NCBI GenBank assembly: GCA_049999805.1
Contig: JBNGIO010005882.1
Location: 1-61,156 of the forward strand
Source: Folioceros fuciformis
Lineage: Eukaryota
Length of the DNA stretch: 61,156 nucleotides
Direction: 5' to 3'
Shown here: positions 1 through 61,156 of the stretch, one piece after another
Layout of the letters: every line of letters starts with the position of its first letter
Numbering within the stretch: the stretch's first letter is position 1
The notes under the pieces: model-generated
Seen by the model: only the letters and a program-made list of their open reading frames with translations
What the model was told of the DNA's origin: nothing
The model's database searches: none
Translations under genes and position numbers: made by a program

Positions 1-857
1 AAAATAGCTAGGAACTCCTCCACTGGGTTCAGGTACTTGCAAGTGTGTAGAAACTCTTGCACACCAGCTGTGGCAGTAGCCCGCTCTGCTAGTGTCAAAT
101 TCACCACCGTTGGAGGTGGTGTGGTGGCGGAGATGGTCTTGGCTACAATCTCAGCCTGATGGTCATTAATGGCTGCTGCCAGTTTGGCATTATATGCCAA
201 CTGTAGAGCCGAATGATGGGCTGGGTTAGGAGTGGCAATTGTGCCCGATAGCTCAGCCTGGTGAGCCTCGTACAAATCCAATGCCTCATCTCCTAAGTAG
301 CTGGACAACTGTTCAAACATGTACTGGTGGTTGTAGGCAGCACCATGTTTGAACTTCACCCTGCTCATGACTGCATTGATGAACAAGCGGAAGTCCCTTA
401 AGGATTGGGTGCTTGGTCTGCCTGAGAATTTCTCAGGCCTAAACCCTGATGAACCACCCTCCATGGTGTCTGACCCTTCAGACAAGTCACCCAGGCCTTG
501 CCCTACACCAAGGACAGACCCAGCAAACCCTGGATGTGTCTGCTGTGACCTCACAAATGATTGCTGTGAATAGAGAGACCCTTGTTGTTCAGGTTCCTCG
601 TCACAAACTAGCTGACCCCCTAAATTTGAGCTAGTTAGCACAACAATCTTGCCCAAGTCTAAGAGGGGTGACCAGCTGGGTTGCCCAACGGATGTTGCTG
701 GTTCCAAGTCCTCTCTCAAGTCTTCTTCACTTGCAAGTTGGCGTCGTCGAGCTGCCCATCTTCTCCTCCGTTGTGCACGCTCCGGTGATACCCTGATAGG
801 AATGTCTCGACTCCTCAATCGATAACGTAGGCTGGCCTCTTGCTGATCTGGTTGCAT
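1..857 (-). mobile_element. Ty3/Gypsy-like gag ORF, 5' part, running off the left edge of the window
   Basis: Manual translation from ATG 857 is stop-free to the window edge: MQPDQQEASLRYRLRSR...GFRPEKFSGRPSTQSLRDFRLF...LSSYLGDEALDLY. It has a basic N-terminus and a PEKFSG capsid-type motif. It is absent from the ORF track because there is no stop in the window. Confidence 0.65.
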
Positions 858-871
858 ACCCCATGCACCCC

Positions 872-2675
872 TGTTACACCTACAGCTGGTGCTTGGCAAA
901 AACAGTGAGGTGCTGTGCTGCAATTGACAACACCGGGCCTAGGGAAGTGACTCTCGCTGGGACACCACACACTGCTTCAGCTGTACCCACAGTACTTTCA
1001 GGCTTCTACTGGCTGTTGCTGGCCTCCAAATCAAACCCCTGTTCTCAAAGGCAAAACGAGCCCCTAAACATGTGGTTCCAACAAACCACGCATGCAAGAA
1101 ATGAGGGTTAGCTCCTCCCAAATAATCTGATGGTGGCCTCCCTTCATGCCGCGTCTGGTCGTAGCTTACAGCTGCCCCCCACAGTCTGAATGAGTGTGAG
1201 CAAAGCTCAGCTACTCCCTATCCAGATAATCCTAGTTTGGGAAAATCCTACCCCTGGAAAATCTCAATTCCCTAGGCTTGCTGGGCAGGTGTAACTGTGA
1301 TCAGAAAGCAAAGAAACACAACTTTCTTGGAGTACTGAGGGAACAAGAAATCTACCCCTCCCCAAAGCATCCATGATCAGCCATGTCCCTCTTCCTGCAA
1401 TGATCTGATCCGCAGTGAAAATCTAAGATCAGTCCCTGGAATCAGCTTAAGAGTGAGCACAAAGCATACCAAAATGTTCGCCTCTACAAGACAAATCTGT
1501 TGGTATGTAGATCAAAGGGAGCCAAGCAGAATTGCGGCCGTTATGTCCTCCTCTTGCAGTGATCTGATCCACACTGAAAATCTAAGATCAGTCTCTGGAA
1601 TCAGCTCAAAAGTAAGCGCAAAACATACCAAAATGTTCGCCTCTTCACGACAAATCTGTTGGTATGTAGATCTAAGGCAGACAAGCGGAATTGCGGCCGT
1701 TATGTCCTCCTGAAGTTTGACTTCCACACCCTCAAACCCCAAACCCGAGGCTTAAGTGCGTCAAATGCTGAGCGACTTGCTGGGGCTGCCTCGATGTGGT
1801 CTCTTGGCGGTGCCTTAGCTGCCAGCTCTCCTAAGCCCTGTCTATAGAGCCTTGGATCAACATGTAGCTGCTGCGAGTAGAAAGGTAGTTGCTACAACAC
1901 TGAGCATGCACATTCCAGACTCACGGCTGCTACAAAGGAAGAGAGGGATTCTCCAAGGCTGCTGCCTGAATGCACATGTCTGGCCGCGCCCCTAGAGTCC
2001 CTACAAACCCTAAATCCCTAGCAATGCAAAGGGAAAATGACAGACTTCACACAAACGGGTCTGGATGGTGCTCCACAAATGCTGCCTTGCTGTAGCTGCT
2101 TGGCTGCGCTCTAAGAGCTCCTCGCCCGTGCCCTCATTGCCTGACAAAGGTAGTTGTCGAAGTAAGATGTTAGGCTGCTCACATGCGCCATAGCTCACTC
2201 CGTGTTGTAAAGCTGCAAAAAGGGACTGCCCTCGTCGGGCTGCCCAGAGTTGGTAAGTCACTAGCGGGATGCCACCATCTCCCTTACACCCTCAATCTGC
2301 ATAGCTCTTCCTTTCATAGACGGCTAGTGAACAGCAAAAAAAGGTTTAGGTCGTCCGGTGGTTCCTCTCATGAGCGACTTCGACAACTACCTTTTTCCTC
2401 GCTGTGTTTTGTTTTTATGTGTGGTGCCCCTCCAAGCAGTTTTCCATGGGCTGTATGAGCCCACGTGCTTCTAGTGGGCAAGTAGCCATGGCTAGTATTT
2501 TAGCCATTTACCTAATTTAGGTTGAGTTAGTTTAATCACCTATTATCTAATCAACTTAATTCCACTAAACTATGACGTTCACCATGATGCTCTACTATAA
2601 GTCCATTTTTGCCACAATTTCACGACAACGATATACACGAAGATCAGGAACAACCCACAGAGTTGCAGTGCGACA
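872..2675 (-). repeat. Putative 5' LTR (~1.8 kb) of the Gypsy-like element
   Basis: On the - strand it starts TGTCGCAC (2675) and ends GTGTAACA (872), a 6/8 terminal inverted match. It is non-coding, lies directly upstream of gag, and its outer end abuts a Copia integrase fragment. The partner LTR is outside the window. Confidence 0.5.
1383..1710. repeat. Tandem direct duplication, unit ~159-160 bp, 2 copies
   Basis: ATGTCC...GATCTGATCC...AAATCTGTTGGTATGTAGATC...AATTGCGGCCGTT is repeated, with unit starts at 1383 and 1543 and a third start at 1702. Confidence 0.9.
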
Positions 2676-3065
2676 ATCAGTCAACCATCGCCATGAGTGT
2701 TTAAGTGAAATAGGTTTGAAATAACTTAGCGAAATAGGTTTCACATAACGACAACTGAAAGTTCAAAGATGGAGGATAATGGGTTTTCGAACTCAAAACA
2801 TTTCATAAGGAGTCTTACCAAGGAACGAAAGTGTAAGTAGACGATTCAGAATGCATGTGGCTGTAACTACAGCTTCTACCCAATACGGAGAAGGTAAGCC
2901 AGAACATAGTATGAACGAAGTAGCTTAAGCAAACGCCCTGTTTACCGTTGTATTAATAAGAGCTAGTCCTTGAACAAAGAAAATGTGTCACTCTTGCGAT
3001 GCATCACAAATGTCCAAGTATATCTGCTTAGGATAAACCTGTTCCATTCCGTTAGGGTTTATGTC
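2676..3065 (-). mobile_element. Ty1/Copia integrase fragment (distal part of host element Copia-C)
   Basis: The - strand translates to SGLPSPYWVEAVVTATCILNRL, the typical Copia post-core integrase motif. It has the same orientation as the gag/PBS/LTR at 13920-15443. Confidence 0.7.
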
Positions 3066-3190
3066 TTATAAACGTATCAGCAGGTAGAGTTAGGGTTATT
3101 AATGTAGGTTAGTTGAAGAGACATGACTTTTGGTATATGTGGTATATACATGACACTTTCTGGAATATATTATTAGTGTGTAACTTTACA
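3066..3190 (+). repeat. Copia-A 5' LTR (~125 bp)
   Basis: Near-identical to 9046-9068 plus 13819-13919. It ends ACTTTACA immediately before the PBS. Confidence 0.85.
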
Positions 3191-4123
3191 TGGTATCAAA
3201 GCATCCTCGTTCTCCAATCCTATTCTATTTATCTATGTCCCTCTTCTGAAAATATTGCTGGCAATGCTAGTTGTTAGACATACAATTGGGAACAATAATC
3301 AGCCACCACCATCATGACGGCTGCTAAGTTGTGTGCCCAACATAGTCTCACAACCTGTATTACAATGTCAGAATTGGGGAAGACATGAGATACAATTCTG
3401 CTGCGCCATCTTTTGTAAACAAAAACTTCAATGTTTTTACTTATCTCACTGTTATGGTGCGTTGGGGCGGGAGGCACGTTGATGATTGAGTGATTAACAT
3501 TAATCAGTACCGTCATTGGAATTGCCGCAATAGGCTGCCCCCATACCCACCGAACATGAGAGTTGAGTTCTTGCTACTACGGCCTAGCTCTTCGTCTCTA
3601 TGTTGCTACAACGTCATTGAAGGAAATTGGAATAGACAAGCAAGATTTTCACTAGATTCGTGCGTTAGAGACTCTCCAGGAGTCTTCTCAGCCCTTGCAT
3701 TAACGCTCTCAATGAGAAAGCCTTATGGTCGAGAATCTACAACAAGAGGAAAGTAGTGATTCTCCTTGTGCTTCCTCTTGTGCAGAATCTCACTGTTGAA
3801 TCAACAAATCAAAGGTGTCACAACACAAAAACAGTGATTGATGCTGCCATGTACCTTTCATAGGTCCCCACTCGGGAGTGGAGGAATCCTCCTTCCCTGT
3901 GATTTTGCGGGGAGAATCCAAACGTCGCGTGGCAGCGGGAATAGTCGTACTAACGACGTTACCTATGCGCCACATCACTTGTGAAGAAGGTGTGGCTTCC
4001 CAGAAGGCGCATGCTACGAACCAACGTGTTGGTACTGATGCTCACCTGCCTGATTTGACTGCCTACTTCCATGGCATCTCGATCCCCTGTTAAATTAGCG
4101 ACTTCACCAAGTTACGCTCATGC

Positions 4124-7100
4124 TTGGTTACCCACTGCCCTACACAGAGGATCACGATGTCGGGAACCATCTCAGGCTCCGTCTCCGGCACAGCATCCTC
4201 CACTGGAACCGCTATAGCCGCAGGAACAACATCAACCTCTGGTTCTGGCCCGGGCGCCGGCACAGAGTGCGCTTCTGGCACCGGTGTAGGTCCTCCACCA
4301 CAAAGCACTCTAGTTTACTCATATACTATAGAATTCAAAGAGCGAGACCGCTTCAACGGTACTCATTTTGAAGTCTGGCAAGTGCGAATGACTTCTACAC
4401 TCGAAGCTCGTCACGTACGGGGGGTTGTTGGTGGGGTGGTGCCCAAACCACCTTCATTAGCCACACAGGACGAGAAGGACAAGTGGCAGCATCTCAATAA
4501 TGTCGCTCGTGCCTACTTGATTAGTGGCTTGGATGTTGTCCTCCTACCCAATACTACTTATCTAAACAAGGTCGAGGACATATGGAATCAGCTCACTTAG
4601 ACATATGCTGTGAAAAACATTCTCACCATATGTGTTGTTCGTGGAGAGCTCTTCTCTTTAAGGCTGAAGTTGCTCCCTTCATCCTCAAATGTCGCAATCT
4701 GCAATCGCAACTTATCAGCTTGGGGCCTGCCTTCTCCAAATTGGACTTTGTTGCCCAATTGCTCACAAGCCTTCCTCCAAGTTACCAAACTTTTGTCTTT
4801 GGCTACGGTGCTTCCATATGCGCAGCTAACAAGGTAGTAGCCGCAGGGAAGGTTGTTCGTATCAGCTTCATAGATGTAGTTGGAGCTCTCCTGTAGGAAG
4901 AGCAAAGATGGGTAATCTTAGGTCACCATGGAGGCATAACCAAAACAGATAGAGTACTCTTCATCAAAGGAAGAAACTCGGATAAAAACAAATCACACAA
5001 AGGCAGGCCCTTCCAAACCTGTTCCAAGTAAATGGGCTGGCACATGCCATTGGTGTGGCGCCCAAGGCCATTGCGAGAGAGAATGTAGGAAGAAAAAGTC
5101 TAGCGAACCCTGCAGAACTGAGAAGCCTTCAAGGCAGGCTGAAGCTCACGTGGTTGCCAAAGATCAACAAGCTTCGTCAAACAAACCACCTGTGGTGATG
5201 ACAATGTGTTTTGCGTCTTCTACTGTTTCTTCTCCTAACAATTGGTACTTAGATTCTGGTGCAACGGCTCATATATGTAATGACAAGTCACTCCTTAATC
5301 ACTTCGGTCCTTTCATCCTACTGACAAAGTGCTGCTAGGAGATGAACTTACTCGAACATGTCTTCGCATTGAAGGTGTTGGATCATGTCATTTCAGGCTC
5401 CATGATGGATCTGTCCTCCACTTGGATAACGTCCTTTACGTACCTCACATGGCCAAGCACCTCATTTCCGTCAGTCAGCTTATGTCCTTAAGGCAGTACG
5501 ATCTGATGTTCTCTTCTTTTGGCTGTTTGCTCAAAAAGAAAGGAAACTCAGATCAGATCATAGCAAAAGGGCATTTAGGGCATGACCTTTATCAAATGGA
5601 TTTTAGATGCATACATGAAGAGACTGTTCACGTTGTATAGTTGTCACAAGCTACAAGCCAATCTATGGCATGCTCGACTAGGCCACGCTAATCGTGGTAA
5701 GCTAGTCAAGATGTCTGACATGACATGTTTCTGAGAACCCTTGCGTAGATGCTTCAAAGATTTGCCACTTTATGATGCCTGTATCATTGCCAAACAAAAG
5801 GAGATTCCTTTTCCAAGGCAGTTAACTGCTCACAGGGCCTCCCAGATTATGGATTTAGTTCATGCGGACATCTCTGGCAAGATACACATCTCTTCACTGG
5901 GTGGTGCTCAATACTATCTAACCCTGACAGATGATTACAGTAGATATTCTTGGGCTTACCCACTTCATTTGAAGTTAGACACTTTTGGCGTGTTCTAGGA
6001 ATGGCTTCAAATTGTGCAAAGGTAGACAGGCTGCCTATTGAAGTGTCTTTGAACAGATAATGGTACATAGTTTGTCCACTCTCATTTCAACTAGTTTTTA
6101 CTAGATAGGGGAATTATCAAGCAGTTGATTGTTCCATTAACTTAGCAGCAAAATGGAGTTGCTGAGCGTTGCAATCAAACCCTATTGGGAATGACACGCA
6201 GTATGTAGAATGGTCTAGGCTCAACAAATCTTATTAAGCTGAAGTAGTGGTAATTGTGAATTACATCCTCAACAGGATCATCATGAGCGCAGTTGTAGAC
6301 CAAACTCCTTTTGAAGTGATCTAGCAAAGGAAGCCCAATCTTCTTCATTTGCGAGTGTTTGGTTCTCCAACTTACGTAAGCCTATATTCTTGCAGAAAAG
6401 AGGAGGAAATCAGAAGATCGAGCTACACCCTTGCTTTTTGTCGGCTATGGCAAAGAGGCTAAAGTTGTATGATCCTCAAAGCAAATATGTCGTTTTTGCA
6501 CGCAGTGTAACCTTTAAGGAGCTCCTATCCCCTGCTAAGCCCTATTTCAACCTTCTACCTTCAAGCCAAGAGCCTATAGTGACTCATGTAGAGATTTATG
6601 CCCTTGACGAGCTGACTTTGTTTCCCCATGATGACTTGCCTGTAATCACTCAGTTCTTAGCTCCAGCTATAGCTACACTTCTTGCAGTCACAGCTTCAGC
6701 TAACAAAGGTCATGTCCCAGTTTGTCAAGCTCTTGTTTTGGTCAATCCAGCACCTGTAGCAGCCCCTCTGCCACCTGATGATCCTCCAGGCAACCTCCTT
6801 GCACCAGAAAACCCTGAAGGCGGTGGTGCAAGTCAACAAGTTCCCATTTATGATCTTGGTGATTTAGGGTTTGCGGACGACATGTCTGAACTCTTAGCTA
6901 GATCAGATCTAGGTGACTTTGTTGCTCCCTTGCTAGATGATCTTGAAGAGGGTCCTGTTGCAAAACCAGCTCCTGAGTCTGCACCAATAAAAGAACGTCG
7001 TTACCCCACTCGTCAACAGCTTCCTCCGACACAATGGAAAGAACCTTGTTATACCTTAGTAGATTTTCGGAGGCCACGAGTTGGAATCTTGAGTTTTCCT

Positions 7101-8670
7101 CAGGCTCATGTTACATCCGCTCCTTCCGAAATCAAGCTGAACCTCGAACTTATCCTGAAGCCATTACAGGAGTTGACATCAGTGAATTCCCTCCATCAAA
7201 GAGGAGTATGATTCCCTTATTAAAAATAACACTTAGGAACTATGTCCTCTGCCAGGAGGATGCAAGACTGTTAGTTGCAAATGGGTTTTCAAACACAAAC
7301 TCAATGCCAGTTGTGAGATAGCCAGATACAAATCTCGTCTTGTGGCCCGCGGTTTTTCTCAAGTTCCTGGTGTTGACTTCATAGAAACCTTTAGTCCTAT
7401 GGTTAAGACTCAATCCATCCGTATGATCCTGACCCTGGCCCGCAGCAAATGCCTGAGATATACAGCAGATGGATGTCTGCACAACATTTTTCTATGAGGA
7501 ATTAGAGGAAGATATTTATATGGAGCAACCTGCTCAAGAAAATCATATATGGCCTCAAACAATCTGCATGAGAGTGGTATAAGACCATTGATGCTTACTT
7601 GAAATCCATAAGCTTTATACAGAATCATGGTGATGCTAACGTGTATGTCTACTTCAAGGATGGGCATATGGTCATACTTGCCTTGTATGTAGACGATGCC
7701 ATTCTCGCATATGATGATCCAGGGTTGTTAGCTTGGGTTAAAGACATGCTCAGGCAAAAGTTTGAAATGAAGGACATTGGGGCACTTACCCTATGTGCTT
7801 GGTGTTAAGCTTGTTCAAGATCCTTCTGATCACTCTCTTATGCTACAACAAGACAAGTATATTGCTGAAACTCTTTACCGTTTCAATCTTTTTGATGCTC
7901 GGCACGTGTCCACTCCTGGTGTTCCAAGAGCTAAGCTTTCTCTTGAGCAGTGCCCACATACAAATGCTGAGCGGGAGGTTATGTCTCTCATTCCTTATAG
8001 ACATGCCGTGGGCTGTCTTAATTACCTTAGTTGCTGGACTCGTCCTGATATTTAGTTTGCTATTAGCTCTGTTTCCCAGTTCCTGAACAATCTTGGCCAA
8101 GCACACTGGGGGGCAGTTAAACGCATGCTTTGCTACTTATGGGGTACCATGAATCACGGCATTTGCTTCCAGGGGTGAGTTGACGAGAAACTTACTTTGA
8201 GTGGCTATGCCGACGCAGATTGGGCCACTGACCCTGACTCTCGTCGAAGCATTTCTGCCTATTGTTTCATGTTGTCTGGTGCTGCTATCCATTGGACTTC
8301 CAAGAAGCAGGTCTTGGTCGCATTGTCTTCCACAAAAGCATAGTACAAAGCCTTGACCAAGGCAGCTTAGGAGGCAGTTTGGGAGTGATGCTTTATGGAA
8401 GGTCTTGGGTTTGCCCAATCACAGCCAACTCCTATACAATGTGATAACATGCCACCATCGCTATTACTGCTATCCCCTGCTTCCATGCTCTCACAAAGCA
8501 TATACAAGTGTAGCATCACTTTATTAGGCATTCTGTAGGTCAACAGCAAGTTAGGATTCAGTATGTTTCCACTAATTTGAACACCGCTAACCACAGACAA
8601 AGAATCTATGTGCTAACAAGCATCATCTGCACAAGGAGGCTATGGGCATCAAAGCCTACTCGGATACAAC
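4124..8670 (+). pseudogene. Copia-A gag-pol polyprotein, disrupted
   Basis: Motifs seen: gag FNGTHFEVWQVRM; zinc knuckle CHWCGAQGHCEREC; protease WYLDSGATAH; GAG-pre-integrase WHARLGH; integrase LVHADISG; RT LALYVDD; RNase H GYADADWA. Many stops and frameshifts. Confidence 0.9.
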
Positions 8671-9068
8671 TTAGCTGGTCCATTTCAGCTATAGAGCATG
8701 CTGGATGAATCTCACCTTCCACTAAGTCGCATGCTCTAGCAATTCTCTACAAGTGGTCGACTACTCATCTGGAGGCAACAGACTGGTGGCAGCATGCTTG
8801 AAGTGGTCCATCAGCGTTTCCTCCTCACCCTGTGTTGGTTCTCCATCTCCTTCCCTTGTGGCAAACAAGATCTAGAGCCGACACTCCCAGCTCGCAACTT
8901 GCCATCTCTGCTTTGTTGCGAATTCTCTCCACTCGTCGTGGCGCAGCTGGAGTGCTCTTCTCCTTGTCCGTCTTTTGCTTCTTCATCTATCCTCCTCTCG
9001 CAGACACTGATATAGAAGGAATACTGCGATGGCGAATGTGAAGAGTGATAAACATATCAACAGGTAGA

Positions 9069-9259
9069 TGTTAGAGGGTATATAAGTAACCTATGGTTAA
9101 CCTAACTCGGTTAATGAACCGATAGGGTTAGCAAAACTTAGACTATAAAAACAACATTGTGCTACTATTTATATATACATTATTTCTATATATGCTCTCT
9201 TGCATTTTTGGTTTGTAGACATACCTTTTTGTATGTCTTCACACATATAGAAAGTATTA
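9069..9259 (+). repeat. Copia-B 5' LTR
   Basis: TGTTAGAGG...AAAGTATTA, matches 13623-13813. Confidence 0.92.
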
Positions 9260-9489
9260 TGGTATCAAAGCACCGATTGCTCTGAGACTTCCGCTGCACA
9301 ATATCTAGACACTAAATGTGATGTTCAGTTAGTGAATTAGAGGTGTCAGCGAACTATGGGAAGGCTGAGATTTGCTGACATCTCCATGCCACCAACCTGC
9401 ACACAACACGTTAGTCTAGCTTGTTTGATCTATCTAACTAATTTACAGATGTTTGATAAATACTATACAGGACAAGCCCTGCACTGAAG

Positions 9490-10092
9490 ATGTCTGGGAG
9501 AGGAAATAGAAGTAGTTCCAAGATTGTTCTTTTCTCTCCAAGGGCTGGTAGGGGATTCTACACACCTAGGCTAAGTGATTCCTTTGATTCTGAATTATGG
9601 ACTCTAGGACGCCCACGCCATGATAGAAGGAGGAGACAATCTGCAGCCTCGCCTCACTCATTTTCCAATCGCGTTGCAGCAAGGCGTCTCGAGTTCAGTA
9701 ATCGGCATAGTCAAAGTTCTCTACAACCAAGGAGAATAAGAAATCAATGGGCAGACGAGTGTGAAGAAAATGAGAGATTTGATAGTCTTTATGACCTACA
9801 TGGACGCTCTTCTTCAGCCAATGTTTCTCAGCAATTTAACAGCCTTGAGACCCTGGTGATTCAGCTATTCTCACAGTTCCAATCAAGACTAGGCCAAATC
9901 TTCGATGCTGTTGAGATACTCCAAACTGAAGTTGCTATGTTGGCGAATCAAGTTGCTCAACGTAAGGTTCTTCAACCATCTGCCTCAATTTCTACATCTC
10001 GACCAGTTGCTGCATTGTACCTTGAATCCCTAGTGCCTGCGCGAGAAGGTTATAGCACAGTGGAATCACACTCTAACGGTTTTCAGATCTGA
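9490..10092 (+). CDS. Extra 200-aa ORF in the 5' leader of Copia-B, unknown function
   Basis: ATG-initiated and uninterrupted, with a basic Ser/Arg-rich N-terminal half and a heptad-like segment (FNSLETLVIQLF...LQTEVAMLANQV). It lies between the PBS and gag. Confidence 0.45.
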   Translation: MSGRGNRSSSKIVLFSPRAGRGFYTPRLSDSFDSELWTLGRPRHDRRRRQSAASPHSFSNRVAARRLEFSNRHSQSSLQPRRIRNQWADECEENERFDSLYDLHGRSSSANVSQQFNSLETLVIQLFSQFQSRLGQIFDAVEILQTEVAMLANQVAQRKVLQPSASISTSRPVAALYLESLVPAREGYSTVESHSNGFQI

Positions 10093-10394
10093 AAGGGTGT
10101 GAGGTAGTTTTTTAGGGATACCTGTGTCTGGACAGATGGCGCATAGTAGGTCTAGTCTGCTTGTTGTGTTGGTTCCATTCCCAGGATCCTTACAGGTGAG
10201 GTGTATTGTCTCCCCTTTGATTTCCCACTAAATAGTCTTGGCATCCTGTGACATGGAAATGAACCAGTATCAGTTTTCAGTTAGGGTTTTCTCGTTTCAA
10301 GTTCATGGGACTTTTCTTAGCCTTTATTTAAAACAACACTTACCCATTTGTGTCTGGTTTAGTGTCGTTTCATTTCATGTGAGCTCTGTTGGGT

Positions 10395-12799
10395 ATGTCT
10401 TGGTTTGATCTAAACAGTGACTCAGAGAGCTCTCCTTTTTCGTGGCTTTACTCTACTCCATCACTTCCTGCGCAATCAACGACACTCAGTACCTCTACTA
10501 TGTTGGCTGGAGTGGTCTCTGAGTCTACGTCCTTAGGATCACTCTACTCTAGAGAATTCAATTAAAAAGATCGATTCGATGGAAAGCCACTTCACTTTGA
10601 GAGTTGGAAAGCCCGTATGAAGGCGAACTTGGACGCTAGAGACGTTTGGGAATATGTGGATGGCTCCATTCCCAATCCGTTCTTGGTCCCTACCATAGCA
10701 ACAGTACAGCCGCCAGCATATGAAAAAGCAAAATGGAAGAAGGGCAGCAAAATCGCCTTTGCAATTTTGCTATCTGGCTTGGGCAAAACAACTGTTACTG
10801 AAGTTGATTTCCTTGACTCAGCTGAAGCAGTTTGGAATCAACTTACAGAGACTTACCAGGTTCAGAATATCCGCACCTTGATTAATGTCAGGAATGACTT
10901 TCACAGTCTCAGGTTGAAGGAGGGGGAACCAATTGGAGCACATATCACTAAGTTGAGGCACCTGCGAGCACAACTTGCTACGTTGGGTACCAAGATAACG
11001 GATGTGGAGATGACTACTCAACTACTATCCAGCCTTCCTTCTTCCTTCCAGACATTCATCTCAAGTTAGAATGCCACTCTGCATGATGCATATAAGGCTG
11101 CAGCGAGTGGACAACCTTCAACCCTGAATCTGAATGAAATCATTGGGGCCCTCCTGCAAGAGGAGCAGAGTCGCCAGCGAGCTCATCCAGGTTTAAGACT
11201 TCATGGTGAGAAAGTCCTATTTGCCGCAAAGGGTAAAGGACTTTGGAAATGGAAGGATAATAAGAACAAAAAAAGACAAAACTTATCTGCTCCTTCTGGT
11301 TCTTCTTCTTCAGCCACTAAGCGTCAAGGTAGTTGCAATTGGTACTAGATTCCTGGGCACTAGGAAAGAGACTGCCGGAAAAAGAAGGCCGGTGAGCCTA
11401 AGAAGGATGCAAGATCCGAGGCTCATGTTTCTACTAAGGAACATAAATTATTACCTGCTCGACAACAATCTACTCGAAGTAGCAGTATAGTTCTTACAGT
11501 TTGCTTGACGTCTACCATTGAGAACTCTCGGAGTTGGTATATTGACTCAGGAGCTACTGCTCATGTTTGCAATAAGCAGCATATGTTCACCACCTTTCAC
11601 GAACAGACAACATCTTTGTCAGTTTTTGTAGGAGATTCTCGTGGTGTAGAGGTAAAAGGAAATGGTGAGGCTAACATACCCTTGCTTGATGGCTCCACAT
11701 TGCATCTTCAGGATGTTCTTTATGTTCTTGAAATGGGTAAGGATTTGCGGTCAATTAGAGCTATTACAGAATACCATAGGTATGGCTTTAGGTTTGAAGA
11801 TTAGACTTGTTACATCTACTCTTTGTTAGATCCAGGAAGTTATCTTGGTAAAGCTATCCTTGTCAATGATCTCTATCAACTAGTACCTATTCAAAAGTCC
11901 AAGAATAAGGCATTACTTACAGCTTCGGATGTCCAGGCCCAAGTGTGGCACGCCAGACTAGGTCATGTGAATAGGTCTAAATTGGATTTGATGTCTAAAT
12001 CGTCTTGTTATCGTGGGAGTCTGCCACCATGTTTTAAACATCTTGCACCTTGTAGTTCTTGTATCCTGTCCAAGCAAAAAAGAACTACCCTTTAAGAATA
12101 AATATGCTACACGAGCAAAGCAAGTACTAGAACTAGTGCATGCAGACATAGCTAGAAAGTTACCTGTCAAAGTAAGTGACAATTGCCTAGTTCATGAAGG
12201 CTCCTGGTAGAGCTCACTGGTCTGCAGTAAAACGGATCTATCGTTATCTTAAAGGCACCATCAACCTTGGCTTACACTACATAGCTAGTGGTAAAAAGGA
12301 GTGTGTACTTACAATTTTGGCAGACGCAGATTGGGCCTCGGATTCTGACTCCAGAAAAAGTCTCTCTGCTTATGTCTGCTTCATCTCTTCTGACACTATC
12401 AACTGGTCCTACAAAAAGCAATCCTCTCTTGCTCTCTCATCTACTGAAGCTGAGTATAAGGCTTAGACAGAGGCGTGTAAGGAGATTGAGTGGGAAAGAC
12501 AGTTTCTAGAATCTATCTTCATGACTCAAAAGACAGCCACTCCTTTGCTATGTGATAACATGTCAGCTATCGCCCTAGTGGCCAATCCCAGGTTCCATGC
12601 TCGAACTAAGCATATCGAGCTTTACCATCACTATATAAGGGATGTGGCCGAGAGAGGAGTTGCTAAAGTGGATTATGTAAACACACACGACAATACTGCA
12701 AACTTGCTGACAAAAGGGCTTGCTAAAATCAAGCACTATAAGCATCTAACTTCTATGGGTCTGCGAGCTTTTATTATGCCTACGCAGAACAATTCTTAG
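10395..12799 (+). pseudogene. Copia-B gag-pol remnant lacking the integrase core and most of RT
   Basis: gag (WKARMKANLDARDVWEYV), protease WYIDSGATAH and WHARLGH are present. ELVHADIA then jumps at ~12180-12195 to the RT C-terminus (HWSAVKRIYRYLKGT) and RNase H (ADADWA, TEAEY, CDNMSAI, RTKHI). The start coordinate is approximate. Confidence 0.88.
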
Positions 12800-13622
12800 T
12801 AGGTCATGAACTAGTCTGGTAGGAAGGTTCATGTGATAAGTCATCGAGCCAAGAACCCTACCAAAAGCACAAACGAGGGTACTCAGTGGATGAAGCAATC
12901 TGCTTACATATAATCGTGAGTTGGCCTCTGCACCAGCACAATGATTCAGAAGACTTACCTCTCTTATGAGGATATATGTTTTAGGTGTTGTCAGCTTCAG
13001 AGGCGTAGTCGACTTTACCACTATACCAGAGCATGGATAGTTCCTGCAGAAGATGTTTTATCTCAGACTCAAGTAGTGGGAACATGGTTGGATCCCTTGA
13101 TGGAAACTTGGCTATCCAGTCTTGAAGATCCATGATTCGACACTTCGCAGTCTTGAGCGCTTCCTCGGCCTCTTCACACTTCTTCACCGTCTAGAGGAGA
13201 TAACACACCAAGTTCCTGTCTGATTGTGTTGGCCACTCTGCAGGTGTCTCTACCGCTTGTGTCTCGCCAGGCGCAATGCAGTTACTTTGTTGCTGTGATG
13301 ACTCTTCTCGTCGATGCTCTTGACAGCCTATGCCTCTGTTCCTCTTGCGCGCCATCATTGCTTGTGTTTAGGACAACTTCTGCAGCAGCTAAGTATAGCG
13401 TTAGTGTGACAAGAGAGAAAGGCAAACAACTCCGTCTTTGGCCAGCTCCAAGACGTCATGTGGTTCTTGGCCAAAGTCGGATCGACAGACAAGACGCCTG
13501 TGTGCCTTCCCACTTGCACAGCATTAACACTTGCATCTCATCTCATCATGAGAAAGTGCGAGGGTTTATGATGAACTAGGGTTTAAGAAAATCTCCTCTA
13601 GCGTTGTTAGGTTAAGGAGGGG

Positions 13623-13813
13623 TGTTAGAGGTTATATCAGTAACCTATGGTTAACCTAACTCGGTTAATGAACCGATAGGGTCAACAAAACTCAGACTAT
13701 AAAAACAACACTGTGCTACTATTCATATATACATTATTTCTATATATGCTCTCTTGCATTTTTGGTCTGTAGACATATCTTTTTGTATGTCCTCACACAT
13801 ATAGAAAGTATCA
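13623..13813 (+). repeat. Copia-B 3' LTR
   Basis: TGTTAGAGG...AAAGTATCA, preceded by the PPT. Confidence 0.92.
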
Positions 13814-13919
13814 GTTTAGTTAGGGTTATTAGTGTAGGTTAGTTGAAGAGACATGACTTTGGTACATGTGGTATATACAGGACACTTTTTGGAATATATT
13901 ATTAGTGTGTAACTTTACA

Positions 13920-15443
13920 GGAAGATAGTTGGGCACGCAAATGCCCAAATTTACTAACAAAAAGTGCAACGGGTTCCCCTTCCTTCAACTTTAGATTATA
14001 AAACTCCTATCGAGCAGCGTATAAGGTCATCATGTTATGAACCTTGTAAGTTTTGCTAAGTTGGCTCCAAATTTCATGAGCATTACTAAGAAATTCAACT
14101 TCAAGGACAAGGTCAGCATCAAGTCCAGAAATGAGCAAGGCGATGGAGATACCGTTAAGTGGATCCTATCGTGCCTTTTGTCCATTTGGTGCTAAAGAGC
14201 CAGTGACAATGATTTGTGCTGAAGTCTCTGGATCAAGGAATGTTCCACTGACAACATCCCAAACTCCTCGCGCAACCAAAGTAGACTTCATGCGAACCCT
14301 CCATTTATCAAATTTTGTCCCATTGAAATGGTCACGTTCTTTTAATTCAGAGGTAAACACAGATGCTTAAACAGGAGGAATTGGTCCAAGGGTAAACTGC
14401 ACGGGTAATCTAGAGGGAGGTGGAGAAGGGGATGCCATAACAAGGAGCGCAACCAAACATGCCAAAAAAAGTATGTACAGAATTGTATTGTTAAAATTAG
14501 GATTTAGTTGGCATAAAATACCAGCCGACCAACTAACTAACTCAAAACGTCCCTTGAAATCTCAAGTATGTCCATGAAAGTTGATAGGGCGCGCGAAGAC
14601 CTAACCTCTTTAGCCCCTCCAACCTTCGGCAAATAGCAATCAAGGAACAGGGCCACCAACATGCCCTTGACGCGAAGAATTCTATGTAGCCTTAGAAGTA
14701 AGGTCCATAGATCATAGCAATTTAGTGAGACAATGAATGCCTTGGTCAATATCCAAATTACATTGCATAATGCCGTGCTGCAGCCTTTTCTCTAAGTAGT
14801 GAAGAGCAGATAGAAACAAATCTTGATGCACGCATAGCTGGAAAATCTTAGATTCAATACGAGCAAATGCAGGCTAAATCAAAGATGCAATAGATGCAAT
14901 AGAAAAATCTCCCTCACGATCTGAGTGTGTTGCATCATAAGTAAATGTCTAATTTGCAACAAAAGGCGCTTGAAAAACGAATGATCTCGCAATCTGTCTT
15001 CAAAATCAAATTCTTGAAATCGCTGTGATGGCTTTCGATACTGCTTCAGCTCTTGTATATGTCTCTGACAAAACACACGGCCAGGAGTATGAAACTCATC
15101 AAAGTTTCTCTGATTTCTATAACTGTTCTAATGAGAGGGAGAACGAAACACTCCATGACACGGCCTCGGATGTGTCTCGACCAATCCCTTCAAGGGAGGC
15201 ATATTACAAAAGGCCGAAGCTAGTATCATACACTTGGCTCTGATACCATGATCATAAACGGCAGGAACGATAGGTGCGTAGATCACTGCTTACAAGGCTG
15301 TGCATTCGACAATGTGTCATAGCGGAAGCAAGAAGAGTGACCGTGATTAATTTGAAATGCAAACACACACAAGTATTTACAGGGCTAACCTTGATAGCAT
15401 TAAAGTAAAGATGTTTAACCAATAAAGGGTTACTTTCTTAACA
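13920..15443 (-). mobile_element. Ty1/Copia host element Copia-C, 5' part (LTR, PBS, leader, gag start)
   Basis: LTR 15249-15443 (TGTTAAG...GATCA on the - strand) and PBS TGGTATCAGAGCC 15236-15248. gag FTSELKERDHFNGTKFDKWRVRMKSTLVARGVWDVV is homologous to the Copia-A and Copia-B gag and is cut at 13920 by Copia-A. Confidence 0.85.
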
Positions 15444-15997
15444 ACTTTGAGTGAAGAGTTCCTATGAAACTTTCAACATGATAAGAAGAACGTTATTTTT
15501 GTCTAATAAGGTGGAAGGAAGAACCATTTTGACTCGTAATTTATAAAATTATAAATTAGATAAAATCAATTATATCCATATCAACTATAAAATCTCAAAC
15601 AGCTTGGAGAGAAAATTAAAAACAAAAATGAAAGAGAACCAAGCAAACCATTGTACGATGCAGCATACAATAGGAGAAAAAAATATCTCACTAAATAACA
15701 ACCACGCTATACATATGAGCTTCAAGATACCACCAAAATGTTTCTTGTGAAAAATTGAATAGCTTCTTTGAGCGGAATTTTTTCACCCTGGTTTTCGGGT
15801 TAGATGATTGTTTTTTAAAATTTCCTCGATTTAATAATTTAGTCTCCATTTGACCGTAAAAGTGCACTGAAAACAGTGGTGGACTTCAGTTTCAGTATAA
15901 GACGTGCTGGCATACCAAACCGCTCGTTGGCGCAGCAAATTCTTTTTCAACGTCCAGCGGTTGAAGCATAGCGCTCTCGCAGCCTGGGGCCCCGGCT

Positions 15998-16006
15998 AAA
16001 CCCTAA
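15998..16006 (+). promoter_or_regulatory. Telo-box AAACCCTAA upstream of ABCE
   Basis: Exact motif about 70 nt before the ATG. Telo-boxes are typical of plant translation and ribosome-biogenesis gene promoters. Confidence 0.45.
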
Positions 16007-16078
16007 ACCTTGGACAGATAGATCCAAGCCGAGGCCTGTGGCGTAATTGGAGTGAAGGCGTGCACCGGGTGCTTCGAC

Positions 16079-18952
16079 ATGGCGGACAGGTTGACGAGGA
16101 TTGCTATTGTGCAGGCGGATAGGTGCAAGCCCAAGAAGTGTCGGCAGGAATGCAAGAAGAGTTGTCCTGTCGTGAAAACGGGTTTGTGATCTCAATTGGC
16201 CTTGACCAATTCGTGTGAACTGGACGCATGTCTGCGGAGCTGTTTTTCTTTAAAGAATGAATTTGACCTGCCGCCTCTCGATCGTGGCGCAGGCAAGTTG
16301 TGCATCGAGGTGTCAGCGGCATCCAAAATTGCCTTCATCTCCGAGGAGCTCTGTATCGGTTGCGGCATATGTGTCAAGGTACACGTCGTGCCATGTACCG
16401 GAACTTCGGGACTCGGTACAAAACTTGGTCGGGATCCGCGGACCTATCGTGTTCGCAGACATGTAAATAACACGTGAATGCTCGTGATGTAGAAATGTCC
16501 TTTTGAGGCCATTGCCATCATAAACCTGCCTAAAGACCTGGATAAGGACACAACTCATCGATATGGCCCAAACACGTTCAAGTTACATAGGTTGTTATCA
16601 TTCCGTTGTCGTGTATTGTTGTTGCTTAAGCACAGATTCTGGACTTATGCAGCAGCTTACAGGTTGCCTGTGCCAAGGCCTGGACAAGTCTTAGGTCTGG
16701 TCGGAACCAATGGTATTGGCAAGTCTACAGCTCTGAAAGTGCTTGCGGGAAAGTTGAAGCCCAACCTTGGGAGATTTGATGTAAGTGCCCATGGATTTCT
16801 CCCATCCCTTGGACCTGAGCTCTGCACGTGTATGGTTTAGTATGCTGAATTTTTTAATGTGGTTGCTTCCTGATCTGCGGCATTGGCTCATTGGTCTCAG
16901 AATCCACCTGATTGGCAAGAGATTCTGACCTATTTCAGAGGTTCCGAACTTCAGAACTACTTCACCCGCATCCTTGAGGATAATCTGAAGGTTTGCATCA
17001 GAATCGTGGATGTTATCTCAGTCCCAAGTAGCTGTTAGATTAGCAAAAGGTCCGGAGCTGAAGAAAATTTGCTCTTGCAGGCAATCATAAAGCCTCAGTA
17101 CGTGGATCACATTCCTAAAGCTGTGAAGGGCAATGTTAAAGAGGTCCTGTCTCAGAAGGATGAGAGGGACCTAAGGGAAGCTCTTTGCAAGGACCTTGAC
17201 CTGAATCAGGTGCTGGATCGTGACGTTGGGGATCTCTCTGGAGGGGAGCTGCAGCGTTTTGCCATAGCAGTTGTGGCTGTGCAGCTTGCTGAGATTTACA
17301 TGTTTGATGAGCCATCAAGTTATCTTGATGTTAAGCAAAGGTTAAAAGCTGCCCAAGTGGTACGTTCTCTCCTCCGACCGAACAGGTGAGTTTTTCTACT
17401 ACAAGGCTTGCCAATTGTTTTAGCTTCTGGGGCTGATGACGTATCAACGGGCAAGACGTTCTTATCTTTTCGGTTTTCTTTTCGTAGCTATGTGATCGTT
17501 GTGGAGCACGACTTGAGTGTTCTTGACTACTTGTCGGATTTTATATGCTGTCTCTACGGAAAGCCTGGGGCATATGGAGTTGTGACTCTCCCATTTTCAG
17601 TTCGAGAAGGAATAAATATATTTCTGGCTGGTTTTGTACCCACTGAGAACTTGAGGTTCAGGGACGAGTCATTGACATTCAGGGTATGCACTCAGCTCAT
17701 TATGAATTCTGTGTTGCATGTGTAGCCTGTTTCTCTTGCGGGATGGCAGGAATGTGATATTTTCTGTCATGGATTCCCTGCTGCATAGCTAATACTGGTA
17801 TGTCACATGTTGCCCACGTCTTCCACCTGTAAATGAGTGCTCTTTTTAATTTTAAGGTGGCGGAGACCCCTCAAGAAAGTGCTGAGGAGATAAGGACATA
17901 TGCACGATACAGATATCCGAACATGACGAAGACACAAGGTGCCTTCAAGCTGGCCGTGAAGGAGGGAGAGTTTACGGATTCTCAGATTATCGTGATGTTG
18001 GGTGAAAATGGGACAGGGAAAACCACCTTCATTCGAATGCTGGTTAGCTAACTTGCGGTTTGAAAGGAGGTTGTTTGTTGTGTCTAGAGGTCTTAGTTGG
18101 ACATGACCTGGAATATTGGTTTGCAGGCTGGGCTCTTGAAGCCTGACATGAAGGATGACACAGAGATTGAAGTGCCCGAATTCAATGTATCATACAAGCC
18201 TCAGAAGATAAGTCCAAAGTTCGGCTCAACTGTTCGGCATTTACTGCACCAGAAGATACGGGATTCTTACATGCATCCACAATTCAACACTGATGTCATG
18301 AAGCCGCTGCAAATAGAAGCTTTGATGGATCAACAAGTTGCAAATTTATCTGGTGGTGAGCTTCAACGGGTGGCGCTGTGTCTATGTCTGGGAAAGGTGA
18401 GATCAGGATCTAATCTCCTCAGCCATGCATTTGATTGTGCGGAATCCAATCACAGCTGGATTTGCGCTGTAAGCTGACAGGTTGGGATTTTGTTGGTGTA
18501 CAGCCCGCTGATATCTATTTGATAGATGAGCCAAGTGCCTATCTGGATTCTGAGCAGCGTATCGTGGCAGCTAAAGTCATCAAGCGATTTATATTACATG
18601 CAAAGAAAACTGCCTTTGTTGTCGAGCACGATTTCATCATGGCAACTTATCTGGCAGACAGGGTTATTGTGTATGAAGGGCAGCCATCAGTTGACTGTGT
18701 TGCAAATACGCCCCAAAGTCTTTTGACGGGAATGAACCTCTTCTTATCTGTAAGGAGGTTGCTTCGTGCAATGGCGTTAAATTCTTTGTCTGACAAGTTT
18801 GCTAGTCACACCCAAGTTTGTCTGTTTTGCAGCATCTGGATATTACTTTCCGGCGAGACCCAACCAATTACAGACCCCGGATAAACAAAGCCGAGTCTAC
18901 TAAAGACAGAGAGCAAAAGTCTGCTGGATCTTATTACTATCTTGACGACTAA
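16079..18952 (+). CDS. ABCE2: ABC transporter E family / RNase L inhibitor (ribosome recycling factor), ~11 exons
   Basis: [27 protein letters not shown] and [11 protein letters not shown] (two Fe-S clusters), Walker [10 protein letters not shown] and [17 protein letters not shown] signatures, C-terminus GSYYYLDD*. Approximate exons: 16079-16181, 16293-16378, 16493-16590, 16663-16780, 16901-16990, 17081-17385, 17488-17682, 17857-18042, 18127-18396, 18504-18749, 18833-18952. Confidence 0.97.
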
Positions 18953-20074
18953 GTACCACTCTGCCCTCAAGCTCAGTTCTATTTTGCTTAATTTGGCTTA
19001 AGTTACGTTTGGTGCTTGTTGGGTCCGTTGTTAGAGAGTATGTGGTGGCTTGTGCAGGGCTGCACCTTGGATCTTGGCTCTCTTTATCTGGCCAAACAGC
19101 CTGGTGATCAGTGGTCGTTCACGTGCTTTAGGTGAAGTTGTGGGTTATAGACCTACATAGCCCTTGCTGGTTGCATTGGCTGGTAACAAGCGGCTGACCT
19201 AGCTTGAGTGTTTTGTTCGTTGCAGATGAATTTGATGTGGAATGCGAACGAACATCTGGAAACCTGAGATTCCGGGGGCTGTGACATACATGCCGGTTGT
19301 CTTTTGAATAACGGGTTTGGCGTCCTCTTACTTATGGGGTCGGGGGCATCTCCTTTTCGTTGAGCTGTTTCGAAACTGCAGGGAAGGTGAAATCATTTGG
19401 AGTTGGAATCACTTGTCCTGACTGTCCCGGAATAAGCCAGGGGGTAGGTTAAAGCTTATGAGTTGGGTTCCTTCGGTATGCTAGTGGACGTAATGAATCC
19501 ATTATCACTAAAATCTTCATGCTTAGAATCGCCGGCACTTAGCATGGCGGCGTAAGCTGCAATTTGAGGCTTTCGCATACCGGAGACCTGTGTGCGCTTC
19601 TTGGCTCTTCTATTTTTTGACCGCGAGTTATGGGCTATGCACCTGTATTATCAGGACGTTGGTCAGAGGTATATCTTAAATAAGCGATTCCTTTCGTAGA
19701 TCTGCTTATGTAGTGAAAGAAAAAAATATTGGATACGGAAACGTTAACTCTACAACTACTGAGCAACTCAATTTGTCGTATTGATATGGTTGCCGCATGT
19801 GTCTTTATCTTTGTACCTTGGCTGAGAATAGGGCAAACTAGTAGCCTGACCATCTCACCTTCGAACGCGAATGTGTTTTTTTTGGGCCCATTTCGAGCAG
19901 ATCTGTATGCAGGAGGAGAGTGTGAGAGATCGAAAAGGAGAAAAGAGAACGTGAAGTCTTGAATCCCGATTCCTGACTCAAATTTTATGTTCCAAAACGA
20001 TGCGCGTAACCGAGGTCGCTCCGCGATCATGCTTGCTGGGCGTCACGATACGTGGGTCCACGATTTGTAACAGC

Positions 20075-20760
20075 GACGAGACGTGACGAGATGAGACGAG
20101 ACGAGACGAAACGAGGCGAGTGGAGGGGAGGGGAGAGAAGAAGGCACTGAAATGAGAGTGGGAGCTTGTTGGAAGTGTAGATTCACCCTCCTCTCCTGTA
20201 CATGGCCGAATCCAACGCGGTAGAGCTAAGATGAACTTTAGACGTTCAGTGCGCTTCCTCTTTGCCACATGAATACCACGGAAGGCGTTGCCTTGCCTTG
20301 CCTTGCCTTGCCTGTGTCATCAGCAGGACAGCTTGTTTCCGTACGAAGCCCTGCAATCAGCTCTGAAGGAAGATTAATCGCTTTCCGATGTTTCAGCAAT
20401 CATTGGTGGCCATGGCAGCCACGTCATCTCCTTCCCGTTTGTTTTTTGTGTAAAAAACTCTTGGAGTGTCCCCCTAATTAAGCACTTACTCATTCATTCA
20501 TTCATTCATTCATGTCCATCATGTCCACTAACCAGCTGCCAACGACTTAATAAGTCTCCTTCCTGGAATCAGCAAATGCAGCGCAGTTGGACTGGGACTG
20601 GGACTGGGACTGGGACTGGGACTGGAACGAGTTTAGGGTTCACCTGTATCCATGCTTTGCTAAACTGGTCACGTTGGCGCCAAAAGGTTTCGCGTTTGTC
20701 TCCGTTGTCGTTCCCATGTCCAGCATATAGTGTCCTGTCCTGTCCTGTCCTGTCCTGCAA
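20075..20760. repeat. Cluster of microsatellites (GACGA, CCTTG, CATT, ACTGGG, TGTCC)
   Basis: Short tandem runs directly visible in the upstream region of the PB1 gene. Confidence 0.85.
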
Positions 20761-21828
20761 TTGTGATGAGAGGGACCACGTTTTCTGCCGGGCTTCTGTC
20801 AGGCACCTTGCTTAACAAATCGCATCAGGTTCCAGGCCATCTCCTCCTTTGCTGCACAGAGGTTCCATCACGGGGCTGCATTCCTTGACGCCAAGCATGC
20901 GCATGCGCATGTGCATGAACATGCGCGTTCAACATCTGGTGCCCGCGCGCATCTTGGCATAGCATCCAGGGCTCCTTCACCGGCAGTCCCTGAGGGGGGA
21001 ATATCCCGCGCGCGGGCTCCTCGTCCTCAACGCTGCATACAGAGGCGGCGACGAATGCTGTCAAGAGGGATGCAAACTGTCAGTGACAGTCGCACGGTTG
21101 GCTAGTACGCTCCCCCCTCTTGCATCACTTCAACTTGATCCAACGCCTCTTGAAACATTCAACCTGAGCATATATATACCACAAGGATTGCTGCAATTCC
21201 ATGTCCAAATGTGCCGCAGCTGCAGCTGTCAGGGCGCCCCAGGTGCTGGAGCATCCTCCAAGGTCCGGGCCCGGACCCGGGACCCGAGCCCGCATTTTGC
21301 TTAGTATTACACGTACATGAGACGAGACAGGTTCCCGAGACGGCAGCGCAGCAGCCTTCTTTCCTCTGTCCTGCTGATTGATTGATGCAAAGCTCCATGC
21401 TTGCACGTAAAGAGGCGGTGAAGAGAGTGGCGTAGGTAAACTGGATGGATGGGGGTCCAGTACTGCTCCCGCGAGAGTGTTGGAGTGGTTGCATACACAG
21501 GGAGTGTTCCTTGGCTCCGAATAACGTCTCCCGGGGGGACGTGGAAGAACCCGGGGGGCCTCCAAAATTAAGTAATTTTTTTTATCATATAATACGTATA
21601 AAGGAAGGAATGGAGGAAGGAAAGATTAAAAACAAAACAAAATCAAAGTATGATGGGGATGGTTAAGAAAATGTGAGCTGAGGTGAGGTAAGTTGAAGTC
21701 ATTAGTAGCCCTAGGCAAGGTGAAGGCGAAGGCCGTGGCGCGCGCGGTCTGTCTGTCTGTCCCTCCAAGTGCAGCGGAGTGAAGTGCGGGTGGTACCGAG
21801 TGAAGGGAAGGCAAGGCACGTTGGGAGC

Positions 21829-22365
21829 ATGGAATCCGCCAACCATTTTGGCGGTGTCCAGTGGAGAGACGAGCTGGCTATCTCCGACTCTAACGACAGG
21901 GCCGAGAAGCGCGTGGCCCCCTCCTTCTCCCACTGTAAAGTTTTCAGGGAAAGCGAGGAAGTCGGCAGAACCGTCGACCTTGCTCTCTTCACCACCTACG
22001 ACGAGCTGTGCGCTCGCCTAGCTTTCATGTTTGGGATGGACAAAATGGAACTGCAAAGAAATCTGGTATACACCGGCAAAGAAGGCTCCACTCTCCACGC
22101 GGGCGTCGAGCCTTACAGGTTGGTTGTTGTTGTTGCTGTTGCTGTTGTTGTTGTTGAGGCCACGTCTCTCGTTTTCTCGTTTTTCTACCCCGCCATCACT
22201 TGCCCTTGCAAGCCAAGGCCACATTGCATTGCCGCCGACTGGGACTCAGCTGGAGCGTCTGTGTGTGTCAGGACGTTCATGAAGACTGTGAGGCGTCTCA
22301 AAATTTTGTCCGACTCCAGCAGCGCAGCCATGGACTCCATTGCTGCGCCGGCGCCATCGTTTTGA
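21829..22365 (+). CDS. Stand-alone PB1 (Aux/IAA-ARF dimerisation) domain protein of class-C ARF type, ~127 aa, 2 exons
   Basis: Exons 21829-22118 and 22272-22365 (153-nt GT-AG intron) give HCKVFRESEEVGRTVDL...YDELCARLAFMFG...LVY...GVEPYRTFMKTVRRLKIL, resembling the ARF10/16-type HCKVFMESEDVGRTLDL...GDEPF. No B3 domain or GWPP degron was seen upstream. The start codon is uncertain. Confidence 0.8.
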   Translation: MESANHFGGVQWRDELAISDSNDRAEKRVAPSFSHCKVFRESEEVGRTVDLALFTTYDELCARLAFMFGMDKMELQRNLVYTGKEGSTLHAGVEPYRLVVVVAVAVVVVEATSLVFSFFYPAITCPCKPRPHCIAADWDSAGASVCVRTFMKTVRRLKILSDSSSAAMDSIAAPAPSF

Positions 22366-24499
22366 GCTAGCTGGTTAAGCTGGAGGGCGGTTGGTGGAGT
22401 ACCTTCTGCACCTCTGTTTTGCGGAATTGGAATTACTGCGGATTCTACTTAGGAAGTTTTCCCCCCATGTCACTGGGCTCCAGGCTCTGTGACACTCTTG
22501 TCTTCTTCGGACATCCATCTACGGCTCTGTTTTCCCGCGGATTGCGCACAAGGAGGGAGCAGCACTCGACGCACACCTGTGACAAGATCATGTCAACGCA
22601 GCCTACTGGTTTCAGGCATACTTCTTGGTTTCGCTCCCCTGCTGCCATGCTGTTGCTGCAAATCCGGGCTCACCATTTCAAGCTCTGTACTCGCTTTCCT
22701 CAGCTGCCAGCGCCATGCTTATAAGCCCTGTTTCGGACTCTGTACAGTTTGCGTCAATGCGCACAGCTGTTGCCGGCGGCGCCTCATACAACAACAAGTC
22801 TGGAGCTCTGAGACTACTTACTGTTCTTCCAAATCCTGGTTGCTCTTGGGCCCAGCTGAGCCAAGTACGTACGTAAGCTGCGGCTGTAGCATGCTCTACT
22901 TTTGGCCTGCACCTGTATTTTCGCCCCTGTCTCTTATCTGGACCTTGTTGCTTGATTACCATAATACCGGCGGGCAAGCCTGCAACTTCTCAGTGCCGTT
23001 TCACTTGACTTGCATCCAAGGGGCATGATTTCATAGTCCGCACACAACATGTGCTTTGGAACTACCACCCAACACTCCACTTGGTGTGTCACCTGACTTA
23101 GGGTGGCCTCCTGCACGTGGGAGGCAAAGCTCACCAACACCAAGCTGCGACACCTCTCTTCCTCGCGACACCGTCCCCCCATTCACAGTCTGCGCACTTC
23201 TATGACGCTTGCAAGTGCCAGCCAGCCACAGTAGCATGGCACCAAACCCTTCATCTGACCCTGACGTGCGTGCTGGACCTATCGCCAGCCTCCCCTCGCT
23301 GTCATAGCAATGTCACATCCAATTCGGAATGTGCTTGGCAAGAACCGTCGCAGCAATCACCACTCTCTCTTTTCTCCTGTAAACCTCTGTATCGTGGCAA
23401 ATTAGAGGACGGGTCTTGACATTCGATGCGTGCCAGAGTGCGAATCTCACGGGAGAGAGCAACACCTCTTCTTGCAGTACACATGCGAAGGCTCAGCCCA
23501 GCAAGTCCATACTGTCTGTCGGACGGGTCTTGAAATTTCGAGCGGAAGCCGGGTCGCTTATTGTTTTTTTGGCCATGGGGTGGGAGCATATCGAGGACTT
23601 GAATGATGAGGTATTTGATGGCGATGGCAAGCCTGTGAGTAGAGTGAGTAGCTGCTACTACAACCATCATCGCCGGGAGACGTTCGCTTCACAACACAAA
23701 AAGCTTACGATCAACGGTCCGCCGCAGTTTGGCGCACAACCAATGCGCTACGCGATTTGCCTTTCTGCGATTAAATATCATTCGGCGTAAATTAAGTTCA
23801 AATTAACAAATATTGAAACATAATAATAATTAGTTTATTGTCATCCGCATTCAGAATGTAGAGAAAATTGTATTGACCAGAAACGAAAAATGAGGAAAAG
23901 CTCCGTCCTAGCTGCGATTCGGATGCCGAGTACTGGTTGAGATGCGCAGGCAGGCCGGGGGGATCTCAGCAGCTGGGTTGTCGAGTAGCTACAATCGGGA
24001 GCCTAAACCTAGAGCTCATCTTCTCAGTTGTTGTTGAGCACATGAAGAATGTGTGAAGAAGGCATTGGAGTGCATGAGAAGGTCTCCATGTCACTTAACA
24101 AGTACTAGCTCCTATTTCTCGCTATGTGAGGCAACTCCTTTACTTCATGCAAACAAGCGAGAACATCTCTTGCAACTTTAGCACCTCTCCTCTCTCTCTC
24201 TCTTCATTTTAAGAAATTTGAATGCAAGGATTGCTCGTATGTTTTTGGGATAGCTGCCTTGGTTGCATGAAAACATCACCCACCTTCCCTACATACGAAA
24301 GGTTCAGTGAGATTTAAGAAAGGTACTTGTTTAAGAAACTAGGGCTTGCACACAAAACTACAAAGTCTTTTATCACCTAGATTGTATAAAGTCTTTTATT
24401 GTACAAATTGTATTTGAAGAAAAGAGGTGAAGACTACATTTTTAACTATATTAAAGATATTGAATATCCCTTTTGTTGTTGAAACGTCTAGTGCAATCG

Positions 24500-24773
24500 T
24501 AGGAAGATAATACCATATAGTATTTGTCTTTAAGATATTAATTCAAATGAGAAGGTGATCAATGTCAAATTATTTGGTAACCTTTTCCATAATGAAGAAT
24601 GTTTTATGCCGTGGATGAAAATCAAATACATATGTCCCAATTGTAGAGGAGAACTTTTCAATTATGGTTTTGAAAAACTAGACCACGTAAGAAGAAACCA
24701 AGAGAATCCTCGACGTTTGAATCTTTTGAGTTGTGGAATGGAAAAGTTAGGTATTTGGTCTATGAAAGTCTAA
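24500..24773 (+). pseudogene. Degenerate RING-H2 zinc-finger fragment
   Basis: LFHNEECFMPWMKIKYICPNCR resembles the C-terminal half of RING-H2 (HxFHxxCIxxW...CPxCR). The N-terminal ligands are missing and the context is AT-rich. Confidence 0.4.
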
Positions 24774-27288
24774 CGTGGTTCAAAGGGAGGCACATGGAAG
24801 GCAAGTTTCTGGGCAAGTGCCCAAGGTAGTGAGTGGCTGGTGAAGGTTTTATTGGATTTTTTTAGTTTTGTTTTGATAGGTTAGGTGTGTGGCAATAGGA
24901 CGAGGTAGCGCTCCTTTAGAAAAAGGAGATACCTACGTAGCTAGATGCGTAGATGCTTAGTAGGGAGAGTACCTATGTACGTTTACATACAGGTAGATAC
25001 CTACCTATATAACTTGAAAGATACCTACCTAGGGAAGGTACTTAGAGGGGAAGACCCTATGTAGACTACCCACCTATGAAAGGTGCTCACCTACAAAAAG
25101 GAAGTGGTTGGGAGCCTATTTACGGCAATGGGGGTAAGGAGCCTACCTAAGGCGAATGGAGCAATAGAGAACCTACGTACGGAGGGTACATCCTCATCCT
25201 ATGTAGAGAGGGAGGATCATCGAGAGACAATCCCTCCATCGAAGGGAGGAGTTCTTTCGGTTGAAGGACAAGCGAGTCCCTCCCCTACATACTTAGGAGT
25301 GATATGTATGTGGTGGTGAGGGGAGGCCCCAAGAGATCAACACAAAGGAAGGTTCAGGGAAAGCTCATGGATCTAAGAGAATAGGGATCCAAATAACGGA
25401 GAGGGCACAACAACCAATTGACTCCACCTCCCTTCACGAACAGTCCTAGCCACTCCCTTCTGGAGGAGGGGCCTAAGAATCCCTTATGAAGGCGCCGACG
25501 GTCTGCAACTTTCAGCGGCGCACATTGCCCTAATAGATTATTGGTAGGCCTTAGTATCTTGACAAGCGTGTATATTTAAGTCTATGGTGGCTAGCTTTGA
25601 GAGGATGGTAGCCCACCACCTACATGTAATGGAGGGTTCAAGTGTTGAGCTCTCCTATAAGAAGGGGCTACACAAAGAAATGAACCACCACATTGTGCAC
25701 TCTTCTCATGGCGAGTCCTCATACTCAGTTGAGCATAGGGATTACGTTGCTAGCTGTGTGCCATCACAATGCCTGGTTGTGGCAGAGTTGTAGTGGTCAA
25801 AGTGCTTGGTGAAGGGCTCATATTCTTGTATGGGCACCCCTACAAGTTGCTTCACTTGTGAATGGTTGTTGTGTGAGTTGCTTTGCTGTAGGTGTGTGGT
25901 GATACCTGCGTGATTGTTGGCTTGAGGCTAGACCGTAGGAAAAGACTCCATGGAAGTTCTCACTAACAGGTGCAAACATGAAGCAACCGGCCCAAGGAGA
26001 AACTTGTTGGTTGTTGGACGTATGGAGATCAGCAGTTGGATTGTTGGGTTGAGAAAGGTGTCATAGGGAGCCTTGTGGGGAAAGCAGTATTGAGTGTAGG
26101 GAGAGAAAAATCGGTAGGCGGAGTATTGGGGTCCTAATAAATGAGGGAATGGTGCCCTCCTGCTCATTGGACATGTTGTAGAATTGGTAGGTACATGATT
26201 GGGAGTGTTGATTATCATAGGTAAACGATAGACGTAGTTGGGGTAGCCGACCACTAGGCTCAAGGGAGCGATTCCATGGAAAACCTACAACGACTGTGGG
26301 AGTAATGTGGCCATGATATTTGTGAGCAATGTATGGTGGGGGTACCATACCCACTCGCCCACATGAATCCCCGTCTTCTAATATGTCAAGTTCAGGATGT
26401 TTGGGGTCCTTATTCTACCAACCAAGAGGTCGAATTGCTAGCAAGTTTATTAGAGGATCGATAGGATTTTCTTTCCCATACCGACCAAGACATTTGCATG
26501 CTTGTGACGTAGAAGGTCACTTTCAAGTTAGATCAACAGATGAAAGGGCTAGAAATGCTCCAAGTCCCACTTAGGGTAGATCTTTACAAGAAAGGTAGTC
26601 CCACTTAAGGTATATCTTCACAAGAAAGGTAGTATAGAAGCTCTTCACTTAGCAAGTTCTGATGACTCAAGATATCTTGAGCCATCTTGCTTTACTTGGT
26701 TCTAAAACGAAGTAAAGCAAGAGGTAGGATGGCTAGCAACCAAGACTTCTTTGAACTCCTTTATGGCTTCTTCTATAATTCTAGTGGTTATTCATCTTAG
26801 AAGAAAATTTTGGGCATACTAAACTAGTCCAACCAAGAGGTTGAAGGATTGGGAAATTTTTAAGATACCACTCATAAACAAGGCATATTAATTGCAAAGG
26901 ATGAGCAATGTGTGGAACGCCTATTGAGGAATGGAGAAGTATAAGAGGGGCATGTTAGGAAGCTCTCAGCGCACACTTAGGGACACCAACTAACTTTAGG
27001 CATGCACTTGGGTGCACCAACTAGCTCCTCATGCTCATTTGGGCATGCCAACCAGCTTCACTTGCTTTGAGTATGCACTTGTGTGTGCTAACTAGTTCTT
27101 AGCATGCATTGATGCATTTGTGGGCTCTCCACATGCATTGTTATAGAAACGATGCAAGAGAGTCCTTTTACCGTGTTGCTGGGTTGGCTCCTATGCACAA
27201 CTTTTTTTTCATGGAAGAAAATTTATATTGAGATAGCTCACGCTAGAAGATCAGAACAAAGATAGGGTGTGGCTAAAGCAGGTCACTT

Positions 27289-27317
27289 AACATGTTCTGC
27301 GCCTAACGGTCGTATTC
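27289..27317 (+). repeat. Left TIR AACATGTTCTGCGCCTAACGGTCGTATTC
   Basis: Reverse complement of 34268-34296 with 2 mismatches. Confidence 0.92.
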
Positions 27318-27606
27318 TATGAAGCCCGTTTGGCGCACATTTGAATTTACACCATTCTAGTCACATATCCACACTGTTTTTTTTTTAAACCACCTGTTTT
27401 GACGTGTGGTGGACACCATCCATCTCCACAAATGTGCCAACAACCCACAACCAACTGAGACATAAGTTATTAAGACTATAAAAATTTAGACAAAAAACGA
27501 ATCGTACTTCATGTGCGCCGGTCTACCAGCGCACTCAACAATATGTATGGGTGACAGGAAGTTGGCTATGCGCATGCCATGCATTAAAAAGCTTTAAAAG
27601 TCAAAT

Positions 27607-30478
27607 TTAAATATCATCATAATGTATCACGGACCTCAGCTACTCTCTAAATCTTCTCTACAACAAATCATGAATGTTCTGGTTGGCCTCGGAATCGACA
27701 ACTATATCTACATCTTAGAGGCGCTGGCCCTATGTGTCTCCGAAGTCGTCTCCCTCTACGTCCAGGACAAAGAAATGTGGGTCGTCCACTGTGTAAGGCG
27801 GAAGTGTGCCATTCTCATCCCAAATTGTCATCGCGTACAGATCTTCCGCTGGTCTGTCGTCCGATTGAGAAATTATCTCTCCCTTTTTCCCCAACAAACT
27901 GTACACCTACATACCTCGATCCACGCTACCGTCCGCGCAGACTTCTTTGGCCCAAAACTTCGTGGGCCCGTGCGAGAAGGGGTCAGTGCTGATCTCTTCG
28001 TCAACGTCTGGCAAAGATCCAATGTCATTCACTCTCTACATCATGTAAGTCGTGCATCGTATATCGACGTCCATCGCGACAACATGCCTTCCTCTCTGAA
28101 TTGCAGCCTGAAGGAACGACCCAGATCCTGCACACGCATCCAATACCCAGTCTCCTTCAGCCGAAAACATATTGACTAGCATTCCCATTCACCCTAGAGG
28201 CTTCTGATACGAGGAGACGACCATCGAATCTGCCGAGTGAAACAGATGTTTTTTAACCACAGCTCCATGCCTTATTACTCTCGGCAAAAGAAATCCCTTA
28301 TTAGCAAATAAAGCAACTTTTGTGGTCTGCGCTTCTGAGTGGACTGCACTTCCAACAGTTAGATACTCCACAGTCTCCACTGCCCCTGCATTAGGAGGAA
28401 TGTTGGTCTTCTCCCATACCAATGTCTGTATGGTGCCCTTCTTGCACCATGGCTGAAGTGCTTCCCTCGCCTACGTCATGAGGTCCACCCCATGCATGAG
28501 GACCACTCTATACACATTACTACTTGTGCATTCAGAAAACCCTCTTATCATGTCTTCAAGTTCTTTGCAAGTCAGCTGCCTATCAAAGTCATGGCGGTGT
28601 AGTCCGTGAGGCAAATCAGCGAATAAAAGAGTATACGGTCATTTTACTAGAAATCCATTCATCTCCAGAACGTTTCGCTGTATTACTTGATACTTGGTTT
28701 TTTGGTTGGTGTTGGGGACTCTAAACTCCGACAATCCTGCATCCATGTCAACGTCCTCCATTTTCTGTTTTTCCTCTTCCATGCACTTCTAGTTTCTCAC
28801 TGAATACACGTAATCCTGGAAAGGCTTCGGCAATGATTCGAGATCGTTTATGTCTGCAAGTTTTTGCCAACAAACAGTTTCGTCAGCACAACCACACTAT
28901 GGCCACAATTATACACTCTAGACTACATGAACCCTTAACCATGATGACACAAACTACTCTTCTGACTTGAGTGCGCCGATAGACCGGTGCACTCCCCCCG
29001 AGTCTCCCTCTTTTGGAGTGGACGTGACCAACTTCACTCCAAAAGATGGACAGGACCTGCGATCGTGTTCTTCCTCTTGTGCGGTGAAGAAGATGTCACT
29101 GAAACATTTCAAGATGGTAAACAAGATGTCAGCGTCAGTGGCCTTTCAAGATACCCGTTTCTGCACAGATGAGAACAGTAGGATCAACGGGTGAGCTCTG
29201 GACAGCAACTTGTGTTTCTCTTCCGCATCTTGGACAGAGAGGTGCTTGCAGTCTTCCTCTTCGGTAGCCCGGCGCACCGTCTTCTACTTCTTCCAGGGTG
29301 GGGTTATCTCTATTGGCGAATCTTCTTCACCCTCTTCTTCCTCTCCAGAGCCTCAAGCCGCATCCAGGGCTTCATTTAGGTTGTCCTCCGTGGAAGAGTA
29401 ATGTCCCATCTCTCTGTCCTCCTCACGGCTAAGTTGTTTAGGGTCACGGAGGTCGTCTTCTGAAAGCTCTGGCTGCATGTGCAGCATCTCTACCGGCTTC
29501 TCAATCCTCTCCGTTTGCCTTGATGAGATGGGGCCAAACTCTGCTTGCATGGACACCCACTGGCGCTCTCCTGCAATTCTCGAAGCAAGAGCTCGATTCT
29601 TGAGGACGCAATCGGCAACAAAGCGCAAGACAGTCGGACAGAATTGTTCACCACTTTGCAGGAAACACGTTATGCAAATGTTTAGGGTTATGTAATGCTG
29701 GGTTAATAAACGTAAACAAAGAATCCACAAAACAAATACTAACATCTTCCACATTCATGCAATCTCACAAAGCGGTTTTTAGCCACATCGATTCACAGCG
29801 CTGTGGCACAGCTCTCGCGACATTGACTACAATCAGGCTGTGGCTATCGTAGTCATCGGTGACATGGCTTGGTGGGTGCCGCGTGCATATGAAATTGACA
29901 TGGGTTTCCTCTTCCATGCCATCAACAGATGCACACAGAATCCATCCAGGCCTCCCTGCCTCATTGTCCTGCAACCGTTGGAAACCGTTAACCCATAGAG
30001 CCACCAGTGGCACCCAAGGAAAATTGCAGTCTTCTGGCTCCTCTTCTAAGAGTAAAAACCACTTTTTGTCTGTGTTGAATCTTTTGGCAAGTGTGTCTTC
30101 AAGCTTTTTTAGCTTCAAACGCTCAACAAAGTTGTACGCATTTGGAATGTTGTGGTTTTGACTACCACCCGTGCTGCCACCCTGAGTCACATTCACAAGA
30201 ACATGGTTAATATGAACGTCGCTAGCTTTGTTGTTCGAGGCACGGACGCTCCTGGCTGAATTGTCTTTCCTTAATGTAACAACTGGTGGCTGTGGTGTAA
30301 CATCCCCTATTGTGATCGTTGGTCTTCGATGACTATCTCTTTCAACGATTGGGCCAGAGGCAGTGCGAGCTGAAGCTTTCACTCCCTGTCATGGTTTCTT
30401 CAACCTTGGTGGTGCCTCCAATGCTTGCATGTCAATGGCCGCATTCAGTTGCTTGTTGCTCTGCCGGCCAGCTGCCAT
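27607..30478 (-). pseudogene. Transposon-borne protein with a C-terminal beta-class N4-cytosine/N6-adenine DNA methyltransferase domain (N6_N4_Mtase-like), disrupted by stops
   Basis: One frame from 28740 to 28021 reads KYQVIQRNVLEM...PYTLLFADLPHG (motif IV, DPPY-like)...TLVWEKTN...VEYLTVG...YQKPLG*MGMLVNMFSAEGDWVLDACAGSGSFLQAAIQRGRHVVAMDVD (motifs X, I, II). Motif IV precedes motif I, which is the beta order. The N-terminal part starts at putative ATG 30478, with an apparent intron at ~29655-29765. The stops read are TAG/TGA/TAA. Confidence 0.82.
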
Positions 30479-30835
30479 CTTCGATCGCAGTAGAGAGCCT
30501 GTGAACGATGGAACTTCAAAACACTTGGTCTGATCCAAAAGGACTAAAGAATGGCTTAAGCATTGAACTAAGAGATTTGAAGTCAACTGTGAAGTTGAAT
30601 TTGTGTTTCCTGAAATAGCAAGGGTGTTTGAACAACGTCTCCAGCATTTATGCCACAACAACGATTGTAGACGCCGTTTCGGACCAACAACCGCTATTTG
30701 TTATCGTGATCAAACGTTTATATTCAAGTGTCGGCTTAATTACGCTAGTGTAACCTGTCTTCAATCAAACTCTGAGTGACGTTAGCTTCCATTCTGTAAG
30801 GAAGGTCATTTGCGAGCAATCTTTGCGACATTGGC

Positions 30836-33800
30836 ATGGATTGGCAAGCTTCTTCTTCACGCGACGTGGTGGCGATGACAACAACGGATTTCAACTTTCA
30901 AGGTAGGCGAGGAATTCGGTTCGCGAAGGGCATTCGTGTGTTCTAGTTGGAAGTCTTATGTTCTCTATTTGCGTCATGATGCTTTGTAGTCGATGATTCA
31001 GCAGGTGCCGACATCGACTTACGAGCGTCGCCTATACGCCTTAGTCTTCTCGACGACATCCACACTTCAACAAGCCCATTGCGAACCCAATCGCCTTTTA
31101 GGCCAGCAATCAGGAAAACAACACCTATGAAGGGAAATGCGGACGGCACTATCTTGCACGATAACCTTGATAATCTAGATGTGAAAGGAAATGCGAGTGG
31201 AAGTTGGGTACTAGGAACATCAAGCGGGGAGCGCTTCCATCCCGAAGGCGAAGGAGCGGATGTGTTGTCCGAAGAAGCTGGCAGGACGATGGGCACAACG
31301 GTGCAAAGAACATACAATCTGAAACCATCATCCGAATCTCTGATTGAAGCTCCTAGAGATCATCGACGCAGTCGAAAGAAAAAAAATCTTGACTGTACCT
31401 GAGGCAAAGTGCTCTAAGATCCGTATTTCTGCAGATTGCCGCAGGATATGTTGTGCAAAGCAGTGTCTTAGATCCTTGGGTAAACCAGGCTTTCGGGATT
31501 TGAGGTATCGATTTTTAAGCATGTGCCGGACAGAGCAAGAAATGTTTTTGCAGACCTTATTTGATGTCAATCGTCCTTATGATGGACGCTCTACAGCGAA
31601 GACTTTTTTGATTGGATCTGCCAAGATATGCTGTTGTCGGGACGCCTTCAAACGAGTTTTTTGTATCAGTGTGAATTTTTTGCTACTAGCAGAATGCATG
31701 GCGAACATTGAAGTGTACCATCTTCCAGACTTGTACACAAAAGAGGATTTTTTTTGGGAGTACAAGCAGCAAATGCAATGAGCGGAACAGTACAGTATGT
31801 GTTACTCTTATTTATGTCAATTGTGGGCTTCACATTTCCACAAAGTGCGAATTCCGAAGACCAACAGGTTTTTGCTTTGTACAACTTGCAACTACTTGGA
31901 AAGAAACATCAGAGCCGAGTCTGATAAGAAGAAACAAGGTATGTAAGTGTGTTTTTTTAGGTACGTTTCATGTAGGCATTGGAAGTGCGCCGGTCGACCA
32001 GCGCACTTTCAACCCTCCTTCCGTGATAAGTGCGCCGGTTGACCGACACATTTTATTAGCTGCGTAGATAGTGGGTGTGCGCCGGTAGACCAGCGCACTC
32101 CCTCTGCTTAGCATCACGAAGTCTGTGGGCTGACTGCACATTGGTGGGAGTGCACCGGTAGACCGACGCACTCTCTCTGCCTCCTCTCACGAAGTCAAGG
32201 GTCTGACTGCGCATTGGTGCACCGGTCTACTGGTGCACACCCACCTGGTCGCACCCTTTTTTCTTATTCTGATTTGAAATTCCATGTTTTTTTTTGTAGA
32301 GGGCTTCGAATCTGACTTGAAGGTACATCGAAATAGATTGATAGCAGAGCACGAGAAGAGTATCAAACATCGGGTCAAATGTTATGGCGACCACGGAAAG
32401 TACATTGGGATATCAGTGGATGGAATGGATCAACAAAAGACTCAGCTGCCCCATTTCATTTGAGTACCAAAAGATTTGGTGGATGTTGGCCTCCTTGATG
32501 TGCATGTGGTAGGGTGTATGGTATACAACAAGACTATGAGACCGAAGCTCTTCATCAAGTTCGGCAACATTCAGAACGATGCAAACCTAACAATATCAAT
32601 TATCCAACGCGTGATTCACGAGTACGACGGCCCGCTACATGAAGTTCTATACTTGCAGCTAGACAACACTGCACGCGAGAACAAAAACACGTTGCTTTTT
32701 TCTTATTTGAATATGTTAGTGGAAATGCGGGTTTTCGTGAAGATTTTTAAGTCGGGTTCTTGTTAGTGGCCCACACGCACAACCAGGTTGATCAGATGGT
32801 TTCCAGGTTTTCAACGGCACTTGGTTAGAGGGAAGCTTTGACTTTACCAAAACTTATTGCAGTTATGCAAAACGCGTATACCCCCATGCCAAACGTTCAT
32901 GAGGTGAAAGAGGTGGCGGACTTCAGAAAGTTTGTGTGGCCTGTACCGTACGGGAAAGCAGGATATCAGAGTGTTGCAGCGGTTCATCAGCTGCATAATA
33001 TATCGTTTCAACACCAGTTCAAGATCACGAAAGAGAGCCGCGGAGATCGTGGACTTGTTTCAGTTATGAGAGGCAAAAAATATTCCACCGATCAATATTG
33101 GTTGCCTAATGACGGTATAGAATTTCTTAAATTAGTTCCGGATGGGGTTATAAAAGCCACTCCACTAATGCATTTGCAGGTGAGGAGAAGGAAACAGAAG
33201 ACTATTACTAACGATGTGCCAGGATATAATCTGTCGCAGATTCGATCAAGATTGGAGTGCAAATTACGGCAGCACTTAGGTCTGGGCGAGGACATGTGGT
33301 GGGATTCATTTTGGGCCGAGCAAGAGGCCATTGTTCAAATAATAAATTCGGGTGTGGAGCAAGACCTTGACTGGCCATGGCGATGGTATAATCGCGACAA
33401 GGCAGAGTTGTTGAATACCCCATTACTCGTGCCAGATGCTGTGGTATTGGAAAACCCACGGATACGAGAAGTTCCTAGAAGAAATATGTATGTGGGACCT
33501 TATAGAAGAGACGCACACGTTCGCAATGATGTTGACAGCTTCAGTGGAGATGTATCAAAGATCGAAGCAGGGCACATGATTGCTGTCCCATGCGAGATAA
33601 ACGAAGACAACAGGCCTTTTTGGATCGCCAAAGTGTTAGACACACAGAAGGAAAATGACACTCATAGTATCACAATCCATTGGTGGGTCACGAAATGTTC
33701 AGATGCATTTGAAGGATGATATCAAGAGGAGATGATATTGCCAAATGAAGAACCTCCCATGGGTTAGACTAGACAAGGACGTAAGCGACGGCCAAGCAGA

Positions 33801-33947
33801 AGACTTCGGAAGCATATTGACACAATATCTATTGCGAACACTTTTATCTTAGCGTGTGGATTGGAGTTGACTCGTCAAAAACAGCTGCACGCTCGCACTC
33901 GAAACCTTATTAGAAAGAACTTGTATGTGCTCGTGCCGGTAGACTAG
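30836..33947 (+). pseudogene. Sola1-like DDD transposase, intron-containing, disrupted
   Basis: N-terminal Cys region CCAKQC...CRDAFKRVFCIS and FPQVRIPKTNRFLLCTTC, then an intron at ~31939-32299. Catalytic motifs follow: ISVDGMDQQKTQLPH, LYLQLDNTARENKN and FLLVAHTHNQVDQ. There are a few stops and frameshifts. The start at 30836 is inferred. Confidence 0.85.
31985..32238. repeat. Five copies of a 22-bp imperfect palindrome (consensus GTGCGCCGGT-NN-ACCGGCGCAC) in the transposase intron
   Basis: Copies start at 31985, 32030, 32077, 32150 and 32217. Further copies lie at 27513, 28971 and ~33931. Confidence 0.88.
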
Positions 33948-34267
33948 CGCACTCCTTCCGTTGATGCATAAATGGGCAATATTGAAAAACCCTTACCATT
34001 TTTGAATTTCTAGTATTTCCGATTTCAAAAATTATCATTCCGTCTACATGCAATTGGTAGTGTCAGACCAACCGTGGAACTGGATAGGATCAAGGAATTT
34101 CACTGCTAGCCCGCAATTTTGCCTAGTTTCTGGGTAAACATGATGAATACAAGGTTCGTCGTGACCGCTGTTCTGTAGATTTGGGGGTAATCGACACCAA
34201 ATAGCATGAATCCTAGATATGTGCCACAAAAAATAACGCAGAAAATGACCCGAAGCCCGATTTGGCG

Positions 34268-34296
34268 GAATACGACCGTTAGGCGCACAACTTGTT
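34268..34296 (-). repeat. Right TIR AACAAGTTGTGCGCCTAACGGTCGTATTC (read on the - strand)
   Basis: Matches the left TIR and is followed by the ACTT TSD. Confidence 0.92.
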
Positions 34297-34300
34297 ACTT

Positions 34301-35230
34301 ATTGTTATTGCCTAGTGTGGTCAATAAAACAGAATATGCTAAAATTGGGTATGGATGAGGATTTGGAGACAAACCAACCCACGCCTTAAGTCAAGCAAGG
34401 AGTATAACAAGAGTGCTTTACCCTCTCCATGGGCACAAGTGGTTCCATACCATCTCTCTCCCCGCAGCGAGGAGGCTAGCTTGCCTCCAATTCATGCTCT
34501 TGAACTTGTGTGGGTTGGCCACTTTTGCTTCTTCTACCAATATGAGAATGTGCTCCCAAATTCGCTAAAGCAAAGATTTAACTGTCATTAGATCTCCCCC
34601 CCCCCCCCCTTCACAAGCCACCGTTATCCAGTTGAGCCAAATGCTAGAGAGACTAGAACTCACACCAAGCCCCACTATTGTTGTTGGAAGAGTGGTTTGC
34701 CTATAGTTTCATCAAGGCTAACGAGAGTAGTCTGCTCTGTAATAAGAAAATTAGTCTTCAAGAAGAGGCACAATAGCCACCTTCCCCCCTCCCTCCGTAC
34801 TGCTTGCACGTAATCATACCAAAAGAACAAGTGTTGACTTTTGTTAGGTGTGCTAAGAGGGCACATTCAGCAGAATTCCTCGCCCACCGTTGTTAGCAGC
34901 CCATCCCATTTGTCGGCCATGGACAAACAAGCTTCAAAGAAACTCCAAATCAAAAGTCTGACTTTAGGGGGGATACCAATAGCTAACCACAACTCGCTGC
35001 CGATGCATTATTAAGAGTCTTAGCCTCGAAACCATTGGTTTGCACAAGGGATTCCTCTTCAACCAAACCAACCAATGGTAGATATTTGTTGTCTGGTGAT
35101 TGAAGAAGCGTCGGGTGCAGCCCTGTTGACTACCCAGGCCGGCAGGTCACATGATCAGATCTTGTCACATAGTAAGTTGCCAATTGTCTAACGTCCTAAA
35201 CCACCATTGACGCTTGGGGCAACATGGGGG
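34301..35230 (-). mobile_element. LINE (L1-like) ORF2 3' fragment, decayed
   Basis: The - strand gives VAPSVNGGLG (post-RT PxxxGGLG motif) and CPLSTPNKSQHLFFW (zf-RVT-like). A possible 3' end with AATATAAA and an A8 tail lies left of the Sola element at ~27202-27284. Confidence 0.55.
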
Positions 35231-36285
35231 AGTGAGCCCCCTAGGATGTTCTGCCTCCACTCGCCATCGTCCGGCCCATATGGTGCGATGCAACATTGTA
35301 ATGGATCTCAGAGAAGAGGTCAGCTAGGGCAATGCATGCATACTTACTATCTAACATAATGTAATTTTCTTCCGCAAAAAGGAAAAACAACACTCTATGT
35401 AAACATGGAATACAATGTTCATTATGACATCCATCCATCTTGGAAGGTCACTTGGGGCACTCATCCACCTAAGGAGGTTGGTTGCCGGGAATATCCATCC
35501 ACCGTAGGAGGTCACTTAACCTCGATAAGTTTTGATAAGAGTATGTGTAATTATCATAGCATGATAACACCACATGCAACCTAATTTTCATAGATACTCA
35601 ACTGCAATTACAACACATATAATATATGTATAAATATGATATAATATAATATAATATAGTATATATGTGCATGACAAGAGATTATTACAAGGTTGGAGAG
35701 TATTTTATTTAAAAAGAGATAACAAATCCCATAAAAGAACCAGTCTTTCATATTGAACTCCATTTATATGTAGTTTGTTAAACATAAATCTTTGGAAAGG
35801 AAAAAAGTTTTTTTTAATGATCTATCACGGACACTCCTTAACTGTAGAGTTCTTATGGGATCTTAAGTACTATAGCATGAACTCACCATGCATAGCTAGT
35901 CATTCATGCTCTCTCATAAACCACATGGAAACGTAATTCGCCCCCTAATTGGGACTTACCAGAGTAATGGAAATGGTGTTCTTCCTCTTGTCTATGTGGT
36001 GGTTTTTTTTTGACAAAGCATATCGATTGGTATGTAAAGAGCAATAGCCAACACAGTTTTTAGAATAGCAACAAGCAGCTTCTTTTGGCACCGGTGGTAG
36101 TTAGGCCTTGTGTTATTTCACAACATGATATTTTGCAAGCAGTAAGTAGTTTTCAAGAAAGATGTTCAAAGGGCTAGCACCCCTTGTGGCCTTGGGCCTT
36201 GTTGGAGTTGTTCTCCAGTCTTTGGAACAGATGGGAGTTTCAATAATAATCTCTTTTTCAATAATAAGGATAAAAAAAATTGGAA

Positions 36286-36385
36286 NNNNNNNNNNNNNNN
36301 NNNNNNNNNNNNNNNNNNNNNNNNNNNNNNNNNNNNNNNNNNNNNNNNNNNNNNNNNNNNNNNNNNNNNNNNNNNNNNNNNNNNN
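36286..36385. other. Assembly gap (100 N)
   Basis: Run of N. Confidence 1.
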
Positions 36386-36827
36386 TGAAGTTGGTGTTTG
36401 AATTGGTTATATATATATATACATATTTTAGGGTAAAATTAGAGGTAAAATCTATGTTTTCAAAAAAATATCAATTATTATATAGAAAAAAAAATCTCAT
36501 TGAGGCCTTTTCCAAAGAAAGTAGTACGAAAGAAAGGTATGTTAAAAAAGCAATTTTATTTATAAGATTTCCAACTATGGCATATTAGTTTTAGATACTT
36601 AGCTCCACCTAAGTCAAGATGTAGTCAGGTTTGCAATTGCACATAAACACAATAATTTATGACAACCAATTTATTAATAAGTCCTTACATAAGAATTAAT
36701 GTAAGCTATCGCGTATAAATAAATTGAACCAAGAATTACTGAATCTATTTACATCGACTTAATCTTACATCTGAAGTTCAAACATGACAATCTTAAACCA
36801 AAAAACTCATAAATTGATGAAAGTCTA

Positions 36828-37961
36828 TTAAGGTGAACCTGAAATATTTTGTTCTCGAAAAAGATTGTACTTGGGTCTACCTCTTTTACTTGCAATTCCC
36901 CAATGTCTTTCAACTGGATTTAAATTGTCTGGTTTTTGATCCTCATCCGTCAAACCAAAGAGAAAGACAGTTAAGTGACGGTTTGGTCTCATAGGAGTTC
37001 CCTCTCCCCTCCTCAAGTAGTTCACAAGATTTGCATTATAGCGATGCGCTACTGTCAAATTGGCATATTGACTACCACTAGTAGGCCAACCTGTTTCTGT
37101 AATTATCAGCTTCATGTGCTCGTGACCTAGTTTGCTTAAAGCAGATACTGCATAGTCAAAAGCAGCTTGAAAAGCACTAGGATAGTTTTGACCTACCATA
37201 TTATTATCTTCAAAAGCCCAATCAAAAGGATAGTTAGGGTTGAGAGCGTAGAAAGGATATATATTAATTGAAAATGAACTGTTATGTTCATGCAAGAAGC
37301 TTGTTATTTGTGTCATAAGGGATGATATTTCGTTCCTGAATACACCGTTATGAGGATCATTAAGAGGGTCTACAACTAGCACACTTCCACTAAACGGAAT
37401 TGTGAGCTTTACAGAATTTAAATTATTTGAATCCAAGATCGACTGTATATTGTGAAGTGCTCTCATTACTTGCGGGCCAAGAGCAACATAATTTAATATA
37501 TCCGGCAAATCTGGCTCATTCCCTAATGCAATGTGCCTGCAAACGCAGAAACAAAACATGCATGAGCATCCGTGTTTATTAGCAATAGTAAACAACAGAC
37601 TTAAAAGTTCCACTCACGTAATAGTTGCTCCTCCTTTCACGTAAGGGAAGATATTTGTCATAACCCAAGAATGAGCAAATTCCCTATCCGCCATAGCTGT
37701 TACGTTCTCATTTGGACATCCAACTATGACTTTTATCTTTGGATGGCTCATTAACTCATGCAAGTATGCATGATCTGGTTCAAAAAACTTGATTCTATTG
37801 AATCCATATGTGCGTATCAAACGAATACCATGTTGTGGGCTGAGAGGATGAGAGGACAACATCCCCCAATTAATACCTATGCCATCAATTTGCAAAAGAT
37901 ATGGCAATACCGATAGTAATAACAACAAGAATTGTAGGAATAAAGTTCTTCTTATAGCCAT
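36828..37961 (-). CDS. Glycoside hydrolase family 17 beta-1,3-glucanase, secreted, ~350 aa, 2 exons
   Basis: Exons 37961-37618 and 37536-36828 (81-nt GT-AG intron). Signal peptide, IGINWG, IALGNEP (acid/base Glu), INIYPF, IITETGWPTSG (nucleophile Glu) and ERHWG. No X8 domain or GPI tail. Confidence 0.93.
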
Positions 37962-38099
37962 AATGGAAAATTAGTCCTTGTATCTTTAAGAACCCTAAAA
38001 AGAATCCCTGTATCTTTCAAAGAGAAACGAAAGAGCTAAAGTCATTTGCCATCCAAATTTGAACAAGTTACAAACTCCTAATTAACATGCTAAGAATGA

Positions 38100-38245
38100 C
38101 CAGCCCTTTCTCTGAGAGGGAGTGACCATCTCCCTTGTAGGAGAGATTGACCACCTTCCTCTAGGAGAGTAGGACCAACTCCCTCTAGGAGAGTATGATC
38201 ACCTCTTTTTATAAGAGTAAGAATGTTTTTCTCATAAGAGAGTAT
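38100..38245. repeat. Degenerate ~26-bp tandem repeat (GAGAGTxGACCAxCTCCCTCTAG-like)
   Basis: About 5 visible degenerate units. Confidence 0.6.
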
Positions 38246-38410
38246 AAACAATTAAAAAGTAATAATTAGTACCATAATCAAAGCGGGAGTGAAAGACTAC
38301 CTACTACTACATCTTATAATGAAAAAACACCATACAATGAAAAGATTTTTTTTTGAATACAACACTACCTTTCTTCTCGTCAAGGTTCTTCTCAAAGCTC
38401 TTACAACCTT

Positions 38411-38576
38411 TAAGCTCTTTGAAGAGCTCCTACTAGCTTTCAAGTAAGCTCTTCGAAGAGCTCCTACCAACTTTCAAGTAAGCTCTTTGAAGAGCTCCGA
38501 CCAGCTTTCAAGTAAGCTCTTCGAAGAGCTCCTACCAGCTTTCAAGCACTCCAAAGAGCTTCTACAACCTTTCAAG
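38411..38576. repeat. 34-bp minisatellite, ~5 copies, with internal palindrome AGCTCTTCGAAGAGCT
   Basis: TAAGCTCTTYGAAGAGCTCCTACCAGCTTTCAAG repeated head-to-tail. Confidence 0.9.
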
Positions 38577-38789
38577 TCTTTATGAGTTACATGAACCCTT
38601 CAGAAGATATTTAAACTGCTGGAAATTTGAATGTGTTGAGAAGGTAGAGCAAGTCTTATTTAGCATTAATCTTAAATTGTTAGCATGTCTTATTTAGTCT
38701 GAATCTTAGATTATTAACTTTGTTTTAGCCTTGAAATCGTGAACTTTCTTAGACCTCGAGCCAGCTTTTATGATTACTTGCATAGGAGA

Positions 38790-39605
38790 GGGAGTGAATG
38801 TGCACCATCCATGTTTTTTATCACCGTAGTGAGTTAGTATGAATTGTTCATTCATTTCTTACCACCAAGGTCATCCAAACAAGATAGAAGTTAGTAGGAA
38901 TCATCATTTCTTACCACCATGGTTATCCAATCCCAATGGAAATTAATTTGAACCATCCATTTCTTACCACTATGGTTATGCAAATATAATAGAAAGTTTA
39001 TGTGATCCATTCATTTCTTAGCATTATGACTATCCAAACACGGATAGAAGTTATTGTGAAGCATCCATTTCTAAGCCCCATCATAGAAGTTAGTATGAAC
39101 TATTCATTTCTTAACACTATAATTATCCAAATACAGTAGAAATTAGTGTGAATGATCCATTTTTTTTTATCATTGTGATTATCCAATCAAGACAAACCAT
39201 CTATTTTTTACCACCATCATGGTTCTCCAATCACAATAGGAGTTAATTCAATAAAAGATTTCTTTTTTTTTTTCGTAAAAAAAAAGATATTTAAAGAATC
39301 AGCTTCGAGCGAGATACAAGGACCATTGGATAGAAGTTAGTTTGAACCATCCATTTCTTATCACAATGGTTATCCCAAGATATAAATCATCTGTTTTTTA
39401 CTAATATGGTTATCCACACAAAATAAACCATCCATTTCTTACCACCATAGTTATCCCATCACAATGAAAGTTAATTCGATGGAAGTTAGTATGAACCATC
39501 CATGTCTTACCACCATAGTTATCCAAACATGATATGAGTGAGTGTTAACCATCTATTTTTCACAACCATGGTTACCCAATCACAACGAGAGTTAATTTGA
39601 ACCAA
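38790..39605. repeat. Degenerate ~55-bp satellite-like array (GAAGTTAGTATGAACCATCCATTTCTTACCACCATGGTTATCCAA)
   Basis: More than ten diverged units with recurring CCATCCATTTCTTACCACCATGGTTATCC. Confidence 0.85.
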
Positions 39606-40428
39606 TTAGTCAGCAACCTACTTGCTCTGCCACTGAACAGCGCGACCTAGCGATGCGCGATGGCATAAGCGGCAGCCAGCACGCCCCACGGTTGTGCGGC
39701 GGCTTGTGGGGCATGATATCCCCGCTTCGATCGTGCCCCACGGTTCCGTGCGCTGTCCATGATCTCTCAGTTTCCATCCCTGAGGCACACGAACCCCGTC
39801 CTGTCCGACCTACATCATGCCCCACGGTTGTGGAGGCGCAGCTCATGCTGTGTGACAGTTTACGGACGAGCACCGGAATGCGTGGAATGCCGAGTCATCT
39901 CCGCGATAACTTGTGAAACAGAAGGACAAATTGTACATTCTAGTGTATATTTGTCGAAAACCTGGAGTGATCGCCTTCGTAGTACAGTGGGTTATCATTT
40001 TCTGACGTTCGTGGTGACCACGCCAGCCTGGACATTTGAGGAGGACGGGGTGCGTGAGTTTCAATTCACAGATGGAAACTCTGGCCACAATGGTCTGGTC
40101 AGAGAAGGAACCCCTAGACACCGCAACCGTTCTTTTCTGAGCACCGTGTCTGACAGGCCGTCAGAATGTCATGTGGATGGACCTTTGTGCCTCGATCTTT
40201 CACCAGATCCGCTTCCATGGTACCTTGCACCAACAAGAAACTTGCCACCAGATTCAAGAACAGTATCACGTCAGATAGGTCCTTGAACATGGACAAGTCT
40301 TCAATGGGGCTGCCACCTGTTTAATTACCATAGTCATCCATCTCAATTATACCTCCTCAAAACATGAGGCCATTAGGTACAACTGGCCCTGAAATAATCT
40401 GCACTGAAGGTCCGTCACCCGTCACGCG

Positions 40429-42002
40429 TCACGTTTTCTGCAGAAAGAGCCAGGGTGGAAAGTGTCACGGGGCCACTGAATATAATAGACCGTGAAGGCA
40501 CATGCCAAAAAGACAAACACATGAGCTAACTGCGGGTGCCCTCCAAGGCCCCCCCCCACCCCCCTCCCTCCACCCCTGTACTCATACCTGGATTGGCAAA
40601 AAGAGCTTAAATTCTGGAGGGAGCTCCTCTTCTGAGTAAAGTCTGTCGGAGAAGTAAATTCTTCGGATGCGGCAGTTGGCATGCACTTGAACTCGCAGAG
40701 TTTCCACATAGTTCGTGCCATAGGCGCGCCTTGTGAAGTCAGAAAGATTGAACTGAATCTGGTTCCAACCTTCATCCAGTCTCATAGGCATAGTGCAAAT
40801 GAAAGGCTTCACACGTGTTGTTGACTGTTAATCAGGAAAAAAATAACAAACACCTCCTCGTAAGACATTCGAGCTCCATAGAAACGAAACGAGCCAGTTA
40901 AAAAACAATTGAATAATCACATGTCCCCAGATGCCCGGCAAGCACCCAAGACCGGGCGTCATGTACTTTTCCTTCATCGGGTTGTCCTAATGCACGTAAG
41001 ACTCGTGGAAACTCTGACCGCTTTGAGCAGAGTCATTACCGGGACAAGTGACTCTTACAGCCACTTCACATCCAGTATTTGCAGGGTGCAGCTTTAAGAC
41101 ATTCACAACAGACGAGGAAGGTTCAAGAGCTTAACCAGTACTCTTGATCCAGGTGGGTCCTGTTAGCCATTCCAAGGTCACAATATCACTTACAACTCAT
41201 TGAAGGAGAGAGCCAAGTTTTCTTTACAGAAAGCTTGCAACATGTGGGCACATATGCAACTTGACCCCCGCTATGCACAAGACTGCTACTCCCATTACGA
41301 TGGGCTGAAGACACATCACGTCCAAAGCAATTCTTTTCGGTACTTCACGCCAGGAATGTGAGAGCAGGGATCACCAGCATGAAGACAGTGGCAAAAAAAA
41401 AAAACAAACCTGATAATTAGAAGCTCGGAAACGTCTTCGAACATTCTTATCATCAAGCACCTGAACTTCGAAAGTGAAGTACTTCTTGAGATTCTTGATT
41501 ATCATCACCAGAAAAGGTAACCTTATGGCAAGCGTCGCAGAAGGATTCGCAGGGGTGGTGATGAAGTTAGTGCTGACGTTTGTACCCATTATCTCTAACA
41601 CACTCGACTGGATGTCCTCGTCGGTTACCCTCTTTATGTGACCATTGACAACTGCAAGACGCAGGCCAGTTTCAATATTTCCTCACAACACTAACAGAGG
41701 CAATCAAACCTATCCATCCACACTCATTATCCAGTGGTGCTTCGAGCCCAAACATACACATGCGCATGGCAAGAAGATGCTGTGTGGATCTGAAAGGGGA
41801 TGGGCAGAAGCTTCAGGTGCTCACATACCTTCCTTGTCCCATATTTGGAGAGGCTTGCTCCTGTCATAGCCAACACATACGTTAAGAGCAGGCGGGAAGA
41901 GAAAACCCTAACAAACAGTTTGACAAGCAACAACGAGTTCTTCACGTACCCGATACTGTACAGGATGGACAGGAAACCTGACTGGAATGTGTTCTTGAAC
42001 AT
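40429..42002 (-). CDS. CFAP20: Cilia- and flagella-associated protein 20 (BUG22), 5 exons
   Basis: [28 protein letters not shown]...[37 protein letters not shown]...[63 protein letters not shown]. Approximate exons: 42002-41950, 41860-41829, ~41651-41410, ~40824-40588, 40437-40429. Confidence 0.96.
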
Positions 42003-42006
42003 CCTG

Positions 42007-42386
42007 TCAATTTGGAAAACGAATAGGCCCCTCTGTCCTAGACAGGATCTGGTTATACTCTGGACGAGATGTCTGCGAAACAAGGTGCAAACTTGTGTCA
42101 GATGAGATGAGGCCCAACAAGACCCTGCTTACCCAGGGTTTAGAAACACTGGGGCGACGGACGAAGAGTAGAGCCAACTTCTGGCATGGGCATGGCGATG
42201 CTGCAGGAGAGAGCAAATCCCAGAGAGGCGGGGCAGAGAGACACTCACAAGGTCCTTGAAGAGCAGATAGACAGTGAGGAAGAACACACAGAAGAGAATC
42301 TCAAATTCGGCAAGGTGGACTAAGCGAAACACGGCATCCACCACCCTGGTGAGCAGCGATGGCGGTGGCTGCTGCTTCCTGCGCAT
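42007..42386 (-). CDS. Small single-pass membrane protein, 67 aa, 2 exons, ending 4 nt upstream of the CFAP20 ATG
   Basis: Exons 42386-42249 and 42072-42007 with a canonical GTGAGT...GCAG intron give MRRKQQPPPSLLTRVVDAVFRLVHLAEFEILFCVFFLTVYLLFKDLTSRPEYNQILSRTEGPIRFPN*. From memory it resembles a conserved plant small protein (AEFEILF...FKDLTSRPEYNQIL). Confidence 0.75.
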
Positions 42387-42594
42387 GGCTATGACCCACG
42401 AGACGGGCAGTGTAGGCACGCGGCGCGTAAGATGGCACGGCAAGGGAGGCAAGCTACGCTCGGAGTTGAAATATAGGGCTTGCCAGTTTCCAAAACCAAG
42501 CCACTGATGGGGTACCTGATTAGTTAGTTATATCGAGGTCGCTGCTCGCGCCTCCGTGTTAGGTGGCAGCAGGGGAACGGGAAATTGATAAGAC

Positions 42595-43595
42595 ATGGCG
42601 GTTGCCCAAGCCCCTGCCGCTGGGCCGGCCCGATCCGTGGGTGAGGGCCGGCTGATTTCGACTCCGACAACCATTTCCGCTCCGATTGGCTGCCCATTTT
42701 GTGCCATTGCTCAAGGATTGGTTGCCAGCCGCACGCCGGCTGTGCTCTTCCAGGTTTGCCTCCGAGAATGCACCGTAGGCTAGGCTAGCCTCCTCCTCTC
42801 GCTCATGTGCAAATGCAGAAGTAGCATCTTACTGCTCTCTTGCCTTGTCCAGGATTCCCAAATGGTTGCGTTTGAAGATAGAGATCCCGCGGCGCTCAAG
42901 TGAGGTTGCTCTCTCCTCTCCTCTTGCTCCTGCTCCTGCTGCACTACATCTCACAGTGCCGTGGCGGCACCCTAGCAGGCACTACTTGGTCATTCCGGTT
43001 CGTCACGTTCGCAATGTTGCAGCTCTGGAACCAGGTGAAAGGGATCATGCTCTTGGTAAGATGACCACTGGCCTCGCTCTGCGCCTGGCACTGCCAGGGA
43101 TTCTCGTAATTCCAACAGTCATTCATGTTGAGCGCAGTGACTAGCATGCTCGAGCTCGGACAGTCTCTTGTGCACAGGGATGCACCACAGGCGAGCAGCT
43201 ACAGGTAGGTGTCTAGATCTATGGCTATGCTACTTAAGCTGCTCATGAGCTCGACCGGGTCCCGTCCCGTGCGGTCCCGTCCTGTTTGAGGTCTAGTGTT
43301 TTCCACTGCAAGGTTCGGATTCCATAGGCCCCCGTTCAACAGCGTCGACCACCTGCATCTGCATTGCATCGCTTTGCCTTACCGTTCCTGGTAAGATTAG
43401 CCCCTTTTGGGCTAGAGACTTGGAGTCAATTCTGCGCTTGATGTGAGTAAATCAAGCATAGATGGTTGTCCGTGCGCTGAAGCGTGCTCTGGCAAAAGCA
43501 GGTGGCGAGCCTTCAAGTACATGTCACTAGGAGGGTTGGGTTCGTACGTCCATGCTGAAAAAGTCCTGCATCAGCTGCATCCTGCGTCTGCGTAG
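42595..43595 (+). CDS. HINT4: HIT-family protein, HINT4-like (adenylylsulfatase / APS phosphorylase), ~6 exons
   Basis: CPFCAIA, VAFEDRDPAA, HYLVIPVRH, FGFHRPPFNSVDHLHLHC (histidine triad) and WRAFKYMSLG; stop TAG 43593-43595. Confidence 0.9.
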
Positions 43596-44061
43596 CCTCG
43601 GCATCCCTTGTTTGCCATGGCTGACGTCAGAACTCCACGCACTGATCTAAGAGGTGTCTACGAAAGAAAGGCTTTTCATGTGTCTGCCATTCCAATTAGC
43701 TCCGGCAGCAGCGGAGGTGGAGGCCGCTGCATCGAGTGTTGTGCCTTCAATCCAGTTACACATCGACATCAGCAAGGAGGAATGACAGTTCACTGCGGAT
43801 ATGCAGTCAGCCTGAACAGGTGTCATGATCTGGAGTCAATCTGAAAGTGTTCTGTGGCCAAAAGCCAAGAGTGATGAGATACATACATACTTCACTACGG
43901 CCATTCGGTCATGTCAATCTGTAGGAACCATTCACAAAGTTTCAGTGCTGTCAGGACTGCGAGTCCTGAAGTGAGAACAAGAGGGCTGCCCGCTGTCGAC
44001 TCTCCTTCAAAAGGCGTCGTTGCAGCCTACGAAAGCGAGCTACCCCTCTTTCTCACAGTGT

Positions 44062-44370
44062 CTACGCAGTAAGCGATCCGACCACGGGGTACTTTGCCTC
44101 GAACTTCTTCTCCCAGTCGTCCAGCACTGCCAACTCCTTGTCCGTGAGATCCTGAATGTCGGCGCTCACATCTTCCTCCTTGACAGACATCTTGCCCAGC
44201 GCTCTGCTGGCATCTTTGCCTGCGAACACGGCGTAGGAGCCTCCCGGTCCGTAGAAGTTGCGGCCATTGGACACGTCGAAGATGCGCCTCTTAACAGATA
44301 CATAGATGGGCAAGCTGGGGTCGCTTCCATCGTACTTGCTCAGCTCAGAGGCATCCATTGAACCGCCCAT
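44062..44370 (-). CDS. Cytochrome b5-like heme/steroid-binding protein (steroid-binding protein 3-like), ~100 aa
   Basis: ELSKYDGSDPSLPIYVSVK..IFDVSNGRNFYGPGGSYAVFAGKDASRAL...WEKKFEAKYPVVG. Start at 44370 or 44358. Confidence 0.92.
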   Translation of the reverse strand: MGGSMDASELSKYDGSDPSLPIYVSVKRRIFDVSNGRNFYGPGGSYAVFAGKDASRALGKMSVKEEDVSADIQDLTDKELAVLDDWEKKFEAKYPVVGSLTA

Positions 44371-45024
44371 ACCTACCACTCTCCACAGGTGAACGCGGAT
44401 ACAGACACAAGTGTCTGGGTAGAAAGTACGACTGGAACTACAGGCTGCCTAAGCAACGAAAGGGTAACGAGACCTGGGACTCGGATGGGATTTATTTCCC
44501 CTTTTCCTACCCTTACCTGTAAGAGAAGAGAAGAGCAGAGAAGAAGAGGAGGCCGCAACAAACGGCAGCAGCAGCAGGACACGCCTTTTGTCTCTCTCAG
44601 CAAGCTCGCAGGTAGCAGAGCGGACGGCGCAGCAGAGACGAGCAGGGCAGCAGTCACAAAATCCAAACCCATCGTGTCTCAGGCAGGCTTATAAGTCCGG
44701 AAGCCGCGGGGCCCGCTGATTGCCTCCCACTCTTATATATTAGGAGCCAGGTCTAGTAGACTACACTTCAGGCTCCATACCCATGTGCCCCTCGTTGGCA
44801 CTGCAAACGTAGAAAGCGAAGGCGAAGGATGAAACTGGGCACGATCACAAGCTCCGACATCGCCCACGCTCTTTTGTGACCTAACCGGGGCGATCGACCC
44901 TGACCAGGTCCTCAGCAGCATCGGTCATGCCGATCGACTAGCTGCGCTGCGTTGCGCTCCACTGCGCTGTGTGAATTGCATCGCTGCCTGGCTCGCTCCA
45001 TCCCGAGGGGCAGCCACTGGCATC

Positions 45025-47180
45025 ATGGGGTGGCGGTATAAGGCCGGTCTCTTGCTCATTGGCAGCGTGGTTCTCATCTGGGTCACATCCGCGGAGGTCA
45101 CCCAGGTATCCTATGGTATCATCTCCCATCGATGCGCTGGACAGATCTTTTGTACTCTCCGACTCCGGTGCCTCCTCCGGGCTTGTTACTCACCCTGCGC
45201 TGCCGTGCATTGCTCTTGGGATGATTTTGCAGAGCATTTTCGACAAATACAGACACCCTTTTGCCCTCACCTACTTAGGAGCTTCTCTGCTGGTTGTTTA
45301 TCTACCTCTGGCCCTCTTGAAGGATCGAATTTCGGGTTGTCTCCGGCAAAACCCCGCTATTCCAAGGCGGGACAGTAATATAGGCCTCGAAGATTTGCCA
45401 GAATCGCCAGTTAAGGTCAATGGACTCCTTAGGTTGCAGGGTGATGACTCGCAGCCCTTTGTCTTGATCAAGGACAGCACGTTTGAGATGGGCGATGAAG
45501 AGGAGGGCCTTGCACTGGTAGTGAAGAATGCAGAGGAGTTTCGCAGACGAGCTCCTGCTCAATTAACCCCTTGGGAGCTCATGCGGATGAGTTTTCTGAT
45601 TGCACCACTTTGGTTTTTTACAGAGGTACCAGTCTCCCATTTCTGCCTCTGCCAAATGTTTACCGTTTTCTCCTTTTTCCCTACCAGAATTTTTTCTTTT
45701 GTGATCTCCATGGCTGGACTACGATCTCCAGGACAAGTTGCCTGACAGAATGCAACCCGTTTCTCTTGGTTTTACAGTATCTCTCCAATGCAGCTCTGGC
45801 TTACACAAGTGTTGCAAGCACAACTATCTTATCTTCAACTGCGGGCCTTTTCACACTTATGTTTTCAATCATACTAGGTCAAGATTCATTTGACATAGTT
45901 AAGGCAATAGCAGTGCTCGTGAGCATTACAGGGGTTGCCATGACAACTCTCGGCAAGACGTGGGCAGCAGACGATCCCCAAATCACTCTTCAGGAGTATG
46001 TCCCCCCTGTCATTCCCATGAGAAATAGTTCTGTGGTTTGATATGGATGGCTTTAAGACCGACCTTGTGGACAACAGACTGCTGCCTGCGCTTGAGGGAA
46101 CTAGTGCTATGATTTTGGTCTTTCTCCCTCCCCCTCAGAGCAAGCTCATTGCGAGGCTAATTGATTTGCCTTGATGATTGCAGTGCTGGGCACTCCCTCT
46201 TGGGTGATGTGCTGGGTCTTCTTTCAGCTGCATCCTATGGGATTTTCACAGGTTTGTCCCTAGTCTTGAAGTGTAGATGACAGTTGGCAAATAAAATGCA
46301 GTCTCCGTAAACCTGTCGTGGACTTTGTCATGTCCCCCGGATATGGCAAAGATGGACTTTGTTGCAATGGTTTTCGTACTTATGTGAACAATTTGTGTGT
46401 CCATTGGTTTTCTTGTCAGTTCTACTGAAGAAGCATGCTGGTGAGGAAGGTGGCAATGTTGATATGCAAAAAGTCTTCGGCTACATAGGCCTCTTTACTC
46501 TCTGTGGTCTTTGGTGGCTAGGTGAGGACAATCAATGAAAGCTTGATATGATGACTGGTGACTCTGATGCTCCCGTGTGCTAGTCTATCATGAAGTTGAC
46601 CTGAGCGTACGGTGCCCAGGTTACAGATCAGACTGACCCATGAACGGCTGTGATGCAGTTTGGCCCCTACATATGTTGGGCTTGGAGCCTTCTTTCAGCA
46701 TTCCTACCACTTGGAAGCTTGACGAAGTTCTACTTGCCAATGGATTTCTTGGAAGTGTAGTGTCTGATTATTTCTGGTATGCACATAGTAAGTTGGTTGA
46801 CAAAATGTGCTTGTGCTATACTTCGAACCATCATCGAGTTCCATGTCTTTAACGTCTTGCTTTTCTTCACCTTGCCTGTTGCTCTGGACAGGGCTTTGTC
46901 TGTTGTCTGGACAACTCCTCTTGTTGCAACTCTTGGCATGTCCTTGACAATCCCTTTAGCCATGCTTGCGGATGTTGCTGTACATGGTCGGCATTATTCG
47001 GCTATTTATGTTCTGGGTTCAATACAGGTCTGTTCGTTGTGGTTGGCGCAGTTTTTTTCACCAGCACTTCCTTCTGCACACGTCTGATTTGTTACATTTG
47101 GTCATGAAATTATGCAGGTCTTCGCTGGGTTTGTAATAGCCAATATCACACATCGCTGTTCCCGCACAATGGGGCTTTAA
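45025..47180 (+). CDS. SLC35F5 / THI74-YML018C-like EamA (DMT) transporter, multi-exon
   Basis: MGWRYKAGLLLIGSVVLIWVTSAEVTQ, PFALTYLGASL, YLSNAALAYTSVASTTILSSTAGLFTL, VDMQKVFGYIG, SVVSDYFW and WTTPLVATLGMSLTIPLAM; stop TAA 47178-47180. Confidence 0.9.
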
Positions 47181-47934
47181 CGGCGTACAAATATGATGTG
47201 GCCTTCGTCTCAATGATCAGATTCCTATGGTGAGCAGGAGCAGGACGATGAATTTCAGCAGGCATGAGCATGATCTGGATCCTTTGCAGAGGCATTTGCT
47301 ACAACTAGCATCAGCATCTTGGCATATTGCCTGGCTGCTGCTGTACTCGAGCAGACGGTGGAGAACTTGGTATTGCGTACAGCAGGAACGGGACAATTCA
47401 CGTGCTCTATCCCTGCGTCTAGTCTTCGATCCTCTCGTAGTTGTTCAAGCCCGCAGCGAGACCAGATTTTGTAAGCTCGTTCTTGTACGGTTCATCGATG
47501 TTGCTTTGTAAATGTCCTGATCAGAGTAGTCAGCATGGGTCATAGTTCGTCGTAGCCAGTCTGACTCACTGATCCTTGAACTGGATTTGAGGGCAGTGCC
47601 CTCGATTCCATTATCGCTACCTCGGTCACTGTTTCTGAACGCTTAATGCGTACATACCTGGCATTTCATGGTCAGGCGAAAACTTTTAGAAAGCGCCACG
47701 CGATGCTCAGAACTTCCATCGCACATGGTGCGTGAGACGAGTGCCTCAATTCCACTTGGAACCCTAACTTCATGACGACCCATCCTAAGCACAACGCGTG
47801 GCGAAGGCAGATTCCACTATGTACTAACGGACTGGTAACTAGAACATTTTAGGACCCACTGTACACGAAATTCAACCGCCCACCCTCCGCACTTCTGATA
47901 TGCTACGCCGCCGTTAAGACAACAGCTCACAGGA

Positions 47935-50900
47935 CTATTGACGGTGCAACGATATAAACTCTTCAATCTTGGCCCTCAATGCCGTATCCGGTATGAGCAT
48001 ATCGGGTGTCAGTAGAGACCTGTTAAAAGGATCGGTCTGCAACAACAGTTCCCAGCAGTGAGGTAAACAACCATCCTACTCTGGCCTTTGTGTGGAGCAA
48101 TTGACAATTGTTTTGTGTGCAATACCTGATCGCTGAGTAAGTGCCGCTGTATAGTAGAACGATCCACTATCGCCTTGGATGAAGGTAGAATCACTGGATC
48201 TTTCATCAAAGTGTACTGCAACCAAGACAGCACGTTCCATCTTTTAGTTCAAATTGCAGGTGAGCCCCCAAGACGGGATTGTGGAATGCGCACCTGAATG
48301 GGATCAAGAAATTCCTCAGGTATGTCCCCAAGCAGAGCCTCTGTGTCCATTGCCTCGGTTGCTGCCGCTCGGGCTTGCAAGCCTAGAGCCTCAAATTCTT
48401 GAATGATCTCCTGTGGTTGGCTCTTGCTCAAAACACCTGCTGCTTCGCCAAATAACTGGATTCACGCAATAGTCACGCGACGGGCACCGCTGCCAAGACA
48501 GGCAAATGAGACATACCAATGACAATCTCGTACCTCGTCCCTGTACGAGCGGCCATCACATGAGATTGCCTTGGGAAAAACGCCTTCGACATCACCTCTT
48601 GAAAGGTTCACGTATATATTAACGATCTTTGCAACAAAGTAAGTGTAGAATATTAGTACACCACAAGAGTCCACGGCCCAAAAACACAAGCAGACTGAGT
48701 GCGCAAACTATTTCCCAGGACTTACCTGTGCGAGCAGCTCTTTAGGTCTGAACTCGTACTTCTCAGGTTCCTTCACCTTGAGAGCTTTTCGCTGAGGCCC
48801 AACAAGTTGCAGAAGAAAGTAATTGAGCATAGCAGCAACCCGTTCTACCTGAAATTGTGTTGTCGAGATGACAAACAGCAAAACATTAGGGCTCCAACCA
48901 TATTCGCGCTACATAGCAGGCAATTTGCCAACCTCTAGGTGAAAGAGAAGTGATAGGGGAAAAACAGAGAGCACGTTCCACATTTGACCCTGCTGACTGC
49001 CGGGTGCCACAGAAAGTCACAAAATTAAGCCTGGCTTACCAGTTCAGGGAGAAGGAATGGAGCTGTGATCTCCCTGGAGGTATACTGAAGCATATTCACG
49101 TTCTCGTTAGCCAACGTCATGTCGATGCGCACTATCTGTTTATTTCAGCACAAACTACTCAGTCCGCTACCACAAACAGAGCTGCCTAGAACAGAATCAT
49201 TAACCATGCATTAACTATGACCACACATTTTCCTGCTGGTGAAAATGCCGAGTCCTTTCCCGCCTCTCCTGTGCTGATAAACGGCCCCAATCACCAGCAT
49301 TTCCCATTTCAGCTTCCAACTCTTTGAGTTCAGGCATTTTCTTCAAACTTTCATCTAAAAGAAAGATGCTGTCGTTGATCAGCAAGTTGAGAAACCTCAA
49401 ATAAGAGCCTCTCTCCTCAGTCACAGCTATCTGTTCATGAGACACATGTCAGAGTTTGATCTTCCAGTACTTGTAACGCAGACATCTGTGACATTTCATT
49501 CATCTCAAACATAGCTAACTGTCTCAAACATCCTTGTGTTCACGTGTACCCCATCCATTTGGGTATCAAAGGAAGAATACCCTTTTCCATGCGTTCTGAT
49601 GACTAGGTACACCCCACAGATATTCGAGTATCTCTGCAATATTGTGCCTGATGTTGAATTTATCATAGAACTGTAGGAAGAACGGCAAGACATCACAGAA
49701 CTCAGAGACATCAGAGTTAACTCCCCTCTCAGCTCAAAACTTTGCTTTCTGCAACACAAGCTGGACACTTATGCCAACTCAGGGTAGCTACCTGCGTGTG
49801 AGAGCCAGTGAACTCAATGTCTACGTGTAGTTTTAGCAGATTTGGCACCAAATACTGCAATGCAAGATCATGCCCCTCGAAGAGAGAAGCCATGGAGCTC
49901 TTCAAACCAGGAGAGTAGCTGCAATGAGCAAGGAGTATAAGAAATTGACCGGGTTGCCACTGGCAAGCGAAATGTCCTAGCTTCACACTGAACTTTATAA
50001 GAACTAACCTCTTTGATGGAATCCATGCACTCAAGACTTCCACCATTTTAGCCCTGAGATATGGATTCTTCACATGGAGTGGGCTGCCCATAAAGATTAC
50101 AATAAAGCTCATGAAGTCATCCTGAAGAAGAAACACGTACGAAAGGATGTCAGGAAACAACAACCACGAAACAAGTTCCATTCCAGGGCACACGGACTTC
50201 AACTGCTGGAGACATGACTACCGTGTTGTGATACGCGACACAACAGGCGTCTCCTGCCAAACGGTTTTGGTTATAACGCTAAGAAATATATGTATATCTG
50301 GATAGATCAGCAGAACGAACGCACTCACCAGCATCACCCCTTCTAGAGCTCTTGGAATACGAGAGGCAAATAGGAGGAACTCCAAGGAGTCTTCAATAAA
50401 ATGCTCAGGCATGGAGGCAAACTCCATCGGACATGGAGTGGGTAGAGGCATTGCAAAACCACCAACCAAACTTGCAAGCCAGACCACCATTAACCTGTAG
50501 AAACTCAAGGCCTGATGCAAAAGCTCTTCATCCTGAAAACCAAGCCACACCAGCCTTCAAACCACCACTTGTGCTTCAGTCGGAAAATACAGAGACCGAA
50601 CTTTGTATGATCTGGGCATAATCACAGTGACGTAGCAACCTAACAGAAGGTACGTAAAAAAGGGGCACATCGCTAGCGATAGTAAGAAAGCAGATGACAA
50701 CAATAGCAACATCACCCAAAGGCTGTACATAACATAGAATGCCCAAAACCGAACTACTATTCAGACATTCAACCACGCTACTACCTTCACAAGCTGCGCC
50801 TCATAGCAATATTTCTCCTGTGACAGTGCCTCCAACTCCGGGACAGGCCCATCCACTCGATGTGAAGCATCTGAAAGTCTTGAAAGCTCCTGCACTTTAA

Positions 50901-53273
50901 CGTATCAAACTTGATACATAAATGCATCCAAATTACAAGAGGCTTCCTATCATCTCAACAAAAGTGTTTTCTAGCACTTCAAAATATTTTTCTCACGATG
51001 CAGCTGAGAAATTGCAAATACTGAGCGAACGAGTCAAACAAAAGATTGAACAAAAGCAGGCCAACTTCACACCATGATAAACACCACGTGGATGCTGCTA
51101 ACCTGCACTAAGCTCTTGAAGTCTGAAAGAGCCTTTAATAGACCCAAGTTGAGCACTCTTGCCGTGAAGAAGAAGCACTCACAAATGAATGAGTACTGAG
51201 AGTTGGTCAGAGCTGGGACGCTTGCAGACGCTGAAGGAGTAGAATTGCTAATGGACGTTGATGCTACTTGAGATGGTCCTTGTCCAGGGCTTGGCTCCTC
51301 CATTCCTACCCTCCTGACTCCAGAAGTCTGCACCCACTGGGCGACCTCCTCTGAGGTAGCATGGATGGCAGTCAAGTCACTGCAGGTCTCCAACAACCAG
51401 GTCCACAATTATACACCATGGAACCTTCCACGCATAACAGAAAGGCTAAATTAATGGGGAATGTAATCACAGCAGCACTGAAAGTAGAACAGTCTAGGGG
51501 ACAAGCACATAGTTTCATGCAGGTTCGAGTAATCCATCATAACTACAGCAAAGCCATCTAGCTCCAGATGAAAGGATGACAAGGTAATGAACAGCAGGCA
51601 GTACTACTTGGATTCATGACAATGCATCCAGAGACTTACTACAGTATCCCGTATGCCACTCAACACACAGTTCAGGCGCTGTGAAACATATAATGGAAGC
51701 AAGCGTCACCTGAAGCCAATACGCCTATTTCGATGGACATATGTAAAGTCAATCTTGTTCTTCTTCGTAAGTCCAGGATCAAGAAAAGGACCGCACAGCC
51801 TCAACATCACAGCACTTAAGCTCACAAACATGCCAGTGCTTGCGTTCAGAAAAGGATTTGACTGCAGAAACAGCCAACTGAGTCAGAAGTGGTACAGCAA
51901 GGGGAATCAAATTTGCCAGACTAAGACATTAATGTCACTTGTTTCATTTCCTTCGTCTGTTCTATGGCAATCACAGCTCGACCTGCATCTGTCCACGTGC
52001 GCCATTCTTCGTGATTACAGCTCCCAGGTAGTGGAGGACAGGCTCTCTTGTGTCTGCAGACTTCAAAAGCTTCAGCAGGATCTCGTGCAAACCAGTATAA
52101 AGTTGGTTCAGGACAGTCTTAAGGGTTGCAAATGAGGACATGAGGTCTGCTGGCCGTCGGGATGAAGCATCAGAAAAGCATTGTTGCCTGAATGTGCAAA
52201 GCAGTAAAAGAGAAAGCTCACTTCAGAAGACGAATCACCCTCAGAAAGGGTCACACTGCCCCCTAACAGGTAAGATGAACACTCAATACAGATTAGTAGA
52301 TTGCAGGCTGTGGAAGCCACTACTACTACTTTTGTACATGAGAGGCAGTGAGCTGTACATGCGCCTTCTGTGAACATGACAGAACGATAGGAGAGACAAG
52401 ATTGGGAGAGTTGTGAGTGAAAAGTTACCCGACAGACGGCTGGCCACTGCTAAACCTGGGGTGGTCTGGGATTGCAGCTATCCTAAAGAAGGGTCCAAGC
52501 AGACTGCTAAGTTCCAAAGACCTGCCATTAACATGATCCCCTTTTGGAAGCCACATAGGATGCTTAACAAGTGATTGTGCAACAACTTGATGGGATACCA
52601 GCAAAGCCAGTGCTCTGAGAGGAGCCTGGAACGGTCCTAGAGGGGAGAGCCTTATGACACATCCGTGCAAATCCATAAACACCTGGCTAAGAATATCATC
52701 TAAACCCTCATCTGCAAAACGAAGAAGAAATTGATCAAGAAAGCCCGAAGGCAACTTTTCTTCTGGCATGCTGCCAATCCCACTGTTTCTTTCCTCAAGG
52801 GCACCACAAACAGAAGGAGAGACCTCAGCAATTATGAGGGATAGCAGAGGCGAAGTGGTGGCCTGAGTCAGCCTAGCTGGTTGAGGAAACATATCAGGGT
52901 GCAAAAGCAGAATCCCAGAATACGACACAGCTAACTCCTTAGCTTGACGGAGTGCATCCTGAATCTCTCCAAGAACAACCTTGTCCTTGATTGTCTGCAT
53001 CTTTCGGCCTTCCTCGAGTGCCCGCCGGAAACAACCCACCAAATAAAAAAACGCTTGGTCGGTAGCGTTCTGCAACCTTGCCGTCACCACTCTCTCCAGA
53101 AGGCCCCTATTGAGCAGAAGAGGGCGGTTTTCGCTCAAGAGCTCGGCTGCCAGCTGCTCCAGATATACGCAGGGCGGCAAACAAGAGGCGGGGTCTAGAG
53201 ACACTTGCAGCACTCTCCTGAGGACGAAATCCTCCATTTCCACTTTGTCCCTGCCAACCTTCACCTGTGCCAT
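47935..53273 (-). CDS. UFD2: Ubiquitin conjugation factor E4 (U-box), UFD2/PUB1, multi-exon
   Basis: Ufd2 core motifs [56 protein letters not shown] and [18 protein letters not shown]-box [23 protein letters not shown]...TDPFNR. ATG 53273, TAG 47935. Confidence 0.95.
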
Positions 53274-54374
53274 GGCCTTCAACGCTAATATACATCAACC
53301 AGAAGCGATGCCAACTTCCATCAACTGGCAGGGCCACGTGAAAAGGAACAATAGCTAGGGCAAAACAAGCACAATGGGCAAGGGCGGGTTCGTGTGGAGC
53401 TGAGAATTTTACAGTGACAAAACCCGATGTCACACTCTCATTACCCCCCACATAGCCTGCATAGACCTACACAGTCCACCCTCCGGAATTGGGACCAGGC
53501 TTGTACGTAAATCGAAAGTGCGGCTCTTCAGGTCCCAAATGGGATCTGTGACAATTGGAAGTTCTAGCATCTTTTCATTAAAAAATTCTACGAGATTCAG
53601 TGGGTAGGCAGATTTTACTTAAAAATGACCACCCGTTCTCCTTCACATGCATGACAAACATATAAAGGACATGTACTGTCATCTTGCACCAAGAAAAGAA
53701 AACCTGGCACAGCACATCAGCGCATAACACCCTAGTACACATGGCATGGTGATGGAAGCAGAGCATCGGACCTAGACCTCTAGCTGTCATATGAACTTCA
53801 AATCGTACTTCAAACTATAGAGAGTGAGGTTATTTTTTGGGCTAGAAAAATAATTGAAATAATTATGATTAGTTGATCTAAATTATGAAAGCCTAAGCCA
53901 AACTAATGTCCTCACCAAGGGCTTGCCATGTTTGAGGCACCCCACAACCATTTTAAACCACATATTGCCTTTTGAAACAATGAGCAAGGTAGTTTAGAAG
54001 CAATTGACATTTAGAAGCTACAAGACAACAAATCTTTAGAAAGCCTTCTTTCACACGAGGTTGAAGAGAGAGAGTAGGGTTCAAGTATTTATAGCACAAG
54101 CTATACTAGGCAAAACAAGGCTAGGCTAGGATATTTGAATACTAAAAACAAGACCAAGGGCAATGTTATCAAATTGGCGTACCTCTTACTCATGAGGTGA
54201 TTGCGTAGTGCATGTGCGAGACATGGTATGAGAAGGCCCTCATCAATTGTGACATAAACACATTGGTAGCTCCATTGTAGGACATTATGAACTCATAAAG
54301 TTGGCCATAGACTCGGTGGCAATCCCATTGCCAGGTAGGTAGAACTTGGTGTCAACCTTCGATCGCACATCTCA

Positions 54375-54995
54375 TGTCACCTGCTCCTCTAACTCCTTCT
54401 TGCCAAATGGTTGATTGTACTCACTCTTTCTTTCATCTCATATCACCTCCAAGGACTACTCACTGTTTTTCTCTTCTCGTGTCTTGTCACCTACTCCACA
54501 CTATTGTTCTCTTCTTGTGTCTTAACCTACTCCACAGTCTCCTTCTTGCCTGTACTCCTTCTTGCCAAATGGTTGATTGTACTCAATCGTTCTTTCATTT
54601 CATATCACCTCCTCCTCATACTCGTTCCTACCAAATGTTTGATTGTATTCAACTCTTTCTTTCATTTCATTCCACGTCACCTTGCACTCACTCCTTCTTT
54701 CATTTCATGTCACTCCTCCTAAGAATCCTTCCTATTGAATGGTTGATTGTACTCACTTTTTCTTTCATCTCATATCACCTCCTCGTCACACTCCCTTCTG
54801 TTAGAGGGTTCTTTGTACTCCCTCTTTCTTTCATCTCATGTCACCTCTTCCTCATATTGCTTCATACCGTATATACCGAATGGTGATTGTACTCTTTCTT
54901 CAATCGATTGTGCTCACTCCTTCTTCGATCATTTCAAAAAACTTTTCTTCAATCGATTGTGCTCACTCCTTCTTCAATCATTTCAAAAAACTTTT
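54375..54995. repeat. Degenerate CT-rich tandem array (GGTTGATTGTACTCACTCTTTCTTTCATCTCATATCACCTCC units) plus a ~50-bp duplication at ~54900-54995
   Basis: Recurring TTGATTGTACTCA / TTTCATYTCATRTCAC motifs. Confidence 0.8.
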
Positions 54996-55414
54996 ATTGG
55001 TTTCATTGAAAATCATTTACTAGCATGTTTGTGACAATTTGGAGGAAGTGTAATCTCTCATATTTTCCAAATCAGTTCGGAACAAATTTCACACCATGTT
55101 GACACACTATGTTGACAATATAGCATCTATTCGACTATGTATAAGACGGCTGTCTCGTCTCCATCATCGATTTCGAAGACACTTGGCTCACTACACCACG
55201 AGGTGAATCTATTAATGTACATAACGTGCATGTATGGGTAGCTAACGATATGATTCGTCCAACTCTGTATCCACACGGGCCCTACCTTACCAATTACCGT
55301 TAACACGAATGTACGTACCGACCGCACTAATATGCATTTTCATTGAATATGAAGGAGATCCTGTCCGTAGGCTCCTGGAAGAGTACGGCACGGCTGCTGG
55401 TAGCCCGTGGACGG

Positions 55415-58152
55415 TCATAACAGCCTGTCGCGTATTCGCAGCTCGGGAGGAACACCACTCACATTTCCCGATACCACATCTTCCTCCAAGATCGGTCGCC
55501 TACCAGTGTCCCTCATTAGCCCTTCTGCGATGTGTTTCTTGCTTGGCGTCAGAATCACATAGTTGGGGTCCGCCCTCTCGTAGCTGCCACACGTGAAGCG
55601 TGTCAGTGAAGGTGAGACTAATACGGCAACCATCTTGTCTACCCCGTCTGGTGGCTCCAGAAACGAGACATACCCACTTTCACAGTGTGAGGGATGGTTT
55701 GAAATAGGTAGACACATGATGAAAGTACCTTACACCCCCGAAGTTCTCCATTCGAATGCCAAACCCGTATTGCGTTTTTTGCGAGAGATGGTTCCTGGTT
55801 ACTGCAACACATGGGCGCCTCTTGTTATTCTCACTTCTCCACTACGTTAACAATTTATAGCTTTCCTCAAACGAACCCCTGCCTGCAAAGCCGAACGTGA
55901 AAGAGGGTTGCCACCACGACTTCAAGACTAGCACCACACCAGAGGTCACTGACCCCAGCTTGCCCTAGAAGCACGTGATAGCACAGGTCCAGCTGTGTAA
56001 GTGTTCACCACACCTCACACAACCAAACCAGATTGAAAAGAGAAAATAGAAAAGAGACACTAGGTTCGAAGGCCTTCAAAAGACCTTCAGCATGATGTTT
56101 TTGTTTGCCTGCCAGGATGCCACTAAGTTCGCACTTGACACTGGGGACTTCCCTTTCAGATTCCCGAATGACTCTGTATCCAACCTGCACATGAGAATAG
56201 AAGTCTGTGAAGATTGTGTAATGGACCATGTACTGCTGACATCGCTTTACTTGCCTGTGCTCAAGCTCAAAACCAAGATCCACGTAGTTTGTGATTCCTA
56301 CAACTTCATCAGCCTCAAAAGGATTCTTAATCTGCAGGACGAAATGGACACGGATTATTCCCCCTAGTTGTTTACTCGATCATTCCAATCCTTTATCATT
56401 CCATGGACGGCAAAACGCCTACTCTGCTGACACGGCCCATTCCGAAACTGACAACAGCGTATGTGAGGTTACAACTGGTACCAAGATCGTACCCTTCTCT
56501 GGACAGTCAGGTGATGGAAGTACGATGCTCGAAGCTGAGCTTCAAGTGACACGAAGACAAGAGGAGGTGAGAAATCCACATCACTAAATGTTGGGGGAAA
56601 AAGAACCGTCTGTGGAGAACACCAGACCTTATGGTTGTTGCAAAACTCTAAACAAAAATTGAATGAGGGATGCAGAGGGCCCGCCATGCCGGTGCCATAG
56701 TCCAGTGCAAAGCTCCAATTCTCAAGGTTTTTACAGCTATTTGGGAATGTTTCATCCTTTAACACTGGACGTAGAGGACATGACTGATCAGCTAGAAAGA
56801 CATGGCAGCCACCGTCGGTTGGCTTTAGAGAACATGATCAGGAAGTGAAGACACAGTTAGGGCCTACCTACCAAGGGGCTTATACTGAAGACCTGCAGTT
56901 AACTTCCCCAGTGACCCTGCAAGCCACACTGTCGTTGGCACCAATTTTCCTGCACATACGAGTCCCTCGACATGAGGAGCGAGCACGTGCAACATCTCGA
57001 CTTCCTTCTTTGAAAACGCAGTGATGACCCGGACAATGGAGAGGAGTGCAGAGACCTTGCACCAGAAGGTGATATGGTGACCCGGTCAGTCCTGCTGTAA
57101 ATCTTTCAGAAGAGAACCTTAAACCCGCATGCCCATAATCCTCAGCCTGATCCCTGCGAACGGGAAGGACAATTTTCCGGACAGAAACGAGAAAGCACGT
57201 AAGTATCTAGGGGAGGTGACATTTACGATACAGAATGCTGGCTTTCGGCAGCAATGACACATCGATGAAGGATATGCATGTGCTGGCTGCTACTTTACCC
57301 GTCTCTCCGCACAACAGGCACAGATGTAAAAGCACCCAAGCCAGTTTCTGGTGAAAACAACGATGCTCGCAATTTCAAAGCACTGATTCAAAACACCTTA
57401 TCAGTGGAGGACCTGCAAACTCCAGTAACAGTGACATCCTTATAGGACAGGAAGAAAGTTACGAATGGTGATTGCGAGCAATAGCCAGTGGAGGGAGATA
57501 GGTTCAAAGCTTGGCATACTTTTCGGTGCTTGACACCGTGAGGTCCGCAAACGTGTGGGGGTCTAGCAAATCCCTGCAACAGGAGGATACGATCTCAGCT
57601 GCAGCATTGTTTGAACAAAACAGCCTGTTACACATAGCCCGACACTCGCTTGCTGGAAATGATGGCCATACCGCTGCCACCGAAAAGTACATTCCCCGCT
57701 AGCCTCTGCTCGTTCATGAGAGGTGCGTACCTGTGGGAGTGTGGTTGTTACGAGAAAAGAAGGTTCGGATTAAGGGAGGAGGAAGTTAGAGGAACAAGGG
57801 GCAGAGACGAAGATGGAGTTACAATTGCGGTGATGTCAACCCGTGGGTCATCGGCTGGCTGCAGCAAGATTTGCCCCACCACCTGATCCTTTAGATCAAA
57901 GTAGTCTCTGAAGAGCTGCTTCCTGGCTATTTTGTTAAACAGAACCTCGTAAGAAGACTCGGCCATCCTGCACAGCAACAGGCATAAGAGGTTGAATCGT
58001 GAAAGGAACATTTTGCTTTCCCCAACTCCAGTCCCCCGAGGTAGTCATAGGAAAATTCACCGGGAACGCGTCGCAAGTTGGGGTCGCTGGAAGAGAGGGG
58101 GAACCAGAACCATGGGAGGCGGAGGCTCCGGTTTCTCGGCCATATTCCCCAT
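55415..58152 (-). CDS. OM47: Mitochondrial outer-membrane beta-barrel protein OM47-like, multi-exon
   Basis: MGNMAEKPEPPPPMVLVPPLF..R, MAESSYEVLFNKIARKQLFRDYF...DDPRVD, ASWQANKN, KSWWQPSFTF and YERADPNYVILTPSKKHIAEG. These match my recollection of Arabidopsis At3g27930. Confidence 0.82.
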
Positions 58153-59227
58153 TGTTGAGCCGCAAAGGAGAGCTTGATACGCCTGAAAAAGAATATGAGG
58201 GCGGGCAGACCTAAAAATACTCGCATGCAGCTGTTCCTGTCCTTATGTGCTTTGACATGTCCCAGCATCTCGTGTTGTAGTGTGCTATCGCAGAGGGTTA
58301 TGCTAAGCAGGCAAAGACATGCATTCGCCTGCATGGGCAAGGGCAACTTGGTCCTGCTAGCACACATGGAAACATTAACTTGAACTTGGAGAAGATTATA
58401 TGCGTCTCTTGCTCTAGACTGCCGAGCCGGCAAAAGCTACATTCATCGCACCACCTTTCACGTTCTCTCCGTTGCACTGCACAACACACAAATGTTCGCT
58501 CTGTTTTATTCATTTTACAGAATGAATAGAATGCTAGTAATATACAAGGGTAGAGCTGGGTTCCTCAATCCCTTCACAATCCTAACAGCAGGGAGAGGAT
58601 CCAGCCCAGCATTCCAACCACGAATTCGGTGGCCTCAGTACTAAGGTACCTTGCTAATAAGAGTACCAAACATATTACAGTGAAGGGCACAGAATTTCTA
58701 GATAGGTGCCACATTAGCTGGGCAAAGAATATGTGATGTACAAGGTGAGGAGGAGAGGCGAAGAGAGGAGCAGCAAGCAGGAGACTTGTCGGTGCTTCCT
58801 ACCTGACGGATAACTCAAGTCTCTGGCCAGAAGGGGAGGCGACTGTGGAATATGAGAACAAGGGGCGGGGATGAAATAGGCGAGGGGATGCATTGTTCAA
58901 CATGGGCTCTTGGAATGTTGACGAGCATCCCAGCTCCTAGAGTGGCATAAGAGAGTGGCAATCAGCCAAAAGCAGGAGAAGGGGTGAGGAGGAGAGGAAG
59001 GGAAGAAAGGAGAGAGGAGGGGGAGGGGTAGGCTACGGGACCCATATAGGGTGTGCTATAGCAAAAGATACAAGAATGGACACCAGTCTACAACGTTTTA
59101 TGTACAGCAGCAAGATGCGAGACACAGGGTAACTGTGAGCTATCTTGCTTCCCTGCGGTAGGCGCTGCACACACGGTGGGGAAGGCAGGGGACAGGGAGA
59201 GCCAAAGCAGACGTGGAAGATTACAGA

Positions 59228-60289
59228 CTAAGATGAGAAGGGAGCCCTGTGAGGAGTCCCCTTCCTTCTCTTTGCTGTCCGTAGGGTGGTAGTGGGGGGA
59301 GGGGTGCGGGGAGACATATCGAGAGGGGGAAGAGGAGCAGAGAGGGTGAGGCCTGGGACAAGCACCGGCTGAGGTGCATCTTTGGACAATGCCTTGACGT
59401 AGGCAATGCCATTGGGGTTGTCGTTCTCCGTCCGGTCAATTGGACGTACATGACGATGAGGAGCTGGGCTAGTAGGAGCCTTCTTAACCCTTGCCCTCCT
59501 GACCTGATGAGTGGTGGTGGTGATGGCAGTGATGGTGGCGGTGGAGTGATCTGGATCCATGGTCCGAATGCTGCCCTGGCAGGAGGAGGGCAGGTGAGAT
59601 GACCTGGGCTGCAGCACGAATGAGAGATCCTGGTGCAGTTTGATTCCCTGAAGCTGCGCAGGGACAGCGAGGCGAGGAGAGCACGTGAGGTGAGGGCGGG
59701 CGGATAAAGCGAGGCGCATTGCAGTCAAGGAGAGGAATGTGGGGCGGATAGACTCACCTTGCAACCGAGGGAGCAGAATCTGAAGGAATCGTTGAGGCTC
59801 CTTTCGCAGGTCTCGCACGTGTTGGTGACCCCCTTGGCAGGCCGGGGCTGCGGCCTCTCGTTCAAGAACACCACCCTGGCGCTGTTGATAATGTACGTCT
59901 GCACGCTGGTGATGTCTAGCACCTTCTGTATCTCGGACACCCGGATAACATCGTGGTAGGAGGAGCGGCGAATCTGCAACATTGCGTGCCACACAACAAA
60001 CACAGGGTTGAGCAATCGCGGAAGCAAGCGGCGACAAGGAGGGAAGGAAGGAAGGGAGGAAGCGGGAGAAAGGGGGGAGAAGCACATTGACATGTACATT
60101 TACCTGCACAACGCGATGATCCCTGTGCGAAATGGAGCAGGAGGAGCAGAGCGCCTTGCCGAGACAATCGAGGCAGAAGAGATTGCACTCGCTCTTGTTG
60201 CTGACGCCATGCTCCGGGCAGGAGGTGAAGAAGCTGGTCCGCAGCAAAGGGAGCAACCACATGGGCCAGGGATCGCCGACCCGCTGCAT
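59228..60289 (-). CDS. PLATZ zinc-dependent transcription factor, 3+ exons
   Basis: WLLPLL..FF..CPEH...ECNLFCLDC....CSSC...[16 protein letters not shown]...[19 protein letters not shown]...CETCERSL...FRFCSLGCK and C-terminal [10 protein letters not shown]. The start is uncertain because an upstream exon may lie near the gap. Confidence 0.93.
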
Positions 60290-60519
60290 TTCCACACGTT
60301 AATAAGGACGGAGGAGGAAGAGGAGTTGAGGGCGGAGGCAGAGGTGGTGGTGCGCAAGCTCGTGGGCAGGTCTGGGCATGAATTGGACCCGCAATTCGGC
60401 AAGAATGGAGATGCGGTAGAGCGACAGGGACCGGGGCGCAAGCAGCAAGGCGAATTCTGGGGAATTCGATGGCCGAGAGCACCTGCCGCAAGTAAGCGCT
60501 TAAGCAAGGAAGAGTGAAG

Positions 60520-60619
60520 NNNNNNNNNNNNNNNNNNNNNNNNNNNNNNNNNNNNNNNNNNNNNNNNNNNNNNNNNNNNNNNNNNNNNNNNNNNNNNNNN
60601 NNNNNNNNNNNNNNNNNNN
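60520..60619. other. Assembly gap (100 N)
   Basis: Run of N. Confidence 1.
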
Positions 60620-61156
60620 AGGCGTTGTGGTCAAAGGGCACACCCAGAGGCAGAAAAGCGGGGGCAGCGCGCGCGCTTAGGCCTGAGAGTGTTGAGTTGG
60701 GAGAGGGGAACGAGGACGCAGCACCAGGACGGCAACAGCGCCAGCAGCAGCAGCACGAGCGGAATCGAGCAAGGAAGGCGAAGACGAGGAGGAAGGAAGC
60801 GTGTAGGAGGGAGGAAGGAGCGGAGAGATGACGAGGAAGGAAGAGTGAAGAAGCGCGGGCAGCAAGCAAGCGCAAGCGCGAAGAGTGCAATGGTAAGGCA
60901 AGGCAAGGCCAGGTCGAGGGAATGGAGAGGAAACGGGCGGAGCTTTCGTGGTTAGGTGGGGGCAAGGGAAAGGCCAGGTCCAGGGAGGACTGGGCTGCCC
61001 TTGGCCTGGCCTGCCCTGCCCTGCCTTGCGCGGCCAGGACACGCATCTTTGCTTCCTTTTCACGGGGCCCGGGGGCCCGGGCACCGGCAACCGGAGATCT
61101 GATCGCCACCTTCCCCAAGGGCAACCCCCCAAACCTTCCGCAGGACTGGCGTTGGG

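Follow-up and report, generated by a model that had tools for sequence, protein, structure and literature searches.

The window, a 61,156-nucleotide stretch of the Folioceros fuciformis contig JBNGIO010005882.1, very probably contains an ancient, inactive copy of a Sola-like plant transposon, a multi-copy, cut-and-paste element that encodes a D-D-D transposase with a DUF7869 domain and a methyltransferase-like gene that is accessory to the whole lineage. "Sola-like" is used here for the D-D-D motif set together with a 4-bp target-site duplication, not for similarity to Repbase Sola1/2/3. The copy at 27289–34296 is decayed, and both of its genes are pseudogenized. Its methyltransferase gene is probably a member of the (ParB-like)-methyltransferase accessory family that has been described in Ectocarpus Sola1; the apparent novelty lies in its occurrence in land plants and in a variant form that lacks ParB and carries the catalytic motif DLP(H/R)G in place of DPPY.

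Structure of the Element and Its Transposase

The element spans 7,008 bp of the window sequence and is bounded by 29-bp terminal inverted repeats (TIRs) and an ACTT duplication. The left TIR (27289–27317, plus strand) begins with AACATGTTC, and the right TIR (34268–34296, minus strand) ends in ...CAACTTGTT. The two arms form inverted-repeat pair I1, which is 93% complementary with two mismatches over 29 bp. The tetramer ACTT abuts the element on the left (27285–27288) and adjoins the right TIR at the other end (34297–34300). The 20-nt TIR core has exactly two matches in the 61 kb, and two or more matches occurred in 0 of 100 shuffles. A 4-bp duplication is a feature of Sola elements, and it was found here in the one copy for which both ends were examined. 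The complete TIR element with a 4-bp duplication, proposed from the letters alone (hereafter the sequence-only reading), is thus confirmed by the arms, the flanking tetramers, and the termini of related elements described below.

The plus-strand gene encodes the transposase. Exon B (32298–33947) harbors the DUF7869 catalytic core and the C-terminal region, including DGMDQ, QLDNTARENKN, and VAHTHNQVDQ. The Pfam match to DUF7869 (E 1.6e-22, 32464–32766, plus strand) is the only Pfam label of the domain, and no mention of DUF7869 was found in the literature searched. The blocks DGMDQ, LDNTARENKN, and HTHNQVDQ of the window transposase are invariant or nearly so among 22 relatives, ranging from plants to cnidarians, at least 95% of which keep DGMDQ, DN..RENKN, and HTH...DQ. 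The D-D-D triad that forms part of the Sola definition, as given in PMC10741241, is represented by DGMDQ, Q.DN..RENKN, and HTH...DQ, and we infer that the aspartates of these blocks are the catalytic ones. Among 189 candidates, 116 are transposase relatives at E ≤ 0.001, and PF25273 is present in all 116. The nearest named relatives are from Riccia sorocarpa and Adiantum (45–50% identity).

Exon A (31383–31939, plus strand) encodes a Cys-rich N-terminal region and contains an in-frame stop at 31779. It was delimited by blastx to transposase relatives, with 39 rows starting in 31365–31788 and most ending in 31901–31943. Five contigs of DNA run X1 lack one base at 31379, and across this 1-base difference the exon A frame may continue upstream as far as about 30980. 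The two exons are separated by a GT..AG intron (31940–32297, plus strand), which is supported by its splice dinucleotides and by a spliced length that fits three Riccia gene models: the residues between the blocks number 16/6/6 in P0184/P0188/P0182 and 17/7/7 in the spliced window. The intron contains five copies of a palindrome (31985–32238) and two copies of a 73-bp tandem repeat. Exon B is interrupted by stops at 32461, 32826, 33717, and 33765 and by a frameshift near 32747, so that the transposase carries five in-frame stops and one frameshift in total. At 32747, two bases are missing in all covering contigs (2 of 2 in run X1 and 3 of 3 in run X2).

Methyltransferase-Like Gene

On the minus strand, a methyltransferase-like module of about 388 codons occupies 27730–28893 in one frame with six internal stops and ends in an acidic tail. 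The read-through translation (P0001) scores 33.3 bits against Pfam N6_N4_Mtase (PF01555), above the gathering cut-off of 26.7, and a 50-aa open reading frame alone scores 28.8 bits. The module presents motif IV (FADLPHG), then YQKP, motif I (DACAGSGS), and the acidic tail; the catalytic motif IV precedes the SAM motif I, which is the permuted arrangement of the beta class. It aligns in a continuous frame to residues 10–317 of a relative, P0003 (30% identity, E 9e-39). Judged from its sequence, the product is a beta-class (permuted) N6A/N4C DNA methyltransferase-like protein. The sequence-only reading of a D-D-D transposase paired with an opposite-strand gene of this class therefore holds by Pfam matches and motifs, and its view of the copy as pseudogenized is borne out by the stops in both genes. 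It had also seen apparent introns in both genes and taken them as a sign of a eukaryote-resident element; only the transposase intron is supported, in line with that residence, whereas the methyltransferase module is one continuous frame.

The relatives of the module comprise 131 representatives at E ≤ 1e-3. Their family profile matches TTHA0409, CcrM, M.RsrI, M.MboIIA, and the rotifer N4CMT, and aligns to CcrM over both motifs, with DIPYG opposite the DPPY of CcrM. The predicted model of P0003 has a core pLDDT above 90, and by fold it most closely matches CcrM (E 3.4e-13), MboIIA, BceJIV, RsrI, N4CMT, and PvuII, with beta-class matches ranging from E 1e-13 to 1e-9.

The canonical motif IV, (D/S/N)PP(Y/F/W), is replaced by DLPHG in the window and by DLPRG in its three nearest relatives (P0002–P0004), and the aromatic residue of characterized enzymes is therefore absent from this subgroup. 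In the wider family, D[LIVF]PYG or DPPYG predominates. Both motifs were found in 41 of the 131 family matches, among which DLPYG occurs seven times, DPPYG five, DIPYG four, and DLPRG three. The motif TSPPY is absent from the module at 27730–28893. The gene also differs from the Dam type, which has Asn-Pro-Pro and a reverse transcriptase or tyrosine recombinase as its neighbor, as it has D-L-P, an N6_N4_Mtase domain, and a D-D-D transposase with TIRs.

Real DNA methylation by the family as a whole is possible, at somewhat under an even chance, and methylation by the ParB-less DLP(H/R)G subgroup is rather unlikely. The subgroup may instead have turned into a non-catalytic SAM- or DNA-binding factor. 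A protein that is catalytically inactive, and either serves the element as a SAM- or DNA-binding regulator or has no function, is a tentative alternative of fairly low probability. In its favor are the H or R in motif IV of the window and of all three nearest relatives, as opposed to the predominant family motifs, and the comparable case of retrotransposon DAM domains, which gave no 6mA when heterologously expressed (bioRxiv 10.64898/2026.05.21.726589). However, motif I, YQKP, and a W.K.N block are retained, and P0002–P0004 are open reading frames of 288–446 aa. Moreover, few parts of the element are as well conserved between copies as the methyltransferase, where contig depth is 523–633 compared to 95–150 in adjacent non-coding sequence.

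ORF-X, Palindromes, and the ParB-Like Module of Relatives

Upstream of the methyltransferase module, the open reading frame list contains a minus-strand region (29353–30700) that we call ORF-X, composed of frames at 29765–30700 (with one in-frame stop) and 29353–29754. Homology assigns it no function, as it has no Pfam family, no Atlas match, and no blastx match among the fetched proteins. It also shows no likeness to the ParB-like module described below. A candidate short GT..AG intron was read by eye, and ORF-X may represent 5' exons of the methyltransferase gene or a third gene. Its summed contig depth is 149–419, compared to about 15 in the flanks.

The 22-nt palindrome GTGCGCCGGTCTACCAGCGCAC occurs at seven sites in the window, all of which fall inside the element, and no match arose in 100 shuffles. 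In addition to the five intronic copies, one copy (27513–27534) is situated past the 3' end of the methyltransferase gene, toward the left TIR, and another directly upstream of the methyltransferase module (28971–28992). Among related metagenome loci, L004 has 10 tandem 41-nt units between its two genes, and L008 and L013 have the common palindrome core TCGATAC..GTATCGA. These arrays look like binding sites.

In L004, the methyltransferase is preceded by an upstream module for which Pfam and PDB sequence searches were blank. Its fold matches PadC (Z 8.4, rmsd 2.4, 93 aligned residues), KorB (Z 7.4), pNOB8 ParB-N (Z 6.9), and sulfiredoxin (Z 6.6). The ParB-like plus methyltransferase architecture is found among the relatives of the window in the L004 type, Ginkgo, and Chara, the latter two as annotated genes. 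No ParB-like domain was found in the window element by tblastn or hhalign (probability 0.1%). The accessory gene lies on the strand opposite the transposase in the window, and the head-to-head layout is likewise seen in L004.

Recurrence of the Element and Alternative Explanations

Copies within the source genome were surveyed using contigs of two DNA runs (X1 and X2) of the same organism at ≥ 80% likeness with depths summed; the summed depth is not a copy number, and the window copy alone was examined base by base. In X1, the depth is 12–17 in the flanks and 95–1077 in all bins between the TIRs, with 523–633 over the methyltransferase segment at 27935–28508. The pile-up covers the whole element, including the methyltransferase, and returns to flank level at both TIRs. 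Distinct variant-sharing contigs number 8–11 in the methyltransferase (28477–28607), 9–13 in ORF-X, and 12–25 in the transposase. The methyltransferase region is therefore not confined to the window copy, in agreement with the expectation that it belongs to the family. Contig joints at 27337>33933 and 27535>34053 look like internal-deletion derivatives.

The pairing of the two genes, which the sequence-only reading proposed to seek in other genomes, was found in Riccia, in L004, and, by element ends, in further metagenome loci. In Riccia sorocarpa, R1sor_020633 is a methylase relative (E 7e-19) and R1sor_020635 encodes DUF7869. Both are on a single 51,373,258-bp contig with locus tags two apart, a neighborhood read from locus-tag order and not from coordinates. 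Chance adjacency is likelier in TE-rich regions, and a second Riccia methylase (R1sor_003565) has no DUF7869 neighbor among those listed. In L004, the translation of nucleotides 69..1 is identical (100%) to the N-terminal 23 residues of P0162, a DUF7869 protein of 908 aa, and this transposase start is head-to-head with the ParB-like plus methyltransferase gene, 1.3 kb away. A conserved terminus lies downstream of the methyltransferase gene in 12 of 140 loci, and eight of the 12 end in TGTT as in the window. The flanks are unrelated in the five loci aligned side by side, and the 12-nt flanks of all 12 loci look unrelated by eye; L003 and L004 share 99% identity within the element and have different flanks. 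None of 80 metagenome loci that carry methyltransferase relatives showed the transposase core, and only 1 of 140 loci showed the transposase N-terminus, most contigs being too short to decide in either case.

The termini also bear on the class of the element. The flanks of the window copy (...CACT-TA-ACATG and CTTGT-TA-CTTA), taken alone, would also fit a TA duplication of 2 bp, which would shift the start of the TIR inward by one base; the element would then not be Sola-like. This reading is extremely improbable because the eight related termini, by which the end was set, stop exactly at ...TGTT and are followed by unrelated flanks. In L012, the base after TGTT differs from that of the other four aligned loci, which places the last T inside the element. 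Moreover, the transposase is DUF7869 and, by Pfam and its relatives, belongs to no Tc1/mariner family. The depth over the methyltransferase region could, on the other hand, originate in some other repeat or in a family of host genes, as it sums every contig at ≥ 80% likeness, the contigs are short (200–870 nt), and no listed contig connects the methyltransferase with the transposase or with a TIR. However, raised depth runs unbroken from the left TIR to the methyltransferase (183–633) and falls to flank level at both TIRs, and variant-contig numbers are alike in the three coding parts, making this source very improbable.

It is likewise very unlikely that the methyltransferase is an irrelevant passenger that a single sub-lineage gained through capture or a nested insertion, with the other matches being merely nearby host genes or transposons. 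In favor of this, the palindromes at 27513 and 28971, which flank the module, register as an inverted repeat of 26 nt (pair I4), the transposase core was not recovered from the 80 loci, and ParB-methyltransferase genes also exist as annotated genes in Ginkgo and Chara. However, these palindromes are not a pair of ends, because the motif is itself palindromic and has five further copies in the element, and no duplication surrounds the pair. Moreover, related elements with about 70% nucleotide identity share the gene order and its orientation with respect to the element end, L004 repeats the head-to-head arrangement, and the same pairing has been published for Ectocarpus Sola1 (PMC12477816). Across their lineage, these transposons carry the methyltransferase as an accessory gene and not as a private capture.

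Comparison With Known Systems

Among the closest described systems is Sola1-1_Ec32, an Ectocarpus DNA transposon of the Sola1 group whose accessory gene combines ParB-like and DNA methyltransferase domains; the gene product was proposed by the authors to bind and modify the DNA of the element itself (PMC12477816). Proteins similar to this ParB-like methyltransferase were also noted for green and red algae. Both elements are cut-and-paste, are called Sola-type, and carry an accessory N4C/N6A methyltransferase domain on the strand opposite the transposase. However, the window element is 7 kb instead of 21.5 kb, resides in a land plant instead of a brown alga, lacks the ParB-like domain, and has DLPHG as motif IV, a comparison made from the published description. 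The earlier statement that no Sola family with such cargo had been described consequently fails in kind, though not for the family of the window. In red-algal Plavaka (EnSpm) elements, PAG2 has a PF01555 methylase domain and PAG3 is ParB-like, and tandem inverted-repeat arrays adjoin the ParB-like gene, which parallels the palindrome arrays here (bioRxiv 10.1101/2025.02.11.637652). Plavaka differs in superfamily and in its fusions: there, the methylase is fused to SET and the ParB-like protein to a 2OG oxygenase, whereas the methylase of the window family is standalone or fused to a ParB-like domain.

The module resembles CcrM, M.RsrI, M.MboIIA, M.PvuII, and rotifer N4CMT in having motif IV before motif I, an HPTQKP-like YQKP, and D.x.GSG. 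Unlike the bacterial beta class, the window family has L/I/V/F in place of the first proline of DPPY throughout, and the window subgroup has H/R in place of the aromatic residue; the window family is eukaryotic, transposon-borne, and has acidic tails. The DAM domains of DIRS/LTR retrotransposons are likewise prokaryote-type adenine methyltransferases on eukaryotic transposable elements for which self-marking has been proposed, but they are of the Dam type with an N-P-P triplet and are carried by retrotransposons, in contrast to the DNA transposon and PF01555 domain here; their LTR forms are reported to be absent from Streptophyta (bioRxiv 10.64898/2026.05.21.726589). MpDN4MT1a/b of Marchantia are also prokaryote-type amino-methyltransferases in a non-seed plant. 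However, they are host genes with TSPPY and a shown 4mC function in sperm, whereas the window family has D-x-P-Y/H/R and no TSPPY, and no link between the two was found (bioRxiv 10.1101/2021.02.12.428880). [quoted passage not shown]

Possible Mechanism and Significance

In an intact element, the transposase would bind the TIRs, excise the element, and reinsert it with a 4-bp staggered cut, and the accessory protein would be expressed from the divergent promoter region. In ParB-carrying relatives, the accessory protein may be anchored at the internal palindrome arrays, where it could modify the DNA of its own element with 6mA or 4mC, and such marks would tune silencing or transposition. The sequence-only reading suggested self-marking of this kind, a block on host 5mC silencing, and a role of such elements as vehicles that brought amino-methyltransferases into plant genomes; these are speculative possibilities, and enzymes such as Marchantia DN4MT1 carry TSPPY, unlike the window family. 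A land-plant Sola-like lineage with a palindrome-aimed 6mA/4mC self-marking module that lets it evade or tune silencing by the host, and in which DLP(H/R)G is re-specialized and not dead, is an improbable extension of this scheme. Aiming would be achieved by the fused ParB-like domain in relatives and by other means, perhaps ORF-X, in the DLP(H/R)G subgroup. If this were true, these elements would be a possible source of domesticated streptophyte amino-methyltransferases, such as those of the Ginkgo and Chara gene models.

Transposons with their own DNA-modifying enzyme are rare and provide direct test cases for the manipulation of host epigenetic control. The module is now seen in Riccia, Ginkgo, and Chara gene models and in plant-like metagenome contigs, and the conserved element ends, the palindrome arrays, and a derived form that has a changed catalytic motif and no ParB-like domain add to the algal reports of 2025. 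Genes of bryophytes, charophytes, and gymnosperms annotated with a "DNA methylase N-4/N-6 domain" may accordingly be transposon cargo.

Element Boundaries and Genomic Context

The element ends in terminal inverted repeats (TIRs) of 29 bp with two mismatches (27289–27317 and 34268–34296), and both ends are flanked by ACTT. The 20-nt core of the TIR occurs twice in 61 kb, once in each TIR, and two matches were obtained in 0 of 100 shuffled sequences. A TA duplication was conceivable from the window copy alone but is ruled out by the TGTT ends of related elements; comparison with their termini fixes ...TGTT as the exact end of the element, so that the 4-bp ACTT is the duplication. The TIR search, the shuffles, and the related termini bear out the sequence-only reading of a complete element with 29-bp TIRs and an ACTT target site duplication. 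Immediately internal to both TIRs (27321–27335 and 34252–34267) is a 15–16-nt motif, GAAGCCCG(T/A)TTTGGCG, in direct orientation; its left-end copy is able to base-pair with a portion of the TIR (GCGCCTAACGG).

The DNA of the window is from a plant. Besides the element, it contains an ORF for a copia-type gag, weakly matched by Pfam (4094–4600), a − strand ORF representing a gene fragment of glycosyl hydrolase 17 (36828–37613; E 5.9e-36), and two assembly gaps of 100 N each (36286–36385 and 60520–60619). No further copies or fragments of the element were found in the rest of the 61-kb window.

Transposase

The + strand of the element encodes a DUF7869 domain (Pfam E 1.6e-22). A search for relatives with a 150-residue core gave 189 candidates, 116 of which fell within the threshold of E ≤ 0.001, and PF25273 was identified in all 116. 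The closest named relatives are ten proteins of Riccia sorocarpa and one of the fern Adiantum nelumboides (45–52% identity), and remoter relatives occur in sea urchins, bivalves, Saccoglossus, amphioxus, and cnidarians. DGMDQ, DN..RENKN, and HTH...DQ are kept in at least 95% of the rows in an alignment of 22 of the 116 relatives, chosen for length and names. This conserved pattern fits a putative D-D-D transposase, in agreement with the earlier assignment of the + strand gene. One relative from Branchiostoma lanceolatum (P0233, 776 aa) has DUF7869 together with Peptidase_C48, a ULP-type protease domain.

Introns had been proposed for both genes of the element. This holds for the transposase, in which one intron with GT..AG ends is well supported (31940–32297; 17, 7, and 7 residues between flanking blocks in the spliced window vs. 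16, 6, and 6 in three Riccia gene models), but not for the methyltransferase module, which is in one frame. The window copy of the transposase is dead, with in-frame stops at 31779, 32461, 32826, 33717, and 33765 and a frameshift near 32747, where two bases are absent in all covering contigs of two DNA runs (2/2 and 3/3).

Methyltransferase-Like Gene

The methyltransferase module (27730–28893, − strand) spans about 388 codons in a single frame and has six internal stops which, together with the lesions in the transposase, confirm that this copy is pseudogenized. When read through with X for stops, it matches Pfam N6_N4_Mtase at 33.3 bits (cut-off 26.7). It aligns to residues 10–317 of a 446-aa protein relative, P0003 (30% identity, E 9e-39), and given this alignment, the module is complete, without a detectable intron. 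Word-indexed protein searches with the read-through found no relatives in either length class; 131 representatives at E ≤ 1e-3 were recovered when the search was exhaustive. Thirty representatives were looked up: six are named eukaryotic models (Ginkgo biloba Gb_37443, three from Chara braunii, and two from R. sorocarpa), and the remaining 24 are unnamed or annotated as “hypothetical protein” or “DNA modification methylase.” Among viral contigs (60 loci), no close relative was found; 59 of the 60 match only part of the methyltransferase, and the viral locus L091 covers residues 4–191 at 25% identity.

The family profile matches beta-class structures, including TTHA0409 (8e-11), CcrM (7e-10), M.RsrI, M.MboIIA, and the rotifer N4CMT. 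A structure model of P0003 (mean pLDDT 68.7; core >90) has CcrM as a top fold match (E 3.4e-13), along with MboIIA, M.BceJIV, RsrI, N4CMT, and PvuII. The Pfam, profile, and fold matches uphold the assignment to beta-class N4C/N6A methyltransferases, with the qualification that the catalytic motif is non-canonical. In the profile alignment, DIPYG of the family is opposite DPPY of CcrM. In 41 of the 131 hits, a regular expression caught both this motif (motif IV) and the SAM motif (motif I), and the commonest forms of motif IV there are DLPYG (7), DPPYG (5), and DIPYG (4). The window has DLPHG, and its three nearest relatives all have DLPRG (3/3). A quick tree was built from 31 selected hits and the window, leaving out the relative P0017, which lacks motif I. 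In it, the window clusters with these three DLPRG relatives (SH-aLRT 97), and the DLP(H/R)G cluster is nested in a 12-row group that includes proteins from Riccia and Ginkgo (SH-aLRT 93, short of the 95 marked with a star).

Recurrence of the Gene Pair and Mobility of the Methyltransferase Gene

The two genes also occur together elsewhere. In R. sorocarpa, R1sor_020633, a “DNA methylase N-4/N-6 domain” protein, matches the window module (E 7e-19), and the product of R1sor_020635 is a transposase with DUF7869 (33% identity over 217 residues). Both are encoded on one 51,373,258-bp contig with tags two apart, assuming that tag order reflects gene order. A second Riccia methylase, R1sor_003565, has no DUF7869 neighbor among those listed. 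Metagenome loci were scanned with the narrower of two alignments (A2), A1 being too diverse, and 80 loci with methyltransferase relatives were identified; the transposase core was detected in none of these 80, most of which are on short contigs. A repeat search using the 116 full-length transposases against 140 loci was positive in one, L004, where nt 69..1 (− strand) encode the initial 23 residues of P0162, a 908-aa DUF7869 protein, at 100% identity. Three more transposases match the same site at 70–83%. This transposase start is arranged head-to-head with a 555-codon ORF 1.3 kb away, followed by the methyltransferase module.

A conserved 23-nt terminus is located 3′ of the methyltransferase gene, on the same strand, in 12 of the 140 loci, and in 8 of these 12 it ends in TGTT, as at both ends of the window element (GAACGTGTT vs. 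GAACATGTT and CAACTTGTT in the window). The flanks beyond the terminus are unrelated in five loci aligned side by side, and the 12-nt flanks of all 12 loci show no relation by eye. Over 4.2 kb of element sequence, the loci L003 and L004 share 99% identity, yet they differ past the terminus; they are separate insertions. Given the shared termini and unrelated flanks, the methyltransferase gene therefore lies within a mobile unit. It is located near one end of this unit and reads outwards, as in the window. Together with the Riccia tags and the layout of L004, the termini show that the earlier reading of a transposase and a methyltransferase in one element was right. Near-identical elements also diverge abruptly at internal positions (L003:1–518 vs. 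L004:665–1182; L002 past 3280 vs. L004 past 4240), for which variant subfamilies, rearrangements, or branching of the assembly at repeats are possible causes.

A 22-nt palindrome (GTGCGCCGGT..ACC.GCGCAC) bears on whether the methyltransferase module is itself an insertion nested within the transposon, as one copy is present on either side of the module (27513 and 28971) and these could be taken as the ends of such an insertion. This reading was rejected because the unit is self-complementary and recurs five more times, in the transposase intron. All seven copies are inside the element, with none in the other 54 kb of the window, and 0 of 100 shuffles had any match.

Copies in the same organism were examined using two DNA runs from one sample, with contigs placed on 26500–35100 at ≥80% likeness. 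The summed depth of run X1 is 12–17 in the flanks, rises at the left TIR to 95–1077 in all element bins, and returns to flank level past the right TIR. Depth is 523–633 in the methyltransferase bins, at most 419 in ORF-X (the − strand ORFs at 29353–30700), and 430–1077 in the transposase, with the lowest internal values in non-coding 28796–29656 and the transposase intron. Nearly all other contigs depart from the window copy at sites in the methyltransferase (each shared by 8–11 contigs), ORF-X (9–13), and the transposase (12–25). Summed contig depth does not equal copy number, and no contig among those listed joins the methyltransferase gene to a TIR; the depth data are therefore good but indirect support for a methyltransferase repeated to the same degree as the remainder of the element. 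Joints at 27337>33933 and 27535>34053 in contigs look like internal-deletion derivatives. Run X4, which we guess to be RNA, gave one contig, matching only 34146–34287 at low likeness. Run X3 comes from the sample that also gave X1 and X2. It has 419 C>T and 403 G>A differences in 26500–35100, a strong excess over A>G and T>C (about 100–115), and resembles a library converted by bisulfite or an enzyme; its reads might carry information about 5mC in the element.

Upstream Module and Palindrome Arrays

The 555-codon ORF upstream of the methyltransferase in relatives had no match in Pfam or PDB sequence searches. Its structure model (mean pLDDT 48.6; 60–83 over residues 250–480) matches the ParB-like protein PadC (Z 8.4, rmsd 2.4, 93 aligned), KorB (7.4), and the N-terminal domain of pNOB8 ParB (6.9), then sulfiredoxin (6.6) and, lower down, Spo0J and SopB. 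This fold comparison, the only source of the assignment, points to a ParB-like module; the Z values are middling, but the matched family is consistent. C. braunii has at least three models of the ParB-like plus methyltransferase type. One of them (P0018, GBG86584.1, 1825 aa) contains two such units in tandem, which suggests two adjacent element copies fused by annotation.

In the window element, a ParB-like domain was not found by tblastn, and profile comparison gave a probability of only 0.1%. Its position is occupied by ORF-X, for which there was no Pfam family, no Atlas or blastx match, and no likeness to the ParB-like module. A candidate binding array for the ParB-like module is CCAATTCGATACT.AGTATCGAATTGG. 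In L004, the interval from the transposase start to the ParB-like gene contains ten tandem 41-nt units (L004:599–1032) with a 27-nt palindrome each. The TCGATAC..GTATCGA core of L004 was also identified in L008 and L013 (two of four regions) and was not found in the parts searched of L012 and L023. A separate 41-nt repeat occurs in three copies at L004:4814–4958, some 430 nt in from the end of the element.

Relation to Described Elements

The defining traits of Sola elements are a DDD transposase and a 4-bp duplication; such elements are 2–9 kb long and occur in the moss Physcomitrella (PMC10741241, PMC9033089). [quoted passage not shown] Iyer et al. (2011) and Petroll et al. (2025) are cited there. 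Red-algal Plavaka elements have a PF01555-plus-SET gene and a ParB-like gene beside tandem inverted-repeat arrays (Petroll et al., bioRxiv 10.1101/2025.02.11.637652). Methyltransferases are also carried by giant-virus Mariner elements (PMC3627910), and Dam-type domains by DIRS and LTR retrotransposons (bioRxiv 10.64898/2026.05.21.726589). The transposon-plus-methyltransferase kind is thus already described. Beyond the Ectocarpus paper, no report of this cargo in land plants was found in the incomplete literature covered, and no mention of DUF7869 was found in the literature searched.

What is new is the presence of the module in land-plant genomes, the conserved ends, and the palindrome arrays, as well as the window subfamily, a ParB-less form with the DLP(H/R)G motif. 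Some of these proteins may methylate DNA, and this may have an effect on the element.

Follow-up and report, generated by a model that had tools for sequence, protein, structure and literature searches.

A dead beta-class DNA methyltransferase-like gene, probably carried by a DNA transposon, in Folioceros fuciformis

The stretch of DNA analysed here (the window; 61,156 nucleotides of contig JBNGIO010005882.1, assembly GCA_049999805.1, from Folioceros fuciformis) probably holds a dead copy of a beta-class methyltransferase gene that was carried by a DNA transposon of about 7 kb. According to this account, the methyltransferase-like gene would belong to a cut-and-paste-type element spanning 27288-34297, with 30-nt inverted repeats enclosing it together with a DUF7869 gene and seven 22-nt palindromes, and intact elements would be mobilised by the DUF7869 protein. 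The ancestral enzyme would have modified adenine at N6, with one clade, that of the DLPR proteins, later acquiring arginine in place of the base-stacking aromatic residue of motif IV, and intact DLPR proteins would retain binding to SAM and DNA and act on behalf of the transposon. In the window copy, DLPR would have turned into DLPH through a CpG transition, amid C>T and G>A decay and the gain of five stops.

The pseudogene, delimited by its PF01555 match, by an alignment with its relatives (A1) and by tblastn of those relatives, occupies 27925-28875 on the minus strand, which is the sole span of the window matched by 127 relatives (tblastn, E<=1e-3). An earlier note, made from the letters of the DNA, had described a hidden, stop-interrupted beta-class N6_N4 amino-methyltransferase domain at 28021-28740, and this reading is borne out by PF01555, the relatives, the family profile and the fold, with homology reaching past that span to 28875 and 27925. 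The strings it quoted (LLFADLPHG, LVWEKT, EYLTVG, YQKP, FSAEGDWVLDACAGSGS and VAMDVD) were all recovered from the minus-strand translation of 28788-27907 with stops read as X, and the four in-frame stops that it counted are exactly those present within its span (TGA at 28641-28639, TAG at 28473-28471, TGA at 28191-28189 and TAG at 28038-28036). A fifth stop, at 28791-28789, lies upstream, leaving the window copy with five in-frame stops and no intact reading frame. Residues 10-317 of the closest relative, P0004, align with the window as a single tblastn alignment in one frame (E 1.4e-38), and a frameshift is therefore absent, as the note had stated. Marked by its stops and by C>T and G>A changes, the window copy is a dead, decaying relic without function of its own. 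Neither the methyltransferase nor the element occurs a second time within the 61-kb window, and the antisense ORF of 193 aa at 27598-28179 (plus strand) gave no Pfam match at E<=1. One run presumed to be RNA showed no depth over the methyltransferase gene, a result that is uninformative on expression.

The Pfam comparison that the note had proposed for the stop-read-through protein returned N6_N4_Mtase (PF01555) at 32.2 bits, above the gathering cut-off of 26.7. The match covers profile positions 163-212 only (the C-terminal 50 residues), the motif IV region of the window copy being tied to the family solely via its relatives, of which P0012, P0044, P0080 and P0091 match the same profile from positions 2-3 to 215-220. 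A search of a library of 1.84 billion proteins returned 123 relatives at E<=1e-3, 23 at E<=1e-10 and two at E<=1e-30, with the best, P0004, reaching E 5.4e-36 over query residues 294-604; a word-index homologue search with the same protein returned none. Named relatives come from Chara braunii (four proteins), Ginkgo biloba, Adiantum nelumboides (four proteins) and Riccia sorocarpa (two proteins). These matches place the protein among the beta-class N6_N4 DNA amino-methyltransferases, in a branch found in streptophytes, and the family is apparently undescribed, with Marchantia DN4MT1 compared by its description only.

Conserved blocks follow one another along the minus strand of the pseudogene in the order expected of this class. 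Motif IV, D-L-P-H-G, lies at 28603-28617, followed by the block L-V-W-E-K-T-N at 28402-28422, in which the family shows an invariant W and a nearly invariant K and N, and by Y-Q-K-P at 28198-28209, directly before the SAM-binding motif, in which Q and K are invariant and P nearly invariant in A1. The Y-Q-K-P block aligns with the Q-K-P/Q-K-S of M.RsrI and DpnA. Motif I, the SAM-binding motif D-A-C-A-G-S-G-S, is located at 28117-28140 within the PF01555 match, with D, G and G nearly invariant, and its C-A-G-S-G-S aligns with the F-A-G-S/T-G of M.RsrI and TTHA0409, giving a motif of the FxGxG type. The permuted order is evident from DLPHG at residues 58-62 and DACAGSGS at residues 217-224 (P0002). 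All invariant or near-invariant columns of A1 are kept in the window, encompassing L, D and P of motif IV, W.K.N, QKP and D..G.G.

Assignment of the domain to an RNA or small-molecule methyltransferase, a better match to which the note had named as evidence against its reading, is scarcely credible. FtsJ (23.3 bits, cut-off 24.1), Methyltransf_25 and Cons_hypoth95 do match weakly, below threshold, over the SAM-binding motif, but these matches are confined to that generic stretch, and DNA N6A/N4C enzymes rank first by many orders of magnitude in both the family profile and the fold comparison; the permuted order of the motifs, like the WxKxN and QKP blocks, is a trait of PF01555.

Long members of the family carry additional N-terminal modules. 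A ParB-like identity, considered for one of these modules on account of a 'VGGGHSREA' string, was rejected, since a profile of 12 long members retrieved no ParB chain from the PDB at E<=1; the sole Pfam match of the module is DUF6551, at E 0.019 in one protein. Upstream in the window, neither this N-terminal module nor the 'middle' one of P0134 has left a detectable remnant.

The fold was assessed on the closest intact relative, P0004, rather than on the broken copy of the window. Its AlphaFold model averages a pLDDT of 69.7, and across the core (residues 70-330) the values exceed 90 in most blocks of 10 residues. At the head of the Foldseek list stand CcrM (E 1.4e-13), M.BceJIV, M.MboIIA, M.RsrI and M1.HpyAVI, the top four ranging from 1e-13 to 1e-11, and rotifer N4CMT also matches the model, at E 5.6e-11. 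Against the PDB, the family profile scored 65.5 bits with DpnA/M1.HpyAVI, 60.9 with CcrM, 55.8 with M.RsrI and 53.4 with M.MboIIA among the N6A enzymes, versus 37.2 bits for rotifer N4CMT and 23.7 for M.PvuII on the N4C side. In the profile scores and in motif IV, which starts with D and not with the S of N4C-type enzymes, there is no special link to N4C enzymes, and an adenine-N6 DNA methyltransferase is the probable ancestral activity. The solved bacterial enzymes CcrM (6pbd), M.RsrI (1eg2), M.MboIIA (1g60), M1.HpyAVI/DpnA (5hek) and M.BceJIV (8urk) have PF01555 in common with the plant family, and the bacterial beta-class N6A enzymes likewise place the catalytic loop before FxGxG and carry the WxK and QKP blocks; their identity to P0004 in the fold alignments is merely 14-20%. 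Most of these bacterial enzymes carry D-P-P-Y, from which the plant family differs by a non-proline second residue and the clade of the window copy by Arg for Tyr. They also operate in restriction-modification or cell-cycle contexts, whereas the plant genes are associated with a eukaryotic transposon.

Motif IV is where the family departs most clearly from the (D/N/S)-P-P-(Y/F/W) form. Among 23 aligned relatives the family pattern is D-[ILFVA]-P-Y-G, with Asp first in 23 of 23, proline second in none, and a fourth residue that is Y in 18, R in three, H in one and S in one. The window reads D-L-P-H and its clade D-L-P-R, while D-x-P-Y with a non-proline second residue is found in 18 of the 23. 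That motif IV by itself does not tell 4mC from 6mA, as the note had cautioned, agrees with the parts of PMC8885841 consulted.

In a tree of 43 rows, the window copy falls inside an eight-row clade (SH-aLRT 97), and all five clade relatives that cover the motif read DLPRG, despite an identity to P0004 of merely 36-54%. The histidine codon of the window is CAC at 28608-28606. At position 28607, other copies read C rather than T on the plus strand in 134.5 of 156.5 depth (10 contigs) in sequencing run X1 and in 87.9 of 87.9 depth (seven contigs) in run X2, both from DNA of the same organism, the counts being taken from the 40 best-supported of 3131 difference places. With C at this plus-strand position the codon becomes CGC and specifies Arg where the window has CAC (His), the Arg call in other copies resting on the middle base, with the other two codon bases taken to be as in the window. 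Because the clade reads DLPRG and most other copies have C at 28607, DLPH would derive from DLPR, not from DLPY, and the change appears to be a single CpG transition, CGC to CAC. Of the two origins proposed earlier for DLPH, a DLPY decayed by one T>C change does not hold, since the clade has DLPRG and the other copies differ at the middle codon base; a family-specific variant holds in part, the non-proline second position being family-wide (0/23 P) and Arg clade-wide, with His private to this copy. The aromatic residue of motif IV normally stacks on the flipped-out base. In the DLPR clade, a conserved Arg takes the place of this catalytic aromatic residue, and both the motif that binds SAM and the remaining invariant positions are retained. 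It is about equally probable that the intact DLPR protein methylates DNA with an unusual pocket or that it acts as a catalytically impaired, DNA-binding accessory factor.

Beyond the methyltransferase, the boundaries of a larger element are visible. The left terminal inverted repeat, at 27288-27317 (plus strand), comprises 30 nt that are 93% complementary to the right one at 34268-34297 (minus strand), and the two are 6950 nt apart. The 24-nt repeat core occurs at just these two sites of the window, in opposite orientation, with none expected (100 shuffles). Unique contigs of X1 and X2 over the left flank stop at 27323, just inside the left repeat, and X1 depth drops from 203 (34001-34600) to 14.9 (34601-35200) at the right end. 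The candidate target-site duplication is ambiguous: a repeat start at 27290 would give ACTT on either side, a start at 27288 only CT. Seven sites of the window, all lying within the element and none being expected by chance, carry a 22-nt palindromic motif (GTGCGCCGGTnGACCnGCGCAC): a subterminal copy at 27513-27534, a copy at 28971-28992, some 100 nt upstream of where methyltransferase homology begins, and a cluster of five at 31985-32238. Joints in other genomic copies coincide with these motifs.

A broken transposase-like gene spans 31344-33719 on the plus strand, transcribed in the direction opposite to the methyltransferase gene, and consists of an N-terminal ORF rich in Cys (31344-31781) and, at 32488-33047, a DUF7869 (PF25273) domain. 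A frameshift near 32745 splits the domain, with PF25273 scoring 74.6 bits in one frame and 65.7 in another. All other copies covering the site lack 2 letters at 32747 (64.1 of 64.1 depth in X1, 63.7 of 63.7 in X2), and the frameshift is therefore private to the window copy. In the protein atlas, the DUF7869 ORF yielded weak leads (scores 0.89-0.91), with PF25273 in 12-20% of the members of two of the three listed clusters. DUF7869 is a domain without an assigned function; strings resembling D..D..HTH..D, recognised by eye, together with the inverted repeats and the copy number, suggest that the DUF7869 protein may be the transposase. Between the two genes, the minus strand holds three unassigned open frames (133, 207 and 103 aa) at 29353-30700, with a summed depth of 150-360 versus about 10 in the flanks. 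No Pfam family matched them at E<=0.01, the one weak match being to Macin at E 0.06, under the cut-off, and the 207-aa ORF (29768-30388) had no usable match in the protein atlas.

Contig depth indicates that the element is repeated. Over 27401-34000, the contigs of X1 sum to a depth of 152-839, compared with 5-15 in the flanks, and over the element the sum is 13-75 times that of the flanks, a measure that does not equal copy number. In X1, 2006 contigs match at 80-100% identity, 225 of them at 99% or above, 360 at 95-99%, 676 at 90-95% and 745 below 90%, and the differences are mostly transitions, with 263 C>T and 255 G>A versus 66-95 per transversion type. The element has many diverged copies in the genome. 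A contig found in both X1 and X2 joins 27536 directly to 32077, and some copies are therefore without the methyltransferase part.

Placing the methyltransferase and DUF7869 in one element rests on this copy, the shared raised depth and the enclosing inverted repeats. Both genes lie between the sole copies of the repeat core in 61 kb, the 22-nt palindrome adjoins both and is absent elsewhere in the window, and depth is similar over them (bins of 366-506 for the methyltransferase versus 543-554 for DUF7869). These features weigh against two nested or adjacent repeats, of which the inverted repeats would bound only one, with the methyltransferase family residing on another element or dispersing by itself. 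That arrangement would accommodate the joint that skips the methyltransferase part, the 5-fold depth variation along the interval, and the long family members of other plants, which have extra N-terminal modules and no transposase domain. It would also accommodate the word searches with the 296-aa DUF7869 ORF (32829-33716; searched among longer proteins) and with the 207-aa ORF, which returned no relatives and hence no sign of a fused form. Two separate repeats are considered rather unlikely, and a single element carrying both genes is the preferred reading.

The multiplicity of this DNA also bears on whether the pseudogene could be a decayed paralogue of a domesticated host amino-methyltransferase of the Marchantia DN4MT1 type, which is judged very unlikely. 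Domesticated beta-class enzymes do exist in Marchantia and rotifers, as described in the consulted parts of 10.1101/2021.02.12.428880 and PMC8885841, and the annotation of four plant genomes treats gene models of the present family as ordinary proteins. Such an origin sits poorly with a depth so far above the flanks over some 2000 diverged contigs, with the inverted repeats, and with several paralogues in Chara and Adiantum; in addition, motif IV starts with D as against the S of the TSPPY reported for DN4MT1 in the available description, and the N6A enzymes match better than rotifer N4CMT does. It is extremely improbable that the gene is left over from a restriction-modification system of bacteria or phages, acquired by recent horizontal transfer or present as assembly contamination. 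PF01555 is mainly prokaryotic, and distant relatives occur on phage contigs (117 of 575 candidate stretches, tblastn E<=1e-3), but the best phage matches, including those on contigs of giant-virus size, reach 55-63 bits over 50-280 residues versus 141 for eukaryote-like ones. The flanks are of plant type (copia gag, 103.5 bits; GH17, 125 bits), contigs that run on into these flanks contain the same DNA, and no restriction enzyme gene adjoins. With its closest relatives in streptophytes and the gene inside a repeated transposon, the earlier framing as a restriction-modification gene foreign to plants was misleading. The preferred reading remains a transposon-borne plant gene.

A broader and more tentative proposal, put forward as a possibility rather than as the expected outcome, is that these genes form an undescribed, transposon-spread beta-class family ranging from stoneworts to Ginkgo. 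Its old Arg clade, with SAM binding kept, might make either a methyltransferase with a new active site or a SAM-sensing DNA-binding factor, and in either form the protein might mark or shield element DNA, perhaps at the CpG-rich 22-nt palindromes, against host 5mC silencing. If true, the new-active-site form would be a writer of 6mA or 4mC that land plants owe to a transposon; whether these plants possess any dedicated DNA writer of these marks is disputed. The window copy, itself a dead relic, matters only as a pointer to a concrete gene family of Chara, Ginkgo, one liverwort and one fern that lends itself to testing and is tied to a mobile element, and the conserved Tyr-to-Arg change poses a sharp biochemical question.

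In the literature searched, no description was found of a PF01555 enzyme on a plant DNA transposon, though supplementary files could list such genes, nor was any mention found of DUF7869; a metagenome locus search with P0015 gave no confirmed relative. The survey of Iyer et al. 2016 (PMC4738411), in its consulted sections, includes few land-plant N6A-methyltransferases and no clade like the present one. In the accessible text of the preprint by Fernandez-Moreno et al. 2026 (10.64898/2026.05.21.726589), land plants (and the string 'Embryophyt') are unmentioned, the one streptophyte mention being a DNMT3 on Gypsy.

Among described eukaryotic systems, N4CMT and DN4MT1 resemble the present family as beta-class PF01555 enzymes of prokaryotic ancestry in eukaryotic genomes. 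According to the parts of the sources available, rotifer N4CMT is encoded by one host gene, present as an allelic pair, and carries a fused chromodomain (PDB 8s9m/n/o; PMC8885841, PMC10406627), and Marchantia DN4MT1 comprises two tandemly duplicated host genes (10.1101/2021.02.12.428880). Both are host genes, whereas the present gene is multicopy and transposon-borne, DN4MT1 being set apart by its description. The Dam-type retrotransposon methyltransferases of Fernandez-Moreno et al. and the DIRS1 domain of Iyer et al. also represent eukaryotic mobile elements with a prokaryote-derived amino-methyltransferase. As far as the portions consulted describe them, the Dam-type enzymes differ in class, having an Asn-Pro-Pro triplet and being compared with T4 and E. 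coli Dam, and the DIRS1 domain was judged inactive from active-site substitutions (PMC4738411). The carriers of both are LTR or DIRS retrotransposons with the domain within the polyprotein, in contrast to the DNA transposon proposed here. The C5 DNMTs of charophyte and dinoflagellate retrotransposons (de Mendoza et al. 2018, PMC5890265) are likewise passenger DNA-modification enzymes but of a different kind, and the fungal elements with TET/JBP (PMC12730594) are also DNA transposons, their enzyme differing in being a dioxygenase, in both cases as given in the available parts of these papers. The present family would widen a recently recognised pattern, the carriage by transposons of DNA-modification enzymes of their own, beyond the C5 and Dam-type enzymes of retrotransposons, with a beta-class enzyme on a DNA transposon.

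When the 28788-27907 stretch of the minus strand is translated and stops are written as X, the result is a 294-residue string containing all the peptides quoted in the earlier note, and the four in-frame stops it counted within 28021-28740 lie at 28641-39, 28473-71, 28191-89 and 28038-36. A fifth occurs in the same frame at 28791-89, with the frame remaining comparatively open both upstream and downstream. Similarity to relatives spans 28875 to about 27925 within one alignment that keeps to one frame (residues 10-317 of P0004, the closest intact relative; E 1.4e-38), and therefore the copy carries no frameshift, as had been claimed. The Pfam profile PF01555 (N6_N4_Mtase), which the earlier note had named as a check, matches the C-terminal 50 residues at 32.2 bits against a cut-off of 26.7 bits, confirming the hidden domain and its N6_N4 amino-methyltransferase class. 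In Pfam, FtsJ and generic SAM-binding families stayed below their own cut-offs for this copy, and CcrM, M.RsrI and TTHA0409 gave only weak matches in NCBIfam and a single-sequence PDB search.

Scanning 1.84 billion representative proteins in full with HMMER, with the 675-residue read-through frame as query, returned 123 relatives at E<=1e-3 (23 at <=1e-10, 2 at <=1e-30), all of them matching the methyltransferase part of the query and none matching its residues 1-293. Four streptophytes supply the named members: Chara braunii (GBG86584.1, GBG75370.1, GBG66685.1, GBG82070.1), Ginkgo biloba (Gb_37443), Adiantum nelumboides (MCO5553878.1, MCO5614432.1, MCO5579754.1, MCO5611298.1) and Riccia sorocarpa (KAL3677677.1, KAL3685543.1). 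The closest relatives are P0004 to P0007, P0011, P0017 and P0049, and several family members match a near-complete PF01555 profile. Aligning the window's copy with 23 relatives reveals invariant columns at the L, D and P of the catalytic loop (motif IV), the W of the WxKxN block and the Q and K of the YQKP block, along with a nearly invariant D..G.G in the SAM-binding motif I, all retained by the window's copy. Long members (P0008, P0015, P0031, P0033, P0043, P0044, P0050, P0061, P0077, P0091, P0092, P0098, P0124) have two further modules in common in front of the methyltransferase domain, an N-terminal one marked by a conserved G-G-x-H/N...E-A string and a helical one in the middle, and Chara GBG86584.1 contains this entire arrangement twice. 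A ParB-like reading of the N-terminal module is unsupported by PDB profiles and by Pfam, where DUF6551 (E 0.019, a single protein) was the sole match.

The canonical second proline of motif IV is present in 0 of the 23 relatives, the second position holding Ile (8), Leu (5), Phe (4), Val (3) or Ala (3). At the fourth, Tyr predominates (18), with Arg (3), His (1, Ginkgo) and Ser (1) making up the rest. A quick maximum-likelihood tree search over 43 rows, with SH-aLRT support, places the window's copy in a clade of 8 rows (support 97), where all five relatives covering motif IV read DLPRG and two other members lack the N-terminal part. The clade proteins are just 36-54% identical to P0004, and the arginine has therefore been kept through substantial divergence. 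Contigs from X1 and X2, two DNA runs from one sample of the same organism, depart from the window at position 28607 (plus strand), which is the central base of its His codon (CAC, 28608-28606, minus strand): C replaces T across 134.5 of 156.5 units of depth in X1 (10 contigs) and 87.9 of 87.9 in X2 (7 contigs). Most copies would thus read CGC (Arg) here, on the evidence of 28607 itself, which is among the best-supported 40 of 3131 differing places. Together with the clade's DLPRG, this indicates that the window's His arose from the Arg codon by a CpG-to-TpG transition, contradicting the earlier proposal that DLPH is a DLPY decayed by a T>C change from Tyr.

The AlphaFold model of P0004, built on 32 relatives excluding the window's broken copy, has a mean pLDDT of 69.7, with a core mostly above 90 in 10-residue blocks and a disordered tail. 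Its top Foldseek matches are beta-class DNA amino-methyltransferases throughout, led by CcrM (E 1.4e-13) and followed by M.BceJIV, M.MboIIA, M.RsrI and M1.HpyAVI; against N4-cytosine enzymes, rotifer N4CMT scores E 5.6e-11 and M.PvuII E 4.5e-10. When the family profile is compared with PDB sequences, N6-adenine enzymes rank top at 53-65 bits, whereas N4-cytosine enzymes lie far lower (N4CMT 37 bits, M.PvuII 24 bits). This ranking and the Asp at the first motif IV position favor, but do not prove, an adenine-N6 ancestry; repeated switching between 6mA and 4mC has been described for this domain (PMC8885841).

The surrounding element is bounded by a 30-nt terminal inverted repeat, 93% complementary (27288-27317 and 34268-34297), whose 24-nt core has no other site in the window and none expected by chance. 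The methyltransferase pseudogene, on the minus strand, reads towards the element's left end. A plus-strand gene combines a Cys-rich N-terminal ORF with a strong DUF7869 (PF25273) match, scoring 74.6 bits in one frame and 65.7 in another. Other copies covering 32747 are two letters shorter at that point (64.1 of 64.1 depth in X1, 63.7 of 63.7 in X2), and therefore the frameshift in the DUF7869 gene is private to the window's copy. Between the two recognizable genes, three minus-strand open frames of 133, 207 and 103 aa (29353-30700), in a stretch with depth raised as in the rest of the element, gave no Pfam match at E<=0.01, no usable atlas match and no word-search homologue. A 22-nt CpG-rich palindrome, GTGCGCCGGTnGACCnGCGCAC, with none expected by chance in the window, occurs at seven sites, all within the element: 27513-27534, 28971-28992 and five clustered at 31985-32238, in the gap separating the Cys-rich ORF from the DUF7869 domain. 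Contigs from other copies show junctions at these palindromes (27536-32077, 28991-32077, 32010-27513, 32173-27514), the first skipping the methyltransferase part; the palindrome may bind a protein or mark a recombination hot spot.

Contigs of X1 and X2 were placed on the window at >=80% identity. In X1, summed depth, which is not copy number, was 5-15 over most of the flanks (22001-24400 and 34601-40000, one bin at 44) and 152-839 across 27401-34000. Of 2006 X1 contigs, 225 were >=99% identical to the window, 360 were 95-99%, 676 were 90-95% and 745 were <90%, the majority thus lying below 95%, with differences mostly transitions. The left flank's unique contig ends at 27323, just inside the left repeat, and on the right depth drops between bins 34001-34600 and 34601-35200. 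The element exists as many diverged copies, and summed depth is taken as evidence for that only. Its left neighbor, 24401-27288, is also repetitive but differs in sequence and shares none with it; summed depth there reaches 597 at 25601-26200, and tandem 34-nt units lie at 26563-26630. Among the differences in run X3, from the sample that also gave X1 and X2, C>T (943) and G>A (674) are in great excess, with 46-82 changed letters per contig of 400-1450 nt; this run resembles a methylome library made by bisulfite or enzymatic conversion, and its raw reads could reveal 5mC on the element. In X4, a run guessed to be RNA, a 582-nt contig of depth 107 matches 34146-34287 with 21 differences, covering about 140 nt just before the right inverted repeat and diverging at 34287; it may represent a related element end within a transcript or in contaminating DNA.

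The window, which is plant nuclear DNA, contains two fragments of copia-type LTR retrotransposons (4094-7211 and 10566-11804), with gag PF14223 at 103.5 bits in the second and a Pol beta-barrel domain at 71.6 bits. A minus-strand GH17 glucan endo-1,3-beta-glucosidase exon (36831-37613, 125 bits) and an AUX/IAA-like stretch (21724-22362, 22.1 bits, slightly below cut-off) mark the flanks as ordinary plant genes. An array of about 10 diverged direct repeats of 47-54 nt occupies 38790-39600.

The window's copy is a dead remnant of a methyltransferase-like gene that a transposon probably carried; in that transposon the DUF7869 protein would act as transposase and the two genes would travel together. 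Decay of this copy itself is ordinary. Intact DLPR proteins probably still bind SAM, because P0004-P0006 conserve motif I together with the acidic residue that follows the next strand. An aromatic motif IV residue stacks on the flipped base (PMC4738411), and in this clade a conserved Arg replaces it; on this basis the DLPR protein is about equally likely to be catalytically active, with an unusual pocket, or to be a DNA-binding accessory protein with impaired catalysis. Of the initial interpretation, the domain class stands, while its account of how DLPH arose and its bacterial framing, set against named relatives from Chara, Ginkgo, Adiantum and Riccia, do not.

Iyer et al. 2016 (PMC4738411) distinguish six group-1 clades in eukaryotes and report few N6A-methyltransferases in land plants; none of the clades in the available part of that source fits this streptophyte family. 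Rotifer N4CMT is described as lacking eukaryotic homologues (PMC8885841), and the motif of DN4MT1 is TSPPY according to a Marchantia preprint (10.1101/2021.02.12.428880). Dam-type methyltransferases with an Asn-Pro-Pro triplet are carried by LTR and DIRS retrotransposons in a 2026 preprint (10.64898/2026.05.21.726589), which concerns another enzyme class and another element class. A literature search, with supplementary files outside its scope, turned up no report of a plant DNA transposon carrying a PF01555 enzyme. DNMTs are carried by retrotransposons (PMC5890265) and TET/JBP by fungal DNA transposons (PMC12730594), and the present family, its transposon context and its conserved Arg appear new within this known theme of transposons carrying DNA-modification enzymes.
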